A DNA stretch of 37,277 bases, taken from positions 1-37,277 of the forward strand of contig NIVC01003147.1 in assembly GCA_002269645.1 (NCBI GenBank). Reading direction: 5' to 3'. Of this stretch, positions 1-37,277 are shown piece after piece. Source of the stretch: Macrostomum lignano. Taxonomy: Eukaryota. The notes under the pieces were generated by a model. That model did not search any database. It was not told the DNA's origin and saw only the letters and a program-made list of their open reading frames with translations. A program made the position numbers and the translations under genes. Every line of letters starts with the position of its first letter. Within the stretch, counting starts at the first letter, position 1.

Positions 1-2317
1 CCGACTGTCTCTCCGTTCGAGACCAACAAGGAAGCACTCCCATCCATCTCGCTGCTGAGTTTCAGGGCGCCGATTCCATGCAGTTCTTCAAATCAGTCCT
101 CGGATCCGACTGCTTCCATCAGCCTGGCAATTGCCAACGCACTGCCATTCACCAAGCCGCTATGAATAAGAAGACTAACTCCTGTCTCAAGTGGCTGGTC
201 AACGAGTGCGGAACCGACTGTCTCTCCGTTCGAGACCAACAAGGAAACACTCCCGTCCATCTCGCTGCTTGGAAGCAGGGCGCCGATTCCATGCAGTTCT
301 TCAAATCAGTCCTCGGATCCGACTGCTTCCATCAGCCTGGCTACTTACAAGAAACTGCCATTCACTTGGCCGCTATGAATGAGACTAACTCCTGTCTCAA
401 GTGGCTGGTGAACGAGTGCGGAACCGACTGTCTCTCCGTTCGAGACCAACAAGGAGACACTCCCGTCCATCTCGCTGCTTGGAAGCAGGGCGCCGATTCC
501 ATGCAGTTCTTCAAATCAGTCCTCGGATCCGACTGCTTCCATCAGCCTGGCCGATTCCAACGCACTGCCATTCACTGTGCCGCTGAGAATGAAGCTACTA
601 ACTCCTGTCTCAAGTGGCTGGTGAACGAGTGCGGAACCGACTGTCTCTCCGTTCGAGACCAACAAGGAAACACTCCCGTCCATCTCGCTGCTTTCTGTCA
701 GGGCGCCGATTCCATGCAGTTCTTCAAATCAGTCCTCGGATCCGACTGCTTTCATCAGCCAGGCTGCGTACAACGCACTGCCATTCACTGGGCCGCTAGG
801 AATGAAGCTACTAACTCCTGTCTCAAGTGGCTGGTGAACGAGTGCGGAACCGACTGTCTCTCCGTTCGAGACCAACAAGGAAACACTCCCGTCCATCTCG
901 CTGCTTTGTTTCAGGGCGCCGATTCCATGCAGTTCTTCAAATCAGTCCTCGGATCCGACTGCTTCCATCAGCCTGGCCGATTCCAACGCACTGCCATTCA
1001 CTGTGCCGCTGAGAATGAAGCTACTAACTCCTGTCTCAAGTGGCTGGTGAACGAGTGCGGAACCGACTGTCTCTCCGTTCGAGACCAAGAAGGAGACACT
1101 CCCGTCCATCTCGCTGCTTTCTGTCAGGGCGCCGATTCCATGCAGTTCTTCAAATCAGTCCTCGGATCCGACTGCTTTCATCAGCCTGGCCGATTCCAAC
1201 GCACTGCCATTCACCAGGCCGCTATGAATGAGACTAACTCCTGTCTCAAGTGGCTGGTGAACGAGTGCGGAACCGACTGTCTCTCCGTTCGAGACCAACG
1301 AGGAAAGACTCCAGTCCATCTCGCTGCTTGGAAGCAGGGCGCCGATTCCATGCAGTTCTTCAAATCAGTGCTCGGATCCGACTGCTTCCATCAGCCTGGC
1401 TACTTACAAGAAACTGCCATTCACTTGGCCGCTATGAATGAGACTAACTCCTGTCTCAAGTGGCTGGTGAACGAGTGCGGAACCGACTGTCTCTCCGTTC
1501 GAGACCAACAAGGAAACACTCCCGTCCATCTCGCTGCTTTCTGTCAGGGCGCCGATTCCATGCAGTTCTTCAAATCAGTCCTCGGATCCGACTGCTTTCA
1601 TCAGCCAGGCTGCGTACAACGCACTGCCATTCACTGGGCCGCTAGGAATGAAGCTACTAACTCCTGTCTCAAGTGGCTGGTGAACGAGTGCGGAACCGAC
1701 TGTCTCTCCGTTCGAGACCAACGAGGAAACACTCCCGTCCATCTCGCTGCTTGGAAGCAGGGCGCCGATTCCATGCAGTTCTTCAAATCAGTCCTCGGAT
1801 CCGACTGCTTCCATCAGCCTGGCCGATTCCAACGCACTGCCATTCACTGTGCCGCTGAGAATGAAGCTACTAACTCCTGTCTCAAGTGGCTGGTGAACGA
1901 GTGCGGAACCGACTGTCTCTCCGTTCGAGACCAACAAGGAAACACTCCCGTCCATCTCGCTGCTTGGAAGCAGGGCGCCGATTCCATGCAGTTCTTCAAA
2001 TCAGTCCTCGGATCCGACTGCTTCCATCAGCCTGGCTACTTACAAGAAACTGCCATTCACTTGGCCGCTATGAATGAGACTAACTCCTGTCTCAAGTGGC
2101 TGGTGAACGAGTGCGGAACCGACTGTCTCTCCGTTCGAGACCAACAAGGAGACACTCCCGTCCATCTCGCTGCTTGGAAGCAGGGCGCCGATTCCATGCA
2201 GTTCTTCAAATCAGTCCTCGGATCCGACTGCTTCCATCAGCCTGGCCGACTCCAACGCACTGCCATTCACTGGGCCGCTAGGAATGAAGCTACTAACTCC
2301 TGTCTCAAGTGGCTGGT
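1..2317 (+). repeat. Coding tandem array of 210/213-nt units (70/71 aa, two ankyrin repeats each), about 11 units
   Basis: Alternating TPVHLAA and TAIHxAA ankyrin motifs on a near-invariant nucleotide scaffold. Confidence 0.95.
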
Positions 2318-3909
2318 TCAGCAACTCGGCCGGTCATGTCTTTTGAAACGAGGTTTTAACGGGATTACAGCGGCTCATCTGGCTGCTCAATATCAAGATG
2401 TCGAAACGCTCAGCTTCATCGTTGACTTACTGGGTGTCTCTGTCCTTGACCTACGGGATGCCTCGCACTTTCTTCCATGGAAGCGAAAGTCTGTTGCTGA
2501 CTACGCGAAGCTGAACTCTCGGCACGGGTCTCAGTTGACGCGGTGGATCGCTGAGCGGCGGCACCAGCAGAGGTCCCAGTCTGAGAAGACGCCGACAGTA
2601 CCGTAAGTTTTGTATGAAAAAAGCGGATATATTGGCACGTCTCTTATAGTGACATTAAAAATTGAATGCTGGATTTACGAGCTAATTAATAGCATTACAT
2701 TTTGAAAAAAAACTTTTTTGAACGAAGTCAAATCTTTTTTGTGGGCTGCATGCAATGCTCATAGAATATGATTTGCTTTGATTGGTTCTTAATTTTTATT
2801 TTCTTCAGAGATATAACAATGATCAGTTTAGGTTTAGTAAGGAAGAGATTATATATAATACAGTGTGCCCACAGCATTCCACGGCATCCCATAGCATTCT
2901 CGGGCAAAACTTCCCACAGAATCAGGCAAAGGTCTCCGGAGATTCTTGTTCTGCACTCATTGCTTCACACCCCGATCACCCTGCTGCATTCCAGACTCCA
3001 TGAGGATTTCTACCAGGTGACGAACCCGCAGGGATTCTGCCTCATCATCAACATCAACACGTACTCAACTGGCAGCGGCGAAGAGGAGCGCAAAGGCTCG
3101 GAGCGGGATGTGGACCGAGTGAGGAAGCTTTTCAGGAAGCTGAGTTTCACCATCAAGGAGGTGCAAAATCCCACAACTGCAGAGATCGATGACTTCCTCA
3201 ATGAGACAAAGAAGTCCAAGGAGCTCGCCAAGCACGGCAGTTTTGTCTGCTTCCTGATGGCCCACGGCCGCAAGGACCCACAGGGAAGGGACTGCATTAT
3301 CGATGGCCATGGAGTGCAGAGTCCGGTTCTGGAGCTCGCAGCCAAGTTCAAGGTGGGTCTGGTCTGGCTCATCTGTGCATATGATGCAAAGCATTGCAGC
3401 TCTACAAATTTCTACACATTTCCCAACCCTCCTCCAGGCCTCCGTCTGCCCCGACCTGGCGGGCAAGCCGAAGATCTTCTTTGTCCAGGCCTGCCGCGGC
3501 AGTGGCACAGACGAAGTGACGCACAGGGGACTGGCAGTCGACCAGCTGCCCCCAGAGTTCGCGCAGAACCCGGCCCTGTACCCGCCAGAGAGTGACTTCC
3601 TGTTCTGCTTCCCACCACAGAGGGTCAGGTGTCCTACCGCGACCCTCAGACTGGCAGCGTCTTCGTGCAGACCCTGTGCGACTACATCGAGCAATTTTAC
3701 ACAGAGAAGCACCTGGAGGACATCATGATTCTCGTGAAGCGGCACATGGCGGAGAAGCCGTGCGAGTTCAGAAACGAGAGAGGCGAACTTATAAAGTACT
3801 ATTGCGTTGCTCAGACCGTGTCACAGCTCGCTCGGCAGGTCTCCTTTGATCGAGCAAAGCTCAGAAGCGCTCACGGAGTCTGCAGCTGTTCAGCTTGGGT
3901 TCTCGTTGA
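3..3909 (+). CDS. Ankyrin-repeat caspase, paralog 1 (5'-truncated by window edge); join(<3..2602,2809..3352,3438..3909) with two 1-nt deletions versus paralog 2 in the last exon
   Basis: Frame is open from base 3 through >=23 ankyrin repeats. Donor CC|GTAAGT at 2603 and acceptor TTTCTTCAG| at 2808 join in frame to the caspase exon. Caspase motifs present: CLIINI, ERKGSERD, FLMAHG, KPKIFFVQACRG, DFL, VSYR. Missing T after 3613 and missing C near 3851 relative to paralog 2. Confidence 0.8.
2603..2808 (+). other. Intron 1 of paralog 1 (206 nt, phase 2) linking ankyrin exon to caspase exon
   Basis: GTAAGT donor, AT-rich body, TTTTATTTTCTTCAG acceptor. CC+A gives Pro, then DITMIS in the caspase frame. 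Confidence 0.85.
3353..3437 (+). other. Intron 2 of paralog 1 (85 nt, phase 0) within caspase p20
   Basis: AAG|GTGGGT ... CCTCCAG|GCC. Removal restores AAKFKASVCPDLAGKPKIFFVQACRG. Confidence 0.9.
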
Positions 3910-3994
3910 AAACATGTTGCAGAATCAGAGTGAAGTCTGTCATGTTATATTTGATGCTTATTAGCCACTTGTTAAGTTCTTGTCGTTTGATGTT

Positions 3995-5145
3995 GACTAC
4001 TTGATGCTTACTTGACTCTGCCTACTCTCTCATAACTGTGACCCCCAGTGACTACTTGATGCTTACTTGACTCTGCCTACTCTCTCATAACTGTGACCCC
4101 AGTGACTACTTGATGCTTACTTGACTCTGCCTACTCTCTCATAACTGTGACCCCAGTGACTACTTGATGCTTACTTGACTCTGCCTGCTCTCTCATAACT
4201 GTGACCCCCAGTGACTACTTGATGCTTACTTGACTCTGCCTACTCTCTCATAACTGTGACCCCAGTGACTACTTGATGCTTACTTGACTCTGCCTACTCT
4301 CTCATAACTGTGACCCCAGTGACTACTTGATGCTTACTTGACTCTGCCTACTCTCTCATAACTGTGACCCCAGTGACTACTTGATGCTTACTTGACTCTG
4401 CCTACTCTCTCATAACTGTGACCCCCAGTGACTACTTGATGCTTACTTGACTCTGCCTACTCTCTCATAACTGTGACCCCAGTGACTACTTGATGCTTAC
4501 TTGACTCTGCCTACTCTCTCATAACTGTGACCCCCAGTGACTACTTGATGCTTACTTGACTCTGCCTGCTCTCTTATAACTGTGACCCCAGAGACTACTT
4601 GATGCTTACTTGACTCTGCCTACTCTCTCATAACTGTGACCCCAGTGACTACTTGATGCTTACTTGACTCTGCCTACTCTCTCATAACTGTGACCCCCAG
4701 TGACTACTTGATGCTTACTTGACTCTGCCTACTCTCTCATAACTGTGACCCCCAGTGACTACTTGATGCTTACTTGACTCTGCCTGCTCTCTCATAACTG
4801 TGACCCCCAGTGACTACTTGATGCTTACTTGACTCTGCCTGCTCTCTTATAACTGTGACCCCAGAGACTACTTGATGCTTACTTGACTCTGCCTGCTCTC
4901 TTATAACTGTGACCCCAGTGACTACTTGATGCTTACTTGACTCTGCCTGCTCTCTTATAACTGTGACCCCAGAGACTACTTGATGCTTACTTGGCTCTGC
5001 CTGCTCTCTCATAACTGTGACCCCAGAGACTACTTGATGCTTACTTGACTCTGCCTGCTCTCTTATAACTGTGACCTCAGTGACTACTTGATGCTTACTT
5101 GACTCTGCCTACTCTCTCATAACTGTGAACCCAGAGACTACTTGA
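3995..5145. repeat. 54-55 bp minisatellite, about 21 copies
   Basis: Unit gactacttgatgcttacttgactctgcctactctctcataactgtgacccc(c)agt repeated head to tail with no spacers. Confidence 0.95.
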
Positions 5146-5639
5146 TTTTTTTCATCTACCTTTAGTTTTTCAGCTGATGGTACATATTATGTAGTGTTGC
5201 TACCGCATCTATTCAAGTTTTCATCTGCTCACTGTGCCTAAGTTACATTTTCAATTCCAATTGCAAGTCTCATTCTCAGCGCAAGACCAACTCCAAATAC
5301 ACAAATTAGAGCAGACTTTGCCGTCGCTACCAACAAAACTGAGAGCTGTTTTCTTAGAAACATGGATGCTGCCAGCTTCACTCAGAGACCGCCGAAATGA
5401 AAACGGGTTCGAGTCTAGGGAGGGAGGCGCAGAGAGACAATTGCGGCTTGAGAGCACAGGGTGCGGCTGTGCTCAGAGATTCGGTGCGGGGTGAAAGGCT
5501 GAGTATCTTCTCTCGCTGGCTGCAGCAGAGGCAACAATGATAAAAAGGCATCTAAACAGGCCAGGGCTGAGTCGCAGTGGCTGCCTATGCGACTCGATTG
5601 CAGCTCAACTCAAGCATGGAAGCCGTGCGAGACGCTTTT

Positions 5640-5698
5640 GTCTCTTTTTCTCTCTCTCTGTCTCTCTCCTTCTCTCCTCTCTCTCTCTGTCTCTCTCC

Positions 5699-5738
<40 letters not shown>

Positions 5739-6135
5739 CTCTCCTCTCTCTCTGTCTCTCTCCTTCTCTCCTCTCTCTGTCTGTCTCTCTCCTTCTCTCC
5801 TCTCTCTTTCTGTCTCGCTCCTTCTCTCCTCTCTCTCTCTGTCTCTCTCCTTCTCTCCTCTCTCTTTCTGTCTCGCTCCTTCTCTCCTCTCTCTCTCTGT
5901 CTCTCTTCTTCTCTCCTCTCTCTTTCTGTCTCTCTCCTTCTCTCCTCTCTCTCTCTGTCTCTCTCCTTCTCTCCTCTCTCTTTCTGTCTCGCTCCTTCTC
6001 TCCTCTCTCTCTGTCCCTCTCCTTCTCTCCTCTCTCTCCCTGTATCTCTCCTTCTCTCCCCTCTCTTTCTGTCTCGCTCCTTCTCTCCTCTCTCTCCCTG
6101 TCTCTCTCCTTCTCTCCTCTCTCTTTCTGTCTTCT
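5640..6135. repeat. CT-rich compound microsatellite
   Basis: ctctctccttctctcctctctct-type units, almost pure pyrimidine. Confidence 0.9.
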
Positions 6136-6221
6136 AACTTGACATTTGACAGGGTTTTTTCTGCAGTGGAGAAAAGAAGAATTAGCAATGCTCCTTGCCC
6201 TCATTGCTTTAGAATTAGCAA

Positions 6222-6740
6222 TGAAAGTCAGAGGGATTGGCATTGAGAGTCAGAGGGATTAACATTTAGAGTCAGAGGGATCGGGAATGAGAGTCAGAGG
6301 ATTGGCATTGAGAGTCAGAGAGATCGGGAATGAGAGTCAGAGGGATTGGCATTGAGAGTCAGAGAGATCGGGAATGAGAGTCAGAGGGATTGGCATTGAG
6401 AGTCAGAGAGATCGGGAATGAGAGTCAGAGGGATTGGCATTGAGAGTCAGAGAGATCGGGAATGAGAGTCAGAGGGATTGGCATTGAGAGTCAGAGAGAT
6501 CGGGAATGAGAGTCAGAGGGATTGGCATTGAGAGTCAGAGAGATCGGGAATGAGAGTCAGAGGATTGGCATTGAGAGTCAGAGAGGATTGGCATTGAGAG
6601 TCAGAGAGGATTGGCATTGAGAGTCAGAGAGGATTGGCATTGAGAGTTAGAGAGGATTGGCATTGAGAGTTAGAGAGATCGGGAATGAGAGTCAGAGAGG
6701 ATTGGCATTGAGAGTTAGAGAGATCGGGAATGAGAGTCAG
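6222..6740. repeat. 22-bp minisatellite with alternating A/B variants (44-bp higher order in its centre)
   Basis: gagagtcagagggattggcatt alternating with gagagtcagagagatcgggaat. Confidence 0.9.
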
Positions 6741-7442
6741 GTGAACTGATGCACTGGAAGTCACTATACGAGTATACTGTCCTAAAACTTGCTCAAGCCC
6801 TTTGAAGCAGAGCTGAGAAAGAGCGGTGAAACTGGAGGCGAGTAAAGTTGAGACGCAGATGCAGAGAAGACACCCTGCAAAAGCATTTGAGTTGAAACGA
6901 ATCCAAAATAATGATATTTTTGTTGTCAAGCGAGGGCTTTGACCCCGCCACCCCTCATTGCAGTTTATTCAAGTGGCCAGGACTGCCGCAGTAAAATGCT
7001 CTGGAAGGGGGGCGCGTCGGTTGCTAAAAACAGAGGGCTTGGGGTCTGTTTTCTTAGAAACGAAGCTGCATCTCTGTCATACAACCCGAAGCCACCCCCT
7101 ACCGTCCGAAGCTTTTTCTGCTGCTCAGCTGCCTCTGTGCTCAAAGCCTGCAGGGGCGGTGAGGTTGGTTGACTGTTCTCAACTCAGTGAAAAGAAAATG
7201 AGCATTCGAGTGTCTGTGAAGCTGAGCCCCAGCCCAGACCGAGAACGGCAATGACGCGTGACGCACTCCTAACTCCGATGCTGAGATTTAGAAGATTTTT
7301 TCAGGAAATTTAAAGTAACTTTTCCGCTTATGGCTACTGAAAGTAACTTTAAAGCATTTCACATGCTCCTGAAATGCAAGCAGCAGGCAGATGTGTAAGA
7401 AATCTGACACTGTGAGTGTACTTCAGAAGTCTGTGAATCTGC

Positions 7443-7830
7443 GTGATACTGTGTGATACTTTGTGATACTGTGTGAGACTGTGTGAGACTGTGTGATACT
7501 GTGTGATACTGTGTGATACTGTGTGAGACTGTGTGAGACTGTGTGATACTGTGTGATACTGTGTGATACTGTGTGAGACTTTGTGATACTTTGTGAGACT
7601 GTGTGATACTGTGTGATACTGTGTGAGACTGTGTGATACTGTGTGATACTGTGTGATACTTTGTGATACTGTGTGAGACTGTGTGAGACTGTGTGATACT
7701 GTGTGATACTGTGTGATACTGTGTGAGACTTTGTGATACTTTGTGAGACTGTGTGATACTGTGAGATACTGTGTAAGACTGTGTATGACTCTGTGATACT
7801 GTGTGATACTGTGCGAGACTCTGTGACAAA
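7443..7830. repeat. 10-bp tandem repeat
   Basis: ctgtgtgata / ctgtgtgaga units. Confidence 0.9.
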
Positions 7831-8289
7831 TGTGTGATGACTGTCTGTGAGACTGCGATACCGTGTGAGTGTTTGTAAAGAATGTCTGTGTGAGAATGGA
7901 TAAATTGTATGAAATTACTGATTCACTCGCGCGACAATGTGAATAAGGGGAGCCTTATCAAGCAGATCCATCTAGAAAAATTGTAATTTTTTAAACAGAA
8001 ATCGTCTGGAAACTTTAGAACTAATAAAACTGGCCTATATTAATCTTACACTGCTTGCAAGAAACCTAAAACGACATTAGAAGGTGAATAGACCCCCCTG
8101 ACTCGAGAGGGGCGTGTTTCGCAACTTCAAATATTACAAGCTCATAAATTCATCAGCTGCAATATCGAAAAAGTCACGAGTTTCATGTCTCTTGAGGCTG
8201 GCCTCGCTACACCTCGCAGCAACTTCGCGAAAAAGCAACACTTTTAGTCGGCATGCAACTTCACGCGCAAGTCATCAGCAACATCCTCA

Positions 8290-9273
8290 AGCCATCACCC
8301 CCCCCCCACTGTCCACAACCTGCTGTGGGAAAGCTCGGTATGCTTCATCTGAACAATGAAGTCCTCGGACATTTTTGTCGCAGGGACGATGAAAAAATTT
8401 CGTGTGACAATAAACGCTGGCCTTGGACTACACGTGCGCTCAGATGCCCTAATCCAAGGGATTAAAGGTCCGAAGTTGACGGCGGCCACATGCTGGGAGG
8501 CCAGTAGTCGGTCATCGCCCCGTCGAGGAAACGCCTCGTCGTTATGGAGCTCCATCCTGCTGTCACACATAGTTGCCATCCAGGAGCCTGCAGCAGCTGC
8601 TGGTACACTGCAACCCCTTCCGGCTGAACGGCACAAAGATCGCCGGCGCCTTCCGACCGTCAGTGAAGACGACTCCGACGATGGCCGCCAGAAGCTTTGC
8701 GGCGGTGATGCAGGAAATCTCGGTTGTTGCAGCGGTTGCGCACAGGGTCAACAGTAGAACAGTTTCTCGTCCGCGCGAAGACGATCGTGCGACCAGCGTC
8801 TCCGGCTCTTCATCCATATCAGCAGCAGATCGCGCGATCCCTGCTTTGCCTTCTGCGTCTCAGTAGCAAATGGCGAACTATCGAGCGCAGATGCAGGTCG
8901 TTCTTCATCGGTCGCTGCGTCAGATTTATGCATGAAAACTGACAATTATCGTTTTTTCGTGTATTTGCCCCTAATTGGGCCGTTTTATCGTTGTGCGTGT
9001 GTGCGCAGAACGTTTTCGCAAATAGGGCTTCTAAACATAGCCTCGCCCTCGCCTCAAGAAACCATCTTCCAACTGTTAAAACTTTGCTGCTAATTTTAGC
9101 CTCTGCTGCTCTTATATGTGTCAGTCCTTCAGTTCCGTGTTGGATTATTTGTACTACTACGCTCGTAGCAATTAGACACGCTGCATGGACATTGTTGCCG
9201 GCCAATTCGTGCTCTGTGGCGAGCTTTCTGATGGACGGTCGAGAGTTGCGTCGGATGTTGCCTTCCACAGCAG
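8290..9273 (-). mobile_element. Decayed Tc1/mariner (maT-like) transposase relic
   Basis: Across frameshifts and stops, in the expected order: IRRNSRPSIRKLA (HTH), IVF-DEKLF-TVD (~8765-8790), GVVFTDGRK, NYV*QQDGAP (8545-8562), WPPSMWPPSTSDL-NPLD (~8450-8500). Cut at 9273 by an LTR end. Confidence 0.7.
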
Positions 9274-9329
9274 TGTAAGAATAAGCCGAGACGAGAAAGT
9301 GGCTTAAGGCGTAGACCGACACTTGACTG
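9274..9329 (-). repeat. Truncated 3' LTR
   Basis: 9276-9329 is identical to 11949-12002 (54 bp). Minus strand ends ...TTCTTACA. Confidence 0.75.
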
Positions 9330-10716
9330 TTTCAAAAAAGAAATAACAAAAACTGGATTTAATTAGTATACGCTTCACCAAAAAGACTGGGGCGCCGTCA
9401 AAGTTCAGGCTGTCCTCGTCAGTATTGTGCAGTTGCGCCGCTGGTTGCAGTTGAGGTGCTGCAGCTGGACTGGCTGTGTTGCATGCGCGCCCCGCAGTTC
9501 TCGGCCGAAATGCATCCCCGAAGGTGTCTGACCAATAGACTTGTGGACTGAAGTGCGGTAGCCCATCAGTGCAATCTGCAGATAAAGATCCCAGTCTCGC
9601 TGATTCTCGTTTACTCATGCTCGCAACAGCTGCACCAGCGTCCGGTTCATCCATTCACAACCGCCGTCTCCTTCAGGGTGGTAGCCTGTCGTCCGAGTCT
9701 TGTCGATTTTCAGCAGCCGCATCGTCTCTTGAAACAGCTGCGACTCCCAGTTCCGAGCCTGGTCGGTGTGCACCGACTGCGGGACTCCGAAGGGACACAC
9801 ATTGGCAGGATGCTACAGTTCACCAGCACGTTAGCACCAGTGGCTGAGCAGGACACCTCCACCACTGGGTGCACTGAGATTTTCACTTGCGGAACGGCAC
9901 CCCGGCGGTCGCCGCTCCACCGAAGTTTCCTGATTTCTGAGTGCAAAATCTTTGAACATGGCCCGGCCTACCGCACTTCCAGTATGTCACAACTCTGCGT
10001 CTGTCGCCACTCTCACAATGATCCTGGTCCTTTGTCTCCCAGCGATTGAGCTTGTTGGACAGCTCCTGCAGAGACCGTTGAATTTCGAATGCAAAGGCTT
10101 CGGGAACCTCAGCAGCTAGATCCGTAGCGGCGCCTCCTTGCGACTGTATAGATTCCACGAATCGCGCTGTTTCCACCGCATCAGCGAATTTCGCCTTTGG
10201 CTGCATCTGCATCTGCATCTGCATTTGCACAACTGGGTCCCTCAATCCGGATAGAAACCGACCTTAGAGCAGCTCGTCCTTCGCTGTCACTGACGTCTCC
10301 TGCTTTCGTCTCCACCAACTCGGGAAAGCGCGCTTTGCCGCAACAATCAGAGCATCGGAATAGTCTGCAACCAACTGACCGTCCTTTTGAGTCAGATTGA
10401 AGAACTGCGCCTGCAGCTCAGCAGATGATGTCGATGGCCGAAATCGATTTTTCAGAGCCTTCTCAAAGCCGTTCTGGGACAGGGCAGCATCTAAATTGCT
10501 GGCCGCTTGATATGATTTATCGTCGAGGAATGACAGCAGAGCATTCTTGCGCTGATCCACTGGAAGATGCAAAATTGTTGAATCGTGCCAGCCAACGCTC
10601 AAAGTCCTGTCCAGCTGGTATTGAGGCGGCCGCTAAAACATGTTGACAAAACTAGCTTGGGGCTGGGCTACTGCTACTGCAGCTCTCTGCACTTGAGCTG
10701 CCTTCATTTTCATTAA

Positions 10717-11790
10717 GGCTCATTCACACTGCAATCAAGTGAAAGACCAAGTCGCACGACTCGTTCGACTACACAGCATTTCTTAATTTTTCTGTGATCA
10801 CTTGAAATCTCAGCTAACTTCGAAAATTTTCAAATTCAGCGACAAATGTTAATAAAGCGAGTGCCAGTTGATCAACTAAAACGCTGTACATTGGTCGCTT
10901 GCCTCTTACACAGCACCCCAAGTTGCGCAACACACAAAACTCAACTCAAGCCACTCTATTTCAACAACTCTCCGTCTAGTCTGACTGTCGCTTCACAATT
11001 GATTGGTCATCACACCAGTCAGGTTATTAACTATTTTATAATTTTCCATCACATGAGCCACGGGTCGGCAACTTCGGCCCGCAGGCCACATGCGGTCTGC
11101 AAAGCCTCTCTATCCGGCCTTCGCCGTCCTTTGAAACTCCACAATAGCAATCCGGCCCTTAATGTTTGTCTCTTCTCAGCGCTCTTCTCTCCTCTCCTCT
11201 CCTCTCCTCTCTCCTTCCTCCTCTCCCTCTCTCTCCTAACCTAATTCATCTCTCGTCTCCTCTCGTCTCCTCTTTGCTCCATTCCCTCGCCTCTCCTATC
11301 TCCCTTCTTTCTTTTTTATTACCTCTCATCTTCTCCTTCCTCCGGAGTCATGCTCTAAGGTTCTCTATCTGGCCATTAAGTTAAAAAAGGTTTGCCGACC
11401 CCTGACATAAGCGAAATGAGCAAGCGTGAAAAAACAGCGCCCGTTGGTTGCCACTGAAACCCCTGGTAAAGAAGGTGCAAGAAAATCCTGTTCTATACGA
11501 CCTTCGGCACCCTGACAATCGAAATAACAGGAAAAAGGACGATCCTGTGGTTGAAAACTGCGTAGGAAACGACTCAATATTTTAATTCGTTTCTTTCTTC
11601 GTTTCCGCACATTTAGCGTGACGAAACTGCCGAATTAAGCAGTTTCCTCTAGCACTGCGGAGACCACAGAATTTCTGTCTGCTTTAGTCCGTTTCCAGCA
11701 AAAAAATGCTGCCGAAGAAACGTCCCAATTATCCACAGGGCAGTCATTCTCCTCAGTATCAGTCGGTTGATTGCAGTGTGACCGCTTGCG
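10717..11790. mobile_element. Possible old non-autonomous TIR element
   Basis: 15-bp inverted repeat tcacactgcaatcaa (10724-10738) / ttgattgcagtgtga (11767-11781). Left end follows TTAA. No matching TSD on the right. Confidence 0.35.
11059..11404. mobile_element. hAT (Charlie-like) MITE, 346 bp, with internal CT-rich tract
   Basis: TIRs cacgggtcggcaac / gtttgccgacccctg. 8-bp TSD acatgagc (11051-58) / acataagc (11405-12). Typical ggcccgcaggccacatgcgg subterminal motif. Confidence 0.85.
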
Positions 11791-11934
11791 ATCACTCGTA
11801 AAAAGTCAGTTGATGGCGTGAAAAACTGAGGTGATTGTCAAAGGTTCGTTAATCATCAACTCAATTTTAGTGTGATCACTCGAAAATTGGCATCATTTGA
11901 TGGCGGTGTGGACGAGCCTTTAGTCATAGCCACA

Positions 11935-11945
11935 CGCTGCCACCA
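11935..11945 (-). other. Primer-binding site, probably tRNA-Leu
   Basis: Minus strand TGGTGGCAGCG, 1 nt after the LTR end; complementary to the ...CGCUGCCACCA 3' end typical of eukaryotic tRNA-Leu(AAG/UAG). Confidence 0.7.
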
Positions 11946-11946
11946 A

Positions 11947-12111
11947 TATAAGAATAAGCCGAGACGAGAAAGTGGCTTAAGGCGTAGACCGACACTTGAC
12001 TGCCGCCAAGGCACTCGCTTGTATTCTGACACGCTTGCATTGTACAGCGAGCAAATGTACATACACTTGCGCACATGCCAAACGTTATGCCAAACATAAA
12101 CTATTAAAACA
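11947..12111 (-). repeat. 165-bp LTR
   Basis: Minus strand begins TGTTTT and ends TTCTTATA (ACA in the other copy). Followed by the PBS and preceded by the purine tract GGGGGAGGGGGCAGGTGGG. Confidence 0.65.
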
Positions 12112-12454
12112 CCCACCTGCCCCCTCCCCCAAAAGACTGCTGGAGAATTTCACTTGAAACGGCCGCGATAAGAAGACGAATCAGTGCCGCAGTGTACATA
12201 GCGATAGTCTTTTTTGGAGGAAAGATTTCAACGTACATTGGCTTGAAGACTAGAACCATTTAACTAATGTTTGACTCATGCGAGGCTCTTTCCAGGCTAC
12301 AGTATCTAACCCTGCAACGCAAGGCTAAACGAATCAGTATTTGATCTCATTACCCAGCAACAGCCTCTGCACCCCCTCTCCGCCATTGAATGCCAAGATT
12401 TAATCGTCCGCTCACCCACTCTCTCCGCCACTGACTCACCCAGCCCTGTCTCAC

Positions 12455-15302
12455 ATGGAGCCGCGAGCCTCAATACGCGCATTGGTAGCTGCAGCACTCG
12501 CTGCCAAGGACCTGGACAGCCTCCTCGATCTCTGCTGGCAGCTCGACACCAACCATACCGTCAGCGTCAACCAGTTGGAGCAGTCCATTGCTCACCACGT
12601 GGCCTGCCTTCCCGACGGTCTAAGCTGCATGGAGGCTCTCATTGAGAAACTCGGAACCAAATGCCTCACCTGCACCAACGAGAAGATGAACACTCCAGTG
12701 CACCTGGCTGCCTTGTATCTAGATGAGTCATGGATGGAGCTCATTCACCGAAACCTCGGATGCGACTGCTTCCAGCAGCCTGGCTACATAAAACGCACTG
12801 CCATTCACTGTGCCGCTACGAATGAAAAAACTAACTCCTGTCTCAAGTGGCTGGTGAACGAGTGCGGAACCGACTGTCTCTCCGTTCGAGACCAAGATGG
12901 AGACACTCCCGTCCATCTCGCTGCTTGGAAGCAGGGCGCCGATTCCATGCAGTTCTTCAAATCAGTCCTCGGATCCGACTGCTTCCATCAGCCTGGCCGA
13001 CTCCAACGCACTGCCATTCACCAGGCCGCTATGAATGAAGCTACTAACTCCTGTCTCAAGTGGCTGGTGAACGAGTGCGGAACCGACTGTCTCTCCGTTC
13101 GAGACCAACAAGGAAACACTCCCGTCCATCTCGCTGCTTGGATGCAGGGCGCCGATTCCATGCAGTTCTTCAAATCAGTCCTCGGATCCGACTGCTTTCA
13201 TCAGCCAGGCTGCGTACAACGCACTGCCATTCACTGGGCCGCTAGGAATGAAGCTACTAACTCCTGTCTCAAGTGGCTGGTGAACGAGTTCGGAACCGAC
13301 TGTCTCTCCGTTCGAGACCAACGAGGAAAGACTCCAGTCCATCTCGCTGCTTGGAAGCAGGGCGCCGATTCCATGCAGTTCTTCAAATCAGTCCTCGGAT
13401 CCGACTGCTTCCATCAGCCTGGCCGACTCCAACGCACTGCCATTCACTGGGCCGCTTTGAATGAGACTAACTCCTGTCTCAAGTGGCTGGTGAACGAGTG
13501 CGGAACCGACTGTCTCTCCGTTCGAGACCAACAAGGAAACACTCCCGTCCATCTCGCTGCTTGGAAGCAGGACGCCGATTCAATGCAGTTCTTCAAATCA
13601 GTCCTCGGATCCGACTGCTTCCATCAGCCTGGCAATTGCCAACGCACTGCCATTCACTGGGCCGCTTTTAATGAAGCTACTAACTCCTGTCTCAAGTGGC
13701 TCGTTCAGCAACTCGACCGGTCATGTCTTTTGAAAAGAGGTTTTAACGGGATTACAGCGGCTCATGTGGCTGCTCAATATCAAGATGTCGAAACGCTCAG
13801 CTTCATCGTTGACTTACTGGGTGTCTCTGTCCTTGATCTAAGGGATGCTTCGCACTTTCTTCCATGGAAGCGAAAGTCTGTTGCTGACTACGCGAAGCTG
13901 AACTCTCAGCACGGGTCTCAGTTGACGCGGTGGATCGCTGAGCGGCGGCACCAGCAGAGGTCCCAGTCTGAGAAGACGCCGACAGTACCGTAAGTTTTGT
14001 ATGAAAAAAGCGGATATATTGGCACGTCTGTTACAGTGACATTAAAAATTGAATGCTGGATTTACGAGCTAATTAATAGCATTAAATTTTGAAGAAAAAA
14101 AAGATTTTTAAATGAAGTCAAAGCTTTTTTGTGGGCTGCATGCAATGCTCATAGAATATGATTTGCTTTGATTGGTTCTTAATTTTTATTTTCTTCAGAG
14201 ATATAACAATGATCAGTTTAGGTTTAGTAAGGAAGAGATTATATATAATACAGTGTGCCCACAGCATTCCACGGCATCCCATAGCATTCTCGGGCAAAAC
14301 TTCCCACAGAATCAGGCAAAGGTCTCCGGAGATTCCTGTTCTGCACTCATTGCTTCACACCCCGATCACACTGCTGCATTCCAGACTCCATGAGGATATT
14401 TACCAGGTGACGAACCCGCAGGGATTCTGCCTCATCATCAACATCAACACGTACTCAGCCGGCAGTGGCGAAGAGGAGCGCAAAGGCTCGGAGCGGGATG
14501 TGGACCGAGTGAGGAAGCTTTTCAGGAAGCTGAGTTTCACCATCAAGGAGGTGCAAAATCCCACAACTGCAGAGATCGATGACTTCCTCAATGAGACAAA
14601 GAAGTCCAAGGAGCTCGCCAAGCACGGCAGTTTTGTCTGCTTCCTGATGGCCCACGGCCGCAAGGACCCACAGGGAAGGGACTGCATTATCGATGGCCAT
14701 GGAGTGCAGAGTCCGGTTCTGGAGCTCGCAGCCAAGTTCAAGGTGGGTCTGGGTCTGGCTCATCTGTGCATATGATACAAAGCATTGCAGCTCTACAAAT
14801 TTCTACACATTTCCCAACCCTCCTCCAGGCCTCCGTCTGCCCCGACCTGGCGGGCAAGCCGAAGATCTTCTTTGTCCAGGCCTGCCGTGGCAGTGGCACA
14901 GACGAAGTGACGCACAGGGGGCTGGCAGTCGACCAGCTGCCCCCAGAGTTCGCACAGAACCCGGCCCTGTACCCTCCAGAGAGTGACTTCCTGTTCTGCT
15001 TCCCTACCACAGAGGGTCAGGTGTCCTACCGCGACCCTCAGACTGGCAGCGTCTTCGTGCAGACCCTGTGCGACTACATCGAGCAATTTTACACGGAGAA
15101 GCACCTGGAGGACATCATGATTCTCGTGAGGCGGCACATGGCGGAGAAGCCGTACGAGTTCAGAAATGAGAGAGGCGAACTTATAAAGTACTATTGCGTT
15201 GCTCAGACCGTGTCACAGCTCGCTCGGCAGGTCTCCTTTGATCCGAGCAAAGCTCAGAAGCGCTCACGGAGTCTGCAGCTGTTCAGCTTGGGTTCTCATT
15301 GA
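12455..15302 (+). CDS. Ankyrin-repeat caspase, paralog 2, intact; join(12455..13989,14199..14742,14829..15302), 850 aa
   Basis: About 12 ankyrin repeats (degenerate N-cap, 5 A/B pairs, C-cap). The same two GT-AG introns as paralog 1. Spliced length 2553 nt is in frame to TGA. His-Gly (AHG), QACRG, and S1-pocket Arg residues (RKGS, SYR) are retained. Confidence 0.88.
12690..13705 (+). repeat. Coding di-ankyrin array of paralog 2 (about 5 units)
   Basis: Same 210/213-nt scaffold as 1-2317. Confidence 0.95.
13990..14198 (+). other. Intron 1 of paralog 2 (209 nt, phase 2)
   Basis: CC|GTAAGT ... TTCTTCAG|A. Differs from the paralog 1 intron by small indels while the flanking exons keep frame. 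Confidence 0.85.
14743..14828 (+). other. Intron 2 of paralog 2 (86 nt, phase 0)
   Basis: AAG|GTGGGT ... CCTCCAG|GCC. 1 nt longer than in paralog 1, consistent with non-coding status. Confidence 0.9.
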
Positions 15303-15377
15303 AAAACTTCAGAGTGAAGCCTGTAATTTTACATTTGATGCTCATGTGTGACTGTTACGTTCTTGTTAATCGATGTT

Positions 15378-15518
15378 GACTACTTAATGTTCACTTGACC
15401 CCGTCTGCTCCCTCATAACTGTGGCCTTCAGTAACTACTTGTTCGCTTGACCCCTGCCAGCTCCCTCATAACTGTAACCCCAGAGACTACTGATTTTCAC
15501 CTGACTCTTGCCTGCTCA
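15378..15518. repeat. Two to three degenerate units homologous to the 54-55 bp minisatellite
   Basis: gactactt...cacttgacccc...ctccctcataactgt(g/a)...cag at the position equivalent to the array after paralog 1. Confidence 0.65.
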
Positions 15519-17829
15519 TGAGCGAACGGGAAAGTCATTGTCCTAGCAAAATCTTCAATTCTGCCAATTGTACCACAACTATGCAAAACTGTGTCAAACT
15601 AATTTATTTGGCAGACTTGGCACAGTTAAGAAAATTTGAAAGCCAAACTTTCAGCAACTGTGTCAGGAATATTTCCAATTGTCTCAGGTATAAAACTGAT
15701 CGTAGAGGAATGTCTCTTAGAAGTTTCCTACCTTATTTTAGCTCATACTTTTCTCAGCACTACTAGAGCAGTTAAATCTGTTGGCAGTGTACGTACTATT
15801 GATTTCAGCCATATAGCAATCGTCAACAATAATACTTATGTAATCTAATCAGTATAATATCAGATATGTGATACGAGCGTAGGAACCAGTAGACAGTAGT
15901 ACCATGCAATAGATGTTGCTCTTGTCTCAATAAACGAACACGTAACACAATGGGCAATAATTATTCATGTCCATATCCAACGCCACACAGGCCGGTAATT
16001 TTTTTGTTTTTTTTAAGAAGAAAGATGCAGGGCAAACCCAGGTGCCATAGTACGGAAAACTATATACTCAGCAACAGTCAAAAGTTCCACCCTCCAAGCG
16101 AGATGGAATTTTTCTCACTTATTGTGAGTGACGCAACTTGCGGCACGCAGCGAAGCTTATTGTCACTTGGGGGGCTTGGGTCTGTGTAATGGTACAAAAG
16201 TGCGTAACTTTAAGAGGACAAATGTTCAGTCTAATCCTCGGGGTTAAGGACACCCGGGTACCAGGCTTTTGTATTAGCATCTGTAGAGGGATCCGTAGCG
16301 AGTATGTGCAGTAGTAGTATATCAAAATAATTAAAATAGAAAAAAATCGCACATCCATCTATTTTATTACCAGGAATGTTTCGGTTTTAGAACCCTAATC
16401 CATATCCCTGTCCCTAATGGTCCATGGTTTCTGGTACGTCTGTCTTACCCAATGTGTCCTAAGATGTATGTGCTCTTCTATATCGTAAACTTCTGCTTAT
16501 ATAACAGTTTTATTACGCAGTCACATAAGTGCATTTGTGCGGTAAGTGTTTGGGGTGCTTCAACTGTTCGTTTTTTTCATCATTCAAATATTTCGAATGA
16601 CAATAGAAGTTAAGAAAGTTTCAGACGATCATAATTTGAACTAAACGGACAACACGAGTCTGATGGAAACAGGTTACAATTACCTGTAGTAATTGTTGTA
16701 GTAACGCACTGTTCTGGCTCAGCTACAAGCATACGAACTTAATGTAGACTATGCGCCACGCATTAAAAGTACACTGGACCATTTCTATCTCGGTGTCCTG
16801 TATTCGCAGCGTGCACTGACCTACAACGCACACGCAGTGTGTCTCCATATGTCGACCGCAGTGCTGCAGTGTCCGCTGGCCTGTTCGGGTCATAGCGCCG
16901 CAAAACCTGCTGATGGCGGACAAAGAGTTGGTGAAGTTCATTGAGAAGGACATTGACCGCAGAGAGATGTCCCACAATAGCAGATAACATTAATTAACGA
17001 TCGCAAGTTTGCAGGCCACTTCCAGACACCTAACGCGGATAGTAGAATCGAGTTATCCTGCCATAAGGAACGGTACCGCGGCCATGTAGAGCGCCTTATG
17101 AACGCAATTATGATCATTTTAATTGTGGGAAAAGCTGGATACAATAAGACTATAGAAGGTATAATTGATTTGAAATTTTACAAGAAATCGTTATTAAAAC
17201 AAAATGATCATTTTTTGGTAAACAATTTCGAACTTCTGAGACGTTTTGAAATTTTTAAGTTTCGAGCTTGTGAAGTTTCGAGCTTATGCACTTTAGAGCT
17301 CGTGAAGGTTCGAGACAAGAACAAATAGAGTTAGTTGAATGACAACTTGCAAGTCGTAGAAAAATATTTGAAGGCAGATTGTTCTGCAATTTTGATTTGT
17401 CTATTGCTTGCTGCGGTTGGTCACTGGTTTTTGTTGGCTTGTTGCGGTTCACGGCCTCCTTGCATCTGCATGGCCTGTTCCAAATTAGCCAGGCAATAAA
17501 ACCTCGCTTTCCTTCCCCCGCGATTTCTCCCTAGCTATCTTAAGACGCACGGGCAGTCCAGGCCGCGCAGTCAACCCCGACCCCTCAAGCAAACACTTGG
17601 CCCGGGAATTTCACTCCTCGCGCGTACAATCTGTCCTGCAATGTACATAGCAATTAGTTTTTTTTTCAGGCGACTATTTCAATGTACATTGGCTTGCATT
17701 CTGGTACCACTTGGACTGAAGTACTGAACCAATGTTAGACTCATGTGTGCGGCTCTTTCCGGGCAACAGTGCCTTAAACTGCATAGCAAGACTTAGTTTC
17801 AATATCCAGCACACATACCCAAGCACTAA

Positions 17830-18981
17830 ATGCAGACTAAAGTAAATCCAACACGGACAGGCAATAGCAGGAGTCTCCCTGGCAGCCGGCTGCCATTGCT
17901 GCTGCTGCTTGTCCTGCTTGCCGTCTTCCTCTGCCTGAGCTCCTACGCCCCGAAGCTCAGCATCTACCAAATCAGCTTCCCGGTCTTCAACACGGATGAC
18001 GACTTCGCCGACTCCTTCGCCCGAGTGCTGCAGCGTCAGCAGTCGGGCCGCTGCCTTCACGAGTTCAACTCCAGCCTGAAGCTGCCACTGCTGCGACTCG
18101 ACTCACCAGCCGAGCTGGACCCGAAGATTCGAACCCGGGCCGCCGCGGCCTGGCTGCGCTCGTCTGTCGACGTAGTGTTCGCCGCCTCGGTGCGCAACGC
18201 CATGCGCGGACTGCCCGGCACCGCCCAGCAGATGCGGCGCCTCGCCGACAGCTTCCGCAGCGTCGCCTTCGTCTTCGTGGAGAACGACAGCGCGGACGAT
18301 ACGAGGCGCTTCCTGACCGACTGGCGCCGACGAGACGCCCGGGTGCGCCTGCTGGGTTGCGGGGGCGCCGACGCCGCGTGCCGCATGAACATCAGCTACT
18401 CCTCCGGCCGCGCCCACCGCCAGGGCTGGTCGCTGCCGCGCAACCAAGTCGAGAACCGCGAGCGCGGCATCGTGATGTCCGCCCTGAGGAACATCTACCT
18501 GCGCCACATCTACCGGCAGCTCTACAGACCCGACCGCGACTCCCTGCTCATCGTTGTGGATCCCGATCTCAGCTTCAAGCCGTGGGACCTGGACGCCATC
18601 CTGCAGGGCCTGTACTACTTCCGGGACAGGCCGGAGCTGCAGTCTCTGTGCGCCCACACCACGTCTCATGACGTCATCTACGACAACTGCACCCTGGTGT
18701 TCCAGCGCACCAGGCTGTTCTCCCAGGTCAGCCGCGAATCGACGATCGTCTCCGATTTCAACACGACGGCTCAGCCGCCCGGCCTGCCGCCCGTGAAGGT
18801 GGCCGGCTGCTTCCAGGCCTTCACCGCCTACCGATTGAGCCACCTGGCCGAACAGAAGCTCGAGTACGGACCGGCCCGAGGTGAGACCGTCTGCGAGCAC
18901 CTGACGCTGGCCAGACAGCTGATGGAGAACTACCTGGACCTGGGCAAGGAGGTTGTCAAGGAGAACGAGGGTGGTTTGTGA
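17830..18981 (+). CDS. Intronless type II membrane GT-A fold glycosyltransferase-like protein, copy A (383 aa)
   Basis: N-terminal hydrophobic anchor LLLLLVLLAVFLCL; FVENDSADDT; MSALRNIYL; DxD motif VVDPDL; VAGCFQAFTAY; CEH. High GC3. Confidence 0.8.
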   Translation: MQTKVNPTRTGNSRSLPGSRLPLLLLLVLLAVFLCLSSYAPKLSIYQISFPVFNTDDDFADSFARVLQRQQSGRCLHEFNSSLKLPLLRLDSPAELDPKIRTRAAAAWLRSSVDVVFAASVRNAMRGLPGTAQQMRRLADSFRSVAFVFVENDSADDTRRFLTDWRRRDARVRLLGCGGADAACRMNISYSSGRAHRQGWSLPRNQVENRERGIVMSALRNIYLRHIYRQLYRPDRDSLLIVVDPDLSFKPWDLDAILQGLYYFRDRPELQSLCAHTTSHDVIYDNCTLVFQRTRLFSQVSRESTIVSDFNTTAQPPGLPPVKVAGCFQAFTAYRLSHLAEQKLEYGPARGETVCEHLTLARQLMENYLDLGKEVVKENEGGL

Positions 18982-19571
18982 CGGAGCGAGTACCTGGAAA
19001 ATTTTAATTACCAAAAAATCTTTCATGTGGCAGTTGATTATTTCAAACTTGAGTTTGAAATTCTGCATTTTAATTACACAATTCAAAAATGTTTCCGCGG
19101 ATTTTGAAAACTTGTGATATTCTCAATGAGTTCTAATATTATTTGTGCACTCAGCAGTGCCCTGAGCTGCAGTGAGAGAATGTTTGGAGTTCTTTTTTCA
19201 AGACAGTGTAATTGATTAAGCTGGAATGTGACACTACTGAAAAGCCGAAAGGACGCAACCCCGTCCACGCTCTGCACCCTCCACTCAAATTCAAAACCAG
19301 CATTAAGCAGGGGACAACTGGCAAACCCCGTCGTGAATCCACTGCTTCACTGACGGTTCCCCAGTGACTCCAGCTGGCGAGACCCATTGCTGCCCATTCC
19401 GCCGAATCCCCTCGGCAGGCAAGCAAGCGCGCGGATACGAGTATACGCAGGCATTCGCACAGACATTTTTTAATCGTTAGCCAGCATGTACACTTCATTG
19501 TGTCTTGGGGGTTGACCCTCAAAGCCGTTAATTGCACGAGGAGAGCCAAGATTTAGCCTCAAATTAATTTG

Positions 19572-19640
19572 ACTGCACTCGGAATCGAGCCTGGGCCACT
19601 AGCACGTAAGAGCGCCGCGGTACACCACTTGGCTACGGCC
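19572..19640 (-). mobile_element. tRNA-derived SINE head or tRNA pseudogene
   Basis: A box TAGCCAAGTGG (19635-19625) and B box GGCTCGATTCC (19591-19581) at tRNA-like spacing. Stems are degenerate. Confidence 0.5.
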
Positions 19641-20237
19641 TACGCCACAGTACCACTGAATCAGGGCAAGACGCAACCCTTTAGAAAACCGGATTTCGCA
19701 TAAAATTGCACCGCTGACCTGAGAATTTTTCGTTTTTTTACTAAACAGACTGTCTTAGCTCAAGACCTTCCAGCCAGTTGAATTGCACGAGTTCGTTGTT
19801 CTGTAAAAGTCGGCTGAAATCTGGAAAACTGAAAAGCACAGCTCATGTACTGCTCGACAGAGCTGCTCAAGTTGTTGTCAAAGGATCATAAACAGACTAA
19901 GACTAACTTGGTCAAGCGCTGAATTTCGAATTTCGAATTACGCTGAATTACACCAAAGCAATGTAATATATCGTATTAGACAGTTTCACAGTGTTCTATT
20001 TTTAAAAATATGTTAGTAACAAACACGTCAAAAGATCTTTAGACCGTAAAGAGATGACACTTCTCATTGTTTAAAGCTGTGCTAATAATTCAGAGCCTCG
20101 GCAGTTATTGCAATCAAGATATTGCCCACAACTTGGTCCATACGTCAAGACAAACGACACTTCTATTAAAAAACATTTATTCTAGGAATCTCCCATAAAT
20201 TATCAAAGGTCCTCAGAATCAAGCAGGACTCGCTCCG

Positions 20238-21416
20238 TCACGCATTGCCCTCGTTCTGCTTGACAACCTGCAGCTGCATGCCCAGGTCCAGGTAGTTCTC
20301 CGTCAGCTGTCTGGCCAGCGTCAGGTGCTCGCAGACGGTCTCCCCGCGTACTGGTCCGTACTCGAGCTTCTGTTTGGCCAGGTGGCTCAGTCGGTAAGCG
20401 GTGAAGGCCTGGAAGCAGCCGGCCACCTTCAGAGGTGGCAGGCCGGGCGGCGGCGACTTGGTGCGAAAGGCAGCGATGATCGGCGACTCCTTGCCGGCCT
20501 GGGAGAAGAACCCGTTCTGCTGGAACACCAGGGTGCACGGGTCGTAAATGTAACTGCCGTACCTGGTGTGGGCGCACAGGGACTGCAGCTCCGGCCTGTC
20601 CCGGAAGTAGTACAGGCCCTGCAGGATGGCGTCCAGGTCCCACGGCTTGAAGCTGAGATCGGGATCCACAACGATGAGCAGGGAGTCGCGGTCGGGTCTG
20701 TAGAGCTGCCGGTAGATGTGGCGCAGGTAGATGTTCCTCAGGGCGGACATCACGATGCCGCGCTCGCGGTTCTCGACTTGGTTGCGCGGCAGCGACTAGC
20801 CCTGGCGGTGGGCGCGGCCGGAGGAGTAGCTGATGTTCATGCGGCACGCGGCGTCGGCGCCCCCGCAACCCAGCAGGCGCACCCGGGGGTCTCGTCGGCG
20901 CCAGTCGGTCAGGAAGCGCCTCGTATCGTCCGCGCTGTCGTTCTCCACGAAGACGAAGGCGGCGCTGCGGAAGCTGTCGGCGAGGCGCCGCATCTGCTGG
21001 GCGGTGCCGGGCAGTCCGCGCATGGCGTTGCGCACCGAGGCGGCGAACACTACGTCGACAGACGAGCGCAGCCAGGCCGCGGCGGCCCGGGTTCGACTCT
21101 TCGGGTCCAGCTCGGCCGGTGAGTCGAGTCGCAGCAGTGGCATCTTCAGGCTGGAGTTGAACTCGTGAAGGCAGCGGCCCGACCGCTGACGCTCCAGCAC
21201 TCGGGCGAAGGAGTGGGCGAAGTCGTCATCCGTGTCGGGGAAGCTTCTAGCTGAGTATCGCGTGCTCAAACCCGAATAGATGACGCTTGAGCTCTGCAGA
21301 CAGATGTAGGCAAAAAGCATCCCGGACAAAAGCAGCAACACCTGCACCTGCAGCAGCGGCCTGCGGTTGCTCGAGAACCGTCTTGCACACGAACATGTAG
21401 CAGGGGGTCCGGGCAT
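20238..21416 (-). pseudogene. Glycosyltransferase-like copy B, inverted paralog, with one in-frame TAG (Trp to stop) at 20796-20798
   Basis: ORFs 20796..21416 and 20238..20753 share a frame. CAG GGC TAG TCG aligns to CAG GGC TGG TCG in copy A. Confidence 0.8.
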
Positions 21417-21831
21417 TGCGTGGGCTTGAAACGAATTAAAAAACTAACAAATTAAGCTTTGGTGCCACATTTGACTCTTCAGTTAAGTTTTACTCGTAGT
21501 TGCTTTTTATCGCATTCCCGGATTCGCTGGAACTAGGTCCGTCCAAGGCAGCCTCAAGCCAACGCAGTGTCAGCTCTTTTGCCGCGGAGTTTGCAATCTG
21601 CAATCACTCGGCGCAGGTTACTAGAGGTGGAAGAATTATGGGACATTTTTCTCCTGTAATATTTAAACGTCTTAAGTTTTCAGAGAAAAGTACGCTGGAT
21701 CGTTGCGAGAGATCACGGTGCTTGATTGGATAATTGATTGAATCGGAAATATAGTCTCAAAGTGTAGATTGGCTAGCCAATCGTTGTTATCGGGGCCAAG
21801 GGTGTTTGCCGCCGCGCCTGTGTTTGGGGTT

Positions 21832-22052
21832 GGTCCCGCATGCGTCTGTCTGAGGGGGGGGGTGGGTGCGCCTCGGCCTTGGACGGTGGTGGGTGTCAGT
21901 GGGGGTCCCGCATGCGTCTGTCTGAGGGGGGGGGGTGGGTGCGCCTCGGCCTTGGACGGTGGTGGGTGTCAGTGGGGTCCCGCATGCGTCTGTCTGAGGG
22001 GGGGGGGGGTGGGTGCGCCTCGGCCTTGGGCGAGGGTGGGTGTCAGTGGGGG
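21832..22052. repeat. Three copies of a ~72-75 bp G-run-rich repeat
   Basis: ggtcccgcatgcgtctgtctga(G)n tgggtgcgcctcggccttgg...gggtgtcagtgggg, three times. Confidence 0.9.
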
Positions 22053-22126
22053 CCTTTTTCTCGTTTTACTGGCTTGCGCGCGTTTTTTTACTTGTGATTT
22101 CTGATTGGGCCACTTAGAAATCTTTT

Positions 22127-22238
22127 TTCACACTGCCATCAAAAAGGTCGTGTGAGCACCACAACTTTTACATTAAATTGGATTTGTACATTTGACCGTG
22201 TGATTCGATGGGCCATTTGATAGCAGTGTGAATAAGCC
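22127..22238. mobile_element. Small MITE-like inverted repeat
   Basis: ttcacactgccatcaaa (22127-43) versus tttgatagcagtgtgaa (22216-32), 1 mismatch. Terminus resembles that at 10717. Confidence 0.45.
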
Positions 22239-22465
22239 TTTATTCAACTTTCTTCTCTGTTTGCGCAGGAAAACTATAGAGCAGCTACGTGAATAATTGA
22301 GAGAGAGTCCTGGGCACGCACGGCTTCCGAAGTTATCAGACTCGACCTCGATGGGCCAGAGCAAAGCAGTGAGTCGGCGGGAAAGGCACTGGGGGCATCA
22401 CAAACCCCAATTATGGCAACTCCGAAAAGCGCTTAATTCCCATCATAAACCTGAAATATCATAAT

Positions 22466-22573
22466 CCCGAAAAGTCACAAACCCGAAATATCATGACTCG
22501 CCGAAAGTTCTAGCGCTCGGCGTTTCTAGTTTTGTTTTCGGAATTATAATATTTCGGGTTTGTGATTTTCGGA
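22466..22573. repeat. Imperfect hairpin (foldback MITE-like)
   Basis: cccgaaaagtcacaaacccgaaatat versus atatttcgggtttgtgattttcgga. Confidence 0.55.
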
Positions 22574-23601
22574 TTTGAGCTACTAGTTCCGGTGAAAGCT
22601 AGCTATAACCTGGAATTGGAAGTTTTTTTGCATTGCTTCTTATCGCATTTCGTAGGAACCAACTGGAATTTTCAGTTTTAAGACGCTGCATGAAGCTGCG
22701 AGCTGTCGGAATGGCTGAAGCTGGCACTTCTTGCAAGGCGATTGCGCCGATTTGCGCGTCACTTCGGGCGCGCGCCGAAGACGATCCGGGCAGCTGCTGG
22801 TCAAGGACGACTAAAGTAACGTATATTTAAAGTATATTAAAGTAAAGTATTTAAAGTAAAGTAAAGTATAACGTATATTTAAGTAACGTACTTAAGTAGT
22901 CCTTGATGCTGGTCAAGTGGCAACGCGCCAGCACAGTTGCCATGGCAACTCTGGCCGACTTGGCAGCTGCCACAGGACCGCATCAACAGACTCGTGCTTA
23001 GCATGCCACGGCGACTTGCTACCCTGCTTCATCGAGGCGAACACGCGCTACTGACTTCTAGCGAGAGACTGTCTGCATGCATGTGCACTTTTGTGCGATT
23101 ACGATGCACTTTACTGCTGCAGCCTGCTGCTGAGATGCAGTAGCTGTTACGCAACTCTGCTGAGCCGGCCGTGGCACCCAGCAAGCTGCGCCAGGGGTAG
23201 GGGGGTTTAGCTGTTGCTGGGACTGTAGCTTCTGTAATATCTCAAGGATGAGAGGTCAGAACGTACAGTATTGGGGGGCTATTAAACCGAATTTTTTTTT
23301 TATGTACACATCCCATATTAGTATGTTCTATTCTTATACAATGTGCTGAATGTGTGCACAATAAGCATCACTTTTGTCGCCATTAAAACCATCAGGAATG
23401 ATGGGAATCACAACAGCTTCATGTGTATTCTCCATGGCTGAGATCTTTTTCTTCGTTTTCTTTGGACTGCAGAGTTTAATGTTTTGGTCTTCTAAAGATA
23501 GGAAATATTTTTGCGCCATGGATTCTATTTTATTGCAATCAGCTCGATTTGACTGAACATATTTTGTCTACTTTTTTATATGGCCAAGGTGAAGTGTTTA
23601 G

Positions 23602-24481
23602 GTAGACAAGACACCAGTGTAAGTGCTCAGGTAGACAAGACACCAGTGTAAGTGCTCAGGTAGACAAGAGACCAGTGTAAGTGCTCAGGTAGACAAGACA
23701 CCAGTGTAAGTGCTCAGGTAGACAAGAGACCAGTGTAAGTGCTCAGGTAGACAAGAGACCAGTGTAAGTGCTCAGGTAGACAAGACACCAGTGTAAGTGC
23801 TCAGGTAGACAAGAGACCAGTGTAAGTGCTCAGGTAGACAAGAGACCAGTGTAAGTGCTCAGGTAGACAAGACACCAGTGTAAGTGCTCAGGTAGACAAG
23901 ACACCAGTGTAAGTGCTCAGGTAGACAAGACACCAGTGTAAGTGCTCAGGTAGACAAGACACCAGTGTAAGTGCTCAGGTAGACAAGACACCAGTGTAAG
24001 TGCTCAGGTAGACAAGAGACCAGTGTAAGTGCTCAGGTAGACAAGACACCAGTGTAAGTGCTCAGGTAGACAAGACACCAGTGTAAGTGCTCAGGTAGAC
24101 AAGAGACCAGTGTAAGTGCTCAGGTAGACAAGACACCAGTGTAAGTGCTCAGGTAGACAAGAGACCAGTGTAAGTGCTCAGGTAGACAAGAGACCAGTGT
24201 AAGTGCTCAGGTAGACAAGACACCAGTGTAAGTGCTCAGGTAGACAAGAGACCAGTGTAAGTGCTCAGGTAGACAAGAGACCAGTGTAAGTGCTCAGGTA
24301 GACAAGACACCAGTGTAAGTGCTCAGGTAGACAAGACACCAGTGTAAGTGCTCAGGTAGACAAGAGACCAGTGTAAGTGCTCAGGTAGACAAGACACCAG
24401 TGTAAGTGCTCAGGTAGACAAGACACCAGTGTAAGTGCTCAGGTAGACAAGACACCAGTGTAAGTGCTCAGGTAGACAAGA
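23602..24481. repeat. 29-bp minisatellite, about 30 copies
   Basis: gtagacaaga(c/g)accagtgtaagtgctcag with one dimorphic base and no spacers. Confidence 0.95.
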
Positions 24482-24973
24482 CTCAGTGCCAAACAATTCA
24501 AACAAAGAAGCAACCCAGACAACTCAGGTAGATAAAATTAATTAAAGTCCACAGACGAAAATGACACTAGAATGTAGCAGCGACAGCGAAGTGCCAGTTA
24601 ACTACACCAGCAATTGCTTATATTATATAGTAATTAGTACACTTGCTCTCGTGTCAGACAGTAAAAAATAGCTAGCAGCATCCCCACCGCCCAGCAGAAA
24701 CTGGGCAGGGGAGACTTAACACAATTTAACGGCAATTTACATAACTGGAGAACAGTGCAGATCTCAGCATAAAGTACTGCATGCACTGTGGCTGAGCTGC
24801 GGTACAGTAAGGAATTGCAGATGCAGCTGGCAGGGTAAATGCTTGCGTCAGGGCACTGAGAGCTCGGCATTCCTTGGGTTAATTAAAGCCGGAAAAAGCT
24901 ATGCTTTGTTTTAATCAGCATCCTGACGTTGCCAGCAAAGAATGATTCGCGAGTTCAGTGACTGAATGGCTGC

Positions 24974-25015
24974 TCAGACGGCCGCTGCCGACTTGGCCAG
25001 AGGGTTCGAGTCCAT
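24974..25015 (-). CDS. Probable terminal coding exon of the RING-RRM gene (MDSNPLAKSAAAV*)
   Basis: Acceptor ccaactccgcag| in phase 0 matches the donor at 26564. GC3-rich codons, and an ATTAAA downstream. Not proven. Confidence 0.5.
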   Translation of the reverse strand: MDSNPLAKSAAAV

Positions 25016-25050
25016 CTGCGGAGTTGGGCAACGGGTGGGGCGGCTGCAGA

Positions 25051-25323
25051 ACTGGCTACTGGCAGTAGGATAAATGCGCATACTGGCTACTGGCAGTAGG
25101 ATAAATGCGCATACTGGCTACTGACAGTAGGATAAATGCGCATACTGGCTACTGACAGTAGGATAAATGCGCATACTGGCTACTGACAGTAGGATAAATG
25201 TACATACTGGCTACTGACAGTAGGATAAATGCGCATACTGGCTACTGACAGTAGGATAAATGCGCATACTGGCTACTGGCAGTAGGATAAATGCACATAC
25301 TGGCTACTGACAGTAGGATAAAT
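25051..25323. repeat. 31-bp minisatellite, about 9 copies (in the predicted intron)
   Basis: actggctactg(g/a)cagtaggataaatgcgcat repeated. Confidence 0.93.
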
Positions 25324-25798
25324 ATGGATGTCTTATAGTGGCATCCCCAATGGATCCAGGTTGCCCGGTGGATTTCTCTTTCCTTGTTCGGGTTGGCTTG
25401 TGTCTAATTACGACTCTTCATTGGTGGGCTCAGTTCGAGAAGTTTAATTGGGTTATATCTCCCTTTGTCTTGGCAAATAACGCCTCTTCTTTTTGCTTTT
25501 CGCTATTGGCTTAGACTATTCGTCTTGTTCACTAGGTGATTCTACCTGTCCAATGAGCATTCGCTCTTAGTTTCTAGCAAATAAGGAATGACCAGCAAAT
25601 TCCGCTTATTCAGTTTCTTTTTCGAAACGGGCTACTTCGGCTATTTTTTCGCTGTTGATTGGTACCCGAATTGGGGTATCAAGTCTCTGAGTAGTACCCC
25701 ATTTTGGAGGAGTAATACCCCATGGCATTCCAAATAGTTGAATTCTTGTAAAAAAATGTGAATCTGGCCACCGCCTTAAAGCACATGACTTCACTTCG

Positions 25799-25898
25799 CC
25801 TAAATTTCATACCGCCTAAATGTCACAACGCCCAAAATATTTGCACGCTCCTCCCCATTCAGTTTTAGGTGTCAAATTTAGGCGATATGAAATTTAGG
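25799..25898. repeat. Imperfect hairpin (foldback MITE-like)
   Basis: cctaaatttcataccgcctaaat versus atttaggcgatatgaaatttagg. Confidence 0.55.
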
Positions 25899-26564
25899 TT
25901 TTATGAAAGCGTCCATAAAGTTTGGGAGCTTCACAATTCCAACCCTCTCTCTGGTGGGGCTTCACAAGACCAAAACTTCATGAGACGGGAATTTCACAAA
26001 GTTAAAAATTCTGTATGGTCCTTGCTAAATTAAGTTTTCTATGGTGTGAAGTTCGGTCTATTCCCGTCTGGCTCAACCCCACGAGTGGATGTAGAAAGCC
26101 CCATGCCCAGCCTAGGCAGGATCCTGATTCACCGATTCACAGAAAAGAAAAGCTTAACTCGAAAAAAGTAATACCCATTCTGGGGTATCAATGGGCAAAA
26201 TAGTACCCCAAATCAGTTGGCTAATACCCCATGGGGTACTAATTGGGGTAAAAAACCATTGTTCGAACCAAAAGAAAAGGTTGCCTCTTTGGGCGCTAGA
26301 TTCACTTCTATTTATACTAAAATGAGGGGGGGGGGGTAAAGAAGCGCAAACAAAAAATAGAGAACCGTGAATACCTGGAAACTGCTGGGAATTCAAAATT
26401 GGCTCTCTCTCAATCCCTCACCCACCTTCATCATCCCTCACACAGCCTTATTACTCTCACCCAGCTTCATCACCCCACCAACTTAATCAACCCCCAAAAC
26501 CAACTTCATCATCCCACCACCCAGCTTCATCATGTCTCACTTAAAGAATCCGAGCCCAACTCAC

Positions 26565-28553
26565 CAGTCGAACCCGCAGCTCGGCGCTCCGGTACCGGGA
26601 CGTGTCCAGGGCCTGCAGGGCTTTCGCCGCGTTGGCCGCCGAGTCCATTGTGACGAATGCAAAGATGGCCGGCACCTCCGACTTCTTGCTGCCAACGATC
26701 TTGACGTTGACAACCCGGCCGTAGGCTGAGCACAGCTCCTTTGCGTCCGTGGCCTTCGTGCCCGGCGGTAGGCCGGCGATCCACAGGTGCCGCGTCTCCG
26801 CCTGGCCGCCTGCTGACCCCGCAGCCGCCGCTGCTTCAGTTGAGTCGGCAGCCTGAGTTCGAATCCGCTTCACGTCGGCGCCATCGCCCGGGTCGTCGGA
26901 GGGCGGCGGCGGCCGCTTTGCTGCAGTCTCGCCGGCCTCGGGCGGAGGCGGCGGAGGAGGCGGCGGCGGCGGAGACTCGGGAGGCGGCGGCGGCGGTGGC
27001 GGCTGCTGCTGCGAGGTCGGCACATTGACGCCGAGAGTGGGAAAGACGAACGGCTGCGTCTTGGCCGCGGCGGCGGTGGTGGCCGTGGTGGCAGAATTCG
27101 CCGAGACGGCAGCTGCGGCAGCGGCGGAGGCAGCAGCGGCGGCGGCAGCGTACTGGTACTGGGCCGCAGCGGGGGTCTGCTGCACCTGATACAGCTGGGT
27201 GTACAGGCCGCTCAGCTGGGCCAGCTCAGCCGGCGTGGCGGCTCCAGCGGCGGCCTTGGCGTAGAGCTGGCAGGCCAGCTGGTACACCGCGGCCGGGTCG
27301 CTGGGCTGGGCGGCGGCTTCTGGGACCGCGGGCTGCTGTGGCGCCAAGCTGGACGGCGCCGACAAGAGGCCAAGGCCCGATGATACGGCGGAGGTCGGCG
27401 GTGCGGCAGCGACGGTGGCAGCGGCGCAGGCAGGCGAGAGCTCAGCGGCAACGTGAGGCGAGGAGACGGCCGCCATGCCGGCGCCAGGACCGAGCAAGCC
27501 GAGCGACTTGGCGCCAGCGTGCGCGGCCAGGGTGGGCGGGTTGGGCAGCAGAGTTTTGCGCGGCCGCGACTGCTGCTCCCGCAACAGCTGGCCGACCATG
27601 TGGGCCATGGACTCCAACTGCAGGCGGGTCTCGGGCGGCAGCGTCATGGCCAGCAGGCGGCTCAGCGTCTCCTGCATGGCGGCCAGCGCCAGAGAGTGAT
27701 TGGCGCCGGGCGCGCGCTGGATTCGCTCTAGCGAGGCCATGAGGCCCTCCATAACGGCCGGGATGTTGGCCTTGCTGTAGTTCCGCTGCGCCTCCGCCTC
27801 CTGCAGCATGGCCTGCTGCTGCTGCAGCTCCTCAGCTGTTGGCGAGGCGGCGGCCTGCTGCGAGTGCTGGCGCAGCTGGTGCAGCGCGGCATCGATGCCG
27901 ATGCCGTTGCTAGGCAACGGGCCATCAGACGGCTGGGCTTCCTCGGCCTCCTCAGCCGCTTGCTGCTGCTGGGCCCGCCGCTGCCGACGGCGCCGCTCCC
28001 GCTTGAGCCGATTGCGGCGCTTGCGCAGCTTCTTGACGGCCTTGTCGTCCGCCTCGGCCAAGCCCGGAGGGTCCGGCATCCGCTCCAGCAGCTCGTCGTC
28101 CGTGTCGAAGTCGTCCACGGTGTTGCACGGGTGGCGCCGCTGGCACACGGGGCACTCCACCATCGCCGAGGTCTTCTTGCGCCCGCCCGGCTCACCGTCT
28201 GAGTCCGGCTCCTCGTCGCTGCAGTAGAAGGCGCGCGCCTCGGCGCAGTCCCGGTCGATGACGTCACCGCACGGCAGGCGGATTGGCCAGCGGATCGGCT
28301 CCTGGCAACAGGCGCAGCGGTACTCGTCTGGTACCGAGGCAGCCGCCGCCGCTGCCGCAGCCGCCGCAGCAGCCGCGCTGTCGACAAACTCTGGTGTCAT
28401 CTTCGGCGGCTGCGGGTAGCTCGCGCCGCTGTTTGACTTTTGGGCGGCCGCCACCGGCTGCTTCTTCGGCTGGGGCGGCGGCGGTGGCGGCGGCACGTCG
28501 TCGACGTCGGAGTCGACAATTTCGCCTTCCTCCACTGCGTCGTTTGCCAGCAT
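26565..28553 (-). CDS. Main exon of a protein with variant RING finger, basic coiled segment, Ala/Pro/Gln low-complexity region and C-terminal SAFB/SLTM-type RRM
   Basis: ATG at 28553 in GCCGCCAATG context. CACC-x11-CGDVIDRDC-x30-CPVC; KKLRKRRNRLKRERRRRQRR; RRM HLWIAGLPPGTKATDAKELCSAYGRVVNVKIV...FAFVTM. Donor CTG|GTGAGT at 26564. Confidence 0.8.
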
Positions 28554-28599
28554 TGGCGGCTGCTGCGGGGTTTGCAATAGACAATGACTAAATTAAAGA

Positions 28600-31500
28600 A
28601 TAATTTATTTGCCTACTGTTAGTAGGCAGTCGAGAATTTAAACAGATGCCATTCAAAATAATTGGCGAGACAGTGCAGCTGACCACAGATACCAGAACAA
28701 CAAGATGTCACTTGCAATTAATATTGTGACAAATTAAAACATCGATTCTTTTTCAGTAGTTTGTCTGCACTGTGTCACCTTAATTTAATGTGGCAGCTAA
28801 AATTTACTTGTACTTTTCTTCTTAAGAATTTGCGGCCTCAAGAGCATATGGCCTATGGGGTTAAGAATGAACAGCAATAATTCAACTCAATGTACACAAG
28901 TTAATGCCAAAGACAAAACTCAGCCTAGGGGGCTTAGCCAATGAGAGAGCCGTGGGGAGAGAGGTCAAATGACAAAGGAGAGTTAAAACTACTATGCTAT
29001 TAGTATTACTATTAGATAGAGGGATAAAATTATATTTTCTATTTTTCTGATGTAAAACTTATTAAATAGGGACACTAGGAAGACTATATTAACAACTGGG
29101 TTTTTTCTACAAATTGATACATATATTAAAATTTGGATCTTGGGTTTTGTCCTCCCTAAGATTAAAAAATTTGGATATTAGCTTTTAAAGGTCAATCAAA
29201 GTTGTTTACTTGCAAGTTTTTAGCCAAAAGAATTGCTTGGAAGTGGAAGAATAGGGCCAAGTTGTTAATCAAATTTAAAAGGCCCATTTTATTAGCTAAG
29301 AACTATTATTATAAAGGACTACTGATTAGTGATTGGTATAATTTGATTAAAAGCATTTAGCTAAATAATGGGATCTAAAGAAATTGTTTTTTAAGCTATG
29401 CCACCCATCTCATAGTTATGTTTTTTTCTAATAGCCTATCCATATTCATTTGTATATCAATAACTAATTAATTTCCTATAACTTCCTGTAACTTTGAATG
29501 ACATTAAATCTAATGGCAATAGTTTTTTATCATGATCACCATTTACTCATGGTTTAATGGCACCCTTATATAAATTTGCTGATTTGTATTTAAAGTGACT
29601 AGTTTAGTCTAGACCTAATGGGTATTAATTGATAAATATTATATTTTAATAGCAAAATAAGAAAGCCATCTATTTTCATGGGCTTTTTTTAACTAGCTAG
29701 ACTATATTTATTGTAACTTAATAGACTGCAGCTTTGAGCTATATTCAAAAAAGTATCTTTTTCTATTGACAATTTTTATATAAAAGGTACCTAGTGGTTT
29801 AATGCATAGGGTAGGCCCTATATATAACCTTTTATAGAATGTTTTAAAACAATAATTTATCTAGCTAACTTGCATTTTTATTTATTTCTATATACATTTT
29901 ATATAGTTTCTATAAGTTAAGGTATTGAAACAATGTATAGAAATACCACATATATGACAAATATTATTTTGGCATATACTGTGCCACCTAGGTTTTTCAC
30001 TAGTACTAAGGAACAAAATTATATCCAAGACTAAAGCCTAATCGCAAGGTATAAGATTTACTTTCATTTGTATACTAGGTATACTAGGAAAAATGCACTT
30101 CTAGGCTAAAGACTAGTCTTAAATCTCCAAGTCCCTAGCTTACTCTATCATTAATATAAAAATTTACATAGAAAACAATTTTATGAAGCTTTTTTTGGTA
30201 CAGCTGTTAGTTATCTTTAATGAATTTATAATGTATTTAAAAAATAATAATTTAACTATATACTCATGACTTAACACTACATAAACTTTCCTATTCATTT
30301 TTTTTAAAAATACTAAAATTTTCATAATTCAAATGTGATTTTTTATGCTTGTACAAATAATAGTGACTTAGGGCAGCCTCTTCTAGGTTAAGTATAAGTA
30401 TATAAATGCTATATAGTACATGCTGTATACCTAAATTTAGGCTTTTGTGTGCCAAAAGGCTTTAAATATATACCAGAAAATTCTAGCATACAATGGAGCT
30501 AAAAATATGCTTGGCATATAATATCTAATGTAACACAATAGCCAAGCCATTTGTGCTATTGGGCTAGCATATTTTGTAGCCAAAATGCTAATAATGGTAT
30601 ACTAAGATTCTTTTTAAAATACATTTTTAATAAAAAATGATAAAACAAAAAAACAAAAAACATTAGACAACAATTATTATATATTCCCTTAAAGATTCCT
30701 GTCTAAAAAGAGCTTTAAAAAATTAAAAATAGACCTAAATTTAAGTTTAAATTTGGCATAACATTGCAATTTTGTTCTGTACATATATTATATGCTTTAT
30801 TTTTTCTACCATAAACTTGAATCTATGGCATAGGGTGTCATTTTTTCCAGGGTATTGTGCAACATATTTGAGAGTATGGGTAGGTAGGGCCTATGGGTGG
30901 CCACTAGGCTAAGAACCATTTTTTGATAGGGCCTATCTTCTTTTATTGGCATAAGTATCTTTTGACAATAGAAAAGGTAATTTATTGTCGCAATTGCACT
31001 TAGGCCTAGAATAATCTAGACAATAGCCCCTTTTATCTGTAATGCTGGGGTAATAACCCCAAATGGAAAAGCAAGGGTGTGGCACTGTACCAATTGGCAA
31101 TTAAAACATAATCATAAACCCTAGACTTAATTGCCAATGCAATTAGAAAAAGTTGTTAAGCTGTTTTACTCTTATAGGCCTAACTGTACATTAAGATCAG
31201 ATGAAAGAAAATGCAGCACAGCAGACAAAATGCTCATCGAGCTATTTCACAGAAAAAATGATAGCAGATGAATTGGCAGCAGAAAAATTGACAAGATAGC
31301 AAATAAAAGTCTAATCAAGAAAGCCAATACAAGTTAACTAGCCTAATCTTTTGCCACAATTAAATTAGACACAAACTATACTAGGCCAAATCTAGGCAAA
31401 TCTAGAAAGTAGAAGTCAAAAATTATTGCACTATAATATTCTATTTATATGATATCAAATAGGTCTACCTTCAACTTTTCTATAGATAGACAACAGAAAT

Positions 31501-33537
31501 ATTTATTTTGTCTTAGTTAGTGAGTTTGTTAGGCCGAGCAAATGCAGTTTAAGAACAATAGAACTTGTAACGCTTACGTATATTTTTAAACAAATTTTAA
31601 ATTTAGATGTCCATATTTTATCGTTTCTGCAATAACTGGAAGTATTAAACACCTAATTGTTACGTTTCAAATAAGTTAAATAGGCTAGCTTCAATAAGGT
31701 TCTCCAGTTGACTCAAAATTGATTTCTTAGAAAGGCATTAATTTAAAAAACCAAAGTAGCAGATCAAATTTAATATTAACTGTTAGCTTATAAAATAAAC
31801 ACGACAGCACGTGAGATACCAGTAAAAAGAATAGACCAAATAAAGACTAAGTAAATAAATGTACAGTTAGCACGTCTATAGATGTGTAGCTTCAGTTCCT
31901 AACTTTCCTGACTTTTTGCATGCATTTTTCATAGTTTATTCGTAATTCATTACACATCGAAATAATGTGAAGCAAGAGGACGTGATGCCTATTAAAAAAC
32001 AAGGTGAGCTACCTTGTTATAGTTATATCATTAAGAACAAGCACATTTTTACCCCAACTATTTTAGTTCCATTGGTATAAGCTAGAATTTTGGTTGCTTT
32101 ACATTTCTGTATTTATCTTTGGTTTTGGCTTTGACACTGAATTTTAAACAAAACGAACCAAAATGTGTTTACTAAAGTATACATTAGTAAAAGTATAGCT
32201 TTATGCTTAAAGTTTAAGTCGACTAATAAATTTTACATCTAAAGTTATAAATAGTACTAGTGATGACCTTTTTGGCTTTTTAAGTCCCACCTCTAGAGCT
32301 GACTATTATGAGAGACTATTATAAGTTACTTCAGCAACTTCCTATACTAGGTAAACCATTGCTCCATTAATACACTGTGTAATGCTGCTTTTAAGGCCTC
32401 CACAGTTTAAAGACTTTTAAAGGCTGCCACTATTTAAGTCTATATAGGCCATGTCAATAATTTCAATTTTATCCACATGGATCCATGTCAATAATTTTCA
32501 GCTTATCCCCACAGCTAAGATTGTGCAGTTGTTTGTGTTTTTTTGTGTATTGACATTAAATTGATATTGTCATTATTATTAGTAATATTAACATTATTAT
32601 TATATAGGCCTACTAAAAGTTGAATTTTGCAAGTCTCATTTGCCTCAATTTTTGGGTCGTTTCGTCATTCTAAGTAAAGCTGGCAGCTAAGCAAATATTT
32701 AAAATTAACCCTTTAATAATGAAAATTTTAACAAAGTACTCGATACTATTCAGTATTCAATATATTTAGTTTATTTGGAAGATTTGTAAAACAGTGAAAA
32801 CAAAAGATGGTATTTGAACAGATTCATTTTAAGGCTCTTTATTCCAATAAGCTACTGTGAGGATAGCTGGAAATTATCAACATAGATACATATAGATAAA
32901 ATTGGAATTATTGACATGGCTTATAAACTTAAATGGTGGCAGTTATTTCAATAAGCTATTGTGGGGATAAGCTGGAAATTATTGACATGGATCCATGTGG
33001 ATAAAATTGGAATTATCGGCATGGGACCGTGGGATACGCATTTCCTTTAATTTTAGTAATGGATATTATGGCTAGTCTAGGCCTAGTCTTTTTTGCCAAG
33101 AAAGAAAGAGATAAAGAAAGAGATAATGATTTTATAACAGTAAATAAGGGCTTGTATCTATGTAATAAGATTTAAAAAATTTTTTTTATTAAATGATTTT
33201 TATTTGTCTGAACTTGCTATTTGTTTTTTTTTCTATATAGTCCAAAGACTTTTCTTTACTCTTTATTTCTTTTTATTTTTTTGCAGGTTTGCTTTGTTAT
33301 CTTCAATTAAGGAACAACTTTTAAAATATTGAATAAGAATGTCTAAAAAGATTTAGGAAACTTTGTCTATAGCAATTATTATCCTGAATCTCAAATACTT
33401 TTATTTTTAGATCTGGATAGACTTTGTTTTTTAGATATTATTGCAAAGGTTTTGTCTATTCTATCTGTGCAAAATATTTTTATTTAGATAAAAGAGCTAA
33501 AAATGAAATAGCATAGAAATTGGTTAAGTACAAAATC
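28600..33537. other. AT-rich, strongly CpG-depleted, TpA-rich eroded domain (left part)
   Basis: By eye no CG between about 28953-30042 or 30045-30987, while GC dinucleotides are common. No long ORFs. Confidence 0.7.
32424..33024. repeat. Decayed foldback / tandem repeat set
   Basis: Left arm 32424-32513 is the inverse of 32856-32942, with a further direct copy at ~32945-33024. Differences are almost all transitions. Confidence 0.8.
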
Positions 33538-33866
33538 TACCTTGCCCCTATTGGAATAAGTTGACAAAATGCAGATGACCGTCCGTCGCATTTTTGGATT
33601 CTCCTGGTGTCGCGTCGCGCGACAGTGGTGTCAAGTGGTGTGTCGCGTCGCGCGACACTGTGGAAACTTGGTGTCATCATGCATTGTGTCGCGCGACACG
33701 ATACAACGAGACACGAAAGTGTGGCAACTTGGTGGCTGGTGTCGTCATGTGTCGCGTTGCAGCCTAGATCTGCAGCCAAAACCTCGCAAACTGTGTTTCA
33801 TTGTAATAATATGTTCACGGTTGTTTCTCGGTATTTAAATGTTTCAAACATGTTTGATAAAAACTA

Positions 33867-34715
33867 TGTGAAGTCTGGGTTTGCGTGCCGAAAAGGTGGC
33901 CTCTGTATGGCTCTGTTTACTCAATATATTAGTCAATATTGTGGGGTGGGGTGCAGCGATGCGCGATTGGTCGAGAATTGGTAAACAAGTTTAGGCGAGA
34001 GAATGAGTCATGAATAATAATGTGGGGCAGAGAGTGCAGCGCACGGCCTACGCCCTACATCCTTCCCCAGGTGAATAAAAATTCAGGGAGATAAAAACAA
34101 AATTAAGTCAAATCTCACTACATTAAAACAAGCAAGCATTCGGCGGCTGCGTAGAGGCGCTGTGTCCAGGCGTCCAGTGACTCGCCAGTTTGCTGCGTGC
34201 AGTGCCGGAATTCATACCTGACAAACACAGGGTTGTGCCTGTCGCTGTAGTGAGTCCTGAATGCCTCAATCAGATCGTCAAGAGACTTTCCAGTTCTATT
34301 CAGCTCTTTGAATGTGTCCGCCAGCTGCTTGCCGCCTACGTAGAGAAGAATTTCGCGCTGCTGGTCGGCACTTGTGATGCCACTGGCTGTGACAAACCTT
34401 TTGAAACGGCCGGACCACTCCTCCCACTTTGCTGAGAGATTGTGTTGTTCTGCCTGTTCGTTAAACTGCTCAGGCGGGGGTAGCTGCAGAGGCACAGACA
34501 TTCTGACTGCTTGCGATGCCAATGTGAAGTCTGGGTTTGCGTGCCGAAAAGGTGGCCTCTGTATGGCTCTGTTTACTCAATATATTAGTCAATATTGTGG
34601 GGTGGGGTGCAGCGATGCGCGATTGGTCGAGAATTGGTAAACAAGTTTAGGCGAGAGAATGAGTCATGAATAATAATGTGGGGCAGAGAGTGCAGCGCAT
34701 GGCCTACGCCCTACA
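33867..34715 (-). mobile_element. Miniature LTR retrotransposon (TRIM-like), 849 bp
   Basis: 193-bp LTRs 33867-34059 and 34523-34715 (TG..CA, 1 mismatch). 5-bp TSD AACTA. TGG-starting PBS after the 5' LTR and PPT GGGGAAGGA before the 3' LTR. Confidence 0.92.
34118..34501 (-). CDS. Truncated retrotransposon Gag (N-terminal part, 127 aa)
   Basis: WEEWSGRFKRFVTASGIT...LLYVGG...RYEFRHCTQQTGESLDAWTQRL is a gypsy-type Gag pattern. It lies inside the mini-LTR element. Confidence 0.75.
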   Translation of the reverse strand: MSVPLQLPPPEQFNEQAEQHNLSAKWEEWSGRFKRFVTASGITSADQQREILLYVGGKQLADTFKELNRTGKSLDDLIEAFRTHYSDRHNPVFVRYEFRHCTQQTGESLDAWTQRLYAAAECLLVLM

Positions 34716-35164
34716 AACTAATTCTTGAATTGTTCTTTTTTATTTTGACAGTAAAATAACTAATACTTCAAATATAATTTTTAGAAATGTTACTTGTTGT
34801 TACAATGCATGCGCTGTTTTTCTAACTGTTGTACCTTTGTTGTTTTACTGTTTATTGTTTTTAAATTTCATTTCTTTTTCTGCGAAATTAAAAGAAATAC
34901 TCTCGTCCCTCGCTCCATGGTCTTGGTGTCGGGGTGTCGGGAGTGAACGGCAGAATGAGAATTGTCAATTGCAACGTGGCTGCTGTGGCGTCCTTCCCCC
35001 CCCCCCCCCCGGTCATTCGGTCAACAGACATCGGTGTTGTGTCGCGTGTCGCTGCCCCCCAGTCAACAAAATTTGGTGTCGCGTTGCACTTTTAAGGGCA
35101 CAATTTTGGCACCCGTGTCGCGCGTCTGCGGGTTTTTGAAACTTATTCCAATAGGGTACCTTGC

Positions 35165-37277
35165 TAGACTTAGATTAGATTTTCCTAAAACCTTTTTACA
35201 AATATAAATGGCTTATACCAAATTCATCCAAATTCATCTGACATCTAATTTGTCAGCAGGCCTAAAATTTAGAAAATTGGAAGAAATTAAATTTGTTAGC
35301 AGTTAAAATAAGCTAAGCAAATTTGTCAACAACAAGACAGACTTATCTAAAGTTGTTCCATCCATAATGCAATATATAAATATTTATAACTAATTATATA
35401 AAATGCTACAATGCTAGTATATACAATAATACCACATTGTACATAGTTGAATATCTAGATACAAAAGTATATCAAGAGCTATTGGGGTATCAGGTATAAT
35501 AGTTTGTATGCTGCATATGCTTTACAAATATTAAGCTTTATTGCATCTAATCTCAAATGAAGCAGATCACTTTAATGCAAATTTAATCTTAGTTTTGTTT
35601 ATCCCTAACCATTAACACTTGGTTTTGTTTGAGTATGACTTTAGATTTAAAAATGTATAAAAAATCAGCAGGTTTAAAATCTCTAGCTTTTAATAGCTTG
35701 TAAAAATAAATATCAACTAAAACCATTCACCTTTGTTATCTTACATGTATCTTCTCAGTAGGCTTTGTCTTTCAATTTTTAGTGTATAGTAAAAAATAAA
35801 AACTAATCAACAGTGTATTGTCTAGTAACTAAATTTGTCAATAATGCATGGTAAGGTAAACTATGATGAAGATGAAATTAAGGTAAAGATAAGATATTGA
35901 CAAATTTGGTGACACCTAATATGTAGAACTTTTTGAACTGTAAGTATATAAAAGTGCATCCAATGTTCCTTTTTTGAATTTTTATTAGACACTTTAAGTG
36001 TCCAAAATGATAAGAATTTTTTTTCAAAATTTACCTTTTAAGGTAATTAGATCTTGTTTTTTTAATCTTTCATGGATTATAATTATTACTAAATAATATG
36101 GTTTGTTATTACTTATTATATACAAATGTTAGAATATATATATTTTGATATACCAAATTAGACTAGCTTTTTGTTTTAAAAAAATTGGCATTCAAAAAGC
36201 TTTCATTTGAATTTTGGCTTTTATATAAATTTTATGATTTTTATATTAATATTTTATATAAAAATGATAAAGTATCACTACTAATCTTATTTAATATTAC
36301 AATTTGTATTTAAAGATTTTTACTTTTGTAGTTAAATAAATCTTCTAATTATCTTTATTGTATATTTTGGTAATTATTTTTCAAAAGAAATGTCAAGTTG
36401 ACGCTTTTTCTATTTTTAGTATATATATTCTATATTTGGTATATATTCAGCTAATATAAGATTTTTATTCTATAAAAATATTATGCATTATTATATGATC
36501 TAGAAATGCTCTTAAAATGCGATTTTAAGAAGTATGCTAAAGTATGCTTAAAATAATTTTCAAAAAAAATTATCAAGATAAATCAATATACCTTATTCAA
36601 ATTTATCCACACATTTTTAGATTTGCCAAATAGTATTGTTTGCTATTTCTATATTTTAAATTTTAGCCAAGAGGTTTTTAAATGTCTAAATTAAAAAAAT
36701 TACAAAATAAAGTGCTTTTAACAAAAGAAAAATAGAAAATAGAATAAAATAAAAAACGTTTTTGTAGTTAGAAAAAAGTCTAAAGATGGATAAAACATTT
36801 AAGAGTTTAAGCAAAAGAGAGATAAATTTAAATTACAGTGCATGCAAATCAAAGATATGCTGCAAAAGCTCTTGGTAGGCATATCACATTTTTGTGAAAA
36901 ATTAGGCTACACTAGCCAGGTAAAATTCTGGAAGCTATGCATTTGTTTGAATTTTTATTCGAACATTCAAAGGTAATATAGATTATTTTTTGTGATTGAA
37001 TTGTAACAAATTAAGGATAAAATATACTAATATTACTTTCTAAATATTTCTTTCCAAAGTTTAGTACTAAACAAGATTTCTAATTAAAATAGAGATTGCT
37101 GAGATGCCAATGCTCAAGGGGAATCAATGAGATGCCAATGCTCAATCGAAGATGGGTACATTTAAGACTTAAAGCGGATGCTAATATCTTAGGCTAGATA
37201 GTTGGCTTTCAGGACTGATGCTATTTGCATTGAACATTCTTCTTCAAAAAATTGTCAATACTAACTGTAATGCTTTA
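35165..37277. other. AT-rich, CpG-depleted eroded domain (right part)
   Basis: By eye no CG from 35157 to about 36401. Confidence 0.7.

Follow-up and report, generated by a model that had tools for sequence, protein, structure and literature searches.

Hypervariable ankyrin arrays with exchanged modules on two caspase genes of the flatworm Macrostomum lignano

Two tandem genes of the flatworm Macrostomum lignano each encode an array of nearly identical ankyrin units joined directly to a caspase. The units share an almost invariant framework and differ mainly in nine codons. These variable codons have moved in blocks from unit to unit and from gene to gene, and gene copies differ in their number of units. 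The variable residues are predicted to lie on the face with which ankyrin repeats bind their partners, as in a natural counterpart of an engineered binder library. The explanation favored here is that germline arrays of binding surfaces, diversified by shuffling, feed a caspase, and we assign a probability of about 0.6 to this explanation as a whole.

Structure of the two ankyrin-caspase genes

The window, which is the whole stretch of DNA that was analyzed, is a complete contig of 37,277 bp from the M. lignano Mlig_3_7 assembly. Both genes, referred to as paralog 1 and paralog 2, lie on the + strand and have three exons. Exon 1 encodes a capped ankyrin array built of units of 71 or 70 residues, each unit consisting of two ankyrin repeats, and exons 2 and 3 encode a caspase-3/7-like protease with the AHG and QACRG motifs. 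In other words, a capped N-terminal ankyrin solenoid stands in place of the caspase pro-domain in both paralogs, which are tandem members of a Macrostomum-restricted gene family. The arrays of paralogs 1 and 2 match the Pfam Ank_2 profile with E = 9.6e-89 and 3.4e-42, respectively.

Exon 1 of paralog 1 (1-2602) was defined by its translation, a table of units, the Ank_2 match, and TRF, which reported a 213-bp period with 10.9 copies. It starts with a partial unit (3-68) followed by ten core units, which begin at 69, 282, 492, 705, 918, 1131, 1341, 1551, 1764, and 1977. A cap unit begins at 2187, and a C-terminal cap helix then reaches the splice donor (cc|gtaagt). The 2.6-kb reading frame is unbroken, and because it is open from base 3, the array continues past the contig edge. 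Intron 1 (2603-2994, GT...AG) is evident from the sequence, and the junction of exons 1 and 2 (TVP|LHEDFYQV) agrees with the GenBank models P0001 and P0194. Exon 2 (2995-3352), identified by Pfam Peptidase_C14 (E = 2.3e-16) and tblastn, carries the start of p20 and the catalytic His in FLMAHG. Exon 3 (3438-3909) carries the catalytic Cys in QACRG and the p10 region; two 1-bp deletions relative to a sister contig (at 3614 and 3851) leave it frameshifted as assembled.

The spliced frame of paralog 2 is intact. Its exon 1 (12455-13989) was defined by a translation and unit table, an AlphaFold2 model, and Foldseek. It contains an N-terminal cap (12455-12733), a diverged unit (u0, 12734-12937), core units beginning at 12938, 13151, and 13364, a cap unit beginning at 13574, and finally a C-terminal cap. 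The AlphaFold2 model of this exon is an ankyrin solenoid with a pLDDT of 94.3, and its top Foldseek matches were NOMPC, ankyrin-1/B, and DARPins, with a probability of 1.00. Joining exon 1 at GT-AG introns to caspase exon 2 (14385-14742) and to exon 3 (14829-15302), which is intact and carries QACRG, yields exactly PAA53038.1 (P0194), annotated in GenBank as "hypothetical protein".

The apparent stop codons at 2604-2606 and 13991-13993 are intronic, and both genes run on into their caspase exons. A reading as a separate ankyrin gene followed by a caspase gene was rejected, since the two frames are joined from the donor cc|gtaagt to the acceptor ccag|A, and splicing gives PAA53038.1. A bacterial or phage origin was also dropped, as the window holds minisatellites and GT-AG introns and the close protein matches all come from M. 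lignano. A Pfam scan of both array exons and the caspase ORFs, together with the precomputed Pfam lists of the family, revealed no NOD domain; the family contains only Ank and either Peptidase_C14 or Pkinase, plus weak matches below threshold. A literature search for these genes by name (Mlig014209 and others) found no reports.

Variable codons and their position on the ankyrin fold

Where do the units differ? Of the 213 columns of a unit, 38 are variable, mostly in nine codons (21, 22, 24, 29, 32, 58, 60, 68, and 69), a distribution far removed from a random one. Mean identity between units is 93.8% at the DNA level, and their proteins are 90-97% identical to the consensus over up to ~780 residues. 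This average conceals two classes of sites, with pairwise identities of 98.5% in the framework versus 61.5% in the nine variable codons. Within an array, from one paralog to the other, and from locus to locus, the framework stays uniform, with a synonymous difference (pS) of 0.047 and a non-synonymous difference per site (pN) of 0.003. At the nine codons pN reaches 0.40, which is 8.5 times the framework pS, while pN/pS inside these codons themselves is only 1.39.

The same positions vary elsewhere in the assembly. Three more arrays are variable at positions identical to those of paralogs 1 and 2, and 26 unique core units taken from five arrays vary only at the nine codons. Furthermore, a sister family of about 14 genes has the same array design with a STE20/MAP3K-like kinase as its output. 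In this ankyrin-kinase subfamily, 33 unique units vary at positions 21, 22, 32, 57, 58, 60, 68, and 69. An origin of these relatives from RIPK4/ANKK1-type proteins was unsupported, the kinase being closest to STE20-group kinases and MAP3K5.

The position of the variable codons is informative because DARPin libraries place their diversity at repeat positions 2, 3, 5, 13, and 14 of a consensus framework (PMC1261162). Eight of the nine variable positions coincide with these randomized positions (p = 3.7e-8). They also fall in the beta-turns and helix 1 of the confident AlphaFold2 model, in a surface mapping that derives from the secondary-structure string of the model and an alignment to the ankyrin consensus, as distinct from measured solvent exposure. 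Both results support the view that the nine residues of each unit lie on the face through which ankyrin repeats canonically bind (helix 1 and the tips of the beta-turns), and the "binding surface" that the initial annotation had ascribed to the variable residues is thereby supported.

Modules, sister copies, and repeat number

Variable codons are found in recurring combinations. YLQE-L-M occurs three times in paralog 1 (units 282, 1341, and 1977), as does RFQR-C-E (units 492, 918, and 1764). Two modules are common to both paralogs together with silent markers: CVQR-W-R with TTT at codon 16 and CCA at codon 19 (705, 1551, and 13151), and QRGK-WK with CCA at codon 62 (1131 and 13151). Recombinant pairs are present as well (RF-C-E and RF-Q-M; RL-W-R, RL-Q-M, and RL-W-L; NC-Q-M and NC-W-F). 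All of these had been listed in the initial annotation, along with at least 11 units in paralog 1 and about 5 in paralog 2; the counts are 11 plus one partial unit, and one diverged unit plus 4. The linkage of the silent bases requires one correction, in that TTT at codon 16 occurs once without CCA (unit 1131). The four-gamete test fails for 55 of 91 pairs of informative sites located more than 24 nt apart, compared with 4 of 45 pairs within 24 nt.

Further evidence of exchange comes from other copies of these genes. Ten consecutive units of paralog 1 have the same order and silent markers in the sister contig, and over 2.1 kb the substitutions are confined to two patches of variable codons, FC/WK and R/V, the former being a 5-of-6-nt swap. 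In paralog 2 the array differences from the sister contig lie nearly all in variable codons, apart from a one-unit indel (4 core units in the window versus 3). The only gene at a third locus has 9 units, so that genes of the paralog 1 type have 9 versus at least 11 units. At locus L004 the caps are ~80% identical to those of paralog 2 and the core units ~98% identical, with a core-unit framework pS of 0.07. Identical modules occur in different genes.

The case for gene conversion and unequal crossing-over rests on four-gamete tests, chimeric loci, the differences from the sister contig in variable codons, and the one-unit indel. The copies compared all belong to a single PacBio assembly, made from one laboratory line and with visible indel errors, and they could represent haplotypes or duplicated segments of a chromosome. 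Moreover, the window starts inside an array, in a region where the sister contig has an N-gap, frameshifts, and many 1-bp deletions. Some of the module differences could have been introduced or removed by errors in the reads or by polishing across near-identical units.

Origin, possible role, and precedents

How could such arrays have arisen, and what might they do? Unequal crossing-over and short-tract gene conversion would homogenize an array and shuffle its modules alike, while diversifying selection would keep and favor new residues at the binding positions. The outcome would be a germline repertoire of binding surfaces. This evolutionary mechanism appears likely. An array might then recognize ligands that vary, of which non-self or other fast-evolving proteins are the most plausible, and ligand binding could be coupled directly to caspase activity, either through clustering on the ligand or because an inhibitory pro-domain is released. 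A sensor function of this kind is argued by analogy and is put forward tentatively. A PDB sequence search matched caspase-3 (5jft, E = 1.7e-31) and caspase-7 (E = 3.3e-30), and the catalytic dyad motifs FLMAHG and QACRG align with 5jft. The caspase domain resembles those of executioner caspases. Executioner caspases are normally activated by cleavage and not by recruitment, which counts against a sensor. Candidate cleavage sites lie at the junction with the pro-domain (LHED|F) and in the inter-subunit linker (LAVD|Q). A bolder version, in which natural DARPin-like receptors would bind non-self or pathogen proteins and fire the fused caspase (cell death) or STE20-like kinase (signaling) without a NOD or adaptor platform, is somewhat unlikely to hold.

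Variation at a few positions could also result from concerted evolution with relaxed constraint, in which nine surface positions drift while the rest is homogenized, with neither selection for diversity nor a role as a repertoire. The low pN/pS within the variable codons is consistent with drift, as is the surface exposure predicted for these residues from their position. However, neutral sites within homogenized tracts should themselves be homogenized, and their pN instead far exceeds the framework pS. Differences between near-identical gene copies are nearly all restricted to the nine codons, exposed residues elsewhere in the unit do not vary, and the independent kinase subfamily varies at the same positions. 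Drift is thus an improbable explanation. Somewhat more credible, though still unlikely, is an endogenous non-immune role, in which the arrays would recruit cellular substrates or partners (in the germline, regeneration, or sexual conflict) and their diversity would reflect subfunctionalization or reproductive arms races. Ankyrin domains act as general adaptors between proteins, the family has many members and is paired with two different enzymes, and M. lignano caspases with ordinary ankyrin or Ras/Roc N-termini suggest a broad regulatory toolkit. On the other hand, extreme diversity at particular positions of a homogenized framework, together with a unit number that changes between near-identical copies, is documented elsewhere for non-self recognition genes (PMC4986451), although reproductive conflict is still compatible with it.

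Two further alternatives concern the arrays themselves. Unit order, array length, and mosaic modules could have arisen when a tandem repeat was collapsed, expanded, or wrongly polished in the assembly, and the truncated contig start, the gapped sister copy, and the indel errors in both would fit this. The ten-unit agreement with a separately assembled contig, the uninterrupted 2.6-kb frame, and the recurrence of the design in three further arrays and about 14 kinase genes all argue to the contrary. PacBio reads are also much longer than the 1-2.5 kb arrays. An artefact is highly improbable. Somatic diversification, which had been raised in the initial annotation, has the least credence. Arrays would then be rearranged or mutated in somatic cells, yielding receptors that differ between clones as lamprey VLRs do. 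The one hint of it, an indirect one, is that the variable blocks look modular and cassette-like, as in the FC/WK swap. In germline sequence, paralog 2 has a complete spliced frame and paralog 1 a complete array exon; tblastn and blastn with a unit found no donor cassette or template repeat outside the two genes in the 37 kb, and no reverse transcriptase was present in the ORFs scanned. Within the window and the ORFs scanned, the arrays have neither the incomplete germline gene with flanking donor cassettes of the VLR type nor the template repeat, reverse transcriptase, and adenine-specific changes of a diversity-generating retroelement; the nine variable codons differ at all four bases. Reshuffling and copy-number change are supported on an evolutionary time scale by the four-gamete results, shared modules, and unit indel, but not as a somatic process.

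The closest precedent for shuffled germline arrays is found in fungal NOD-like receptors, which carry ANK, TPR, or WD repeats of high internal conservation, as in the Podospora HNWD family (Dyrka et al. 2014, PMC4986451). Both systems have tandem solenoid repeats that are >85% identical, and the flatworm arrays have the at least 85% identity over at least 100 residues by which the fungal repeats are classed. Common to both are variation confined to a few binding-surface positions with an excess of non-synonymous differences, shuffling within and between family members, a repeat number that varies between copies, and one repeat type paired with different effectors, including cell-death effectors. 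Unlike the fungal receptors, the flatworm genes belong to an animal, lack a NACHT or NB-ARC domain, and have N-terminal repeats, built as a 71-residue double ankyrin unit, with the caspase or kinase fused directly C-terminal. Like DARPins, the arrays have a constant framework, diversity at set positions, and N- and C-terminal capping repeats. They differ from DARPins in being natural, germline-encoded, and fused to an enzyme, in having repeats of 35-36 residues with an extra short helix in the loop, and in varying at position 10 in one of the two repeat types while position 33 is invariant. Lamprey VLRs and TAL effectors are analogies only; they combine near-identical solenoid repeats, few hypervariable residues that carry specificity, and module recombination. 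VLRs, which are LRR proteins, are put together in somatic cells from flanking cassettes, and TAL effectors are bacterial DNA-binding repeats; neither somatic cassettes nor TAL-type DNA-binding repeats are present in the flatworm arrays.

If this explanation is correct, a constant scaffold with few hypervariable contacts, diversified by repeat shuffling, arose independently in an animal on the ankyrin fold and was wired straight to a caspase or kinase. Fungal NLR repeats, lamprey VLRs, and TAL effectors follow the same strategy, and protein engineers arrived at it again with DARPins. The arrays would also offer a tractable system for ligand-driven caspase activation without a death-fold platform; laboratory lines, RNAi, and transgenesis exist for M. 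lignano. If the bolder receptor version held as well, M. lignano would have an animal equivalent of the hypervariable-repeat receptors of fungi, with an architecture that is new for innate recognition. No report of hypervariable arrays on ankyrin caspases was found in the literature.

Platyhelminth caspases carrying an ankyrin pro-domain have been reported only from parasitic flatworms, as a sister group to DED caspases (Lee et al. 2014; PMC11463336). The genes described here resemble them in having an ankyrin pro-domain N-terminal to caspase p20/p10 in a flatworm. They differ in that M. lignano is free-living and in that the ankyrin part is common to a kinase family, and they are relevant to the view in the literature that ankyrin caspases are absent from free-living flatworms (PMC11463336). 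Neither homogenization nor hypervariability of repeats was described for that clade in the literature found. No parasitic-flatworm ankyrin caspase was recovered in an indexed search with the caspase domain, among the 10 named of 150 exhaustive HMMER matches, or among the named matches of a second M. lignano ankyrin caspase. The nearest relatives among named matches were other M. lignano caspases, followed by caspase-3/7-like or multi-caspase-domain proteins of other animals. One named relative from outside Macrostomum was labeled caspase-8.

Structure of the ankyrin-caspase genes

The window is eukaryotic DNA, with numerous minisatellites and GT-AG introns. Its two tandem genes are referred to as paralog 1 and paralog 2. 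The annotated product of paralog 2 is PAA53038.1 (BOX15_Mlig014209g1, 788 aa), a "hypothetical protein", and splicing of exons 12455-13989, 14385-14742, and 14829-15302 at GT-AG introns yields the exact PAA53038.1 translation. The stop codons that terminate the two long ORFs lie just within introns. In the sequence of paralog 1, intron 1 has its donor (cc/gtaagt) at 2602/2603 and its acceptor (ccag/A) at 2994/2995, and the splice product reads ...TPTVP-LHEDFYQV..., in agreement with the GenBank models.

A caspase domain (Pfam Peptidase_C14) spans exons 2 and 3, and its nearest solved structures are caspase-3 (E = 1.7e-31) and caspase-7 (E = 3.3e-30). Both catalytic residues, His in FLMAHG and Cys in QACRG, can be aligned. 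The gene structure and the ankyrin and caspase identities are firm: each gene joins an ankyrin array with caps to a downstream caspase-3/7-like protease, and the array takes the place of a pro-domain. LHED/F and LAVD/Q may be conjectured from the sequence as candidate processing sites. The caspase of paralog 2 is intact. Exon 3 of paralog 1 (3438-3909) carries two 1-bp deletions (3614 and 3851) relative to the sister contig NIVC01000874.1, and the frame is lost after LFCFP. These frameshifts could mark a young pseudogene or, as both contigs show indel errors, could be PacBio indel or assembly errors.

Variation at binding-face positions

The initial annotation proposed that a small set of repeat modules had been reshuffled and had changed in copy number within and between the paralogs. 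Units were delimited by the motif ADSMQFF, at which the two reading frames were cut. Paralog 1 has ten core units, each 71 or 70 residues long, preceded by a partial unit and followed by a cap unit; because its frame is already open at base 3, the array continues beyond the contig. Paralog 2 begins with an N-terminal cap and a diverged unit; three core units follow, and then a cap unit. The unit table of both paralogs reproduced every module count that had been listed, every recombinant pair was found among the units, and the linked silent bases were present as described (codons 16/19, TTT/CCA; codon 62, CCA).

Within the 71-codon unit, nine codons (21, 22, 24, 29, 32, 58, 60, 68, and 69) hold most of the variation. 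On average, pairs of units are 61.5% identical within these codons and 98.5% identical elsewhere. The nine codons have a pN of 0.40 and a pS of 0.29, and the framework codons have a pN of 0.003 and a pS of 0.047.

Where do these positions lie in the protein? An AlphaFold2 model of paralog 2 exon 1 is very confident (pLDDT 94.3, pTM 0.86) and resembles ankyrin solenoids, DARPins among them. The 71-residue unit corresponds to a pair of ankyrin repeats, 36 and 35 residues long. When unit and ankyrin consensus numbering are matched by aligning the TxxH motif, unit positions 21, 22, 24, 29, and 32 in the first repeat become consensus positions 2, 3, 5, 10, and 13, and unit positions 58, 60, 68, and 69 in the second repeat become 3, 5, 13, and 14. 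DARPin libraries randomise the ligand-contact positions 2, 3, 5, 13, and 14 (and 33) (PMC1261162), and these account for eight of the nine variable positions (hypergeometric p = 3.7e-8). In the predicted structure, the variable positions fall on helix 1, immediately behind it, or in the turns that precede it. Variation is limited to positions of the binding face.

Exchange among units, paralogs, and loci

The four-gamete test was applied to 17 informative biallelic sites in the 13 complete units of the window. Site pairs within 24 nt rarely failed it (4/45) and more distant pairs often did (55/91), so the unit resolves into four blocks, the two turns (1 and 2) and helix 1 of each repeat (A and B), which are linked internally and reassorted relative to one another. 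Recurrent point mutation is an unlikely source of this reassortment, since turning one state into another would take several nucleotide changes in a codon; units have probably exchanged sequence instead. Units of one array differ at framework synonymous sites by 0.014-0.064, which is not below the difference between arrays of different genes and loci (0.010-0.072), and the intron divergence between the tandem paralogs (2.6%) is comparable. Such a pattern fits ongoing homogenisation or a very recent expansion.

Further copies lie elsewhere in the same assembly. NIVC01000874.1 aligns colinearly with window 2414-16064 (96-99.5% identity), and ten units of its paralog 1 copy are identical in order to those of the window. 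Setting aside 1-bp deletions near an N-gap, the substitutions between the two paralog 1 copies over 2.1 kb amount to only two patches, both in variable codons (p ~0.016 for both falling there by chance). The first replaces TTCTGT with TGGAAG (FC versus WK), a module that is present in other units too, and the second replaces AGG with GTG (R versus V). The paralog 2 copy on the same contig, P0003, has caps ~99% identical to those of the window and one fewer unit; its residues differ at nearly all variable codons, with very few other changes in the array. A third contig, NIVC01000759.1 (L003), has just one ankyrin-caspase gene (P0193, 1073 aa), whose nine units show yet another set of variable residues. 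An ankyrin-kinase gene, P0028, lies immediately upstream of the ankyrin-caspase gene (L003 2832-5400 and 10001-13691). Direct evidence of exchange between loci comes from P0200 (NIVC01001810.1, 10001-12797 of locus L004), a chimeric family member. Its caps are only ~80% identical to those of paralog 2 and resemble those of the ankyrin-kinase P0033, notably at the C-cap, and its core-unit framework is ~98% identical to that of the window (framework pS 0.07). Taken together, the five arrays comprise 26 unique core units, whose variation is confined to the nine positions. The evolutionary part of the proposal is well supported: modules are reassorted, unit numbers differ, and exchange has taken place between paralogs and between loci.

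Origin, relatives, and setting of the arrays

How might such arrays arise and be maintained? Unequal crossing-over together with short-tract gene conversion would homogenise and shuffle the arrays, and diversifying selection would retain and promote novelty at contact residues. The arrays would then form a germline repertoire of binding surfaces whose recognition is coupled to a caspase or, in a sister family, to a kinase. Recognition of non-self or fast-evolving ligands is favoured by analogy with the repeats of fungal NLRs (PMC4986451), with a role in reproduction or towards endogenous partners as a serious rival. The pattern in the sequence is striking and has good support, and it suggests a directly testable receptor-protease design with an entirely inferred function.

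Relaxed constraint alone does not explain the pattern, since pN in the nine codons is 8.5 times the framework pS and near-identical copies differ almost solely in variable codons. An assembly artefact is unlikely to account for the pattern overall because a second contig repeats ten units in order, although such artefacts could still distort finer points through polishing, for example how many units there are in total or individual module swaps. The suggestion that the arrays might diversify somatically gained no support: the paralog 2 gene is wholly intact, the array frames are complete, and no donor repeat cassettes were found elsewhere in the window. DGR-like mutagenesis was excluded, as a template copy is absent and changes occur at all four bases.

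A like capped array of 71-residue double repeats is joined to a STE20/MAP3K5-like protein kinase in ~14 M. lignano genes (P0007, P0011, P0012, P0017, and about 10 more). Their framework differs from that of the caspase family and is likewise near-invariant, and hypervariability falls at positions 21, 22, 32, 57, 58, 60, 68, and 69 (33 unique units). Independent diversification has therefore affected the same positions on a second framework. P0004 and P0009 are older family members with diverged repeats that lack homogenisation. Further M. lignano caspases of the same clade lie on other contigs (P0243, P0245, P0249, and P0097, the last with QAGRG instead of QACRG). Among these, the ankyrin repeats of some (~47% identity) are ordinary and show no homogenisation, and another caspase (39% identity) bears a Ras/Roc GTPase domain. 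Another, non-repetitive ankyrin family is also joined to either a caspase or a kinase.

The ANK, TPR, and WD repeats of high internal conservation in fungal NLRs follow the same evolutionary regime as the window arrays (PMC4986451). Having no NOD domain, the window genes are not NLRs. Highly conserved repeats are rare among metazoan repeat proteins (0.8%; PMC4986451), and no description of hypervariable, homogenised ankyrin arrays on animal caspases or kinases was found in the open-access literature. The window genes would represent a known regime, that of hypervariable repeat receptors under concerted evolution, in a new setting, namely an animal and a direct caspase fusion. Flatworm caspases that carry an ankyrin pro-domain have been reported solely from parasitic species, free-living ones being said to lack them, and M. 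lignano was credited with only a "kinase pro-domain" caspase (PMC11463336). The window genes, in contrast to that distribution, are ankyrin caspases in M. lignano. The published "kinase pro-domain" caspase may be a merged model of neighbouring ankyrin-kinase and ankyrin-caspase genes, as found at L003.

Tandem repeats are unusually abundant in the intergenic DNA of the window. A 54-bp minisatellite of 21 copies (3994-5146) begins 85 bp past the paralog 1 stop codon; the homologous site after paralog 2 (15388-15491) has only 2 copies, and NIVC01000874.1 has ~21, likewise after paralog 1. Further long minisatellites lie at 5649-6132 (29 bp), 6214-6740 (22/44), 7439-7844 (10), 23592-24482 (29), and 25051-25323 (31). 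An inverted duplication (17990-18664 and 20561-21235; 675 nt, 98% complementary) spans most of a 383-aa ORF (17830-18981), which starts with a hydrophobic anchor at its N terminus and matches CAP59 mannosyltransferase weakly (E = 0.006). On the minus strand, an apparently intronless ORF (26541-28577; 678 aa, 64% GC) has an RRM domain and GGC repeats and adjoins stretches of 26-30% GC (29000-33000 and 35000-37277). A weak retrotransposon-gag match lies at 34118-34522, also on the minus strand.

Follow-up and report, generated by a model that had tools for sequence, protein, structure and literature searches.

Near-identical ankyrin units with a few hypervariable codons, fused to a predicted caspase, in two tandem genes of the flatworm Macrostomum lignano

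Platyhelminth caspases with ankyrin-repeat (ANK) prodomains were first found in Schistosoma (Lee 2014) and were surveyed in a study that reported them to occur in parasitic flatworms only and to be lacking in free-living species, placed one Macrostomum lignano caspase in a sister position relative to the clade of ANK caspases, and put forward the hypothesis that the flatworm ANK caspases function as initiator caspases and that an unknown partner recruits them (PMC11463336). Neither near-identical repeat units nor hypervariable sites have been reported for that clade. Both are features of the HIC repeats of fungal NLRs; among metazoan ANK, TPR, and WD repeats, HIC repeats account for just 0.8% (Dyrka et al.). 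In the ANK-N5C library of engineered ankyrin proteins, repeat positions 2, 3, 5, 10, and 13 are randomized (PMC4308713). For Macrostomum, no account of the family described here or of hypervariable ankyrin arrays was found in the literature.

The stretch of DNA analyzed here (the window) comprises positions 1 to 37,277 of M. lignano contig NIVC01003147.1 (assembly GCA_002269645.1); no tRNA or Rfam features were found within it. The first of its two ankyrin-caspase genes (copy 1, forward strand) begins with an internal array at positions 1 to 2317, for which Tandem Repeats Finder gives a 213-bp period, 10.9 copies, and 92% matches. Frame 3 of this region has no stop and codes for 11 units of 70 or 71 aa each, which start at 3, 216, 426, 639, 852, 1065, 1275, 1485, 1698, 1911, and 2121. 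Each unit (70/71 codons) consists of two ankyrin repeats, detected as such by Pfam (Ank/Ank_2), and the array leaves the contig at its 5' end, so that 11 units, i.e., at least 22 ankyrin repeats, is a lower bound. In the exon model, a C-terminal capping ankyrin repeat and a basic linker (2318 to 2602) end exon 1, a 2.6-kb uninterrupted open frame whose seeming stop codon overlaps the splice donor CC/GTAAGT at 2603. Intron 1 (GT...AG, 2603 to 2994) contains a further in-frame acceptor at 2808/2809. Exon 2 (2995 to 3352) codes for the N-terminal part of caspase p20, with the catalytic-His motif FLMAHG at ~3257, and is followed by intron 2 (AAG/GTGGGT ... CTCCAG/GCC, 3353 to 3437) and by exon 3 (3438 to 3728) with the caspase active site QACRG at 3486. 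The p10 region of copy 1 has a 1-bp deletion after 3613 (TGCTTCCC-ACC, where copy 2 and the second locus copy L001 have TGCTTCCCTACC), and the resulting frameshift leads to a premature stop at 3728.

Copy 2 (12455 to 15302, same strand) is a complete paralogue with a full model of 788 aa. It opens with a start codon and with capping ankyrin repeats at the N terminus (139 aa, 12455 to 12871; P0004 has the same beginning), which are followed by an internal array of 4 double-ankyrin units (12872 to 13701, with unit starts at 12872, 13085, 13298, and 13508) that has the scaffold of copy 1 but differs from it in the hypervariable residues. The C-terminal cap and linker (13702 to 13989) end exon 1 at a donor at 13990; exon 2 (14385 to 14742) codes for caspase p20 with MAHG at ~14647, and exon 3 (14829 to 15302) has QACRG at 14877, an intact p10, and the stop at 15302. 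Positions 2318 to 4136 form the left copy (forward strand) of an ~11.39-kb tandem segmental duplication and are 94.9% identical to 13705 to 15517, which makes the two genes tandem paralogues. The spliced exon model with the acceptor at 2994/14384 matches the annotated product P0001 exactly; for that reason, the acceptor at 2808/14198, which would give an 850-aa product, was dropped. Pfam finds Ank_2 (E = 3e-42) and Peptidase_C14 in the gene products, and the alignment of the caspase domain to caspase-3/7 (E = 1e-31) includes FLMAHG and QACRG. From these matches, the encoded protease is predicted to be a caspase-3/7-like member of Peptidase C14A, with the ankyrin array as its prodomain. No NOD, CARD, or DED domains were detected by Pfam in the complete copy-2 product.

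A sequence-only reading of positions 1 to 2317 had described 70/71-aa units that are nearly invariant in DNA except for a few radically changing codons, and a per-codon table of the 15 window units (11 in 1 to 2317 and 4 in the second array, 12872 to 13701) bears this out. The scaffold is ~99% identical in DNA from unit to unit, and amino acid variation is concentrated in codons 9, 11, 19, 20, 43, 44, 46, 51, and 54 (codon n of a unit with start s begins at s+3(n-1)) and in a 2-codon indel spot at codons 56/57, the site of a 3-nt indel. Each of the nine hypervariable codons has 2 to 5 amino acid states in the window and 3 to 8 over all 25 DNA units, and the states are mostly 2 to 3 bases apart. 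Beyond them, the 15 window units show singleton replacements at 3 codons and synonymous-only variants at 7, the remaining 50 codons being invariant; 61 of the 71 codons are without amino acid variation. Segregating nucleotides occupy all 27 sites of the hypervariable codons versus 8 of 162 in the scaffold (Fisher p = 6e-26), and scaffold third positions, 6 of 54 of which segregate, likewise differ from the hypervariable 27/27 (p = 5e-16). The residues listed earlier for each site are correct, except that D (codon 9), WM (codons 19 and 20), and L/F (codon 54) belong to the second array only and do not occur in 1 to 2317. By the definition of HIC repeats (identity of 85% or higher among internal repeats across 100 aa or more), the window arrays belong to this class.

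In ankyrin numbering, the variable sites are positions 3/5/13/14 of one repeat and 2/3/5/10/13 of the other. The earlier account of these positions needs a correction: in the A repeat, position 13, the first residue after "AA," is the only one after that motif to vary, and position 10, within TAIH-x-AA, is variable, too. Eight of the nine sites coincide with DARPin-randomized positions, taken straight from solved DARPin sequences (p = 3.7e-8), so the placement of the variation at DARPin-like, binding-face positions held up. It also agrees with an AlphaFold2 model built from the family alignment (pLDDT 96.4), onto which the variable sites were mapped: none of 11 lies in an outer helix, and they sit in the turn ahead of the inner helix, in that helix, or at its C-cap, with codons 56/57 in the loop just past the inner helix. 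A single-sequence AlphaFold2 model of the copy-2 ankyrin domain (pLDDT 44) was discarded in favor of the family-alignment model, whose best Foldseek matches are NOMPC, ankyrin-1/B, and DARPins. Solvent exposure of the variable sites was judged from their position and from the secondary structure in the model, which supports, as a prediction, their location on the canonical ankyrin ligand-binding face; other exposed positions (outer helices and loops) are invariant although they, too, are at the surface of the model. An invariant scaffold with a few hypervariable binding-surface codons, in an array fused to a caspase, is what both copies display.

The internal units are homogenized both within arrays and between loci. 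Scaffold nucleotide diversity is 0.4 to 1.9% within arrays and 1.1 to 1.5% when arrays of separate genes, located on separate contigs, are compared, whereas the capping repeats of those same genes are just 82% and 68% identical (18 to 32% diverged). This similarity of between-locus and within-locus values supports the concerted evolution that had been proposed for the scaffold. The variable codons form a finite set of cassettes recombined across units and genes: nearly every amino acid state is written with a single codon that is common to several loci, caspase genes and kinase genes (see below) have cassettes in common, and there are four-gamete violations between both repeats of a unit. That almost every state has one shared codon indicates inherited cassettes, and a hypermutation-type mechanism, DGR-like or somatic, was set aside as unlikely on the same grounds.

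A second copy of the locus (L001, 99.4% identical) has the same unit order as the window across 10 units, and 7 of the 8 array substitutions between them fall in codons 19, 20, and 54 of one unit. In copy 2, the unit count is 4 in the window and 3 in L001, with different cassettes and flanks that are 96% identical. These near-identical locus copies thus differ in their arrays almost solely at hypervariable codons and in unit number. Instead of being population alleles, the two may represent homeologues or contigs duplicated within one assembly. In L001, a run of N interrupts the copy, whose first units show indel noise, and both assemblies break within the long array. Annotated gene models drop units from such arrays; the genomic array of L003, for instance, has 13 units (26 repeats), of which annotated P0019 retains just 5.

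Purifying selection acts on the scaffold, where pN/pS is 0.06. At the hypervariable codons, where an excess of nonsynonymous change had been anticipated, pN is 0.43 versus a scaffold pS of 0.037, i.e., ~11-fold higher (jackknife range, 10- to 13-fold). In a noncircular replication, with sites set on one subfamily and scored on the DNA of the other, the excess was 8-fold and 11-fold in the two directions, and hypervariable pN exceeds scaffold pS by 8- to 14-fold across both subfamilies. These ratios point to diversifying selection at a few binding-surface positions, with pN/pS inside the hypervariable codons being just 1.0 to 1.5 (Nei-Gojobori counting), so that a claim of omega > 1 hangs on scaffold dS as the neutral reference, a quantity that concerted evolution itself lowers.

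The two window genes have many relatives. In M. lignano, 32 proteins join ankyrin repeats to a kinase or a caspase, and the Pfam content of the family is limited to these domains. Dozens of paralogues carry a like array fused to a STE20/MAP3K-like kinase, which, rather than the caspase, is the effector of most paralogues; this kinase is nearest to STE20/MST and ASK1. At E of at most 1e-30, the family comprises 20 clusters (50% identity), and those with a source name are all from M. lignano. Among the named top matches of the N-cap, there were no relatives outside M. lignano, except for one ankyrin protein from a bacterial MAG (33% identity); a few further N-cap matches, without a source name, were read as generic ankyrin matches and were not individually checked. 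The nearest relatives of the caspase domain are short-prodomain caspase-3-like M. lignano paralogues (47 to 48% identity), and no neodermatan ANK caspases, a group that is sister to the DED caspases, were recovered at E of at most 1e-10 in the caspase-domain search.

The explanation that we favor, and regard as probable, is that these genes are two tandem members of a large M. lignano family in which an N-cap, a variable number of units, and a C-cap are fused to an effector, yielding NOD-less one-chain sensor-effector receptors for ligands that are non-self or evolve fast. The scaffold would be homogenized, and the cassettes shuffled, by unequal crossing-over and gene conversion, while selection for diversity would keep the contact residues different, so that the long binding groove would differ from array to array. 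A ligand bound by the prodomain might then cluster or release the caspase (or the kinase), which could set off cell death or signaling. The evolutionary mechanism, with its homogenized scaffold, shuffled cassettes, and selection for diversity, is very likely correct; the immune or recognition-receptor function, which we infer, has slightly less than an even chance. The finite, shared, and seemingly old alphabet of states could mean stable functional specialization instead of an arms race.

The alternative that fares best keeps the same evolutionary mechanism but assigns the arrays to fast-evolving endogenous ligands, e.g., of sexual conflict and reproduction, germline transposons or viruses, or stem-cell-death regulators, which would make the proteins apoptosis or kinase regulators rather than immune receptors. 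Sexual conflict is studied in M. lignano as a model species, in which many fast-evolving genes are tied to reproduction, as this explanation would have it. The sequence data fit endogenous ligands and immune recognition alike, and the published initiator-caspase hypothesis, with its unknown recruiting partner (PMC11463336), would fit as well. However, the huge number of paralogues, their tandem clusters, and the swapping of effectors are more typical of non-self receptors than of regulators that have few partners, and we consider endogenous ligands unlikely.

A less probable alternative, with perhaps a slim chance of being right, is that the variable positions are merely unconstrained surface residues, of old divergence, that escape gene conversion while the scaffold is homogenized, with neither selection for diversity nor recognition; in one variant of it, clusters of mismatches might block heteroduplex repair and thereby spare the variable codons from conversion. 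The pN/pS near 1 (1.0 to 1.5) inside the hypervariable codons, the frequent differences at several adjacent bases, and the finite set of states, each written with one codon, as old variants rather than new mutations would be, are all compatible with such drift. Cassettes are found across units and loci, however, and are therefore not conversion-proof. The states at the variable sites are also far off the neutral codon expectation against which their composition was tested: among distinct states, Gly and Pro are depleted (3 of 113, p = 2e-4), as are Ala, Ser, and Thr (p = 1e-5), whereas Trp, Tyr, Phe, Arg, Lys, Leu, and Met occur in excess (p = 1e-3). In addition, a second subfamily with a different scaffold has its entropy peaks at identical ankyrin positions, the near-identical locus copies differ specifically at variable codons, and the outer helices and loops, exposed in the model, do not vary, all of which argues against mere drift.

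That the units are chimeras of collapsed or mis-joined long reads, or a decaying pseudogene array in a nonfunctional gene, is highly improbable: the position of the array at a contig end, the run of N and indel noise in L001, the p10 frameshift of copy 1, and the loss of units from annotated models (13 in L003 versus 5 in P0019) could be taken that way, but the 2.6-kb frame is free of stops, the window and L001 agree on unit order over 10 units, in-frame multibase codon replacements recur with the same codons elsewhere, which sequencing noise does not yield, a pN/pS of 0.06 shows purifying selection on the scaffold, and copy 2, P0002, and P0004 are intact.

If the favored explanation is correct, this would be the first clear animal case in which ankyrin repeats combine an invariant scaffold, hypervariable contacts, and concerted evolution, a combination that fungal NLRs are known for and that DARPin engineering imitates. 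A rapidly diversifying recognition receptor would be expected to have just this kind of design, a hypervariable ankyrin array fused to a caspase, which is undescribed in any animal caspase family. It would offer a concrete hypothesis for the role of the ankyrin prodomain of flatworm caspases, so far unexplained, and a candidate receptor repertoire for a phylum in which little is known about innate recognition, in a species that is experimentally tractable by RNAi and transgenesis. The arrays also provide natural data on the ankyrin positions that tolerate and exploit diversity, as well as a practical warning that arrays of this type break assemblies and are shortened by gene predictors.

Of the known ankyrin-kinase proteins, RIPK4/ANKK1, ILK, and TNNI3K likewise have both ankyrin repeats and a protein kinase domain, and ANKK1 is a weak match (P0118). 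However, these are single-copy conserved genes with mutually divergent ordinary repeats, and the kinase of the M. lignano paralogues, which have the order ANK-kinase with N-terminal ANK, is of the STE20/MAP3K group and not of the RIPK/TKL group. The sequence-only reading had also likened the arrays to TALEs, VLRs, and the HET-E repeats of fungal NLRs. With TALEs and VLRs, they share near-identical tandem repeats, few residues per repeat that set (or, here, would set) the specificity, and cassette recombination, but both resemblances turned out to be loose. TALEs read DNA by 2 residues per repeat in a known code, and lamprey VLRs are LRRs that are assembled somatically; in the assembly, each of the two window arrays forms a complete open reading frame.

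The resemblance to the Binz/Plückthun DARPins is one of design, not of descent. Like DARPins, the arrays have an invariant consensus-like framework with variation confined to positions 2, 3, 5, 13, and 14 or, as in ANK-N5C (PMC4308713), to positions 2, 3, 5, 10, and 13, and both the arrays and the libraries avoid Gly and Pro at variable sites and have caps at both ends. In contrast to DARPins, they are natural and germline encoded, their position 33 is not variable, and their cassette alphabet is limited, not fully randomized; they also have at least 22 repeats (26 in L003), compared with 2 to 5 in DARPin and ANK-N5C libraries. With the Platyhelminth ANK caspases, both copies, P0001, P0002, and P0004 share a flatworm ankyrin prodomain followed by caspase p20/p10. 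The genes described here come from a free-living macrostomid, which extends ANK-prodomain caspases beyond parasitic flatworms, contrary to the published survey (PMC11463336).

The closest match is to the HIC repeats of fungal NLRs, HET-E included. The M. lignano proteins differ from these in coming from an animal, in the unit, which is a pair of nonequivalent ankyrin repeats (35 + 36 aa) with two patterns of variable sites, in the effectors (a caspase or a STE20-like kinase), in having no NACHT or NB-ARC domain, and in the N-terminal position of the array, which is joined directly to the enzyme; since the copy-2 product has only Ank and Peptidase_C14, it is not an NLR. They share with the fungal proteins repeats that are >85% mutually identical, concerted evolution within and between paralogous loci, gene copies that differ in repeat number, a handful of hypervariable positions in the inner helix and the beta-hairpin/loop of the concave face, and the use of the same array type with different effector domains. 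We tentatively suggest, as a possibility somewhat below even, that M. lignano may have a previously unrecognized flatworm class of germline-encoded intracellular immune or non-self receptors, in which long DARPin-like arrays, their binding grooves spelled out by shuffled contact-residue cassettes, would be wired, NOD-less, to a caspase or a STE20-type kinase, so that the binding of a ligand would by itself set off cell death or signaling. Metazoans would in this case have converged on the HIC-repeat NLR strategy of fungi.

The array at positions 1-2317 has a period of 213 bp and 10.9 copies (Tandem Repeats Finder) and lies in a reading frame (frame 3) that is free of stop codons from the window start to 2602, codes for 11 units, each 70 or 71 residues long, and extends past the 5' end of the contig. 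Each unit comprises two non-equivalent ankyrin repeats, B (DQxGxTPVHLAAxxQG...) and A (PGxxQxTAIHxAAxN...), whose identity as ankyrin repeats is supported by Pfam. The same scaffold (the unit codons outside the hypervariable set) recurs in a second array, detected at 12872-13701 by Tandem Repeats Finder and translation. In a codon-by-codon table of the 15 units of both arrays, codons 9, 11, 19, 20, 43, 44, 46, 51, and 54 each show 2-5 amino acid states (3-8 over all 25 DNA units), which differ mostly by two or three bases, and codons 56/57 carry a 3-nt indel; the remaining codons include 50 invariant ones, 7 with synonymous changes only, and 3 with singleton replacements. Every nucleotide of the nine hypervariable codons (27 of 27) segregates, compared with 8 of 162 scaffold nucleotides (p = 6e-26) or, if scaffold third positions alone are counted, 6 of 54 (p = 5e-16). 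The hypervariability is real and far above chance expectation, which bears out the sequence-only reading of 1-2317 as nearly invariant units with a few radically changing codons. The residue states listed in that reading exist, but D at codon 9, WM at codons 19-20, and L and F at codon 54 are confined to the second array.

With ankyrin positions assigned by anchoring on TPLH and TAIH, the variable sites of the B repeat correspond to positions 3, 5, 13, and 14 (and also position 2 in a second, kinase-fused subfamily with a different scaffold, DCLTVPDxxGxTAVHLAAxHQGIESLEW...) and those of the A repeat to positions 2, 3, 5, 10, and 13, with the indel at 15/16. Selected binders among the solved DARPin sequences differ at positions 33, 2, 3, 5, 13, and 14, a set that includes 8 of the 9 variable sites (hypergeometric p = 3.7e-8). 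The ninth site, position 10, is among the five positions randomised in the ANK-N5C library (2, 3, 5, 10, and 13), assuming that the numbering of PMC4308713 equals that of DARPins; these positions were chosen as the highest-entropy ones of natural repeats, located in the beta-turn and helix 1 and forming a continuous binding surface (PMC4308713). The AlphaFold2 model of the ankyrin domain encoded by the second gene (copy 2), based on a 60-sequence family alignment, has a pLDDT of 96.4 and a pTM of 0.90, and its structural matches in the PDB are ankyrin solenoids only. According to the secondary structure of this model, all 11 variable codons fall in the turn preceding the inner helix, the inner helix, its C-cap, or (56/57) the loop after it; the outer helices and the short connecting helix hold none. 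The expected clustering on the ligand-binding face is thus seen at the level of secondary structure and of DARPin positions, and helix variation is present in the A repeat, but at positions 10 and 13 rather than 13 and 14, position 14 of that repeat not being variable.

By Nei-Gojobori counting on the units of the window, pN and pS are 0.43 and 0.29 (pN/pS 1.5) for the nine hypervariable codons and 0.0021 and 0.0375 (pN/pS 0.06) for the scaffold. Replacement diversity at the hypervariable codons is ∼11x the synonymous diversity of the scaffold (10-13x in the jackknife, 16x after Jukes-Cantor correction). The excess is 8x for sites defined solely on second-subfamily proteins and scored on the window DNA, 11x for sites defined on the window and scored on 17 second-subfamily units (contigs L003 and L004), and 12x in the kinase gene of another locus, L002, which carries the window-type scaffold; it is not circular, because sites defined on the other subfamily also yield it. 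The predicted replacement excess was therefore recovered relative to scaffold pS, but strict omega > 1 depends on using scaffold dS, itself lowered by concerted evolution, as the neutral reference, because pN/pS inside the hypervariable codons reaches only 1.0-1.5, apart from 3.6 in one small array. The states at the variable sites are strongly non-random, which speaks against pure neutrality: Gly and Pro account for 3 of 113 distinct states versus 13% expected (p = 2e-4), Ala, Ser, and Thr are depleted (p = 1e-5), and there is an excess of Trp, Tyr, Phe, Arg, Lys, Leu, and Met (p = 1e-3). Also against pure neutrality, other positions on the solenoid surface do not vary.

Within arrays, the scaffold has a nucleotide diversity of 0.4-1.9%; comparing the caspase-gene arrays with a kinase-gene array on another contig gives 1.1-1.5%, whereas the ankyrin repeats flanking the arrays share only 82% (N-caps) and 68% (C-caps) identity between these genes. 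Internal units have therefore been homogenised between loci, and the concerted evolution first proposed for this one array is generalised to the whole family. Nearly every amino acid state at a hypervariable codon has a single codon, whole A-repeat cassettes (e.g., AATTGC-CGC-CAT-ACG) are common to caspase and kinase genes, and four-gamete violations abound between the two repeats (B and A) of a unit but are seldom seen inside a single repeat. All three patterns argue against hypermutation and point to a finite pool of inherited cassettes that would be shuffled by recombination in an invariant scaffold. L001, from assembly GCA_002269645.1, is a second copy of the locus with 99.4% identity across 6.6 kb and the same unit order. 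Its array carries eight substitutions: seven affect codons 19, 20, and 54 of a single unit, where FC is replaced by WK and R by V, and the eighth is synonymous. The copy-2 gene of L001 has three units versus four in the window, with different cassettes and 96% identical flanks. Within the long array, units 639-851 and 1485-1697 are 100% identical in DNA and some others 98-99% identical in a non-collinear order, which indicates recent duplication or conversion inside the array. Both assemblies break within the long array. In the ANK-kinase gene of L003 (NIVC01000558.1, 10445-13180), 13 internal units form one open frame and the annotated protein, P0019, has only 5; gene predictors take parts of such arrays as introns, and published proteomes therefore undercount the repeats.

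The ORFs 3' of the array match Peptidase_C14, the caspase family (Pfam), and the apparent stop past the copy-1 array overlaps a consensus splice donor (CC/GTAAGT) at 2603. The spliced copy-1 model (exons 3-2602, 2995-3352, and 3438-3728) reproduces exactly the 1082-aa protein P0001 annotated on this contig; copy 2 (exons 12455-13989, 14385-14742, and 14829-15302) encodes a complete 788-aa protein that runs from an ankyrin N-cap through four internal units to a C-cap, which a short basic linker connects to a caspase domain. This domain contains both catalytic motifs, FLMAHG and QACRG, and its nearest solved structures are caspase-3/7 (E = 1e-31); no NOD, CARD, or DED domains were found by Pfam. 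The Asp-containing tetrapeptide LHED/, which directly follows the exon junction between prodomain and caspase (2995-3006 and 14385-14396), could be a candidate caspase processing site between the ankyrin prodomain and p20. The two genes are tandem paralogues inside an 11.39-kb segmental duplication. A 1-bp deletion after 3613 (window 3606-3620; compare 14997-15012) truncates the p10 region of copy 1, leaving P0001 with a frameshifted tail; copy 2 and L001 (protein P0002) lack it. It may reflect either haplotype-specific pseudogenisation or an indel error in the long reads.

Between and beyond both genes lies a dense series of minisatellites, at 3994-5146 (54-bp x 21), 5649-6132 (29-bp x 16), 6214-6740 (22/44-bp x 24), 7439-7844 (10-bp x 40), 23592-24482 (29-bp x 31), and 25051-25323 (31-bp x 9), with copies mostly 94-97% identical. 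Two near-identical inverted GC-rich (about 60-66%) ORFs, at 17830-18981 (plus strand) and 20238-21416 (minus strand), encode a signal-anchor protein weakly similar to CAP59-type mannosyltransferases and look like a head-to-head gene duplication. The minus-strand ORF at 26541-28577 (678 aa, G+C about 72%) carries an RRM domain at its C terminus and long low-complexity tracts of Ala, Pro, and Gln. At 29000-37277, G+C falls abruptly to 20-35%; a putative retrotransposon gag-like ORF, called by eye from the sequence, lies there on the minus strand (34118-34522).

The ankyrin architecture is common to 32 M. lignano proteins, a few with caspase domains and about twenty-five with C-terminal protein kinase domains, which keep the VAVK, HRD, and DFG motifs intact and are nearest to kinases of the STE20/MST and ASK1 types. 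When the family-specific N-cap served as query in an exhaustive search, 20 clusters (50% identity) were returned at E <= 1e-30; the top matches with a named source are all from M. lignano except for a bacterial MAG ankyrin protein with 33% identity, and a few others are nameless. The non-Macrostomum matches are read as probable generic ankyrin similarity. The nearest relatives of the caspase domain are short-prodomain caspase-3-like paralogues of M. lignano (47-48% identity), and no neodermatan ANK caspase was among the matches of the caspase-domain search. In a 2024 survey, ankyrin-prodomain caspases were described as forming a clade confined to parasitic flatworms and missing from free-living ones; all that it reported for M. 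lignano was a caspase whose prodomain is kinase-like and which branched sister to this clade (PMC11463336). The window genes are ANK-prodomain caspases in a free-living flatworm, and this distribution therefore needs revising. The caspase array of L001 is preceded by a run of N (an assembly gap), and just upstream of this gap, at 7400-8830, is the 5' portion of an ANK-kinase gene that matches the N terminus of the family protein P0031 but contains indel noise; the ANK-kinase and ANK-caspase genes are therefore neighbours. It is a speculation that a gene model bridging such neighbours may have produced the "kinase-prodomain caspase" of the survey (PMC11463336).

Very probably, then, the arrays combine concerted evolution of the scaffold with diversity that is kept and reshuffled at the binding-face residues. 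A tentative suggestion, given somewhat less than even chances on the basis of the architecture and the evolutionary signature, is that the array acts as a receptor for non-self or other fast-evolving ligands. The array would form a variable ligand-binding groove whose occupancy could activate the attached enzyme through induced proximity or release of autoinhibition, and the family would serve recognition of such ligands. An immune or allorecognition function and a specificity "code" are hypotheses, made more plausible by the fusion of the arrays to caspase and kinase domains. In fungal NLR-like proteins, highly internally conserved WD, ANK, and TPR repeats are polymorphic in number, are exchanged between loci, show positive selection on their concave face, and come with swapped effector domains; such repeats are rare in animals (0.8%) (PMC4986451). 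The regime proposed for the M. lignano arrays is the one described for these fungal repeats. Unlike the fungal proteins, however, the M. lignano family occurs in an animal host, is devoid of any NOD domain, and has an N-terminal array that is fused directly to a caspase or a STE20-like kinase and built from units of two repeats with two distinct patterns of variable sites.

What the first reader, a model, noticed from the sequence alone, without database searches (positions are those of the whole stretch)
12455..15302. Hidden ankyrin-caspase fusion: an ankyrin array replaces the CARD/DED prodomain
The ORF track shows separate ankyrin and caspase ORFs. However, the ankyrin 'stop' (CCG TAA) is the donor CC|GTAAGT, which splices in frame to the caspase exon in both paralogs. 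Seen: one 850-aa chain with ankyrin repeats, linker, p20 (AHG, QACRG), an Asp-containing linker (GTDE, LAVD) and p10 (SYR). Established: initiator caspases normally use death-fold prodomains and activate by induced proximity. Inference: ligand binding to the ankyrin array could cluster and activate the protease directly, giving a one-piece sensor-effector. I do not recognise this architecture as a characterised family.
Basis: partly seen in the sequence, partly recalled or inferred. Interest (0 to 1): 0.9.

Follow-up and report, generated by a model that had tools for sequence, protein, structure and literature searches.

The report
Ankyrin-prodomain caspase of a flatworm
This is a real flatworm (Macrostomum lignano) gene, already annotated, that joins a long ankyrin-repeat array to a caspase protease; such 'ANK caspases' are already described in parasitic flatworms, so it is a new example of a known kind, and its hypervariable repeats hint at a sensor role.

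Summary
The window is the whole 37,277-bp contig NIVC01003147.1 of the Macrostomum lignano genome. The ankyrin ORF (12455-13993) and the caspase ORFs belong to one gene, and the ORF's stop codon does overlap the donor CC|GTAAGT. The acceptor CTGCTGCATTCCAG| is conserved in diverged paralogues.

The caspase domain is intact, with His602, Cys650 in QACRG, and the S1 residues Arg544, Gln648 and Arg699. Paralogue A (1-3909) has two 1-bp deletions that destroy p10.

The architecture is not new. 'ANK caspases' were described in platyhelminths (Genome Biol Evol 2024), though that paper says free-living species lack them. M. lignano carries at least seven diverged Ank+caspase lineages. They do not group with the parasite clade in my crude tests.

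What I add: the 71-residue ankyrin cassettes have a nearly invariant framework and are hypervariable at canonical ankyrin contact positions. This fits variable ligand recognition. A one-piece sensor-protease remains an inference.

The parts
12455..13989 (+). Gene B (BOX15_Mlig014209g1), exon 1. It encodes an N-terminal helical cap, the ankyrin array, a C-terminal cap and the linker up to codon 512 (CC-).
   Evidence: The ORF and sequence are. Pfam finds Ank_2 at 1.8e-40. The translation is identical to P0137 residues 1-512.
12754..13701 (+). Tandem array of 213-bp (71-aa, two-ankyrin) cassettes, 4.5 copies at 92% identity. Positions 7, 9, 17, 18, 41, 42, 49 and 52 of each cassette are hypervariable.
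   Evidence: Tandem Repeats Finder and the cassette alignment with pN/pS.
13990..14384 (+). Intron 1 (phase 2), GTAAGT...CTGCTGCATTCCAG. The ankyrin ORF's TAA (13991-13993) lies inside the donor.
   Evidence: Annotated proteins join TVP|LHED. The acceptor motif is conserved in L003 and L004.
14190..14199 (+). It is in frame but no annotated model uses it, and it is absent from paralogue L003.
14385..14742 (+). Exon 2: conserved LHEDIYQVTNPQG junction motif and most of p20 (Arg544, His602 in AHG).
   Evidence: tblastn of P0001 and P0003 starts at 14386.
14743..14828 (+). Intron 2 (phase 0), GTGGGT...CTCCAG, between ...AAKFK and ASVCPDL.
   Evidence: The same position is split in L003 and L004.
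14829..15302 (+). Exon 3: QACRG (Cys650), intersubunit linker with Asp656 and Asp666, p10 with SYR (Arg699), stop TGA at 15300-15302.
   Evidence: In the AlphaFold2 model the linker 656-681 is disordered and the flanking caspase core has pLDDT 81-97.
1..2602 (+). Paralogue A, exon 1, cut by the contig end. It holds at least 10.9 ankyrin cassettes and the same donor at 2602/2603.
2995..3909 (+). Paralogue A caspase part: exon 2 at 2995-3352 and exon 3 at 3438-3909. Single-base deletions after 3613 and 3850 shift the frame before p10. The annotated product ends at 3728.
   Evidence: Four-copy alignment and gene calls.

Best explanation
Gene B is an intact, transcribed caspase of Macrostomum lignano. 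Its prodomain is a 512-residue ankyrin solenoid instead of a CARD or DED. It has three exons (12455-13989, 14385-14742, 14829-15302) and encodes 788 aa.

Shown:
- The fusion is real.
- The catalytic dyad and the Asp-binding S1 pocket are intact.
- The two Asp residues in the intersubunit linker lie in a segment predicted to be disordered.
- The gene belongs to a large M. lignano-specific expansion of Ank-caspases.
- The ankyrin part is built from nearly identical 71-aa cassettes that differ almost only at canonical ankyrin target-contact positions. Cassette types are reshuffled and vary in copy number between copies.

Inferred:
- The array is a variable recognition surface for protein ligands (self adaptors or non-self molecules).
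- Binding of a multivalent ligand or platform brings zymogens together.
- The caspase domain dimerises and cuts itself at Asp656 and/or Asp666, and possibly at the mostly conserved Asp516 just before the caspase core (LHED|IY), which would release the array.
- The active protease then cleaves after Asp in death or immune substrates.

My confidence that the gene is a real ANK-prodomain caspase is about 0.9. My confidence in the sensor and induced-proximity mechanism is about 0.35.
For: Gene structure:
- The contig's GenBank model P0137 (788 aa) is identical to my three-exon translation.
- That annotation derives from RNA-seq assemblies that were cut at experimentally found trans-splice and poly(A) sites (PMC5730564). 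It was not cut between the ankyrin and caspase parts.
- The junction and acceptor motif are conserved in L003 (Mlig013715) and L004 (Mlig019701, about 47% identity in the caspase domain).

Caspase domain:
- Peptidase_C14 scores 8.4e-43, and the best PDB hits are caspase-3/7 at 1e-31 to 1e-28.
- His602 is invariant and Arg544, Gln648, Cys650 and Arg699 are nearly invariant (90% or more) in a 30-sequence alignment.
- The AlphaFold2 caspase core has pLDDT 81-97, and the linker 656-681 has pLDDT below 50.

Family:
- Pfam confirms Ank + Peptidase_C14 in P0145, P0151, P0153, P0210, P0237 and P0267, and Ank + kinase + caspase in P0171.
- All of these are M. lignano proteins.

Cassettes:
- There are 8 hypervariable positions among 71. 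Six of them fall in the 12 a-priori ankyrin contact positions (hypergeometric P = 1.5e-4).
- pN/pS is 1.88 at those a-priori positions against 0.60 elsewhere, over 21 cassettes.
- Copy number differs: at least 10.9 cassettes in copy A against 4.5 in copy B, and one cassette fewer in the syntenic copy L001 (3 registered cassettes against 4).
- An acidic motif ending in Asp precedes the caspase core in most paralogues.
Against: - I could inspect no junction-spanning reads. Several copies are at least 95% identical, so expression of this particular copy is not proven.
- Two of the three near-identical copies (A and L001) are disrupted. That may mean relaxed selection on this subfamily, or assembly errors.
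- pN/pS on recombining tandem cassettes is not a formal test of positive selection. Relaxed constraint at surface positions would look similar.
- The ankyrin part of the AlphaFold2 model has low confidence (pLDDT 50-66).
- The catalytic domain cannot be assigned to the initiator or the executioner type. Profile scores are 141 bits for caspase-3/7 and 126 bits for caspase-8. Activation by dimerisation rather than by upstream cleavage is therefore open.
- No ligand, substrate or phenotype is known.
Confidence: 0.6

Rival explanations
1. The ankyrin array is an adaptor-docking prodomain. It does not sense anything itself. Like a DED or CARD, it recruits the zymogen to a dedicated, still unknown endogenous activator or scaffold. 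The Genome Biol Evol 2024 authors proposed this for parasite ANK caspases.
For: PMC11463336 suggests an unidentified activator for ANK caspases. Ankyrin-repeat proteins are known to bind caspases, for example zebrafish Caiap, which binds active Caspa through its ANK domain (PMC5662874). Platyhelminths lack FADD, and the parasitic species also lack DED caspases, so a replacement recruitment module is plausible.
Against: A single conserved partner would not predict hypervariability focused on contact positions, reshuffled cassettes, or copy-number differences between near-identical copies.
Confidence: 0.25
2. The gene encodes an executioner-type caspase. An upstream caspase (the CARD caspase with Apaf-1) activates it by cutting the linker, and the ankyrin array only targets the enzyme to substrates or to a cell compartment.
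For: The catalytic domain scores best against caspase-3/7 profiles and structures. The intersubunit linker is short and carries Asp sites.
Against: The preference for the caspase-3/7 profile over the caspase-8 profile is small (141 against 126 bits), and other family members prefer caspase-8. As far as I know, long prodomains typically mark apical caspases.
Confidence: 0.2
3. The locus makes two separate products. One is an ankyrin-only protein that ends at the TAA in a retained or polyadenylated intron 1. The other is a stand-alone caspase that starts inside intron 1 (ATG at 14209, after the acceptor-like site at 14199, possibly a spliced-leader trans-splice site).
For: The intron is open in the exon-2 frame for 76 codons upstream of 14385. 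A strong polypyrimidine-AG lies at 14198 and is followed by an ATG. ATTAAA motifs lie at about 14040 and 14080. M. lignano trans-splices 38.8% of its genes. P0002 starts 7 residues upstream of the acceptor.
Against: The transcript-based annotation keeps one fused CDS on this contig and in paralogues. The stretch is not conserved as coding in L003, which has indels and a stop. The fusion is kept in at least seven diverged lineages.
Confidence: 0.08
4. The first reader's 850-aa isoform (13989^14199) is the main product.
For: It is in frame, and its acceptor has the better polypyrimidine tract.
Against: No annotated protein contains the 62 extra residues. Paralogues have a short linker that starts at the conserved [ED][ED]D-F-Y motif. 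The acceptor is absent from L003.
Confidence: 0.05
5. This subfamily is decaying, and gene B is a recently duplicated copy with no maintained function.
For: Copy A has two frameshifts, and the syntenic copy L001 has a TGC>TGA nonsense change before QACRG.
Against: B and L003 are intact over 788 and 722 codons with all catalytic residues. Framework positions of the cassettes show purifying selection, with pN/pS of 0.37-0.60. The disruptions may be PacBio indel errors.
Confidence: 0.07

Closest known systems
ANK caspases of parasitic platyhelminths (Neodermata), e.g. Taenia solium KAL5963490.1, Cichlidogyrus casuarinus KAL3319427.1 and Schistosoma spp. (described in PMC11463336; first noted by Lee et al. 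2014 as cited there)
   Same: The architecture and the phylum are the same: N-terminal ankyrin repeats, a linker, then a p20/p10 caspase domain with QACRG (Pfam on P0260 and P0236). Their function is equally unknown.
   Different: - The parasite proteins form their own clade next to caspase-8 and prefer a caspase-8 profile by 30-60 bits.
- The M. lignano proteins form a separate clade with no special affinity for the parasite profile.
- The parasite ankyrin regions are short and degenerate and are followed by a linker of about 200 aa. Here the array is long, tandemly repeated and hypervariable, with a short linker.
- The paper states that free-living flatworms lack ANK caspases.
M. lignano 'protein-kinase pro-domain' caspase (Mlig018903, PAA47029.1), reported in PMC11463336
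   Same: It comes from the same species and the same caspase clade in my tree. It also carries N-terminal ankyrin repeats (Ank_2 1.7e-23).
   Different: It has a Ser/Thr kinase domain inserted between the ankyrin repeats and the caspase. It has no tandem 71-aa cassettes.
Initiator caspases with death-fold prodomains (caspase-8/-10 with DED, caspase-2/-9 with CARD)
   Same: They have a long N-terminal protein-interaction prodomain followed by a caspase domain with an Asp-containing intersubunit linker. The induced-proximity model is the obvious analogy (established knowledge).
   Different: No DED or CARD is detected here. An ankyrin solenoid has no known homotypic polymerisation mode like that of death folds.
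Effector caspases-3/-7
   Same: They give the best structural-database and profile matches, at about 30-34% identity, with the same catalytic and S1 residues.
   Different: Effector caspases have prodomains of about 25-30 residues, against 512 here. The margin of the caspase-3/7 profile over the caspase-8 profile is small.
Caiap (CARD + 16 ANK) of fish to marsupials
   Same: It is an ankyrin array that physically engages a caspase in an immune pathway (PMC5662874). It is a functional analogy, acting in trans.
   Different: It is a separate adaptor protein with no protease domain, and it is unrelated in sequence.

Membership tests
Caspases (peptidase family C14A) | Significant match to the caspase domain model over both p20 and p10 | tested here: met
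   Pfam PF00656 scores 147 bits (cut-off 21.4) over residues 587-800 of the 850-aa model. The best PDB hits are caspase-3/7 at E of about 1e-31. The AlphaFold2 core has pLDDT 81-97.
Caspases (peptidase family C14A) | Catalytic His (xHG) and Cys (QACxG) | tested here: met
   His602 lies in MAHG and Cys650 in QACRG. His602 is invariant and Cys650 nearly invariant in alignment A3.
Caspases (peptidase family C14A) | S1 pocket Arg/Gln/Arg that confers Asp specificity | tested here: met
   Arg544, Gln648 and Arg699 (the R of SYR) align with the corresponding caspase-3/7 residues. They are nearly invariant in alignments A1 and A3.
Caspases (peptidase family C14A) | Asp-directed proteolytic activity and autoprocessing in the intersubunit linker | not testable with these tools
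   Asp656 (SGTD) and Asp666 (LAVD) lie in a segment predicted to be disordered. Cleavage itself was not shown.
Platyhelminth ANK caspases (sensu PMC11463336) | Ankyrin repeats as the pro-domain, N-terminal to p20/p10, in one polypeptide | tested here: met
   Pfam finds Ank_2 at 1.8e-40 together with Peptidase_C14. The fused 788-aa CDS is annotated on this contig.
Platyhelminth ANK caspases (sensu PMC11463336) | Membership of the monophyletic clade sister to DED caspases | tested here: not met
   In the NJ tree the M. lignano clade and the neodermatan clade are separate, each with bootstrap 100, and the neodermatan clade sits next to caspase-8. Gene B scores 141 bits against the caspase-3/7 profile, 126 against caspase-8 and 130 against the neodermatan profile. 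These are crude methods, and an ML tree is still needed.
Platyhelminth ANK caspases (sensu PMC11463336) | Restriction to parasitic species | tested here: not met
   M. lignano is free-living. At least seven Ank+caspase lineages are present in it.
Death-fold initiator caspases | CARD or DED pro-domain | tested here: not met
   No PF00619 or PF01335 hit at E <= 0.01.
Effector caspases-3/-7 | Short pro-domain and a constitutive dimer activated by upstream cleavage | tested here: not met
   The pro-domain is 512 aa. The oligomeric state cannot be tested here.

The most novel reading that the evidence does not exclude
M. lignano has independently evolved a family of one-piece cytosolic sensor-executioner proteins. 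A cassette-shuffled, hypervariable ankyrin array recognises diverse (possibly non-self) ligands directly and switches on its own caspase domain. This would be a repeat-based innate immune or cell-death receptor that needs no NLR/Apaf-like platform or death-fold adaptor. It would have arisen separately from the parasite ANK caspases.
Probability: 0.2. Interest if true: 0.75.

Novelty: new member of a known kind. Interest (0 to 1): 0.38.

Why it matters
It corrects a published generalisation. ANK-prodomain caspases are not confined to parasitic flatworms: the free-living model M. lignano has a large expansion of them, including the 'kinase' caspase, which also carries ankyrin repeats.

If the M. 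lignano and neodermatan families arose separately, ankyrin-caspase fusion has happened at least three times in Lophotrochozoa, counting the annelid case in the paper. That would point to a recurring solution after FADD and the DED machinery were lost.

Variability at the contact surface and cassette reshuffling make these genes candidates for recognition receptors coupled directly to a death protease. M. lignano has transgenesis and RNAi, so this can be tested.

Tried and rejected
I built it (850 aa) and rejected it as the main form.
- Orthology with the neodermatan ANK caspases. I looked for it with a neodermatan profile search, an NJ tree with 100 bootstraps and profile-versus-profile scoring. 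I found no support, but the methods are crude.
- Classification as effector or initiator type. It was inconclusive.
- The locus of P0007 is not on record.
- Searching papers for the gene IDs Mlig014209, Mlig020959, Mlig013715, Mlig019701, Mlig009377 and Mlig000705 gave 0 hits.
- No supplementary tables of PMC11463336 are held, so I could not see whether PAA53038.1 was in their dataset.
- The structure search against PDB failed. The job was lost and then the model was gone, so I have no fold-level comparison.
- The AlphaFold2 model of the ankyrin part is too uncertain (pLDDT 50-66) to map the hypervariable residues in 3D.
- The pN/pS on columns chosen for their variability is circular. I replaced it with a-priori contact positions.
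Full report
**Origin of the window**

The best protein matches are all from Macrostomum lignano, a free-living flatworm. One member of the best-matching cluster, P0137 (PAA53038.1, BOX15_Mlig014209g1, UniProt A0A267DUT8, 788 aa), sits on a contig of exactly 37,277 bp. A look-up places it on NIVC01003147.1 of assembly GCA_002269645.1. The window is therefore that whole contig.

**The observation**

- ORF 12455..13993 encodes 512 aa of ankyrin repeats and ends in CCG TAA. The G and the TAA are part of a consensus donor CC|GTAAGT.
- Downstream ORFs encode a caspase: Pfam Peptidase_C14 at 8.4e-43, and best solved relatives caspase-3/7 at about 1e-31.
- A second intron (14743..14828, GTGGGT...CCAG) separates ...AAKFK from ASVCPDL...QACRG.

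**The acceptor is a different one**

- The GenBank product of this very contig (P0137) is identical to exon 1 (12455-13989) + 14385-14742 + 14829-15302, which is 788 aa.
- P0001, P0003 and P0142 read the same way...EKTPTVP|LHED[IF]YQVTNPQG. tblastn puts the second block at 14386.
- In the more diverged paralogue Mlig013715 (L003), the acceptor CTGCTGCATTCCAG|ACTCC is conserved.
- The same 14-nt acceptor motif precedes HEEDFYPVTNPQG in Mlig019701 (L004), whose caspase domain is only about 47% identical.
- In all close paralogues the linker is short, and conservation starts at the [ED][ED]D-[FI]-Y-x-V-T-x-P-Q-G motif, exactly at 14385.
- I conclude that 14199..14384 is intron.
- A minor isoform, or an internal start at ATG 14209 (possibly trans-spliced), cannot be excluded without reads. 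In copies A and B the intron is open in frame for 76 codons.

**Is the fusion real?**

- The GenBank annotation comes from genome-guided RNA-seq assemblies (StringTie/TACO plus a mapped de novo transcriptome). These were cut into genes only where trans-splice or poly(A) evidence existed (PMC5730564). The model was not cut between the ankyrin part and the caspase.
- Independently, Ank + Peptidase_C14 is kept in many diverged M. lignano proteins: Mlig019701, Mlig000705/009621, Mlig009377, Mlig001045, Mlig006436/011129, P0267, P0007 and P0024/P0144. There is also an Ank + kinase + caspase form (Mlig018903, Mlig030125).
- The intron between the two parts, and the intron inside the caspase domain, lie at homologous positions in L003 and L004.
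- A chimeric gene model is therefore excluded.

**State of the copies**

- Copy A (1-3909) is about 97.6% identical to B outside the repeats.
- Copy A lacks one base after 3613 and one after 3850, relative to B, L001 and L003. The first deletion shifts the frame before TTEGQVSYR, so p10 is lost. The annotated product of A ends at 3728.
- The syntenic copy on NIVC01000874.1 (L001, 96-99% identical) has TGC>TGA right after KFKASV. This explains the truncated 564-aa P0003.
- Only B among these three copies is intact. L003 is intact as well.
- The assembly is PacBio-based and redundant, so some of these lesions may be errors.

**Anatomy of the protein**

- The caspase domain keeps His602 (AHG), Cys650 (QACRG) and the S1 residues Arg544, Gln648 and Arg699.
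- AlphaFold2 gives pLDDT 81-97 for the core. The intersubunit linker 656-681, which holds Asp656 (SGTD) and Asp666 (LAVD), is disordered.
- An Asp (LHED516|I) directly precedes the core and is conserved in most paralogues. It may be a pro-domain removal site; this is an inference.
- The ankyrin part of B contains 4.5 tandem cassettes of 213 bp, and A contains at least 10.9. Each cassette is two ankyrin repeats.
- Across 18-21 cassettes from A, B, L001 and L003 the framework is almost invariant. Eight positions (7, 9, 17, 18, 41, 42, 49, 52) are hypervariable.
- Six of the eight fall among the 12 positions that correspond to the classical ankyrin contact sites (repeat positions 2, 3, 5, 13, 14 and 33). 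That mapping rests on my own knowledge of designed ankyrin repeat proteins. The overlap has hypergeometric P = 1.5e-4.
- At those a-priori positions pN/pS is 1.88, against 0.60 elsewhere.
- Cassette types (YLQE, RFQR, CVQR, NCQR, RLQR) recur in different orders in A and B. This indicates unequal crossing-over or conversion.
- The pattern fits a diversifying recognition surface. It is not a formal test of selection.

**Comparison with what is known**

- According to that paper they form a clade sister to DED caspases, were first seen in Schistosoma, are restricted to parasitic platyhelminths (plus one annelid), and are absent from free-living flatworms.
- For M. lignano the paper reports only a kinase-prodomain caspase.
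- My data show that M. lignano has many Ank-caspases, and that the 'kinase' caspase also has ankyrin repeats.
- A profile built from neodermatan proteins (Taenia solium, Cichlidogyrus) retrieves cestode and schistosome relatives and then caspase-8. A profile built from the M. lignano proteins and their more distant caspase relatives (alignment A1) retrieves caspase-3/7.
- In an NJ tree (236 columns, 100 bootstraps) the M. lignano proteins, together with LRAT-caspases and some sponge and ENA sequences, form one clade. The neodermatan proteins form another clade beside caspase-8. Each has bootstrap 100.
- In profile scoring the neodermatan proteins prefer caspase-8 by 30-60 bits. Gene B scores 141 (caspase-3/7), 126 (caspase-8) and 130 (neodermatan) bits.
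- So gene B shares the architecture but, on these crude tests, not the clade. An independent fusion is plausible but not proven.

**Mechanism**

- Shown: one polypeptide, an intact Asp-specific active site, a flexible Asp-bearing linker, and a variable ankyrin surface.
- Inferred: the array binds ligands or a platform, proximity drives dimerisation and autocleavage, and the array may be shed at Asp516.
- Rivals are adaptor docking to one endogenous activator, an effector caspase with a targeting array, two separate products, and a decaying subfamily. Their weights are given in the rival explanations.

**Verdict**

The acceptor is wrong, one of the two copies is broken, and the novelty claim is overstated. 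It is a new member of a known kind, in a species where the kind was said to be absent. The cassette hypervariability is an observation worth following up.

Noticed in passing
window 3613/3614 and 3850/3851; L001 about 10175: Copy A has two 1-bp deletions in the p10 exon. The syntenic copy Mlig020959 has a TGC>TGA nonsense change just before QACRG. Only gene B of the three near-identical copies is intact. These may be pseudogenes or assembly errors.
   Followed up: yes
window 14371-14384, 2981-2994; L003 4898-4911; L004 6942-6955: The last 14 nt of intron 1 (CTGCTGCATTCCAG) are identical even between paralogues whose caspase domains are only about 47% identical. In A and B the intron is also open in the exon frame for 76 codons. 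The reason is unknown.
   Followed up: partly
L003 about 4369-4376: The paralogue Mlig013715 seems to use a non-canonical GC donor (AG|GCAGGC), where gene B has CC|GTAAGT.
   Followed up: no
window 3994-5146, 5649-6132, 6214-6740, 7439-7844; also about 15390-15480: Several satellite arrays lie between the two caspase genes: a 54-bp unit x21, a CT-rich 29-bp unit, a 22/44-bp unit and a 10-bp unit. The 54-bp unit starts right after the 3' end of copy A, and one or two similar units follow gene B.
   Followed up: no
window 17830-18981 (+) and 20238-21416 (-): An annotated 383-aa gene has no solid Pfam hit (weak CAP59_mtransfer, E = 0.006). An inverted, about 93% identical, apparently fragmented duplicate lies 1.3 kb downstream. 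Local GC is 57-66%.
   Followed up: partly
window 26541-28577 (-): A 678-aa ORF lies in a segment of up to 72% GC. It has a C-terminal RRM (7e-9), long Ala, Pro and Gln tracts and a Cys-rich N-terminal part. It is annotated as a 677-aa gene.
   Followed up: partly
window 9883-10602 (-), 34118-34522 (-), 29000-37277: There are retrotransposon gag-like fragments (weak Retrotrans_gag hits, and a CCHC knuckle in 9883-10245). A very AT-rich 8-kb tail (GC 0.21-0.36, apart from a 1-kb stretch of 0.46 at 34-35 kb) contrasts with the rest of the contig.
   Followed up: partly
P0009/P0011 (Mlig004795), P0171/P0231, P0149-P0157: M. lignano also has caspases fused to an LRAT/NlpC-like domain (PF04970) and to Ank + protein kinase. 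Several top database hits from other taxa carry two to five tandem caspase domains.
   Followed up: partly
P0014 (Oopsacas minuta, 539 aa), P0010/P0012/P0015/P0019 (ENA): Sponge and unnamed ENA caspases have an N-terminal region of about 290 aa with no Pfam hit. They group with the M. lignano clade in the NJ tree.
   Followed up: no
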